This document shows, piece by piece, positions 1-24,285 of a stretch of DNA of 24,285 bases. Where the stretch lies: assembly GCA_964623945.1 (NCBI GenBank), contig CAZUWB010000001.1:1-24285 (forward strand). Reading direction: 5' to 3'. Under the pieces are notes generated by a model. It was not told the origin of the DNA, made no database searches, and saw only the letters and a program-made list of their open reading frames with translations. This stretch comes from an uncultured Methanosarcinales archaeon (lineage in GTDB: Archaea > Nanobdellota > Nanobdellia > Woesearchaeales > GW2011-AR4). The position numbers were made by a program, and so were the translations under genes. Position 1 is the stretch's first letter. Every line of letters starts with the position of its first letter.

Positions 1-56
1 ACCTTATATCAATTAAAATCTTAAGGTTCTGCTCCAAATCAGGAAGCAATGGATTT

Positions 57-185
57 TCAGGCAAGAATAAGTCCTACTCCAAGCGGATGCACTATATAAG
101 CAGTCTGTTTTCCTTTTCTTTTCTGGCCCTGATGAGCAAGAATTGCTGTTTTTATTGCCTTCTGTATTTTTTTTGAGTAAATCAT
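57..185 (-). pseudogene. Truncated HD-domain (Mesh1/SpoT-like (p)ppGpp hydrolase) gene fragment, 42 aa
   Basis: Manual translation: MIYSKKIQKAIKTAILAHQGQKRKGKQTAYIVHPLGVGLILA*. The AH-x-GQ-x-RK...YI-x-HP motif is the N-terminus of HD_4/Mesh1 hydrolases. TGA at 57-59 comes before the catalytic HD motif, and no other frame continues it within the window. Confidence 0.75.
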
Positions 186-229
186 ACTTACAAAATATGT
201 CCTAAGGTAGAGTATATTAAATTTTTGTC

Positions 230-3200
230 TTATTTGATATTAGTTAATTTTATTCTTTGTTCAACTAATCTATCAATCTCCTGAGAATCAATACTTCCAT
301 CTTCTCCATCTTGAGAGATTATTAATTGTGGATAATATCCATTTTCTTTGTACCATCGAAGTTTTCTGTCCCATGACTTCTTATACGAGTCCACAGATAA
401 CATTCCCAGATGTTCCCAATAAAATTCCGTAGAATTGATCATAAAAGTAAAATCCGGTAATTTGTAATCATAGGGATTATTTTTGGACACAAGCTTTTTC
501 TCATAGTTTTTCTCTGAGAGTTGAATTCCTGCTTTAATTAAAGCATTTGCAATAATAACCTCTGATTTTGATCTTACTAAAAATCCTGAACTAGTTTTAT
601 GAATTCTGTTTTCAGCATAAGGAATATCTGAGATATCATCTCTAACAGCCAGAGTAAATAAATAAGTATTTCTATTGTCAGTTTCAGAGCTACTTGCATG
701 TCTATATTTTTGTAGGGTGTCAATTCCCTTTTGTAATAGTAAAAAAGTTTTTTTCTTAAATCTGGTTAGGGCAGTATACATCATCTCCATTGAAAGATTA
801 TATGTTCCTTCAGGAATAATTAAGATAACATTTTCAAAGTCACTGCCTTGTGATTTATGTATAGTTATTGCATAAGCAAGATCCAGATTAAATTCTACGC
901 TTTGCTCCTTGCCTCCATTATAATAAGTATACCAATATTCTGATTGGTCTGAGAATCTTACATTTAATCTATCTTTAAATCCGTAAGGAGATTTTACTAT
1001 TCCAATCTCTCCATTAGCCACATATTTGTCAGGATTGTCTGGATAGCATTCAAGTTTCCTCGTATTAATGTTCTGTATAACTTTATCTTCATGAATAATA
1101 TCCTTAGTTTCTCCAAATGGTTTCGGAAATGATAGTCCTTTGCCATAATATCCACCCCTTCTCCATTTTTCAAGGGTTTTTCCTAAGAACTTGTTTTGAA
1201 GATAATTGTTTATTGAACCAGTGCCACAAATTTCTTTTTGCTTTACTGGACTTAAAACTTGCCAAGATTCACATTTTTTGGCATCCCAATTGCTAGAAAT
1301 ACCAACACTTTCTTTATAAGTGTCATAATCATTAATTCCTAATTTATTTAATGCTTTATCAAGTTGGCTATAGAGTTCTTCTAGTGTATCCCAAAAATAC
1401 ACAGATAAATCATCATTTTCGATGATCTTTTCTTCATTAATGAGACAATAAATTTCCTCAATATCCTTTGATTTAAAATCTCTTAGAAATCCATCAGCCA
1501 ATTGTAAGCAAAGACTATCTTTTTTCTTTTGTCTAACTCTTTCTTTTAAGACTGCTAAATTATTATAATAATTTTCATTATTTTTAAGCCATCTAATAAT
1601 ATCATCAAAAGGTCTTCCTGGTCCAATAGGAGGGAGTTGATTTGGATCTCCAACTAATATGAATCGGGATACATTAGTGAAGTCAATAGACCTTATAAGT
1701 GTGGCAAACAAATCCTCTGCTAACATAGAACATTCGTCAATAATTATTGTCCTTGCAAAAGTTTTTTCTCCTCCCTCAAACTTAAAATTAAAGCTATCAT
1801 CCAACCAACCAAGTAAGTTTAGATGCTGATGAATTGTTTTTGCTTCTAAATTAGGGATATTTAGGGTTTTATTTATTCTAACCCTGGCTTTGCCTGTTGG
1901 TGCAAGAATCAAGAAATCTTTTGCCTTTTGTTTCTCACTCTCTATTAGACCTTCAATTAAAATATTCAATACTTCTGTTTTTCCTGTTCCAGCCTTTCCA
2001 GTTAGGATTGAAAATTTTTTAGAAAACAAAATATTAAGTGCATTTGTTTTTTCAATTCGTGCAATTTTCTCAGTTTCGATACCCAACTCGGAATCCGCAA
2101 CAGCTCCAAATCTTTTATTCATAATTGTTTCCCAATTAGGTATGCTTTTATTGTATTCATTTCCTTCTATTAATTCTTTGATTTTGACTGCGATAGTTCT
2201 TTCATAATCTCTTATATATTTTAATGCAACAAAATCAGTATTTTCACCTATAAATTCTATACATTCTTCATAGAATTTTCTATTACTGTTAATCAGATAA
2301 GGATCAGGTATGCAAGTTCTTTCTTCGGGAAATCTCTCCCTTATTTTAAGTAATATATCATGTAAACTTAATAAGGAATCACCTTCACTGGCCGCTTCCT
2401 TTAAGGTTTCTATCATTAAGGCTCTTACTCTTCTATCATCGTCTAATTTATATTTTTCAGGAAGATAAAAAGAAGGGATCATTGCTTGGTCTATTATGTC
2501 GAATGGTATTCTTTCTGATTTTATCTCACCTTTTCTGGTTAATAATCCCTTATCTAGCTCTGCTATTAAATAAGGATTATTTACCAATTCAATTTCAGAG
2601 AAATTAAGTCCAGATTCGATTCTTAATTCTTTTTTAATTAATCGTTCAATTTGGTCTTCTGATATTTCTAATCTCATTAATAGTTCCAGAAATTTTCTTA
2701 TATTCTTATCTTTTGAATAGGCTCTCCATTTGATATAAGCATACTCAAAATCTCTTTTATAGTTATTTTCTGCAACTTTTTTGCCATCAAGAATGTCTAA
2801 TGTATGTTGTAATACATTCTCGTTATCCTGCTCCAGATTATAAAGAACTTCCTTTTGATAAGATAGTCCTTTGGTAAAACCTAAGAAATTAAGAACGCAT
2901 CCTATTCCGGGATATTGGCCTCTATTTTTCCATAACTCTTGCATTAGAGATTGTATCCATTTTTTACGCTTATTCCAATCTTCTTTTAATTTTATTCTTC
3001 CTTCTAACAAATCTTTTTCAATATTATCTATTATCTTACTTAATTGTTCCACGATAACTAGTAAACTACTATCAGACACATGTTCAGTAACATACTTAAA
3101 CTGCCTTTCAAAGTCACGAGGGGCAGTTAAAACTATATGTTTTGGATCAAGTCCTTGTTCCAAATATTCTTGATATGGTAATCTAAAGCCTTCTGCTGGA

Positions 3201-3847
3201 AAATTATGAGTTACCATCCTCTGCCATACTGGATTTGGATCTGGGCGTTTATCGCTAGAACCGTAGAATCTAATTTTTCCTTTTTTGAGAACTCTTCCTA
3301 TTCCTATTATTATTCTTTTTGTATCTTCCTCTACTGGTGCTGAATTGACATAAAAGACAACTATTGATTTTTTTTCTTCTATCTTATCCCAAAAGGCGTT
3401 TAGTAATTTCTCTTGAAGTCTAACGTCTCCTATCCAAGAACCACTTTTATCCTGTGGAGATAAATCCCTGAGTTGCAGTTTTTCCTTTTCTCTAATTTTA
3501 TTATATTCTGCGTATTGAAACCAACGATAAGGTGCTGGACAAAATGTATAAGGTGTGAACGTTTCAGGCAGTGGTGGAACATTCCAATTTTCAATCGGAT
3601 GTGTAAATGTAATGGGATATGTATGATCTGAAAAGATGCCTATCTCTGCTTTACATGGTGGATCATAATCTTCCTCTTTAAAATTTGATAGTGATTGATC
3701 TTTATGCTTTATTTCAATTAACTCGTTTTTGTTTTCTCTTATATGAGGTAAAGATGTACAGTATTTATTTTTTTGAGGACTTTTACATATTTTACCATTC
3801 CAACCAGAGTCATGCCAACTCAATCTAACTGATAAGTGTGTGATCAT
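230..3847 (-). CDS. RecD2-like SF1B helicase with a ~300-aa Cys/His-containing N-terminal domain and a C-terminal PD-(D/E)xK-like nuclease domain (1205 aa)
   Basis: Helicase motifs: GKAGTGKT (I), LAPTGKA (Ia), IIIDECSM (II), LVGDPNQLPPIGPG (III), LAYAITIHKSQGS (V), YTALTR (VI). The NPYLIAE...RRVRAL...EGDSLL segment resembles the RecD2 helical region. The C-terminus RSKSEVIIANAL...PDF...YWEHLG resembles an REase/Vsr-type fold. Confidence 0.85.
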   Translation of the reverse strand: MITHLSVRLSWHDSGWNGKICKSPQKNKYCTSLPHIRENKNELIEIKHKDQSLSNFKEEDYDPPCKAEIGIFSDHTYPITFTHPIENWNVPPLPETFTPYTFCPAPYRWFQYAEYNKIREKEKLQLRDLSPQDKSGSWIGDVRLQEKLLNAFWDKIEEKKSIVVFYVNSAPVEEDTKRIIIGIGRVLKKGKIRFYGSSDKRPDPNPVWQRMVTHNFPAEGFRLPYQEYLEQGLDPKHIVLTAPRDFERQFKYVTEHVSDSSLLVIVEQLSKIIDNIEKDLLEGRIKLKEDWNKRKKWIQSLMQELWKNRGQYPGIGCVLNFLGFTKGLSYQKEVLYNLEQDNENVLQHTLDILDGKKVAENNYKRDFEYAYIKWRAYSKDKNIRKFLELLMRLEISEDQIERLIKKELRIESGLNFSEIELVNNPYLIAELDKGLLTRKGEIKSERIPFDIIDQAMIPSFYLPEKYKLDDDRRVRALMIETLKEAASEGDSLLSLHDILLKIRERFPEERTCIPDPYLINSNRKFYEECIEFIGENTDFVALKYIRDYERTIAVKIKELIEGNEYNKSIPNWETIMNKRFGAVADSELGIETEKIARIEKTNALNILFSKKFSILTGKAGTGKTEVLNILIEGLIESEKQKAKDFLILAPTGKARVRINKTLNIPNLEAKTIHQHLNLLGWLDDSFNFKFEGGEKTFARTIIIDECSMLAEDLFATLIRSIDFTNVSRFILVGDPNQLPPIGPGRPFDDIIRWLKNNENYYNNLAVLKERVRQKKKDSLCLQLADGFLRDFKSKDIEEIYCLINEEKIIENDDLSVYFWDTLEELYSQLDKALNKLGINDYDTYKESVGISSNWDAKKCESWQVLSPVKQKEICGTGSINNYLQNKFLGKTLEKWRRGGYYGKGLSFPKPFGETKDIIHEDKVIQNINTRKLECYPDNPDKYVANGEIGIVKSPYGFKDRLNVRFSDQSEYWYTYYNGGKEQSVEFNLDLAYAITIHKSQGSDFENVILIIPEGTYNLSMEMMYTALTRFKKKTFLLLQKGIDTLQKYRHASSSETDNRNTYLFTLAVRDDISDIPYAENRIHKTSSGFLVRSKSEVIIANALIKAGIQLSEKNYEKKLVSKNNPYDYKLPDFTFMINSTEFYWEHLGMLSVDSYKKSWDRKLRWYKENGYYPQLIISQDGEDGSIDSQEIDRLVEQRIKLTNIK

Positions 3848-3855
3848 CTTAGTTA

Positions 3856-6033
3856 CTAAGTATCGATTATCATTAAATCTCTAGTTTCATTTCTAATCTC
3901 TCTATCATTTGGATAAATTTTTGCTTTCTTAACTAAACTGTTAAGGTGCTTTTTAACTGAATCGAATGTGAAGTAAAGTTGGTCTTTCTTAAGAGATTTT
4001 AATATTTCCTTAGGAAAATTATCCTTATTAACTATTTGATCTAAATTTCCTTGATAAAATGATGCTAATTTTATCAATTCTTCTCTATTTATGCAAGCCA
4101 CTTGACATTTTTTTAGATTCGACTTAGCTTTTGAATATATTAATTGATTTTTCAGTTCACCTGCAACCATTGCGAAATCATTTTTGCTAGTATTTGATGT
4201 TACAAAAATGTAAAAGTTAAGGTTACCAAATTTTGAGATAATTCTATTATTATTAAATGATTCCATATATTTTATATCTTTCTTTAGACCGTTTCTTTTA
4301 ATATACTTCAAAAGTGAAGTTTTAAGATACCTTTTAGAATCCCACAAACTGTACTTAACTTTTGAATATTTAACTCCAAAAGAACCATCTGCTAGGTTTG
4401 GGCCACCCCACCTTTGAGAGTTTGGAAAGATTAAGTTAAATATACCAAATATGATGAGTTCAAATTCTTGGTGAGGATAATTTCCTTGAATTAATCTCTT
4501 TAAGCATTCTTTAAAAGAGGCTATTTTAAGTTCATGCGCTTTGATATGAATATTCTTTAACATATCTAATAATAATTGGTAATTATTATTGATTAATGAA
4601 TGTATTAGTTGATAAGAATCAATACTTTGAAAATTAGCTAAAGTTGAAATCACCTGACCTTTCAAGTTTACTATTATAATAGGTAGACCTAATAATTCCA
4701 ATTCCTGAATTTTATTTGCGGTCAATCCTTTCCGGTTTAAAAGTATATAGTAGTATTTGCCATCTTTAGATAGCCTTAATAAGCTAGAATCATTAAACCC
4801 CATGTACCCTTTTCTCATTCTTTTAGAAGTAAAACCTGCATGTTTTACCCCAGAAGATAACATGCTCAATATTTTAATATGATTTAATTTTAAATCATAA
4901 TAATCTGTATGTTTAACATTTGATTCTTGCCCACAACTGCATAATTTATTTTTCATTCCTCTCAATATTCTATTTTTGCATTGAGAGTTTTGACAATGGT
5001 AAAGGTAGACATTTTTAACGGATATTAGTTTAAACTTCTCTAATTTAGTTATGTGATTCTTAAAATAAGGATTAAAGTAATCAGCTTTTGTAATAAATTC
5101 ATTATGAGTGACTATTTTTATTATTTTATCTTCCTCTATTTTATCAAAAATTAGAATTTCATTCTTGATATAATTTTGAATATTTGGTGGTAATTGGTTA
5201 ACTTGATTTTCGGGTGCAGTCAATAGTATATTAACATTGTCTGCGTCACTTTTTCTCTTTTCAAAAGTTAAAGTAACTGGATTTCCTTGTTTGTACGATA
5301 TACGTAAATGACTTATATCATAAATGGATAAATTCTTGTTTTCATTTAACCAATCTTGTAATTGTTTAAGGTAGAACTTACCTTCGCCTTTTCTTGAAAC
5401 TATTATTACTTTATCACTTTCACCATACAAAGTATGTCTTAAGCCTATCTCATAAATTTTTATTTCTCTATCAGATAATAATTTTGATAATTCAAGATTA
5501 TTATATTCTTGCTTATTTAGGTCATTTATTTTATATTTAAGTTTTGATCTAAACCACCATAAGATTTTATCAACCATATATCTTTCCGCATTAATGATAC
5601 GTAAGTTTTGATTTTCATTATCTATATAAACTCCAAAATAGTTATCAGTAACAAATTCATTTGCCTTGGTTTTGCGACTTTGATAATTATTAGAATTTCT
5701 TATTTTACAAATGTTGATTAAGAAATTTTTACCGTACTTATCAATCCGATGAATCTTATAATATTTCTTTTTATTCTTGGGATTGAAGAAAATTTCCAAT
5801 GATTTTTGTAATCTTTTCTTACCAATCCTTCTTGGAATAATTTTCCTTGTCTTAACAAACTTATTATTCTCAATCTGATAAATGATGTGCGTATTGATAA
5901 TATTCCAAAAACTTGGTTTTGAAAGTAAATCTATGTTTACTGAAGATATTTTGTAGATTTTTACAAAATCTGCTAATTCACCTTCAAAACCTATTCGATT
6001 GAAGGCATCTTTTATTTCTGATTGTCGAATCAA
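3856..6033 (-). CDS. Hypothetical 725-aa protein with a central Cys4 Zn-binding motif and a C-terminal restriction-endonuclease-like PD-(D/E)xK domain
   Basis: TTG start with GGGGTG RBS 7 nt upstream. CQNSQC-x12-CSC at 4933-4995. EFE...GGPNLADG...WDSK at about 4333-4466 fits the E...DG...DxK REase signature. Stop lies 8 nt from the helicase start. Confidence 0.65.
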   Translation of the reverse strand: MIRQSEIKDAFNRIGFEGELADFVKIYKISSVNIDLLSKPSFWNIINTHIIYQIENNKFVKTRKIIPRRIGKKRLQKSLEIFFNPKNKKKYYKIHRIDKYGKNFLINICKIRNSNNYQSRKTKANEFVTDNYFGVYIDNENQNLRIINAERYMVDKILWWFRSKLKYKINDLNKQEYNNLELSKLLSDREIKIYEIGLRHTLYGESDKVIIVSRKGEGKFYLKQLQDWLNENKNLSIYDISHLRISYKQGNPVTLTFEKRKSDADNVNILLTAPENQVNQLPPNIQNYIKNEILIFDKIEEDKIIKIVTHNEFITKADYFNPYFKNHITKLEKFKLISVKNVYLYHCQNSQCKNRILRGMKNKLCSCGQESNVKHTDYYDLKLNHIKILSMLSSGVKHAGFTSKRMRKGYMGFNDSSLLRLSKDGKYYYILLNRKGLTANKIQELELLGLPIIIVNLKGQVISTLANFQSIDSYQLIHSLINNNYQLLLDMLKNIHIKAHELKIASFKECLKRLIQGNYPHQEFELIIFGIFNLIFPNSQRWGGPNLADGSFGVKYSKVKYSLWDSKRYLKTSLLKYIKRNGLKKDIKYMESFNNNRIISKFGNLNFYIFVTSNTSKNDFAMVAGELKNQLIYSKAKSNLKKCQVACINREELIKLASFYQGNLDQIVNKDNFPKEILKSLKKDQLYFTFDSVKKHLNSLVKKAKIYPNDREIRNETRDLMIIDT

Positions 6034-6040
6034 TTGTTTG

Positions 6041-6081
6041 CACCCCTTATTAGTAATAAATATCAGAACAACTATTTAAAT
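6041..6081 (-). promoter_or_regulatory. Archaeal-type TATA box (TTTAAATA) and RBS (GGGGTG) for the REase-helicase operon
   Basis: TTTAAATA at 6081-6074 and GGGGTG at 6046-6041, upstream of the TTG at 6033. Confidence 0.55.
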
Positions 6082-6127
6082 ATGTACCATAAAAACCTCT
6101 TTTTAATACTAGTATGTATTAACTAAG

Positions 6128-7483
6128 TCAATGTGCAACTAGTACAACTTCTTCTTTAGGTTGAAAAGCTTCTCTTAGAACCGTTTCCATTAATAATTCT
6201 GAATTCTTCTGATTTTCTTTAATTTTCTGTTCCAATTCATCACAAAATTTCATTAATTGGTCAACTTTTTCAACAATACGTTTCTGTTCAGAAAGTGGAG
6301 GTAAGGGTACAGTTAGCAACCTTAATTTGCCAAGACTGGTTCTTTGTCTGGTCATACCAGTTGCTTTAGCAACCACTAAATTTCTTATGATTTCAGAGTT
6401 TAATAAATATTTGATATATTCTTTAGATACTAATTTATGTGGCTTAAACTTAACACAATCTGAACATAGCACATATCTATTATGCAAATTTGGGATTATT
6501 GTAGTCCTTGCAACAGGAGCCATCTTTGCGATAACTAATTCGCCAGGATAGGCATTACATCGAATTAATTCATCCGCTTTCTTTTCAGAAGTGTATACAT
6601 TTTTTCCTTCTTTCCAGAATCCTTCACCTATATTCTGTAATTGGATGATTCTTATACCATTTTCGATATAATGCTCTCTTTTCAGATTACTTCCAAAGGG
6701 ACCATCTACAAAAGAATAATTCTCTGGTGCAGATAGATTAGCTAACCTAACCCATTCCCATCCCTTAGGCAGTTTATAGGGTATTTCTTCTCCAGAGATT
6801 GGAGGTAATTCTTTTTCTTTTTTGATCTTACCTTCTTTGAAAAGTTTCTCTTTTTCAGTCTTTATTCTCCTTAACAATTCTGTGGCTGGTTCATCTTTTG
6901 GGTATTGAGATACAAGTTTTCCCTGAACAGCTTCTTGGAGAATCGATTCACGTAACTTTTGGATTAAATTGGAATCGCCTTTAAGATTATTATATACTTC
7001 ATCTTTATTTAAAAAAATAGATTTGAGTTTCTTTACAATAATCTTTTGTTCCTCTATTCCACAGTAAGGGATCATAATCTTCAATATGTCTTTGGGTCGT
7101 ATTGCAGCATAATTCGTGGAACCTTGAGCCTTAATTTGGGAGAAGAATAAGTCTGTCTTTAGAATCAATCCCAAATAATCAACTAGCAATTTGGTAGTTT
7201 CAATATCGAAAAGGAAATAGTGGCTGCTTACTATTGCGCCGTCCAAGTCTTTGGGCACAATACCATACCCACCAACTTTAGCATCGATTTCAGCTACTAG
7301 TAATTGATTAAACCTACATATTTGTTGTTTCTTTGTCTTAATTTCATTGCTTTTTACTTCATCCCTTAATACAGCACCTTTTCTATGAAGTTTTAATGTC
7401 ACTCTTTTATAAGTTTCTTTATCATTTATAGTAATAAAATCGTTCTTATACTTGACAAATTCAGATAAAGGTAGCAATTCCAT
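6128..7483 (-). CDS. hsdS: Type I restriction-modification specificity subunit (EcoAI/type IB-like)
   Basis: Two TRDs; conserved EEQK-x-IV, SILQEAVQGKL and EPATELLRRIK...LPKGWEWVRL spacer; PLPPLSEQKRIV; directly follows hsdM. Confidence 0.95.
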   Translation of the reverse strand: MELLPLSEFVKYKNDFITINDKETYKRVTLKLHRKGAVLRDEVKSNEIKTKKQQICRFNQLLVAEIDAKVGGYGIVPKDLDGAIVSSHYFLFDIETTKLLVDYLGLILKTDLFFSQIKAQGSTNYAAIRPKDILKIMIPYCGIEEQKIIVKKLKSIFLNKDEVYNNLKGDSNLIQKLRESILQEAVQGKLVSQYPKDEPATELLRRIKTEKEKLFKEGKIKKEKELPPISGEEIPYKLPKGWEWVRLANLSAPENYSFVDGPFGSNLKREHYIENGIRIIQLQNIGEGFWKEGKNVYTSEKKADELIRCNAYPGELVIAKMAPVARTTIIPNLHNRYVLCSDCVKFKPHKLVSKEYIKYLLNSEIIRNLVVAKATGMTRQRTSLGKLRLLTVPLPPLSEQKRIVEKVDQLMKFCDELEQKIKENQKNSELLMETVLREAFQPKEEVVLVAH

Positions 7484-7484
7484 A

Positions 7485-8912
7485 TTATAGCTCCTTTTTG
7501 AGATTCTCCAAAATGGTGATATTCTTATTCATTGACGTTTCTAAAAGATTTATAATCTGCTTGCTTGTCAAATTTCTGGTTTGATCTATATTATTCGGGT
7601 TATTTATATCAAGATTATAATTCCTTTTTTTAATCTCGTCAATCTTAACTTTCCAACAGTTTTCTTTAAACTTCTTACTCTCTCTATTAGTCCACCATTC
7701 TTTCTCTAGATTGAATTCACTAATACTGATAGGTTTAGTCTTGTTATAGGTTTTATACCCTTCTGGTAAAGGATGTTCAAAATACCATATCTCTTTTGTG
7801 GATTTTCCTTTTTCAAAAAATAATAAATTGGTTCTTATACCTGTGTAAGGACTAAAGACTCCATTTGGCAGTCTAATAATAGTATGTAAATTAAATTCAG
7901 ATAGAAGCTTCTCCTTAATCCTTGTTTTAATCCCTTCACCAAATAGAAATCCATCAGGTAGGACAATCCCACATCTCCCTTCTTCCTTTAGCAGCTTCAT
8001 AATTAACAATAGGAACAAGTCCGCTGTTTCTCTTGTTCTATAAGAAGCTGGGAAATTCTGCTCAACTCCTGGTTCTTCTGCTCCTCCGAATGGTGGATTT
8101 GTTACTACAACGTCAACCATATCGGAAGGACCATAATCAACCAGTGGCCTAGCAAGTGAATTATCATGCCTAATATTAGGCAATTCAATATCATGTAGTA
8201 TCATATTTGTAGTACAGAGCAAATGGGGTTGAGGTTTTTTCTCAACTCCATTTATACTTTTTTGGAGTTTTTTCCAGTCATTGTCAGTTTTAACCTCTTT
8301 TTTCATATTATTTATCGTACAAACCAAGAAACCTCCTGTACCACATGCAGGATCTAGTACTTTTTCTTTCAACTTAGGATTGACCATATCTACTATAAAT
8401 TGGGTCACAGCTCTAGGTGTGTAATATTCACCTGCATTACCTGCACTTTGTAAATCGGACAAAATCTTTTCATATAAGTCATTAAACAGATGTCTATCCT
8501 CAGTTTTATTAAAATCAATATCATTTAATTTATTGATTACCTGCCTAATTAGAGTACCCGATTTCATAAAATTATAAGCATCTTCAAAGATTTCTTTTAC
8601 TATAAAGCCCTTGGGATTATCCTCTTTAGAAACATTGAGGCTTTTAAGAGTCTTGAACATATCATTAATGAAATCAAGTAATTGTTCGCCAGTTATGCCC
8701 TCTTTGTTAGTAGCCCAATTTCTCCAGCGATATTTCTTTGGAATTATTGATTCATAATCATCATCTTCCAATTCCCATTCCTTTTCTTTGTCATCATAGA
8801 TCTTAAGGAAAATCATCCATACTAATTGAGATATTCTTTGAGCATCACCATCTACGCCAGCATCCTGCCGCATTATATCTTGAATTGATTTTATAGTATT
8901 GGATATTGACAT
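7485..8912 (-). CDS. hsdM: Type I RM N6-adenine methyltransferase subunit
   Basis: N-terminus IKSIQDIMRQDAGVDGDAQR (EcoAI-type), GEYYTPR, motif I VLDPACGTGGFL, motif IV TNPPF. Confidence 0.97.
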   Translation of the reverse strand: MSISNTIKSIQDIMRQDAGVDGDAQRISQLVWMIFLKIYDDKEKEWELEDDDYESIIPKKYRWRNWATNKEGITGEQLLDFINDMFKTLKSLNVSKEDNPKGFIVKEIFEDAYNFMKSGTLIRQVINKLNDIDFNKTEDRHLFNDLYEKILSDLQSAGNAGEYYTPRAVTQFIVDMVNPKLKEKVLDPACGTGGFLVCTINNMKKEVKTDNDWKKLQKSINGVEKKPQPHLLCTTNMILHDIELPNIRHDNSLARPLVDYGPSDMVDVVVTNPPFGGAEEPGVEQNFPASYRTRETADLFLLLIMKLLKEEGRCGIVLPDGFLFGEGIKTRIKEKLLSEFNLHTIIRLPNGVFSPYTGIRTNLLFFEKGKSTKEIWYFEHPLPEGYKTYNKTKPISISEFNLEKEWWTNRESKKFKENCWKVKIDEIKKRNYNLDINNPNNIDQTRNLTSKQIINLLETSMNKNITILENLKKEL

Positions 8913-8914
8913 TT

Positions 8915-11245
8915 TTAAGCCTCCTCGTAAATGGCTTGCTTGATTTCCCTTAACGCTTGCATATACTTTTCCTTGCCACCAAAATAATTGATAATTTCAA
9001 TAGTAGTCCCGAATTCTCTTAATGGATTTACCTTAAGGATATTTAATGTCTCTATATCCCCAATTCCTTCATCTGCATATTTCTCAAGAAGAGCATCAAT
9101 AACTTTTCTAGCTTTATCTCCATATTTAGTAAAATAGTTCCTTTTCTTTACTTTATTAATTCTTTCCTTTCGAGTCAATGGTTTTTTATCATAAGCAACG
9201 TGACAAATTAAGTCAAATTCATCAAAATCTTTACCAACCTCTTGACTGAGTTCATGTAACAAAATTCCATGCTCTATCATTTCCTTTATTAGTGCTGACT
9301 TTTGGTCTGCTTTCTTCCATTTCTGAAGGAAGTTATCCAATGATTTAAACTCTTCATTAACAGTTTTCTTAGTATAGTCTTTCAAAGATTCTGTTACTAA
9401 TTTTCCATCTTTATCAAAAATTTGTACACGTTCATTCAATACACGCACCTCGACATCTTTTACGTGGTACTTTCTAGGTTGCTCAGGTGACTCATTTAAA
9501 AGATAAATCTGCTCTTGAACTGACTGATATGCTTTTTGAGCATCAATCACAGGAAGAACAATTGGCTCATCTGCACTAAAATCCTCTGCTTGAACAGGCT
9601 CTCCATCAAAGTCGGGGTCAGCGAAGAGATGTGTAACTTGTCTAAAATCCATTATGGTAAAGTAATATTTTCCATAATCTTCTCTTATACGTGTGCCTCT
9701 ACCAATAATTTGCTTGAACTCTGTCATCGATTGAATATTAGTATCCAAAGCAACGAGCTTACAAGTCTGGACATCGACACCAGTGTTGAGTAATTTAGAT
9801 GTTGTAGCAACTACAGGATATTTTGAACTTGGATCAATAAAGTTTTCCAATTCTTTCTTTCCAAAGTCGTCATCTCCTGTAATCCTTACAATATACTTTG
9901 AGCTTTTAGTATACATATCCTTATTTTCATTCCAGAGAGCCCTTCTCATTCGCTCTGCATGCTCAACATCTACACAAAATACTATTGTTTTATCATGTCG
10001 ATTTGTTTTCTTTATAAATTCACTTACTTTCTTTGCCACTATCTTAGTTCGTTCATCAATGACTAGACTTTTATCAAAATCTTTAGCATTATAGATTCTA
10101 TCCGGGACTTCATACCCGTATTTATCAATTTTGCCTTTCTCTGGTCTATAACCTTCTACATCCTTATCAATGGAGATTCTTATGACTTTATATGGAGCTA
10201 GGAAGCCATCTTGAATACCCTGTTTTAAAGAATAAGTGTATATTGGTTTTCCAAAATAATCGATATTTGAGATAGTAGCTGTTTCTCTGGGTGTAGCTGT
10301 TAAACCAATTTGCGTGGCTTTAGGAAAATACTCAAGAACTTCTCTCCATGCAGAATCAGCAGCTGCACTTCCTCTATGGCACTCATCAACAACAATAAGG
10401 TCAAAGAAATCTCTAGAGAATTGCTTATAGATATTCTTCCACTCTTCGTTACCTGTTACTGCCTGATAGAGTGCTAAATAAATCTCGTATGATGTATCAA
10501 CTTTTCTATCAGCAATCTTAGTCATCGCTCCTTTAAATATCTTAAAATCATTAATTCGTGCCTGAGTTAGTAGTATATTTCGGTCTGCTAGGAATAATAT
10601 TCTCTTTTTAGCCTTTGACTTCCAAAGTTTATATATGATTTGAGATGCTACATAAGTTTTTCCTGTACCTGTTGCCATTACAAGCAAAATCCTATCTTGT
10701 CCCTTAGCTATGGCTTCTACAGTCCTATTAATGGCAATCTCTTGGTAATACCGAGGCTTCTTAAGGCCTACATGATATTCCTCTGTGATGATTCTCTCCT
10801 GTTTTTCAGTAATTCCTTTCCACTTCTTATAACGCTGCCATAGGTCACTGGGCTTTGGAAACTTATTGAGCGGGTATTCTTTTTCGGCTTCTTGAGACAT
10901 ACCAGTCCTATCATGTTCTATAAAACCATCTCCATTAGAACTATAGATAAAAGGAATATCAAGGATTTCTCCATATTCTATCCCTTGCTGTAAGCCAGCA
11001 CCTATTGAATGGTTATTATCCTTAGCCTCAATTATCGCTATAGGTATGTTGGCTTTGTAATAAAGGACATAATCTGCTCTCTTTCTTTCCCCTCTTTCAA
11101 TTTTCTCACCTTTAACAATGATTCTACCATTGGTAAAGTAAACCTCCTGCCTAACCTGATTCTTAAGATGCCAGCCAGAGGTTACTATCGCTGGAGTGAT
11201 AAATTGGGTGCAAATATCTGCCTCTGATAGCGATTTCTTGTTCAT
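8915..11245 (-). CDS. hsdR: Type I RM restriction subunit (EcoAI/EcoEI-like)
   Basis: LSEADI N-terminus, nuclease ADY...IIEAK, MATGTGKT, VDECHRG, GLTATP, QIIGRGTR, EcoEI_R_C-like C-terminus. Confidence 0.97.
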   Translation of the reverse strand: MNKKSLSEADICTQFITPAIVTSGWHLKNQVRQEVYFTNGRIIVKGEKIERGERKRADYVLYYKANIPIAIIEAKDNNHSIGAGLQQGIEYGEILDIPFIYSSNGDGFIEHDRTGMSQEAEKEYPLNKFPKPSDLWQRYKKWKGITEKQERIITEEYHVGLKKPRYYQEIAINRTVEAIAKGQDRILLVMATGTGKTYVASQIIYKLWKSKAKKRILFLADRNILLTQARINDFKIFKGAMTKIADRKVDTSYEIYLALYQAVTGNEEWKNIYKQFSRDFFDLIVVDECHRGSAAADSAWREVLEYFPKATQIGLTATPRETATISNIDYFGKPIYTYSLKQGIQDGFLAPYKVIRISIDKDVEGYRPEKGKIDKYGYEVPDRIYNAKDFDKSLVIDERTKIVAKKVSEFIKKTNRHDKTIVFCVDVEHAERMRRALWNENKDMYTKSSKYIVRITGDDDFGKKELENFIDPSSKYPVVATTSKLLNTGVDVQTCKLVALDTNIQSMTEFKQIIGRGTRIREDYGKYYFTIMDFRQVTHLFADPDFDGEPVQAEDFSADEPIVLPVIDAQKAYQSVQEQIYLLNESPEQPRKYHVKDVEVRVLNERVQIFDKDGKLVTESLKDYTKKTVNEEFKSLDNFLQKWKKADQKSALIKEMIEHGILLHELSQEVGKDFDEFDLICHVAYDKKPLTRKERINKVKKRNYFTKYGDKARKVIDALLEKYADEGIGDIETLNILKVNPLREFGTTIEIINYFGGKEKYMQALREIKQAIYEEA

Positions 11246-11266
11246 GTTATATGTTGATGTTATATG
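11244..11266. repeat. Direct repeat ATGTTATATG x2 abutting the hsdR start
   Basis: ATGTTATATG at 11244-11253 and 11257-11266, with a 3-nt spacer. Confidence 0.5.
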
Positions 11267-11323
11267 CTGAAGAATATAGTATTTGTTTAATAAATATTGC
11301 TAAAATTATAGCAAAACCATATA

Positions 11324-12091
11324 TCAGTTATCATCTATAAAGAAAGATATAAAGCGCTTTCCTAATGGTGTCAAATAATCCTTTGTCATCTTATCATAAG
11401 CAGTTTGAGTTGTTAGCATACCGGGAAATGGAATCTCAGTTGAAGTAAAACCTTTATCCTTCAATTCTTTTGAAGCAAGCCTTACAAGCTCGATATCTAC
11501 ACCATCAAATACTTTTTTAAAGACTTCGCCCTCACCTCCTGATTGTGCTCGCAGACCATTAACGTCAATACCTTTCTCAGTTAGTATTTCTTTTGGGCTA
11601 TTGAAGTAAGAAAAAATTGCAAAGTGTAAGTCACTAAAACTTATTAAGCTATTAATGAAATATTCTACTTCAAAATTAGTTGGTTTCTTTCCGACTGCTA
11701 TGTTTACTAAGGCACTCCTAAAAGCCTCAACCTTTGGTTCATACTGCTCATGCTTAATTGGATCAAGAAATCTCTGAATATATGCCTCAAATTCCTCTTT
11801 TTTTAAGTATTCAGCATCAATTTTTGATTCTAGTTGCTTTAGTCTTTCAAATAAAAGCATCAAAAAATCTAATTGCTTTCTTTGTGATGCGCTTGTAACA
11901 AAATTCTCTTTGAGAAAACTAATTACATCTCCGGTAGCCTGAGCTTGTGGTGATAGTATTCCTAAACTGCTTAAAATATTAGTTGCTAGCGTTGTTAGAC
12001 CATTCAATACATCTGAAGCCTCTCTCCTTTCTATTAAATCCCTGACTTCTTTGCCATCCTTTTCAAGAATATCATCAGGTAGGTCTACCAT
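11324..12091 (-). CDS. Hypothetical helical protein, Abi-alpha/DUF4393-like (255 aa)
   Basis: Pattern K-x-EAFRSALVN...FINSLISFSDLHFAIF with a terminal LTPLGKRFISF winged-helix-like end, typical of Abi-alpha-like proteins. TTTATAAT box 22 nt before the ATG. Sits directly upstream of the RM genes. Confidence 0.45.
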   Translation of the reverse strand: MVDLPDDILEKDGKEVRDLIERREASDVLNGLTTLATNILSSLGILSPQAQATGDVISFLKENFVTSASQRKQLDFLMLLFERLKQLESKIDAEYLKKEEFEAYIQRFLDPIKHEQYEPKVEAFRSALVNIAVGKKPTNFEVEYFINSLISFSDLHFAIFSYFNSPKEILTEKGIDVNGLRAQSGGEGEVFKKVFDGVDIELVRLASKELKDKGFTSTEIPFPGMLTTQTAYDKMTKDYLTPLGKRFISFFIDDN

Positions 12092-12151
12092 TGAGGCTTG
12101 GAATATTTATAGTATTATAAAGATGTAGGTCTAAGCGGTAAAAATGCATCT

Positions 12152-12937
12152 TCAAGTCACCAAAAACTCAATCAATTTCTTACTCGCCTCAGCAATCACC
12201 TCCAAGTTTTCCATAATCTTCTTATAATCAGCATCATACAAGGCAAGATAGTTAAAGCTCTTGATTTCAAGGCCAAAGTGCTTGGAAACCACATAAGCAA
12301 CTCCTTCGGCCTGTATTTCCTTCTGCTGCCGGGAAGCCTTACTGTCCTTGCGGTGTATCAGCTCATGGCTAATCTCATGGAGCAGGGTATTAACCTGCGT
12401 ATTAACGCTTTGGCTAAGCCCTATTGCAATCCTACCGCCTAAGCTATAACCATAGAGGTTATTGATGCCAAGCTCTTCAAAATCAACCTCTATATCATGC
12501 CAATAGCAGAATTCAAGCAGCTTATGGAGGAGATCAAGGTGCTCTTCACCCTGAACCTCTATATCAATGTCAGGCAGCTCCTGGCCCTCTGTTTGAGATA
12601 CGTCAAAGACACTCACAGGATAGAACCTAATTACCTCTATTTCCTTATCCTGCTCCTCATCATACTGCTTGAAGGTAAAGGGGGCTAGAATCCTGATAGC
12701 CTTGCTGCCAGCCTTTATAGACCTTCCAAGGCCATTCCAGGTAACAAAGCCTGCTACCCTTGTAGCATCTTTCTTCTGGAAGTAGATAAGCAGCTGGTTG
12801 TGGTAGCTGTAATTCCAGAACCTTGACATGGTGTCCAAGTACTCCTTAAAGAACTCAGAAGCCCTAACTTTATCAGTTTCCTCAGCAAGCTCTTTTAGCC
12901 TGCTTTCTATCTCTTTTAAGAGCTGAGGGGTGTCCAT
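12152..12937 (-). CDS. ardC: ArdC-like anti-restriction protein: N-terminal ssDNA-binding domain plus HExxH metallopeptidase (MPTase) domain
   Basis: YS-x-x-NQLLI...A-x-x-VAGF-x-TW...GR-x-IKAGSKAIRILAP...VFDVSQT is the ArdC-N signature. LLHEISHELIH...E-x-x-AE is the zincin motif. GGGGGTG RBS. Confidence 0.85.
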   Translation of the reverse strand: MDTPQLLKEIESRLKELAEETDKVRASEFFKEYLDTMSRFWNYSYHNQLLIYFQKKDATRVAGFVTWNGLGRSIKAGSKAIRILAPFTFKQYDEEQDKEIEVIRFYPVSVFDVSQTEGQELPDIDIEVQGEEHLDLLHKLLEFCYWHDIEVDFEELGINNLYGYSLGGRIAIGLSQSVNTQVNTLLHEISHELIHRKDSKASRQQKEIQAEGVAYVVSKHFGLEIKSFNYLALYDADYKKIMENLEVIAEASKKLIEFLVT

Positions 12938-13042
12938 TTAGACCACCCCCATACTTTGCGGCAGATTACCGCAAAACTCGCAGAAGATGAGATTTAATGC
13001 TTCTTCTACTATATATTCACATATATGGTCTTTTCCTAACAT
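12938..13042 (-). CDS. Unannotated 34-aa Cys/His microprotein (putative Zn finger)
   Basis: MLGKDHICEYIVEEALNLIFCEFCGNLPQSMGVV*. Perfect GGAGGTG RBS 8 nt before the ATG. Its TAA directly abuts the ardC ATG. HxC...CxxCG motif. Confidence 0.7.
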   Translation of the reverse strand: MLGKDHICEYIVEEALNLIFCEFCGNLPQSMGVV

Positions 13043-13061
13043 TTTTTATGCACCTCCAGAT

Positions 13062-13171
13062 GCGATTTTCTTGAGGTGTCATACAACGGAGCAGCCATGA
13101 TGTTTTAGAGAAGCGACCTGTAAGGGAAAACACAATGAAGCTGTGAAGTGAGCCTCACAGGAGAAAATCGC
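13062..13171 (-). other. Long imperfect stem-loop in the leader of the microprotein-ardC transcript
   Basis: GCGATTTTCT (13062-71) is the exact reverse complement of AGAAAATCGC (13162-71). Nested pairs: TGAGG/CCTCA, CAGC/GCTG, CAT/ATG, TGTTTT/AAAACA. Confidence 0.65.
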
Positions 13172-13255
13172 TTATGGAGTGCTGGCAATGTTTGGAAAGG
13201 GGCATAGTGAATGAAGAAGGAGTGGTGCATGAATTTCTGTATGCAAGTAATTAGC

Positions 13256-13263
13256 TATAAAAA
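13256..13263. promoter_or_regulatory. Possible bidirectional TATA element (TATAAAAA / TTTTTATA)
   Basis: ATG at 13287 on + lies 23 nt downstream. ATG at 13230 on - lies 25 nt downstream. Confidence 0.4.
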
Positions 13264-13274
13264 GGGGTAAATCG

Positions 13275-13586
13275 ATGGATACCTTGATGGGTAAAAAGAT
13301 TAGTGTAAAGTTATCTGATGAGTTTTTTGATGCTGTAGCAATGATTTCTAAAGTTAAGAATCTTGAAGAAACTGAATTAGTGACAGAAGCTTTAATTGAA
13401 TCTATTAGGTATGAGAGAGAAGGAGCTATCAGAAAGTTAGAGAGGAAGTGGGCTATAGGCAAGATTGCAGAGCCCGAATTGCGCGCTATGATAGGAGATG
13501 AAGCTGCTGATTCTATAATTTATAAAAATAATGCAAGGCGGGCTTTGATAAAGGATATGGAGCTACTCAGGTTTGATGTTAATTAA
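13275..13586 (+). CDS. Ribbon-helix-helix (CopG/Arc-like) transcriptional regulator with a helical C-terminal extension; true start may be the ATG at 13287
   Basis: KKISVKLSDEFFDAV...KNLEETELVTEAL fits the beta-strand/helix/helix RHH pattern. Confidence 0.65.
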   Translation: MDTLMGKKISVKLSDEFFDAVAMISKVKNLEETELVTEALIESIRYEREGAIRKLERKWAIGKIAEPELRAMIGDEAADSIIYKNNARRALIKDMELLRFDVN

Positions 13587-13664
13587 GAGAAGTACTTTTA
13601 ATTCTGTTTAGTCCATCAATTAAAACAAAAGATTTATATTTAAAGGAGATAGGTCTTTTAAAGA

Positions 13665-13955
13665 ATGGAAACACAGAAAGATGCAATGGAATTGGCTACA
13701 TATTTAAAAGGTTATTACGATGATAATAACTTCTTACCTTCAGAGCAAACAATTAGAGAGGAAACTAAATGGCCTGGTGGTAAAATAAGAGGTTCGTTAA
13801 GATATCTTCAAAAGCGGAAGATTCTAGAAGTTGAGTTTAAAGGCACTAATTTTGTTATAAAGACTGCACCAGATAGAGCTAAATTTAAAAGAAGTTTTAA
13901 GCATGAGGTTAATTTAGGCATCTATAAATATAGTTGGGGAGCAGAAGAAAGATAG
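13665..13955 (+). CDS. Small winged-helix protein resembling the LexA DNA-binding domain (96 aa)
   Basis: YY..NNFLPSEQTIREE...KIRGSLRYLQKRKILEV resembles the LexA N-terminal PS-x-RE wHTH. No peptidase domain. TTTATATT box 24 nt before the ATG. Confidence 0.5.
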   Translation: METQKDAMELATYLKGYYDDNNFLPSEQTIREETKWPGGKIRGSLRYLQKRKILEVEFKGTNFVIKTAPDRAKFKRSFKHEVNLGIYKYSWGAEER

Positions 13956-13991
13956 ACCTCAAAATTAGAGTATTTCTTTTTCATTTCAAAA

Positions 13992-14342
13992 TCACTTTCC
14001 ACTCTTTTTACTGAATTCAAATCCCATTTTCCCGAACTTAAGGCCTCCACTATAAGTAATCGGATGCTCTTTCTCGTAATTAGAATGAGCCTGCTCTAAT
14101 GCTTCTTTATATTTCCTTGTTAATTCTAAAGTTTCTGATACTGGAATGGCATGATTAAGTATAGAATAATTATATACTTCAGCATCAAATTGGAGCGCAA
14201 GCAGCTCTCCTTCACTTCTTTTTATAGAAGAATTTTTAGTCTTTTCTATATCTCTTAACTTCTTTTTGATAAACTCTTCTTTCTCCATTTTAGATGCTTG
14301 CTCTGCTCTTAAATAATCTTCTGGCTTAAACTCCATTTTCAT
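13992..14342 (-). CDS. Hypothetical protein (116 aa)
   Basis: Open frame with normal composition; TTTAAAAT box 18 nt before the ATG; no recognisable motif. Confidence 0.6.
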   Translation of the reverse strand: MKMEFKPEDYLRAEQASKMEKEEFIKKKLRDIEKTKNSSIKRSEGELLALQFDAEVYNYSILNHAIPVSETLELTRKYKEALEQAHSNYEKEHPITYSGGLKFGKMGFEFSKKSGK

Positions 14343-14391
14343 TTAGTTATCATCTTTACTATTTTAAAGTTTCTGAGAAAACCTTAGGAAT

Positions 14392-14730
14392 TTATTTAAG
14401 AGTATCAAGCTTTGCCTGTTTCTCATCTAGTTTATCCAGCTCTTTTAACCTTGTGCATATCACTATCCTAAACTTAGGGATTCCCTCAGCTGCAACCATT
14501 TCTCCAGTTTTAAGCTGCTCGGCTAAAGCAAACCTTTCTCTGTGAGTTTTTATCACAGTATAGCTTTGCTTCTGGCCATCTTTTTCAATCTTAAGCGTTA
14601 TATTGCCATTCTTAGTAATTGTCTTGCCTACTATTTTCCCTTTAGTCCTCATTCTTCTCTTGAAGATCTTAGCAATCTTCTCTTTCTTTGCAAGGACTTT
14701 CAAGGTGTCAATGAGCCTTGTGTCTATCAT
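14392..14730 (-). CDS. Small OB-fold nucleic-acid-binding protein (112 aa; start corrected to MIDTRL)
   Basis: TKGKIVGKTITKNGNITLKIEK...LAEQLKTGEMVAAEG fits the OB-fold strand pattern (G-x-V...l..GD-x-V-x-v-x-G). The ATG at 14730 lies 1 nt after the HEPN TAA. Confidence 0.55.
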   Translation of the reverse strand: MIDTRLIDTLKVLAKKEKIAKIFKRRMRTKGKIVGKTITKNGNITLKIEKDGQKQSYTVIKTHRERFALAEQLKTGEMVAAEGIPKFRIVICTRLKELDKLDEKQAKLDTLK

Positions 14731-14731
14731 G

Positions 14732-15232
14732 TTATTGTATAATTTCCTTCGTTTTTGCAATTACTTCCTTAGCTTGCTTTAATAATTGCTCATATAGATT
14801 ATCCTTCATGGATAGTTCTACACCATATTGAAAGCGCTCCCTTATACTGGTTGTAGTTTCATTGCTACCATCATTTAAAGATGTAATCTTATTTAATAGA
14901 GCATGATCAAACTCAATTTTTCCATTCTCAATTAAACTATAGATTACAGAGAAAGTGCAATCCTGATTTCTTGATTCGTAGCCATACCTGACTGCAATAG
15001 CCAGCATACAATGGTACATGGAATAGAAGATAGTGCTAGCGCTAATATCAGAATAATTGCCCTCCTTAAGATATTCAGTTGCCTTTAGATAATGCTCTGC
15101 CTTTGTTACATGCTCGGCAGCAAGCTTCTTATTTGGTTTAACCTTGACTAAGCCTTTATGTATTCCTCTTTCTTTCATCTCTTTTTCTGCTTTCTTTAAG
15201 CACCATTCCATCTTATTTTTTGCGTGTGTCAT
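14732..15232 (-). CDS. HEPN-domain protein (UPF0332-like; putative toxin)
   Basis: FYSMYH...G-x-ESRNQ-x-C...RERFQYG; ATGA overlap with the upstream nucleotidyltransferase gene. Confidence 0.85.
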   Translation of the reverse strand: MTHAKNKMEWCLKKAEKEMKERGIHKGLVKVKPNKKLAAEHVTKAEHYLKATEYLKEGNYSDISASTIFYSMYHCMLAIAVRYGYESRNQDCTFSVIYSLIENGKIEFDHALLNKITSLNDGSNETTTSIRERFQYGVELSMKDNLYEQLLKQAKEVIAKTKEIIQ

Positions 15233-15813
15233 TGTTTCATCATCTCAATTATGAGATCCTCCCCAAATGCGACTATTCCTTTTAAGGCGTTAAGTAACAC
15301 TTTATCTCCCTTATTGATATTTTTTATAAAATCTTCTTGGGATTGAAAAACTGGCTGAATTTTCTTTACATTCAAATTATTAATTTCTTCAATCTCTTTC
15401 TCGGCTCTTGAAAACCTTTTTTGGTCAGTTATTAAAACAGCATCTATATCCCTTGCTTCTTTATGCTTCCTTAAAACTGAACCAAAAAGAATAGCTGCAT
15501 CTGCATTCTTTATTTTCCTAATTTCTGAAATCCAAACCTTGACATAGGGATGGGCTTGCTCAGCCTCCCTTTTCAATAAGAATTTAACGTATTGCCTCAC
15601 ATAATCGCTGTCCAGATTAAGCTTGTAAAAGGTAGCATTTGCCAGCTGCTTTGGAATTACCATTTCCTCTTTCTCCAGCCTTTTAAGTATCTTGAATGCT
15701 CCCATTGCACTTAACCCTATTTCTTTTGCCAGGTTATAGGCATTGTAGTCTTTTTCCGGACTTTTGAATATGGTCAGCACCAGTTTCATCTCATTATCTG
15801 TTATTTCAGCCAT
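15229..15813 (-). CDS. Winged-HTH plus minimal nucleotidyltransferase (MNT) fusion; putative antitoxin/repressor
   Basis: N-terminal NAYNLAKEIGLS...KILKRLEKEEMV HTH; Pol-beta motif ILFGSVLR...DIDAVLI. Confidence 0.9.
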   Translation of the reverse strand: MAEITDNEMKLVLTIFKSPEKDYNAYNLAKEIGLSAMGAFKILKRLEKEEMVIPKQLANATFYKLNLDSDYVRQYVKFLLKREAEQAHPYVKVWISEIRKIKNADAAILFGSVLRKHKEARDIDAVLITDQKRFSRAEKEIEEINNLNVKKIQPVFQSQEDFIKNINKGDKVLLNALKGIVAFGEDLIIEMMKQ

Positions 15814-15814
15814 A

Positions 15815-15850
15815 TAAACTCACAGTTTAACTATTTAAACTTAAAGTTTA
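15815..15850. promoter_or_regulatory. Two palindromic operators TAAACT-N3-AGTTTA flanking and overlapping the TATA box of the MNT-HEPN operon
   Basis: TAAACTcacAGTTTA at 15815-15829 and TAAACTtaaAGTTTA at 15836-15850 (21-bp period); minus-strand TTTAAATA at 15839-15832. Confidence 0.75.
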
Positions 15851-15895
15851 TAAGCTTTTCTCTTTCTTCATAAAGAATTAATATAAGAAAGAAAC

Positions 15896-15920
15896 TAAGG
15901 CGTTTCGAAGAAACGCCTCA
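15896..15920 (-). terminator. Hairpin terminator closing the transfer operon
   Basis: AGGCGTTTC-ttc-GAAACGCCT is a perfect 9-bp stem (15898-15918), followed on the minus strand by TAGTTTCTTTCTT. Confidence 0.7.
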
Positions 15921-15930
15921 TCATCCTTTC

Positions 15931-16092
15931 CTATACCTTGTTTAATACCTTCTCCATATAGGTGACAGGCTTGATGTCTGTGATAGTGGTCTTATGCACT
16001 ACCCATTTTTTGTCCTCAGACATAGCCACGCTTGTCTCTATTATTGGCTGCCTGTTCAGCTGCTCTTTCTTTGCTTCTGTTAGTTCTTTCAT
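15931..16092 (-). CDS. Unannotated 53-aa protein
   Basis: MKELTEAKKEQLNRQPIIETSVAMSEDKKWVVHKTTITDIKPVTYMEKVLNKV*. Strong AGGAGGT RBS; followed by the terminator hairpin. Confidence 0.8.
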   Translation of the reverse strand: MKELTEAKKEQLNRQPIIETSVAMSEDKKWVVHKTTITDIKPVTYMEKVLNKV

Positions 16093-16159
16093 GGTTTTTA
16101 CCTCCTATTGTTTATCTGATTTAAGCCTAAATTGCGGTTGAATGGTATGCTTAGTATTA

Positions 16160-16279
16160 CGGAAATTTGCTCTTGTGAATTTCCGCTGCGGCAAAAAATC
16201 GCCCCTATTTCAAGCCCAACCCAAGTTTATTAGGGTTGGCTGCCTTATTATGAAGAAACAAGCTCAATTCAGCCTTATT
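16160..16279. repeat. Cluster of inverted and short direct repeats between virB4 and the 53-aa gene
   Basis: CGGAAATT/AATTTCCG (16160-67/16178-85); CCAACCC/GGGTTGG (16216-22/16233-39); GCCTTATT at 16242 and 16272. Confidence 0.55.
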
Positions 16280-16287
16280 TTTGCTTC

Positions 16288-19077
16288 TCATTCGGTTTTT
16301 CTTGGGCTTATTTCTTGCGATTTTTTGTCCGCTGAAAAGTAACTTCTCAGCTGCTTGCACACATTTTTTCTTGTGAATGTTTTGCCTAAGTTTTCATACT
16401 GATAAGCATAAGGAGCATCAGAAACCACAAAGAACCATTCTGCAAATTTCTCATTCAAAAGTGAAATCTTTTTCTGCAACAAGTCCTTTCGTTTATCAAA
16501 AGTAATTCCTGTCTCAACTTCAATGGCAATCTTTTTCTTTCCAATCTCAAAAATAATATCTGGATTATTAGCTTCAAAAGTTTTCACTTTATCAGTAAAC
16601 TGCAATAAGTATTCCTCAATCGCTTTTACCAAGAAAAAATGAGTAGTGCTTTCTCTTGATGAGGGCTTTAACAAGTAAACTTCCTGCCTGCCCCCTCCTA
16701 ATGGAACGTGGGAGCTTAAAACGTATTTCTTGCCAAGCAGGAATTTTATCTCATCCTCATTCAGATTTTTCTTTGCATAGAAGCCTTTATCTTCATCCAC
16801 CTTAATTATGACTTTTGGCTTTGCTTCTTGCTTTGGTACATCCTCATTCAGCTTGAGAAGTTCATCTGCATTAGTTGTAATGAGAATATGCTCCTCCTTT
16901 GAGGCGATGCTCCTTATCTCAGTATGCTCATTCTCCATTAATAAAATTCCTTCTCCAACACTTGCGCTCAGAAGCTTGTCTACTTCAGTTTGGCTAAGGC
17001 TAAAGGTCTTGATAACATTCTCAATCACAGCAGCCTCCTGCCTCATCAAGAGCTTATAGGCTGAATTTTGGAGTATGGCATTCGCAGCTCGGCTCATCAA
17101 GAGATCTGCCACATCTTGGGTAATGAGAAGTAATCCTAGATTGAATTTTCTGCACGTCTTGACAATCTCTAGGATATATTCAGAATCCTCAGCCCTGCTC
17201 AGCAATGACCAAGCCTCATCCACAATTAGGAGCTTTCTTTCCTTATTCTTTCGCATCTTCATATAGACATAATCAAGAATCAGGAACATATTGACTGGTT
17301 TAGCCTGGCGGGGCATATCTCCTATTATGAAGCCCACTAGCTGATTATCAAAGTTCAACTGAGTTTGCCTATTGAAAAAAGAGAAAACGCCATCTACAAA
17401 CATTGAAAGCCTGTTAATTAGGCTGCGGTATGTCTCTTTTTCTATGACTGTTGCATTTTTAGCCTGCCTTTCTAACTCCTGAAGCAAATCTCCTAAAATT
17501 GGCGGTTCATTATTCCAGCTTGCAGGCTCATTGGTAATTCCTTTCTTCTCATAGGTTAATGTCAAAGCTTTATCCAAAACAGCTTTCTGAATCTCAGATA
17601 CATTTCCCAGCATTATAGGGAATAAATCCATTAGAGATAGCCTTTTCTCAGCGTAATCATGCCCTAAAAGGTCTAAGGGATTAATTACAGTCTTTGAGTT
17701 CCTAGAGAAGTTCACAATCTGCCCATCAAATGCCTGTATTAGCTTAACATATTCCGATTGAGGATCAATAATGTTTACCTGTACTCCATTGAGCAGCTGC
17801 CGAATTATGAACAGTTTGGTCCAATAGCTTTTGCCTGCTCCAGAGCTTGCAAGCAGTATCCCATTGGGGTTTGTGAGTTTGAATATGTCTTTGATTATGG
17901 GAATATTGTTTCTATTGACGCCTAACCATACCCCTGATAGGTTGAGCTGTAGGAATTGAGATGTAAAAGGATAAAAAGCAGCTAATGCTTTAGTAGTGAT
18001 GTTCCTGCTCATGCCTAGCTCGTTTTCAGCTAATGGGATAGTGGATTTAAGGCCAGCCTTCATTCTAAAGAGGGCTTTTTTAGGGATAATGAGCATAGCA
18101 TTAAGTTCAGCCTCTACTTGCTTAGTTATGAGGTCAAGCTGCTCTTGGGTAGTGGCCTTGCAGTTAATGTAGAATGAGACATAGTACAGCTTTTCATTTC
18201 CTTTTTGCAGGTTCTCCAAGACTGCCCTAGTATCCTGATATTGAATCTCTAATGTGGGATTTATGCTAGATTTAAGCTCTGATGCAAACAGGTCAGCTCT
18301 CTGTTTTTGCAATTCCCTGTTTAGCATGACCATCATGGAATCAATGGGAATTGGCTCTATGAATAATGAAATGTCAAAAATGCCATTTAGAGTAATTATC
18401 TTGTCTAAGAAACCGATTTCTACGCTTCTGGGATAGCCGTCTGCATAGATTATCCTGCATTGCTTATCGCCAACTATTATTCTGTCTGGTAAATTTTTGA
18501 TGTACTTAGGAGCAATGATATAATGCAGATAATTTTCCTCTGTAACCTGAATATTGTCTTTGAACTTATCGCTATCGGTCAAAATGTCATTAAAGAAGCT
18601 GGCTAGTGTCTGCGTTAATTCCTCATCATTTAGCTTCCTGAATTTAAGGTTTAAGCTCCGGAGCTGCTGCTCTATCACTCCTAACTGCACGTTAAGGCCA
18701 ATTTCAGGCTTTTCGGGGATTACAACATAGAAGTTCCTGTTTATTACAGAATTGTCCTTGATTGTGTTTATAAGGTGCTCTTTATAACTTTCAAAATGCT
18801 TAAGGAGAATGTATTTCTTGTTTTTCTTAACTTGTTCCTCTACTCTTATTTCTAAAGCATTAATGTAACTGTCAAGATTAATATGGTTCGTGCTGACAAC
18901 TATCTGAATAGGAAAATCAAGGGCATTAAGGAACTTCTGGAATCCACTATTGACAACCTGCTTTTCTTTGTCATTTCTGATAGTGAAGTTTATTGGCTCA
19001 ACCTCTATAATGGATAATCTCCTTAAATTATAGTCCTGGTTTGCCTTAGGTAAGACGCTTTTTAGTTTTGTTAGCAT
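16288..19077 (-). CDS. virB4: VirB4/TraC-family conjugative ATPase with an N-terminal accessory domain and a C-terminal PD-(D/E)xK nuclease-like domain (929 aa)
   Basis: Walker A ASSGAGKS, IIDPQSEY, Walker B LIVDEAW, RKFNLGLLLITQ. N-terminal VEPINF...FQKFLNALDFPIQI. C-terminal ESTTH...PDIIF...IAIEVETG. Follows prgI. Confidence 0.9.
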   Translation of the reverse strand: MLTKLKSVLPKANQDYNLRRLSIIEVEPINFTIRNDKEKQVVNSGFQKFLNALDFPIQIVVSTNHINLDSYINALEIRVEEQVKKNKKYILLKHFESYKEHLINTIKDNSVINRNFYVVIPEKPEIGLNVQLGVIEQQLRSLNLKFRKLNDEELTQTLASFFNDILTDSDKFKDNIQVTEENYLHYIIAPKYIKNLPDRIIVGDKQCRIIYADGYPRSVEIGFLDKIITLNGIFDISLFIEPIPIDSMMVMLNRELQKQRADLFASELKSSINPTLEIQYQDTRAVLENLQKGNEKLYYVSFYINCKATTQEQLDLITKQVEAELNAMLIIPKKALFRMKAGLKSTIPLAENELGMSRNITTKALAAFYPFTSQFLQLNLSGVWLGVNRNNIPIIKDIFKLTNPNGILLASSGAGKSYWTKLFIIRQLLNGVQVNIIDPQSEYVKLIQAFDGQIVNFSRNSKTVINPLDLLGHDYAEKRLSLMDLFPIMLGNVSEIQKAVLDKALTLTYEKKGITNEPASWNNEPPILGDLLQELERQAKNATVIEKETYRSLINRLSMFVDGVFSFFNRQTQLNFDNQLVGFIIGDMPRQAKPVNMFLILDYVYMKMRKNKERKLLIVDEAWSLLSRAEDSEYILEIVKTCRKFNLGLLLITQDVADLLMSRAANAILQNSAYKLLMRQEAAVIENVIKTFSLSQTEVDKLLSASVGEGILLMENEHTEIRSIASKEEHILITTNADELLKLNEDVPKQEAKPKVIIKVDEDKGFYAKKNLNEDEIKFLLGKKYVLSSHVPLGGGRQEVYLLKPSSRESTTHFFLVKAIEEYLLQFTDKVKTFEANNPDIIFEIGKKKIAIEVETGITFDKRKDLLQKKISLLNEKFAEWFFVVSDAPYAYQYENLGKTFTRKNVCKQLRSYFSADKKSQEISPRKTE

Positions 19078-19390
19078 AGACTACTCCCTTGTCAATTTTC
19101 TTTATGCCTAGAAATTGGACCATCTTGGGATCCATTAAGTGCGCCTCCCTGAACTTGAGCCAGGCTACTAAATCCCTAAGATAAGATGCAAAATCAAAGA
19201 ATATGAAAAGGCAGGCTGCTCCTAGTAATATGAATTCAATACTAATTTTTATGTAAAGATTCCATTCAGTTCTCAAAAATATAACTAGGGCAGGTATAAC
19301 AAATAGCGCTGCATAAGCGAGCTGCTTAAAAGTTAGTCCAAATACTATCTTTTCTTCATACTTTAGTTGTTGCGGTATTTCATATGCCAT
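19046..19390 (-). CDS. prgI: PrgI-family (VirB3-like) membrane protein
   Basis: IPQQL-x-YEEKIVFGLTFKQL followed by two TM helices; GAGGT RBS; immediately upstream of virB4. Confidence 0.85.
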   Translation of the reverse strand: MAYEIPQQLKYEEKIVFGLTFKQLAYAALFVIPALVIFLRTEWNLYIKISIEFILLGAACLFIFFDFASYLRDLVAWLKFREAHLMDPKMVQFLGIKKIDKGVVYANKTKKRLT

Positions 19391-19397
19391 TTTTACC

Positions 19398-20300
19398 TCA
19401 TATCTTGCTTACCATAGTGGCAGCTTTGCCAATATCTGAATGGAGAGCTGCAAATGCTGCCTTTACTATTGCAAAGAGTATTAGGAAAATCATAGAGGAA
19501 TTAATCAGAATAAAGGTTGAAATCATTAGAAGTATCTTGAAATTCGCATAAACTGGTATTTCTATAAGTTTAGCAGCTGTCAATAGCATTAAGGAATGGA
19601 AAAATGGAATAAACATGATTATTAGCAGAATATTGAGTATAAGCTTGCCATAGCTCTTTAATGGTGGAATAAAGTATAGGAATAAGGCCATAGGGAATAG
19701 CATTACTCCTAAGGCAACAAGCAAGTATCGTAATGAAAGAAGTATTATTGTAAGCAGCAATGTCAACAAATAAGGAATTGCCAAGACTATTTGTAAACCG
19801 ATATTTGTTAGATTATCTACTGTAAGAAGGAAAAAGTTAGGATCAATTAAGCCTAATACTCCTACTGTTAGTCCTGATGAAACTTCTATTAATGCTGAAT
19901 AGAGGTAGAAAGAAGCCTGGACAAAGAAAACCATTAGGATTACATTCTTGAGCCACAGCTTGGCCCTTTCTCTTTGCTCAGCGGAATAGCCTGAGATTAT
20001 GAAGTTGAATCCGGCAAAGATAATGAATAAGCCATAGAATAATGAGATTATATATACAATAATTGCCCAAAGTGAGATAAAGCTATCAATATTAACTGGC
20101 TCTGAGAGCAGATTTTTAGTAAGTGTAAGAAATGGCTGCAATGGAGCATTTATGATTGTAAGAGTATATTCGTATATCTTTTGAGGGATGCAAGCAGCAA
20201 GATTAGTTAAGCCGCATGTTTCTTCTTCTTGTTGAGCATAGGATAGAGGTATGACAAAGAATATGTTTAAGACTAAATAAATAAATAAATTTTTTATCAT
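19398..20300 (-). CDS. VirB6/TrbL-like polytopic membrane protein (300 aa; start corrected to MIKNLF)
   Basis: Signal-peptide-like N-terminus, about 6 TM segments, RYLLV..G..LFP....FIP motif; G-run RBS 6 nt before the ATG at 20300; lies upstream of prgI-virB4. Confidence 0.7.
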   Translation of the reverse strand: MIKNLFIYLVLNIFFVIPLSYAQQEEETCGLTNLAACIPQKIYEYTLTIINAPLQPFLTLTKNLLSEPVNIDSFISLWAIIVYIISLFYGLFIIFAGFNFIISGYSAEQRERAKLWLKNVILMVFFVQASFYLYSALIEVSSGLTVGVLGLIDPNFFLLTVDNLTNIGLQIVLAIPYLLTLLLTIILLSLRYLLVALGVMLFPMALFLYFIPPLKSYGKLILNILLIIMFIPFFHSLMLLTAAKLIEIPVYANFKILLMISTFILINSSMIFLILFAIVKAAFAALHSDIGKAATMVSKI

Positions 20301-20325
20301 TTTCATCCCCCCCTTTAGAAATAGT

Positions 20326-20949
20326 TTACTTACGCAATAAATAACCAATTAATGAGACTATACCAACCACAACCGCTACTATGATAGATGTATTTATAAT
20401 TGAAGTGTAATCAGGAATTTTATTATCTAGAATCGCTATCGTAATTAAAAGAAAAGTGCAAACAAAATAAGCAGATATCCCGGCCTGCAATGCTTTCACA
20501 AATATATTATCTTTAAATAATTCGAGACCTACCGTAAAAGCGAAACCAAGAACTAAAATAATATTCAATATTAAATAAGTTTTCTGTTCTAAAATTTGTT
20601 TGATATTTGTTATTCTATTTTGATATATTAATAAATCCCCCTTTAGCTCTTTAATACTGTTATTTAATTCAATAATCTTTTCCTGACTTTTCTTTAAATC
20701 ATTCAAACATTCAACCGATTTATTCTCTAATAAGGTTTTATTTGATTTGAGAATATCCACTTCTTCATTTGCCTTTCCCAAATCGGACTGTGTTCTTTCT
20801 AAACTAGATTGACATAGATTATACATATCTTTTGGAACTTTTGTATCGTCTTTATTAAAAAAACTTCTTATAATATAGCTAGAAGCTAACACAATAACTA
20901 AAATAATAATTACAATCCAAAGCCACATTATTTTTTCTTTTCCAGTCAT
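20326..20949 (-). CDS. AT-rich membrane protein: N-terminal TM, coiled-coil ectodomain, 3 C-terminal TMs (207 aa)
   Basis: Hydrophobic ends; heptad-rich middle with sequons NKT, NKS, NNS; own TTTTTATA box 23 nt before the ATG. Confidence 0.7.
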   Translation of the reverse strand: MTGKEKIMWLWIVIIILVIVLASSYIIRSFFNKDDTKVPKDMYNLCQSSLERTQSDLGKANEEVDILKSNKTLLENKSVECLNDLKKSQEKIIELNNSIKELKGDLLIYQNRITNIKQILEQKTYLILNIILVLGFAFTVGLELFKDNIFVKALQAGISAYFVCTFLLITIAILDNKIPDYTSIINTSIIVAVVVGIVSLIGYLLRK

Positions 20950-21023
20950 TACACAAATTCTTTAAACTTTAGTATAAAAACTTTAGGACATTTTATATAT
21001 TAAAAAATAAAAAGTGAATTAAA

Positions 21024-21524
21024 ATGGTATTAGACCAACTAAGTTCATATAACCTACTAGATTGGTTTGAGCTAATTGGAGCCTTAATTGCTTTTATTTT
21101 ATTTATTCTGAAAATAATAGAATATAATTATGATAAAATACGTTTATCTATAGATGTAAAGGTAAAGGAATTTAATAATTACAAGGGAAGTAATATGGAT
21201 GAACCATATTCAGAGTTGATTTTATTAGCTGATATCAAAAATACAGGAAGACAACCAACAACAATTTCAAAAGTTGAGCTTAAGTCTGATAATGATAAGT
21301 TTACTGACATTGAGCTACATAATAATAAGGGACGTGGCGAACACGGATTTTGGTATAGTGGTTTCGAACCGATTAGAATAAATCCTAATGATAGAATTGA
21401 ATCAAAACTTTTTTGTACAACTGGTTACTTAGAAGATTTTAAAGGCCTGAATTTAAGACTTATATTTAAAACGAGTCATAAGGATATTATCCGTGAATTA
21501 AAAATCCAGAGTAGGAAAAAATAG
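21024..21524 (+). CDS. Single-pass membrane protein with an Ig-like/beta-sandwich domain (166 aa)
   Basis: TM segment LIGALIAFILFILKII; IKNTGRQPTTISKVEL is a typical Ig-like strand motif; TTTATATA box 24 nt before the ATG; opposite strand to the transfer operon. Confidence 0.65.
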   Translation: MVLDQLSSYNLLDWFELIGALIAFILFILKIIEYNYDKIRLSIDVKVKEFNNYKGSNMDEPYSELILLADIKNTGRQPTTISKVELKSDNDKFTDIELHNNKGRGEHGFWYSGFEPIRINPNDRIESKLFCTTGYLEDFKGLNLRLIFKTSHKDIIRELKIQSRKK

Positions 21525-21551
21525 TCGTCGGCTTGTGTTGCAGCAGTTCCA

Positions 21552-21576
21552 TAATCTTAGTTGTCCCCTAAGATTA
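21552..21576. terminator. Perfect 9-bp inverted repeat between convergent genes (possible bidirectional terminator)
   Basis: TAATCTTAG-ttgtccc-CTAAGATTA, overlapping the stop codon of the 458-aa gene. Confidence 0.5.
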
Positions 21577-22950
21577 CATCCAAAATACATACTTCTTAAT
21601 GAGCAAATAAAGTGAATAAAGCACAGCAGAGAATACACTAAAATTGAGGGCAAACTCCCATGTTCCCTTTCTCTTCACATGAATGATTGCATAGGCTTCT
21701 AGATTATCGTATTGAGCAACTATCCGGTTTGTGTTAGGCTTTGCCTTAAGTAAAATAGAACCTTTTGCCTCATATTCTTCATTTCCGTACTTTATTGTGA
21801 CTGGTTCAGATGAATTTACAGTGAGTTTTATTGTCTCGTTCTCATCATACTGAACTTTATCTGTTTTGAGAACTATAGGAGCTATTGTCTGATTTAGTGA
21901 GCAATTTTCCTGCCATTTGTTAAAATGATCAAAATATATTAAAACGCATCTATTTGAATCTGGAATGTAAAACTTAAAGCTGCCATTAAGCTTCTGGACA
22001 TTAAGATTGTTAATTGTCTTTTTGATATGTTTATTAGCCCTAAAAGTTAGAACATCGTAAGGAGCTAATGTTTGGTTAAGCTCGTAATAGTAATTGAATT
22101 GGCTCAAAGAGGAATTGTCAAGCTCAAGAATAAAGGCATCAAAATTTGAGATATTAAGTAAGCCAACAGTAGTAGATTTATATCGGTTTACAGCTCTAAT
22201 TGTAGGCTCTATATTTGGTTTATATAAGACAGCTTGCTTAGAATCTATCAGGTTTACTTCACTAGTTCTATACTCCGTATTCTCATATTGGCATACAGTG
22301 CAGTATTTATGGCAGCCATTTTCATCTCTTCTACAGCAATACTTATACTCCCTATAATGCTTAACTTCAATAGTTGCTTTAACGTTAAGGGAAGCGTTAA
22401 AGCTGAGGTTTTGGGCTGTATTAAAGGAAGTCAGCTTGCTATCACCAATGTACCCGTTATTGAGATAAAGGCTTAGCTGGCTATTGTTTTCAGTTAAAGT
22501 AAATTCAGTCTTACAGTCTCCTGGCTCGGTGCCTGAAGGTATTTCTACCCAATAATTATAAGCGCTTAAGACCTGTCCATAGCCAGGGCTTATTAAGTCA
22601 TTTTTAAGCCAAACAGAAGGCATTATGGCTACGATCTTGAACCAGGCATCCCTAATATAGTCTTTGTTAGTACTTTTGATATCATAGGGCACTTCCAGAA
22701 AACTAATGCCTGTATTCCATTCCAGGATTAAACTATGGTTTGCATAATATGTATTTGAGTACATAAGATTACCTACTAGGAGCTGCTTTTCTGAATCTGA
22801 TAGATTGCTTTGCATAGCCTGAACACAGGTATCCCAATCCTTTTCGGCGGTGTCGCTACAAGTAAGGGCGGGTGCTGGCCAGGCTAATGCTAAAGCAAGG
22901 ATGCAGGTGGTTACCCAATGAGCAGTGTTACAACGAATGGAGCTGCCCAT
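21574..22950 (-). CDS. Secreted, C-terminally anchored Cys-rich surface glycoprotein (putative mating-pair adhesin)
   Basis: Hydrophobic signal ILALALAWPAPA, C-terminal TM, CC-x5-C-x3-C-x2-C loop, 13 N-x-S/T sequons in the ectodomain; directly after the pilin gene. Confidence 0.7.
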   Translation of the reverse strand: MGSSIRCNTAHWVTTCILALALAWPAPALTCSDTAEKDWDTCVQAMQSNLSDSEKQLLVGNLMYSNTYYANHSLILEWNTGISFLEVPYDIKSTNKDYIRDAWFKIVAIMPSVWLKNDLISPGYGQVLSAYNYWVEIPSGTEPGDCKTEFTLTENNSQLSLYLNNGYIGDSKLTSFNTAQNLSFNASLNVKATIEVKHYREYKYCCRRDENGCHKYCTVCQYENTEYRTSEVNLIDSKQAVLYKPNIEPTIRAVNRYKSTTVGLLNISNFDAFILELDNSSLSQFNYYYELNQTLAPYDVLTFRANKHIKKTINNLNVQKLNGSFKFYIPDSNRCVLIYFDHFNKWQENCSLNQTIAPIVLKTDKVQYDENETIKLTVNSSEPVTIKYGNEEYEAKGSILLKAKPNTNRIVAQYDNLEAYAIIHVKRKGTWEFALNFSVFSAVLYSLYLLIKKYVFWM

Positions 22951-23267
22951 ATTACAGATAAGCCGATTATGACATAGGTTGCCATGTGCTTGCTAGTCTC
23001 TCTCCTTTTGACATCATTTCCAGAGAACATGTAGCTCATGCCAGCAAACAGCAAGGCTATTACTGCAACCAAAGATGCTCCATATTTCAGGAAATTGTAT
23101 ATTTTAGCTACTGGTGTTAGTATGCTGTCAAACTGAGCCTTTTCTTCAGCTGTGGGCTGAGTATTAAGATCAGCTGCATACACCGCTGGACTTGACAAAA
23201 CAAATCCTATCAATAAAAATTTGGACAGCAACACCAAGGCCTGCCATGCGCTATTCTTTACTTTCAT
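22911..23267 (-). CDS. VirB2/TrbC-like conjugative pilin (118 aa; start corrected to MKVKN)
   Basis: GGAGGTG RBS before the ATG at 23267; signal peptide ending AVYA; two hydrophobic helices joined by AG-x-x-YM-x-SG...RE..K. Confidence 0.8.
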   Translation of the reverse strand: MKVKNSAWQALVLLSKFLLIGFVLSSPAVYAADLNTQPTAEEKAQFDSILTPVAKIYNFLKYGASLVAVIALLFAGMSYMFSGNDVKRRETSKHMATYVIIGLSVIWAAPFVVTLLIG

Positions 23268-23311
23268 TTCGCACCTCCGCATAATTTTAAGAATTTCAAA
23301 ATGATAAATTA

Positions 23312-23385
23312 CTTTTAAACTTTGTATTGATTTTGTCAATACAAGAAAAAGTGTATTTACAGCGTCAATACAAGATTTTTATATT
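23312..23385. promoter_or_regulatory. Divergent promoters with two tandem palindromic operators TTGTATTGA-N5-TCAATACAA
   Basis: Perfect copy at 23322-23344 and a near-perfect copy at 23351-23373. TATA boxes TTTAAAAG (-, 23319-23312) and TTTATATT (+, 23378-23385) flank them. Confidence 0.75.
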
Positions 23386-23405
23386 AAAGTAGGTTCAAGC
23401 TTTAC

Positions 23406-23516
23406 ATGGATAGGAAACAAATGATTCAAGAAATACAAAATCAGATGATTCAGAAAATAAGCAGAGCAATTGAAGATGCAAAGCAGCAGCTAGCTGAGGT
23501 TAATAATGGCTTATGA
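23406..23516 (+). CDS. Unannotated 36-aa helical peptide
   Basis: MDRKQMIQEIQNQMIQKISRAIEDAKQQLAEVNNGL*. Start lies 20 nt after a TATA box; overlaps the RHH gene start. Confidence 0.5.
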   Translation: MDRKQMIQEIQNQMIQKISRAIEDAKQQLAEVNNGL

Positions 23517-23670
23517 AGATCCTTGGCCTTCTCGTAGGAAAACCATTCATGTTACTTTTCGAATAAAGCCAGAACTTTATGATATTGTTGTTAAGAATAA
23601 TCCTCAGAATTTGTCTAGGTCATTAAATGAGTTACTAAATAAGGCAGTCAATCTAATTCATGATCAATAA
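23506..23670 (+). CDS. Unannotated 54-aa ribbon-helix-helix repressor
   Basis: MAYEDPWPSRRKTIHVTFRIKPELYDIVVKNNPQNLSRSLNELLNKAVNLIHDQ*. GAGGT RBS; RHH pattern HVTFRI-x-PELY...NLS..LNELL. Confidence 0.75.
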   Translation: MAYEDPWPSRRKTIHVTFRIKPELYDIVVKNNPQNLSRSLNELLNKAVNLIHDQ

Positions 23671-23785
23671 CAGTAACACGTTGAAAATTCTATGCAAACA
23701 AGTAGTTTCATAAGTTTTAAATAGGCTAAACTTCAGAACACAGAATGGGGAGTTGTAATACAACCTAAATTGAGAGGTTAAAGAA

Positions 23786-24064
23786 GTGTCAATAAAAAGA
23801 ACAAACTATCATGTAATTGACGGAGATACGATCTATCTTAACAGGGGCATTAATGGTCGTCACTACGTTAGACTTTCTGGTATTAATACGCCTGAGAAAA
23901 GAGAAAGGGGTTATATACAAGGCAAACAGGATTTGGCCAGTGTTCTTGCGGGAAGGCCGATTACAATTAAGCCACAGGCGACTAATCAAAATAGAATTAT
24001 AGGTACAGTTAAGGTTCATGGAAAGAATGTGAATAGGCAGATGAGACGATGGGGTTGGTTCTGA
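23786..24064 (+). CDS. Short thermonuclease (SNase-fold) protein without signal peptide, possibly degenerate
   Basis: VIDGDT, VRLSGINTPE, R...V...G-x-NVN..M...G; GTG start with GAGGT RBS; TTTAAATA at 23716-23723. Confidence 0.8.
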   Translation: MSIKRTNYHVIDGDTIYLNRGINGRHYVRLSGINTPEKRERGYIQGKQDLASVLAGRPITIKPQATNQNRIIGTVKVHGKNVNRQMRRWGWF

Positions 24065-24132
24065 TTTTTTCAAACCGAAAAATTATTATACTTTCTAGTT
24101 AATTGTGCTACATTAGACGAGAAAAATACTAA

Positions 24133-24247
24133 GCGTCGGCATTGTTCTAGTACGCCTCGCACGGGCGTATTCTATAATGCGGACGCACTGTTACTCGGAA
24201 AAGCTATCTGAGCGTCTGCTTTTCTTGGGCATGCCTCGCAGGGGCGT
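24133..24247. other. GC-rich triple-hairpin intergenic element (candidate ncRNA or ssDNA site)
   Basis: Rod GCGTC-g-GCATT...TACGCC/GGCGTA...AATGC-g-GACGC (24133-86); GAAAAGC/GCTTTTC (24198-224); repeat GCCTCGCA(C/G)GGGCGT at 24154 and 24233. Confidence 0.5.
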
Positions 24248-24285
24248 TTTTCGGTTATTTGGCACAAATTTTTTAAATACATGCC

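What the first reader, a model, noticed from the sequence alone, without database searches (positions are those of the whole stretch)
13043..13263. Switchable structured leader controlling the anti-restriction operon
Seen: on the minus strand a ~110-nt rod (13171-13062) is mutually exclusive with a short hairpin in which CACCUC (13078-73) pairs with the RBS GAGGUG (13056-51). Rod formed means RBS free; rod broken means RBS blocked. A 41-codon ORF (13230-13105) starts 25 nt after a TATA-like box and runs through the 5' arm of the rod. Inference: either translational attenuation or a riboswitch, or an Frpo/ssi-like hairpin acting on the transferred single strand. The ssDNA model predicts that oriT lies downstream (left) of ardC.
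Basis: partly seen in the sequence, partly recalled or inferred. Interest (0 to 1): 0.7.

Follow-up and report, generated by a model that had tools for sequence, protein, structure and literature searches.

The report
Conserved ribosome-site-masking leader before anti-restriction genes
Upstream of the anti-restriction gene ardC lies a conserved, folded leader of about 165 bases, absent from the RNA family database, that base-pairs with and hides the ribosome-binding site and start codon; it recurs before several anti-restriction genes in mobile elements of tiny (DPANN) archaea, and what opens it is unknown.

Summary
On the minus strand, 13198-13032 folds into one closed, branched structure. 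It recurs in 25 related loci, where 34 of its 50 base pairs show compensatory changes (shuffles 15.1 +/- 2.4).

The proposed switch logic is wrong. When the rod forms, box GCACUCCA (13182-13175) pairs with the Shine-Dalgarno sequence (13057-13051), and 13198-13187 pairs with the start codon. Predicted SD accessibility is about 0.04 across the family. The 41-codon uORF is absent in 15 of 20 relatives.

The element precedes a conserved 31-50-aa HxC...CxxC mini-protein. After that comes ArdC-like, ArdA or other small genes, in integrated conjugative-type elements binned to Nanoarchaeota/Woesearchaeota. Other ardC leaders keep the same clamp around different cores, or around none.

Best reading (0.55): a cis-acting mRNA leader that keeps translation off until an unknown trigger acts. 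A single-strand-DNA (Frpo-like) role is neither supported nor excluded. Rfam has no match. No transcript data exist.

The parts
13256..13263 (-). TTTTTATA, a candidate archaeal TATA box. A start about 25 nt downstream (~13230) would put the whole fold inside the 5' UTR.
   Evidence: Read directly from the sequence. TATA-like boxes lie 48-100 nt upstream of the 5' box in many relatives, but at variable distance. This is inference; no transcript data exist.
13199..13255 (-). G-poor (C/U/A-rich) 5' stretch ahead of the fold. It contains the non-conserved uORF start at 13230.
   Evidence: G is 0-13% of the 60 nt upstream of the box in 20 relatives. The uORF is absent in 15 of 20.
13187..13198 (-). 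P0 5' arm (UUUCCAAACAUU). It pairs with the start codon and first codons.
   Evidence: MFE pairs 13198-13187 with 13043-13032. The AUG is 0.99 paired in the ensemble. The same pairing occurs in relatives and tracks different N-terminal codons. Cognate duplexes average -8.3 against -6.1 kcal/mol for non-cognate ones.
13175..13182 (-). Distal anti-SD box GCACUCCA. It pairs with UGGAGGUGC (the SD plus its flank).
   Evidence: The pairing is present in every relative. The flank pairs covary (GC:17/CG:3 and AU:20/GC:2). Other leader classes show matching changes: UCGACCUCC with GGAGGUCGA in L006 and UCACCUCCAGC with GCUGGAGGUGA in L066.
13162..13171 (-). P1 5' arm (GCGAUUUUCU), U-rich.
   Evidence: Pairs with 13071-13062. 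10 of 11 P1 pairs show compensatory changes in 25 sequences.
13153..13157 (-). P2 5' arm UGAGG, an SD-like sequence that pairs with the proximal anti-SD.
   Evidence: Family consensus. 4 of 5 pairs have compensatory changes, but only 78% of cells are paired.
13092..13143 (-). Conserved core: P3 (13143-13127 with 13106-13092) enclosing the P4 hairpin (13125-13123 with 13119-13117). The P5 hairpin of most relatives is missing in this copy.
   Evidence: P3 is 97.7% paired with 7 compensatory pairs. The P4 stem length varies by matched insertions. The window's own MFE prefers a different local pairing.
13079..13091 (-). Conserved junction strand (CUCCGUUGUAUGA). It includes the two J pairs to 13149-13148.
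   Evidence: Nearly invariant columns. The J pair G-C changes to A-U in 5 sequences.
13072..13078 (-). Proximal anti-SD CACCUC(A). It pairs either with UGAGG (P2) or with the SD GAGGUG.
   Evidence: RNAalifold consensus hairpin with the SD. It takes over SD pairing (0.85) when the 5' arm is absent.
13062..13071 (-). P1 3' arm (AGAAAAUCGC), A-rich.
13050..13058 (-). UGGAGGUGC: the Shine-Dalgarno sequence GGAGGUG (13057-13051) plus flank.
   Evidence: GGAGGTG is invariant in the first 18 sequences, 6-9 nt before the ATG. One later relative (L083) has AGAGGTG.
13032..13043 (-). P0 3' arm: the AUG (13042-13040) and the first three codons.
12938..13042 (-). 34-aa ORF MLGKDHICEY...CEFCG (HxC...CxxC mini-protein), the first gene controlled by the leader. 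Its stop abuts the ardC ATG (TAAATG).
   Evidence: Conserved as a 31-50-aa ORF right after the leader in 13 of the 18 type-1 leaders listed, and in the later loci L065, L077 and L081. It also follows type-2 leaders in L002, L005 and L051. No Pfam match.
12152..12937 (-). ArdC-like gene (ArdcN ssDNA-binding domain plus an M78/ImmA-IrrE peptidase domain).
   Evidence: Pfam PF08401 E = 5e-8 and PF06114 E = 8e-6. 421 homologues at E <= 1e-20, named Nanoarchaeota/Woesearchaeota/archaeon where a name exists.

Best explanation
This is the 5' leader of the mRNA for the operon (mini-protein then ArdC-like). It folds into a closed, branched structure that hides the whole translation start.

How the start is hidden:
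- A distal box pairs with the Shine-Dalgarno sequence and its flank.
- A second box further upstream pairs with the AUG and the first codons.
- A U-rich/A-rich helix (P1) and a short helix (P2) zip the two arms together over a conserved junction core (P3/P4, and P5 in most relatives).
- A proximal anti-SD (CACCUC) sits just upstream of the SD. It can mask the SD locally whenever the long-range clamp is not formed. This gives a double lock.

Inferred purpose: translation of anti-restriction and establishment genes stays off while the element is resident. This element carries its own type I restriction-modification genes just downstream.

Inferred release: an unknown trans-acting trigger (protein, RNA or small ligand) acts on the conserved core or on the G-poor 5' arm.

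Shown: the fold, its conservation and covariation, the masking of the SD and AUG, and the gene association.

Inferred: that the folding molecule is RNA, that the transcript starts upstream of 13198, and that a trigger exists.
For: - Each relative folds into the same architecture on its own.
- On a sequence-only MAFFT alignment, 87.8% of cells pair and 20 pairs have compensatory changes, against 10.1 +/- 1.9 in shuffles (0/500).
- On 25 model-aligned sequences, 91.2% of cells pair and 34 of 50 pairs have compensatory changes, against 15.1 +/- 2.4 in shuffles and 6-12 for slid controls.
- The pairing always ends on functional translation signals. The SD is invariant in the first 18 sequences, 6-9 nt before the ATG.
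- The box-SD-flank pairs covary, also across different leader classes.
- The upstream P0 arm changes together with different N-terminal codons: MF[RE]K, MKRK, MKEK, MKANK.
- Predicted SD accessibility is 0.04 in full leaders. For the window, the SD is 0.85 paired and the AUG 0.99 paired.
- Type 2, type 3 and the core-less minimal hairpin keep the same distal anti-SD clamp around different or absent apical domains. Type 2 also has a proximal anti-SD hairpin.
- G.U pairs sit inside helices, including an invariant one in P3. A.C mismatches sit mostly at helix ends.
- The 5' arm is always U-rich and the arm next to the SD always A-rich. The 5' flank is G-poor.
- TATA-like boxes lie upstream of the fold.
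Against: - There are no transcript data: no RNA run holds the locus. The start site and the RNA nature of the fold are therefore unproven.
- No ON state is visible. Even with the 5' arm removed, the SD stays masked in most relatives. The outer stems look too stable for a simple ligand switch.
- The opposite strand folds more stably than the sense strand in 19 of 20 relatives, under both RNA and DNA parameters. Thermodynamics therefore does not pick the sense strand.
- The window's own lowest-energy core differs from the family consensus by about 8 kcal/mol.
- The gene set and the two copies per element resemble what single-strand promoters precede in bacterial plasmids.
Confidence: 0.55

Rival explanations
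1. Single-strand DNA element, an archaeal counterpart of Frpo/ssi. The fold forms in the transferred strand on entry into a recipient. It then recruits RNA polymerase or a primase, giving early expression of anti-restriction genes or priming of the complementary strand.
For: - The element sits before ardC, ardA (PF07275, E = 1.4e-26) and other small genes in elements with VirB4/TraC, PrgI and pilin genes.
- There are two co-oriented copies per element in L055 and L083.
- The + strand (template for ardC) folds as DNA at -31.1 kcal/mol with z = -4.56 and follows the family consensus.
- The antisense strand is more stable in 19 of 20 relatives.
- Frpo elements precede such genes in plasmid leading regions (PMC11541004).
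Against: - No sigma-70-type -35/-10 pair occurs in 12900-13400 (0 found, 1.1 expected).
- There is no similarity to any plasmid record.
- The fold is branched with a conserved junction, not a promoter-like duplex.
- The model gives no reason for the pairing always to cover the SD and start codon, or to covary with the first codons.
- The interior G.U pairs, including the invariant one, would be C.A mismatches in the template strand.
- oriT and the transferred strand are unknown.
Confidence: 0.12
2. Metabolite- or signal-binding riboswitch. The conserved P2-P3 internal loop and the P3/P4/P5 junction form an aptamer. The clamp is its expression platform. The different cores (types 1-3) would be different aptamer classes.
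For: - Highly conserved unpaired nucleotides are flanked by covarying helices.
- Alternative anti-SD pairings exist.
- Interchangeable cores sit inside the same clamp.
Against: - No Rfam family matches, even at E <= 10.
- The downstream genes give no ligand clue.
- Both predicted conformations mask the SD.
- The outer stems alone are worth about -23 to -34 kcal/mol, which is unusually stable for a ligand-gated P1.
- A core-less version exists (L069).
Confidence: 0.15
3. Translational attenuation by a leader peptide. Ribosomes translating the 41-codon uORF (13230-13105) would melt the 5' arm and free the SD.
For: The uORF exists in the window. It starts 26 nt after the TATA-like box and runs through P0, the box, P1, P2 and P3.
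Against: - 15 of 20 relatives have no ATG-ORF through the 5' arm.
- The five that do differ in start position, frame and length.
- The 5' region is G-poor, so start codons are rare there.
Confidence: 0.03
4. Origin of transfer (oriT), or another DNA site bound by the neighbouring ribbon-helix-helix-like protein (13275-13586, + strand).
For: It is an inverted-repeat-rich intergenic region between divergent genes in a conjugative-type element.
Against: - Two copies per element occur, each immediately before a gene start.
- The upstream neighbour differs between loci: RadC in L055, L077 and L081.
- The pairing is tied to the SD and AUG.
Confidence: 0.03

Closest known systems
Frpo / ssi single-strand DNA promoters of F and IncI1 plasmids (Masai & Arai 1997; surveyed in PMC11541004)
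   Same: A long folded element directly upstream of anti-restriction or establishment genes of conjugative elements. There can be several co-oriented copies per element. The would-be template strand folds very stably as DNA.
   Different: - No -35/-10 elements and no sequence similarity.
- Branched, with a conserved junction.
- The stems include the SD and start codon and covary with the coding sequence.
- The hosts appear to be DPANN archaea, which use TBP/TFB promoters.
- The position relative to oriT is unknown.
Long-range SD/AUG-masking mRNA leaders opened by a trans-factor, such as the E. coli rpoS leader opened by DsrA/RprA (recalled from general knowledge, not tested here)
   Same: An upstream arm of the 5' UTR pairs with the translation initiation region and keeps translation off by default. 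Activation would need something that captures the upstream arm.
   Different: - This leader adds a conserved multi-helix core and a second, proximal anti-SD.
- No activator is known.
- It is archaeal and borne on a mobile element.
- It is a family with interchangeable cores.
Translational riboswitches that bury the SD in or next to P1
   Same: Covarying helices surround conserved unpaired nucleotides. The SD is part of the closing helices. Alternative pairings are present.
   Different: There is no match to any Rfam family. No ligand is known. The closing helices are much longer and more stable. The SD is masked in both predicted states.
STAXI motif (Rfam RF01728; PMC2864571)
   Same: A structured motif found near Ssb, antirestriction and integrase genes. 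Its authors also debated RNA versus single-strand DNA.
   Different: STAXI is a tandem pseudoknot repeat in Enterobacteriales. There is no covariance-model match here, and the architecture and taxon differ.

Membership tests
Frpo/ssi single-strand DNA promoter | Sequence similarity to known Frpo/ssi elements of plasmids | tested here: not met
   blastn (word 11) of 11300-14400 against 72,556 plasmid records gave no match.
Frpo/ssi single-strand DNA promoter | -35 (TTGACA) and -10 (TATAAT) elements placed in the hairpin stem | tested here: not met
   The consensus scan of 12900-13400 on both strands found 0 sites, with 1.1 expected. An archaeal TATA/BRE equivalent inside the stem cannot be scored with these tools.
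Frpo/ssi single-strand DNA promoter | Stable hairpin in the transferred (template) strand | tested here: inconclusive
   The + strand DNA fold is -31.1 kcal/mol with z = -4.56. Which strand is transferred is unknown.
Frpo/ssi single-strand DNA promoter | Location in the leading region next to oriT, with genes templated by the T-strand | not testable with these tools
   No oriT or recognisable relaxase domain was found. The 1205-aa protein has only a RecD2/TraA-type helicase part.
Frpo/ssi single-strand DNA promoter | Transcription from single-stranded DNA early after transfer | not testable with these tools
   This needs an experiment.
Riboswitch (any described class) | Match to a curated aptamer model | tested here: not met
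   Rfam 15 gave 0 hits at gathering score for the whole window and only noise at E <= 10. The same holds for the type-2 leader.
Riboswitch (generic definition) | Conserved structured domain supported by covariation, in a 5' UTR | tested here: met
   34 of 50 pairs have compensatory changes, and the junction nucleotides are conserved. The 5' UTR status is inferred.
Riboswitch (generic definition) | Two mutually exclusive folds, one of which exposes the SD | tested here: not met
   Both the closed fold and the CACCUC hairpin mask the SD. P(unpaired) is 0.04 for full leaders and 0.16-0.22 after removal of the 5' arm. These are predictions only.
Riboswitch (generic definition) | Direct binding of a small ligand | not testable with these tools
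   No ligand clue comes from the gene context.
Leader-peptide translational attenuator | Conserved uORF overlapping the regulatory helices | tested here: not met
   The uORF is absent in 15 of 20 relatives.
STAXI motif (RF01728) | Covariance-model match / tandem pseudoknot repeats | tested here: not met
   The architecture is described in PMC2864571.
SD/AUG-masking cis-regulatory mRNA leader (functional class) | Conserved base-pairing of the SD and start codon with upstream leader sequence | tested here: met
SD/AUG-masking cis-regulatory mRNA leader (functional class) | Both arms present on the same transcript | not testable with these tools
   No RNA-seq holds the locus. TATA-like boxes lie upstream of the fold.

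The most novel reading that the evidence does not exclude
One sequence with two jobs. In the resident double-stranded element, read-through transcripts carry both arms and are translationally dead because of the double lock. In the incoming single strand, the same fold forms in DNA and acts as an archaeal hairpin promoter. Its transcripts lack the 5' arm and are translated. This would be an archaeal, mechanistically distinct analogue of Frpo, giving a burst of anti-restriction proteins only on entry. The interchangeable cores (types 1-3) would be alternative recognition modules.
Probability: 0.1. Interest if true: 0.9.

Novelty: new variant of a known kind. Interest (0 to 1): 0.66.

Why it matters
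Very few cis-regulatory RNAs are known in archaea, and I know of none for mobile elements of DPANN archaea. I found no paper describing one, though the literature searches were limited.

This leader family marks a set of early or establishment genes in integrated conjugative-type elements: ArdC-like, ArdA, a DUF6573-like family and a 76-82-aa family. It could therefore be used to find new anti-defence genes, much as Frpo has been used in bacterial plasmids.

It also offers a concrete system for asking how a mobile element that carries both restriction and anti-restriction genes keeps the latter silent until transfer. It would also help settle whether DNA transfer in these archaea proceeds through a single-stranded intermediate.

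Tried and rejected
- Rfam at gathering and permissive thresholds: nothing.
- blastn against plasmids: nothing.
- Pattern scan of viral contigs: 15 hits, all chance (start-codon/SD look-alikes on the other strand).
- RNA-seq search: none for the window. Three metatranscriptomes from the study of L041 hold nothing.
- uORF model: rejected on conservation.
- Strand test by G.U versus A.C counts: 32 versus 18. It favours the sense strand only after noting that the A.C cells sit at helix ends.
- Strand test by energy: points the other way, because the sense strand is G-poor. I treat the strand question as unresolved.
- Forcing every consensus pair in constrained folding gave large penalties for all sequences, caused by isolated pairs, and was uninformative.
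- First attempt to mirror-align the 5' arm was unreadable and was dropped.
- A k-turn, a bulge-helix-bulge motif and known self-cleaving ribozyme cores were looked for by eye and not found. No tool test was run beyond Rfam.
- PDB and Pfam searches of the 76-aa protein behind the second copy: nothing.

Full report
**What is at the site**

The window is a conjugative-type element. It carries the following:
- a VirB4/TraC ATPase (16288-19077), a PrgI-like protein and TrbC/VirB2-type pilins;
- a HEPN/nucleotidyltransferase pair;
- a type I restriction-modification system (hsdR 8915-11245, hsdM 7485-8912, hsdS 6128-7483);
- a 1205-aa protein with a RecD2/TraA-type helicase part.

All of these are on the minus strand.

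The gene at 12152-12937 (-) has an ArdC N-terminal ssDNA-binding domain and an M78/ImmA-IrrE peptidase domain. Directly upstream, with TAA abutting the ardC ATG, is a 34-codon ORF (13042-12938). It reads MLGKDHICEY...CEFCG. A perfect Shine-Dalgarno sequence, GGAGGTG (13057-13051), lies 8 nt before its ATG. A divergent + strand gene starts at 13275. The finding covers the 230 nt in between.

**Check of the observation**

The region folds better than chance: -53.7 kcal/mol, z = -3.0.

The rod does not stop at 13171/13062. In the minimum-energy fold, GCACUCCA (13182-13175) pairs with UGGAGGUGC (13058-13050), which is the SD. UUUCC.AACAUU (13198-13187) pairs with AAUGUU.GGAAA (13043-13032), which is the start codon and the next codons.

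In the predicted ensemble of the full leader, the SD bases are 0.84 paired with this distal box and the AUG is 0.99 paired. The two structures exist, but both hide the ribosome-binding site. The rule 'rod formed means RBS free' does not hold.

**Relatives**

- A scan of one genome per species with the ArdC-like protein found 15 loci. Twelve are titled Nanoarchaeota or Woesearchaeota, including a single-cell genome. Two are titled Methanosarcinales, one Poribacteria and one Patescibacteria.
- The protein database holds 421 homologues at E <= 1e-20. Where named, they are Nanoarchaeota, Woesearchaeota or 'archaeon'. Two sit on contigs of 617 kb and 737 kb, with a VirB4/TraC gene and an integrase gene near the first, so these look like integrated elements.
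- The window itself comes from groundwater metagenomes.
- Four of the genome loci carry an upstream sequence clearly alignable with the window.
- A degenerate pattern from that alignment found 17 more loci in metagenome contigs.
- A covariance model built from 18 unique sequences found further copies through ArdC homologues, including divergent ones.

This gives 25 distinct sequences in all.

**The conserved fold (5' to 3', sense strand)**

- P0: an upstream arm pairs with the AUG region.
- A distal anti-SD box, GCAC(n)CUCCA, pairs with UGGAGGUGC.
- P1 has a U-rich 5' arm and an A-rich 3' arm.
- P2: (U)GAGG pairs with CCUC(A).
- A conserved internal loop holds two J pairs.
- P3 is a long helix with an invariant U/C mismatch next to a nearly invariant G.U pair.
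- P4 is a CCCUU...AAGG hairpin whose stem lengthens by matched insertions.
- P5 is a GGC...GCC hairpin, absent in the window.

Each sequence adopts this architecture on its own.

Covariation statistics:

| Alignment | Cells paired | Pairs with compensatory change | Shuffle control | Slid control |
|---|---|---|---|---|
| MAFFT only, not fitted to the structure | 87.8% | 20 | 10.1 +/- 1.9 (0/500) | 2-8 |
| 25 sequences, model-aligned | 91.2% | 34 of 50 | 15.1 +/- 2.4 (0/500) | 6-12 |

The P0 arm follows the coding sequence:
- UUUUCUAAACAU with AUGUUUAGAAAA (MFRK);
- UUUUUUCUUUU with AAAAGAAAAAA (MKRK, L003);
- CUUUCAU with AUGAAAG (MKANK, L050).

Cognate P0 duplexes are on average 2.2 kcal/mol better than non-cognate ones.

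In the window, the lowest-energy core (13161-13153 with 13125-13117) is a local alternative to the family core. The family fold scores -42.7 against -50.6 kcal/mol. The outer clamp is the same in both.

**What the leader precedes**

- In 13 of the 18 first type-1 leaders, the leader is followed by a 31-50-aa HxC...CxxC mini-protein and then a second gene. Three later type-1 leaders (L065, L077, L081) show the same mini-protein.
- The second gene is ArdC-like in most. It is ArdA (PF07275, E = 1.4e-26) in L031, L035 and L049.
- In L034, L040 and L045 it is a 118-aa family with a YTSEQAEEDG motif and a weak DUF6573 hit. In L032 a 134-aa member of that family follows the leader directly, with no mini-protein.
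- In L050 it is an unknown 147-aa protein.
- In L003, L037, L047 and L048 the leader sits directly before ardC.
- L055 and L083 each carry a second, divergent, co-oriented copy before the same 76-82-aa protein family (83% identical).

**Other leader classes in front of ardC homologues**

- Type 2 (L002, L005, L006, L051, L053) has a different conserved core (UUCCAACUUAAKG ... AAACCNAUAAGAGAAC). Five of its pairs show compensatory changes. It has its own proximal anti-SD hairpin.
- Type 3 (L066/L067) has a GC-rich core inside a long AU-rich P1.
- L069/L070 have only the clamp: GCACUCUCCAAAAUU-loop-AAAUUUCGGAGGUGC.
- In all of these, a distal box pairs with the SD and its flank, and the flank changes in step: GUGC/GCAC, GUCGA/UCGAC, GUGA/UCAC.
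- L004, L072 and L079 have a U-rich/A-rich hairpin that abuts or overlaps the SD.

The shared feature is masking of the translation start. The apical domain is exchangeable.

**How it most likely works**

The pairing always ends on the SD and the AUG, and it covaries with their flanks and with the first codons. This is what selection on an mRNA structure that blocks initiation would produce.

Several further features fit this reading:
- The proximal anti-SD lies right next to the SD. It would close as soon as the SD is transcribed. The long-range clamp is the stable end state.
- The A-rich arm next to the SD and the G-poor upstream region suit a start site that is efficient once opened.
- The 5' arm avoids SD-like sequences.

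I therefore read the element as a default-off translational lock on anti-restriction and establishment genes. That makes sense for a resident element which here also carries hsdRMS. Predicted SD accessibility is 0.04 in full leaders.

What opens the lock is unknown. Candidates are a factor binding the conserved core, or an RNA or protein that captures the pyrimidine-rich 5' arm. Removing the 5' arm in silico exposes the SD in only 5 of 18 sequences.

The uORF idea fails on conservation.

**The single-strand DNA alternative**

The gene set and the two copies per element recall Frpo elements of bacterial leading regions (PMC11541004). The + strand folds as DNA with z = -4.56. The antisense strand is more stable than the sense strand in 19 of 20 relatives. 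I attribute that last result to the G-poor composition of the sense strand.

Against it:
- there are no -35/-10 elements;
- there is no plasmid similarity;
- the shape is branched;
- G.U pairs lie inside helices, whereas A.C mismatches sit mostly at helix ends;
- the model does not explain the tie to the SD and AUG.

No RNA data exist to settle the start site. I give this reading 0.12 on its own. A dual RNA/DNA role gets about 0.1 as the most novel reading not excluded.

**Comparison with known families**

- Rfam 15 has no match for type 1 or type 2.
- STAXI, the known motif near antirestriction genes, is a tandem pseudoknot in enterobacteria and does not match.
- Functionally, the closest things are long-range SD-masking leaders opened by trans-factors and translational riboswitches. 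Positionally, the closest are Frpo/ssi elements.
- I file it as a new variant of a known kind. It is a new family of start-site-masking leaders with a double lock and exchangeable cores, in mobile elements assigned to DPANN archaea.

**Limits**

- The host assignment rests on metagenome bins, one single-cell genome and NCBI names.
- All accessibility figures are thermodynamic predictions.
- The model-aligned counts lean towards the structure, though the MAFFT-only control agrees.

Noticed in passing
L002:1109-1288, L005:1604-1783, L006:1299-1500, L051:9734-9911, L053:9834-10015: A second leader class ('type 2') before ardC homologues. It has the same distal anti-SD clamp and an AU-rich helix, but a different conserved core (UUCCAACUUAAKG ... 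AAACCNAUAAGAGAAC) and its own proximal anti-SD hairpin. There is no Rfam match.
   Followed up: partly
L066:2690-2905 (same in L067); L069:2700-2780 (same in L070): A third class has a GC-rich core inside a long U/A helix, closed by UCACCUCCAGC pairing with GCUGGAGGUGA. A minimal version consists only of the clamp hairpin (GCACUCUCCAAAAUU-loop-AAAUUUCGGAGGUGC).
   Followed up: partly
L055:5380-5518 and L083:667-805: A second, divergent, co-oriented copy of the type-1 leader in the same element. Both copies precede a conserved 76-82-aa protein (83% identical) with no Pfam or PDB match.
   Followed up: partly
window 12938-13042 (-): A conserved 31-50-aa mini-protein with an HxCE...CxxCG pattern (possible zinc ribbon) is the first ORF after the leader in most type-1 and several type-2 loci. 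No family match was found. It is too small to be called in some of the gene sets.
   Followed up: partly
window 13199-13255 (-) and the equivalent 60 nt in 20 relatives: The stretch upstream of the fold is strongly G-depleted on the sense strand (0-13% G). The 5' arm of P1 is always U-rich and the 3' arm always A-rich, never the reverse. The U-runs (up to 8) could also act as archaeal termination signals. This was not tested.
   Followed up: no
window 13030-13200, both strands: The strand antisense to ardC folds more stably than the sense strand in 19 of 20 relatives, under RNA and DNA parameters. As DNA the + strand reaches z = -4.56 and adopts the family consensus core, which the sense RNA of this copy does not prefer.
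   Followed up: partly
window 13254-13290: The single TATA-like box (TTTTTATA / TATAAAAA, 13256-13263) lies only 12 nt from the annotated + strand ATG at 13275. A second in-frame ATG at 13287 (MGKKISVKLSDEFF..., ribbon-helix-helix-like N-terminus) would sit about 26 nt from the box. A leaderless divergent transcript from a shared box is therefore conceivable.
   Followed up: no
window 6128-12937 (-): The ArdC-like gene is followed on the same strand by a 255-aa unknown and a complete type I restriction-modification system (hsdR, hsdM, hsdS). One element thus carries both restriction and a putative anti-restriction function.
   Followed up: no
window 12152-12937 (-): The ArdC-like protein pairs the ArdC N-terminal ssDNA-binding domain with an M78/ImmA-IrrE-type peptidase domain. 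NCBI names some homologues 'ImmA/IrrE family metallo-endopeptidase'. It may therefore act as an ssDNA-activated protease rather than a classical ArdC.
   Followed up: no
window 230-3847 (-): The 1205-aa protein has a RecD2/TraA-type helicase in residues ~466-1040 but an unassigned N-terminal ~460 aa. It is a candidate relaxase of an undescribed type. The 725-aa neighbour (3856-6033) has no family match at all.
   Followed up: partly
window 14732-15813 (-): An adjacent HEPN-domain protein (166 aa) and a Polbeta-type nucleotidyltransferase (194 aa, with a weak winged-helix N-terminus) look like a HEPN/MNT toxin-antitoxin pair. They lie between the T4SS genes and the ardC region. L053 has a similar pair near its ardC.
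   Followed up: no
L055, L077, L081 (upstream of the leader): In the marine relatives the leader-ardC unit is preceded on the same strand by DUF2958, SpoVG-like and RadC genes, and is followed by an integrase at the element's end. This gene set resembles bacterial leading or establishment regions.
   Followed up: no

Follow-up and report, generated by a model that had tools for sequence, protein, structure and literature searches.

A predicted PD-(D/E)xK nuclease fused to VirB4: a candidate DNA-processing domain of a minimal T4SS in DPANN archaea

Archaea are known to carry conjugative plasmids as well as integrated elements, but a relaxase that serves archaeal conjugation is not known (PMC12857230, PMC9905601, PMC6563490, PMC3158045). 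The locus described here raises the question whether a nuclease attached to the motor of a T4SS might take this place. The window, i.e., the whole stretch of 24,285 nucleotides that was analyzed, encodes a protein that the initial annotation had described as a VirB4 ATPase fused to a PD-(D/E)xK nuclease resembling MOB_C/Replic_Relax relaxases, and for which it had proposed that one polypeptide may process DNA and power its export. Full-text literature searches did not reveal any account of VirB4-nuclease fusions or of conjugative elements in DPANN archaea. A VirB4-like domain is present in the giant SPEARE proteins of nanohaloarchaea, but the claim that these contain an endonuclease domain has been disputed, and their architecture is a different one (PMC10266531).

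Architecture of the VirB4 fusion protein

The fusion gene and the parts of its product are located as follows:

16288..19077, minus strand: VirB4::nuclease fusion gene encoding a 929-aa protein (ORF list, translation)
16855..19077, minus strand: VirB4 part, aa 1-741, with a TraC-like N-terminal domain and a P-loop ATPase domain
16810..16842, minus strand: Lys/Glu-rich flexible linker, aa 746-756 (pLDDT <50 in the full-length model)
16669..16809, minus strand: beta-alpha-beta-beta subdomain, aa 757-803, N-terminal to the nuclease core (AF2 secondary structure)
16324..16668, minus strand: predicted PD-(D/E)xK nuclease core, aa 804-918 (AF2 topology, Foldseek, invariant columns)

All sequence features quoted in the initial annotation were found again. 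Nt 16291..16851 on the minus strand encode aa 743-929 of the 929-aa ORF, in which the linker VPKQEAKPK corresponds to aa 747-755, ESTTH to aa 809-813 (nt 16639-16653) and PD to aa 839-840 (nt 16558-16563), followed after exactly 12 residues by EVE (aa 853-855, within nt 16507-16521). Both the length and the sequence of the linker differ between homologues.

The N-terminal part was identified as VirB4 by the NCBIfam models CD1110 and VirB4_plasma (both 3e-93), whose matches stop near aa 716-719. Pfam detected the families TraG P-loop (PF19044), AAA_10 (PF12846) and DUF87 (PF01935) in this part, and PF26593 (TraC-like) is found among the precomputed Pfam matches. The full-length AF2 model (pLDDT 81) gave TrwK/VirB4 of R388 as best Foldseek match (E 1e-28), and the VirB4 part shares 28% identity with Thermoanaerobacter VirB4 (4ag5) at a TM of 0.84; the two-domain VirB4 architecture, with a TraC-like N-domain and a P-loop C-domain, is present. 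By sequence, the VirB4 of this system is assigned to the MPF_FATA/CD1110 type, with a CD1110 score of 313 bits that lies just under the equivalog cut-off of 325. Solved and curated VirB4 proteins stop N-terminal of the nuclease domain, in line with the statement that canonical VirB4 has none.

Fold and putative active site of the C-terminal domain

The AF2 model, Foldseek and an alignment of 82 sequences agree on a restriction-endonuclease (PD-(D/E)xK) fold, as had been proposed, and the acidic site looks intact. Modelled alone, the domain reached a mean pLDDT of 87 (about 85 inside the full-length model), and residues 757-918 make up the confidently modelled nuclease region. The core has the topology alpha-beta-beta-beta-alpha-beta (H811-825, E831-833, E841-845, E848-855, H864-877, E880-885), with pLDDT >90 across most of it. 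Foldseek matches were nearly all REase-fold nucleases, at modest E-values of at least 5e-4, with Hef/XPF (prob 0.99), R.BspD6I, Can2/Cdn1, PspGI, VRR-NUC and Hjc at the top; viral endonucleases and a phage CoiA-like 'competence protein' were also matched. PDB sequence searches with the domain and with its 82-member profile returned nothing meaningful.

The motif of the window protein reads E809-x3-H813 ... P839-D840-x12-E853-V-E855-T-G ... K870, and strand beta4 of the core is WFFVV. H813, D840, E853, E855, T856 and G857 are invariant in the 82 sequences at a mean column identity of 33%, and conservation reaches 90% or more for E809 and K870 in the same set, all unfused copies included. D840, E853 and E855 are also invariant across 50 full-length proteins. 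Since homologues were found at E 1e-16 to 1e-106, together with the invariant residues and the pLDDT of 87, the domain is not a chance extension. The subdomain at aa 757-803 contains a conserved I-x-V-D...L-x-x-D/E-E-I-x-F/Y-L pattern in two alignments; no significant family match was obtained for it, and a complete winged helix is not formed.

The canonical Lys of the (D/E)xK motif is replaced by Glu (E855), so that the predicted activity would rest on K870, which is near-invariant on the helix after beta3, or on the invariant H813 as possible substitutes. This replacement, and the presence of the inactive REase-fold proteins ERCC1 and FAAP24 among the structural matches, would fit a domain that is no longer an enzyme and serves VirB4 as a DNA-binding, oligomerization or docking module. 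Such a role is very improbable: the acidic positions and H813, T856, G857 and K870 show little or no variation at ~30% identity, also in unfused copies, a pattern that is typical of active sites, and MOB_C enzymes carry the same ExE variant (PMC12857230). The last ~175 residues are predicted to form a catalytically competent PD-(D/E)xK nuclease.

Comparison with MOB_C relaxases and CoiA

The MOB_C proteins (TraX of pAD1, MobC of CloDF13; PF13814) likewise adopt a PD-(D/E)xK fold. As in the domain, their acidic residues follow the D...E-x-E variant, alpha1 contains a His, and the motifs come in the same order. They are found on conjugative or mobilizable elements and process conjugation DNA (PMC12857230). 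As MOB_C reference the TraX-like gene of pTEF1 was used; the mob region of the RefSeq CloDF13 entry is broken into short or odd ORFs. The TraX family motifs E97-x4-H102 and D152-x17-E170-x-E172 correspond to E809-x3-H813 and D840-x12-E853-x-E855 of the window protein, and the common order extends over E-x3/4-H (alpha1), D (beta2), E-x-E-(T) (beta3), a basic alpha2 and h-h-h-V-T (beta4). When the domain family was aligned with hhalign to a 19-sequence TraX-family alignment, D840/D152, E853-E855/E170-E172 and beta4 were placed in register, at a probability of 1.3% and an E-value of 0.042; against a single TraX sequence just 8 columns were aligned.

The agreement in register and one PF13814 match at 1.5e-3 might indicate a true, highly diverged MOB_C/Replic_Relax relaxase. 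This is highly unlikely, as the hhalign probability is insignificant, the other 81 of the 82 family members have no PF13814 match (the window domain none at E <= 1) and the motifs in common mostly belong to the fold. K176, R180 and Y181, invariant in the TraX family, are missing from the domain together with E129-R130; the corresponding helix contains no R-Y, in accordance with the K-x3-RY tail having been reported as not evident. In place of the N-terminal wHTH a 47-residue beta-alpha-beta-beta unit precedes the core, and no HTH family was significant. Of the proposed resemblance to MOB_C/Replic_Relax the shared motif order was retained, but homology was not supported. Unlike the domain, which is fused to VirB4 or membrane-anchored in systems lacking a T4CP and belongs to an archaeal (DPANN) family, MOB_C proteins are bacterial, free proteins that work with a T4CP.

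CoiA_nuc (PF06054) was the most frequent Pfam match of the domain family (34/82 members, best E 1.8e-4). It covers the catalytic core (profile positions 1-57) and was found in 6 of 10 inspected members at 13.8-18.3 bits, below the curated cut-off of 20.3 bits; the window protein itself gave no CoiA_nuc match in Pfam. The CoiA competence nuclease is, weakly and by sequence similarity, the nearest Pfam family of the domain. Both have an atypical PD-(D/E)xK site tied to horizontal DNA transfer, and a CoiA-like zinc ribbon precedes the domain solely in a few unfused relatives (P0012, P0053, L016). In contrast to the domain, CoiA is found only in Bacillota, where it resolves D-loops in the cytosol, acting post-uptake with RadA (bioRxiv 10.1101/2024.02.06.579203). 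CoiA is not linked to VirB4 or integrases, and it carries an N-terminal zinc finger and a long C-terminal region, whereas the window protein has VirB4 before the core and ~10 residues after it.

Distribution of the domain and its mobile-element context

In the survey of fusion frequency that had been suggested, the domain was found in frame with VirB4 at 61 of 80 genome loci, nearly all from DPANN archaea. The best 120 VirB4 homologues all carry the extension and are 870-1130 aa long unless truncated, and identities range from 51 to 84% across 49 aligned homologues. The nuclease fusion is the standard form of this VirB4 clade and no quirk of the contig. Clustered at 50% identity, the domain family comprises 938 clusters. 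Apart from the fusions, there are copies of the domain that stand alone or have a membrane anchor of their own, and their genes often come immediately after that of a tyrosine integrase linked to a tRNA; in 48 of 159 representatives, one to three TM helices at the N-terminus are succeeded by a K/R-rich linker. Unfused copies are scattered across the domain tree, and some genomes carry multiple copies.

The order tRNA, integrase, N6/N4 methylase, T4SS, VirB4::nuclease was observed at five loci (L024, L050, L058, L065, L080), and two more (L087, L088) also have the T4SS inside a tRNA-integrase element. At three loci the order is tRNA, integrase, domain (L026, L062, L073), and an integrase adjoins the domain at L052, L063, L069 and L070. 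These related loci, the window excepted, resemble ICEs in having a tRNA-adjacent integrase with the T4SS inside the element; unlike in ICEs, a relaxase and a T4CP were not found in the screens described below, of which that for relaxases was non-exhaustive. The integrase-linked arrangement is also similar to that of bacterial mobilizable elements, where the relaxase is placed much as the domain is here, right after the integrase. Searches for attR copies of tRNA 3' ends yielded just tandem scars near the tRNA (L001, L026), and no far ends of the elements were found. No terminal overlap that would indicate a circular contig was found.

The elements carry defence genes and toxins as cargo. Defence-type neighbours are type I R-M systems, the PDC-S68 helicase, HEPN/nucleotidyltransferase pairs and Cas4-like and DUF2779 nucleases. 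Next to the domain, a HEPN/nucleotidyltransferase pair is found at four loci, namely in the window itself, L003, L057 and L066.

A minimal T4SS with a single predicted ATPase

The neighbours of the fusion gene considered here are:

19046..19390, minus strand: VirB3-like membrane protein of the PrgI family (Pfam PF12666, 6e-07)
19398..20348, minus strand: polytopic membrane protein, VirB6-like (multi-TM, weak T4SS_pilin match)
20326..20949, minus strand: 207-aa membrane and coiled-coil protein, variable T4SS accessory (from its sequence)
21574..22950, minus strand: 458-aa secreted/anchored protein of the DUF8186 type (T4SS neighbour conserved in 23 loci)
22911..23339, minus strand: VirB2/TrbC-type pilin (Pfam TrbC 1e-10, T4SS_pilin 2e-09)
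15931..16092, minus strand: 53-aa ORF directly downstream of the fusion gene, candidate partner (translation)
12152..12937, minus strand: ArdC-like protein with ArdC N-terminal domain and M78 peptidase (Pfam ArdcN 5e-08, Peptidase_M78 8e-06)

The PrgI/VirB3-like gene is conserved upstream of VirB4 in 49 loci, the VirB6-like gene in 44 and the pilin gene in 42; position and topology suggest that the product of 19398..20348 is VirB6-like. For the 458-aa protein, counterparts in L086-L088 match PF26589 (DUF8186) weakly, and the 207-aa protein has no homologue among the related loci. Judged from these genes, the T4SS is minimal, with predicted VirB2, DUF8186, VirB6, VirB3 and VirB4::nuclease components and VirB4 as its sole ATPase.

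A small ORF homologous to the 53-aa ORF follows VirB4::nuclease in 12 loci; the DNA of this region is conserved with L004-L006, and the product matches no Pfam family. This ORF takes up part of the 474-bp spacer that follows the fusion gene, in which the search for an oriT revealed just short two-copy repeats and two terminator-like hairpins. ArdC-like proteins are accessories typical of conjugative elements. The ArdcN and M78 architecture is also found downstream of VirB4::nuclease in L086 and L087, and when the 80 loci were searched with an ArdC profile, the window's own copy alone was returned.

Scans of the other window ORFs with Pfam, NCBIfam and PADLOC detected no separate relaxase or VirD4/T4CP, which agrees with the initial annotation. 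Within ±10 kb of the 80 loci a Walker-A screen combined with Pfam revealed no T4CP-like P-loop ORF, and a non-exhaustive screen detected no relaxase around them. Four further Pfam-annotated neighbourhoods contained neither. A phmmer comparison of the locus ORFs with the pTEF1 T4CP was set aside, its positive control (pTEF1 VirB4 against DPANN VirB4s) having matched nothing. The 1205-aa RecD2/TraA-like helicase (230..3847) might have been a hidden relaxase-helicase, but this was rejected because it is a full-length PDC-S68 match in PADLOC and lacks homologues among the related loci.

Uptake, exclusion or transfer

VirB2, VirB6, VirB3 and VirB4 without T4CP or relaxase is also the composition of the Ced/Ted systems of Crenarchaeota, minimal T4SS derivatives in which the pilin is VirB2-like, the channel VirB6-like and the ATPase VirB4-like (PMC9905601). 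The system might accordingly be a Ced/Ted-like uptake machine, in which the tethered CoiA-like nuclease processes incoming DNA. It might cut recombination intermediates, or degrade one strand or the whole molecule and so feed a nucleotide-poor symbiont. The frequency of CoiA_nuc matches in the family, the phage 'competence protein' among the structural matches, the zinc ribbon of some unfused relatives and the association of Ted loci with HerA/nuclease functions (PMC9905601) are all consistent with import. It is nevertheless unlikely: the T4SS lies inside tRNA-integrase elements with selfish cargo, multi-copy in some genomes, an importer would not spread the element encoding it, and elements with only integrase and domain are difficult to account for. 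In addition, the inspected CoiA matches stay below the Pfam cut-off and CoiA is cytosolic, acting post-uptake (bioRxiv 10.1101/2024.02.06.579203). Ced/Ted systems differ also in being chromosomal, domesticated importers whose ATPase has no nuclease domain, while the system here is found on integrase-bearing elements and has a VirB4 of the MPF_FATA/CD1110 type. They are similar in that a nuclease partner, HerA-NurA, has been proposed as their ssDNA maker (PMC9905601).

The membrane anchors of unfused copies and neighbourhoods rich in defence genes, with the HEPN/nucleotidyltransferase pair beside the domain at four loci, would be compatible with a membrane-tethered cytoplasmic nuclease that destroys DNA entering via the same or a rival channel. 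It could act in entry exclusion or as an element-borne anti-plasmid or anti-virus function beside other defence genes. Exclusion or defence is quite improbable, however, as it leaves the universal fusion to a T4SS motor in the clade without reason. An unspecific cytoplasmic nuclease would need control by an inhibitor or modification, for which the 53-aa ORF (12 loci) is no more than a candidate, and PADLOC contains no model for the domain, its sole match (mad8) lying on the ATPase part.

The most likely role, which is put forward tentatively, is that of a VirB4-tethered nuclease preparing element DNA for transfer. The disordered linker would hold the nuclease at the cytoplasmic face of VirB4. 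After excision of the element, the nuclease, if active and specific for a site on this substrate, would nick or cut the element DNA at the channel mouth in the place of a relaxase, and VirB4 would drive the strand out without a coupling protein; here we infer both the outward direction and the movement of DNA by VirB4. Elements with only an integrase and a free or membrane-anchored domain would depend on mobilization in trans, as bacterial integrative mobilizable elements do. Since the T4SS lies in tRNA-integrase elements and the domain occurs alone or anchored right after integrases, processing and export by one polypeptide, as initially proposed, becomes more plausible. It is conceivable, but rather doubtful, that the tethered domain is the functional equivalent of the missing archaeal relaxase, so that one polypeptide cuts and pumps DNA through a five-gene T4SS without a coupling protein, and that the integrase-linked free or anchored paralogues define archaeal integrative mobilizable elements borrowing it.

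Several points count against the transfer role. DNA translocation is not known for VirB4 on its own. The Glu in place of the canonical Lys, the lack of an oriT-like repeat structure near the gene, the failure to find far element ends and the non-exhaustive nature of the relaxase screen of the 80 loci belong here as well. The window has neither integrase nor tRNA, and the same holds for its closest relative, L004; the unfused copies could be remnants of decayed elements. The T4CP-less VirB2/VirB6/VirB4 make-up is that of the Ced/Ted systems, which import DNA (PMC9905601), and CoiA, the nearest family, is no relaxase but resolves recombination intermediates of imported DNA (bioRxiv 10.1101/2024.02.06.579203).

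For the missing archaeal DNA-processing enzyme the domain is an expressible candidate with six invariant residues to mutate, attached to the sole predicted motor of a very small T4SS and present in hundreds of DPANN protein clusters. If it nicks or cuts element DNA, this would be a third start of DNA transfer, independent of relaxase and coupling protein, and ICE-like and mobilizable elements would become annotatable across a large portion of the archaea that is uncultivated. Should the domain act in import or exclusion instead, it would still represent a new nuclease family, whose members are tethered to the membrane and associated with T4SS and integrases.

Similarity to other known systems

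The T4SS of Patescibacteria (CPR) resembles the present system in its MPF_FATA-related VirB4 and VirB2-like pilins, its occurrence in ultrasmall episymbionts and the lack, in most cases, of a relaxase (PMC12102498). In contrast to the archaeal, element-borne system described here, it has been described as chromosomal, near dnaA, and is thought to be co-opted for non-conjugative roles, and no nuclease fusion has been reported for it.

In HerA-NurA and other FtsK/HerA-family pairs, a nuclease acting on threaded DNA is likewise coupled to a pumping ATPase, which is hexameric and belongs to the same superfamily. NurA differs from the domain in its RNase H-like fold and in being a separate subunit, and HerA-NurA is soluble and serves end resection, with no membrane channel. 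HerA complexes were found by Foldseek among the structural matches of the ATPase part.

The VirB4 fusion protein

The ORF at 16288..19077 on the minus strand encodes a protein of 929 aa. Its 3' part, 16288-16850, which encodes aa 743-929 and the stop codon, had been described in the initial annotation as a nuclease resembling MOB_C/Replic_Relax relaxases and fused to a VirB4 ATPase. All sequence features quoted there could be located on the translation: the linker VPKQEAKPK, ESTTH (aa 809-813), PD (aa 839-840) and, 12 residues further, EVE (aa 853-855). The assignment of the N-terminal part was also correct; residues 1-741 were identified as VirB4 by NCBIfam, by Pfam and by Foldseek of the AlphaFold2 model. 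The NCBIfam families CD1110 and VirB4_plasma both matched with E-values of about 1e-93, ending near aa 716-719, and in Pfam the VirB4 part matched the TraG P-loop domain, AAA_10 and DUF87. The full-length AlphaFold2 model (mean pLDDT 81) matched the R388 machine TrwK/VirB4 (Foldseek E 1e-28) and the C-domain of Thermoanaerobacter VirB4 (TM 0.84). No match to the C-terminal 188 aa was found in Pfam, NCBIfam or PDB sequences.

The VirB4 N-terminus varies among homologues. In one clade (L024, L034, L045, L046, L059 and L067; L numbers denote related genome loci) the first ~160 VirB4 residues have an ORF or frame of their own, about 1.8-3.2 kb upstream of the domain, and in other homologues the N-terminus is fused to VirB3/PrgI (PF12666 within the same protein).

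Predicted fold and putative active site

Modelled alone with AlphaFold2 (alignment of 15 homologues), the C-terminal domain reached a mean pLDDT of 87. Within the full-length model its pLDDT was about 85, and linker residues 746-756 were disordered (pLDDT below 50). Two units were predicted by AlphaFold2:

aa 757-803: small beta-alpha-beta-beta unit ahead of the nuclease core
aa 804-918: classical alpha-beta-beta-beta-alpha-beta core

The PDB matches of the domain in Foldseek were almost solely proteins with a restriction-endonuclease fold (Hef/XPF, R.BspD6I, PspGI, Can2/Cdn1, VRR-NUC and Hjc/Hje), with probabilities up to 0.99 and modest E-values (>= 0.015). In a viral structure library, endonucleases, Mrr and VRR-NUC proteins and a CoiA-like 'competence protein' were matched. 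The topology of the predicted model and the Foldseek matches thus agree with the nuclease fold proposed initially, at weak structural E-values.

In an alignment of 82 genome-derived domain sequences (mean column identity 33%), H813, D840, A851, I852, E853, E855, T856 and G857 were invariant in 82/82, and E809, K870 and the beta4 strand WFFV were conserved in at least 90%. The same columns were invariant across 50 full-length proteins. The site is therefore read as E-x3-H ... PD ... E-x-E-T-G ... K, in which Glu occupies the canonical Lys position. Conservation and modelling together show a conserved domain of predicted nuclease fold with an intact acidic site; that it is a non-catalytic module is most improbable.

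Relationship to MOB_C relaxases and CoiA

As MOB_C reference, the TraX-like 'replication-relaxation' protein of pTEF1, typed MOB_C, was used together with 18 homologues. Invariant in this family were E97, H102, E129, R130, D152, E170, E172, K176, R180 and Y181. The domain shares with it the motif order E..H, D, ExE, basic helix and h-h-h-V-T, but lacks the K-x3-RY tail, as had already been remarked, and the wHTH. When the two were aligned with hhalign, D, ExE and beta4 were in register over 64 columns, with a probability of 1.3% and an E-value of 0.042. A Pfam scan of 82 members gave matches to CoiA_nuc in 34 (best E 1.8e-4), to AHJR-like in 10 and to Replic_Relax in 1. In ten members inspected, the CoiA matches covered the catalytic core and scored 13.8-18.3 bits versus a cut-off of 20.3. 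In Bacillota, the transformation D-loop is resolved by CoiA, a structure-specific endonuclease of the PD-(D/E)xK type (bioRxiv 10.1101/2024.02.06.579203). The proposed kinship with MOB_C/Replic_Relax could thus not be upheld, and true membership of MOB_C, for which the shared motif order would speak, is very unlikely. From the Pfam and hhalign results the domain is assigned to a new family of the PD-(D/E)xK superfamily whose closest, though weak, sequence affinity is to CoiA/Hjc-like nucleases and whose resemblance to MOB_C is confined to motifs.

Distribution and domain architecture

The frequency of the fusion, a question raised in the initial annotation, was surveyed by a scan of one genome per species, in which 102 loci were found and 80 kept. 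The domain was in frame with the VirB4 ATPase in 61 of the 80, separated by a frameshift in one and without ATPase in 18. The best 120 homologues of the ATPase part were all 870-1130 aa long unless visibly truncated; they were named only 'ATP-binding protein', 'TraC' or 'DUF87 protein' in databases, with no Pfam family on record for their extension. When 1.84 billion representative proteins were searched exhaustively with a profile, 938 clusters were found (599 at E <= 1e-10).

Among 159 proteins, 69 were VirB4 fusions, 42 consisted of the domain alone and 48 were extended N-terminally by about 45-190 residues, mostly 1-3 transmembrane helices followed by a Lys/Arg-rich linker; in a few, a zinc ribbon or other segment replaces the helices. 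Given this linker, a cytoplasmic position of the domain next to the membrane is expected from the positive-inside rule. Unfused copies were scattered among fused ones in a neighbour-joining tree and all retained the invariant residues. The architectures show that the domain is flexibly tethered to the T4SS motor, or otherwise to the membrane.

The 80 loci were labelled almost exclusively as Nanoarchaeota, Woesearchaeota, Pacearchaeota, Nanoarchaeia or unclassified archaeal bins. Several contigs with a DPANN-type locus (L004, L006-L010, L012, L018, L020, L056, L037, L043) are labelled 'uncultured Methanosarcinales', 'Bdellovibrionales' or 'Babeliales', which probably reflects mis-binning or mislabelling and not true hosts.

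Genomic setting

The fusion gene belongs to a conserved five-gene module encoding a TrbC/VirB2 pilin, a 458-aa DUF8186-type protein, a polytopic VirB6-like protein, PrgI/VirB3 and VirB4::nuclease. Upstream, a tyrosine integrase was found in 20 loci and an N6/N4 DNA methylase in 22. The integrase directly follows tRNA-Asp in L024, L050, L058 and L065 and tRNA-Glu in L080, and these five loci are therefore regarded as ICE-type integrated elements. The window, an entire contig of 24,285 bp, contains no integrase, tRNA or terminal overlap; it is therefore taken to be an integrated element on the strength of its relatives. Element boundaries were not found. In L001 (8905-8936 and 8993-9016) and L026 (7963-7984), one or two further copies of the 3' end of the neighbouring tRNA gene (22-32 nt, 100% identity) stand just downstream of it; these repeats resemble traces left by successive integrations into one site.

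In L026, L052, L062, L063, L069, L070 and L073, an unfused or membrane-anchored domain gene lies immediately 3' of the integrase, with a tRNA gene just upstream in 3 of the 7. This arrangement recalls bacterial integrative mobilizable elements, in which the integrase is paired with a relaxase, and fits a trans-mobilised class.

No T4CP was found. When the 10 kb to either side of each of the 80 loci were screened for further Walker-A proteins (330 aa or longer), these proved to be only AAA_13/15, MoxR, AAA_14 and KaiC-like proteins, housekeeping enzymes and a large protein without family match. Precomputed Pfam matches of four further neighbourhoods contained neither a T4CP nor a relaxase family. 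The initial observation that both are missing thus extends to the related elements, the relaxase screen across all loci being non-exhaustive, and the domain is shown to be located on integrase-bearing elements without recognisable relaxase or coupling protein. According to reviews, no archaeal relaxase is known (PMC12857230, PMC9905601, PMC6563490, PMC3158045). Full-text searches, which took in few subscription papers, gave no account of either a VirB4-nuclease fusion or conjugative elements of these DPANN lineages, and an earlier mention is possible.

Proposed role

We tentatively favour a role in DNA export. After excision of the element, its DNA would be nicked or cut by the domain where the channel opens to the cytoplasm, with VirB4 as the sole motor. 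The minimal composition is identical to that of the archaeal DNA-import systems Ced/Ted and, together with the CoiA signal, could point to an uptake machine that uses its nuclease on imported DNA; the setting in selfish elements speaks against this, and we consider it unlikely. In keeping with DNA transfer, the integrase and the T4SS pilin gene of L088 are separated by a 76-aa gene (6567-6797) that weakly matches a NikA-like Pfam family (relaxosome accessory, ribbon-helix-helix).

Cargo and neighbouring genes

The module is followed by variable cargo. In the window this comprises a HEPN/nucleotidyltransferase pair, an ArdC-like protein, a type I R-M system and a 1205-aa helicase corresponding to the PADLOC defence candidate PDC-S68; elsewhere R-M systems, Cas4-like nucleases, Fic, RHS toxins and reverse transcriptases were found. 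That the domain itself is an exclusion or defence nuclease is quite improbable.

Selected genes of the window
230..3847, minus: 1205-aa protein with unknown N-domain, RecD2-like SF1B helicase and C-terminal nuclease-like tail
12152..12937, minus: ArdC-like protein (ArdC N-domain and M78 peptidase), downstream of the T4SS module
14732..15813, minus: wHTH-nucleotidyltransferase and HEPN pair, PADLOC PDC-M05A-like, adjoining the domain gene
15931..16092, minus: 53-aa ORF (MKELTEAKKEQLNRQPIIETSV...HKTTITDIKPVTYMEKV), GGAGG upstream
23786..24064, plus: 92-aa ORF, weak staphylococcal-nuclease (SNase) match (E 0.002), upstream of the pilin gene

ArdC-like proteins recur 3' of the T4SS module in L086 (20060-20839) and L087 (14430-15224), and a local profile search of the 80 loci brought up no others; these genes are in keeping with DNA transfer. 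The PDC-S68 match of the 1205-aa protein is full length (1052 bits, PADLOC), and its 725-aa neighbour (3856..6033) matched no family at all.

A homologue of the 53-aa ORF, which matched no known family, follows the VirB4::nuclease gene in 12 loci of at least two domain clades, and its product may partner the nuclease or inhibit it. The wHTH-nucleotidyltransferase/HEPN pair was also observed beside unfused domain genes (L003 8664-9754, L057 1680-2685, L066 11997-13068). The 92-aa ORF overlaps an antisense ORF, and its coding status is therefore uncertain.

RHS/YD-repeat proteins of about 1900-2000 aa and associated genes lie directly 3' of the domain or T4SS locus in L026 (10621-18161), L046 (12415-20008), L075 (11678-20334) and L082 (12925-20384), which hints that some elements carry polymorphic toxins. 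Group II intron-like reverse transcriptases (RVT_1) were identified near the domain gene in L016 (10706-11929), L083 (8928-10103), L036 (2351-3796), L001 (13142-14361) and L003 (12420-13583), often on the opposite strand and right after it.
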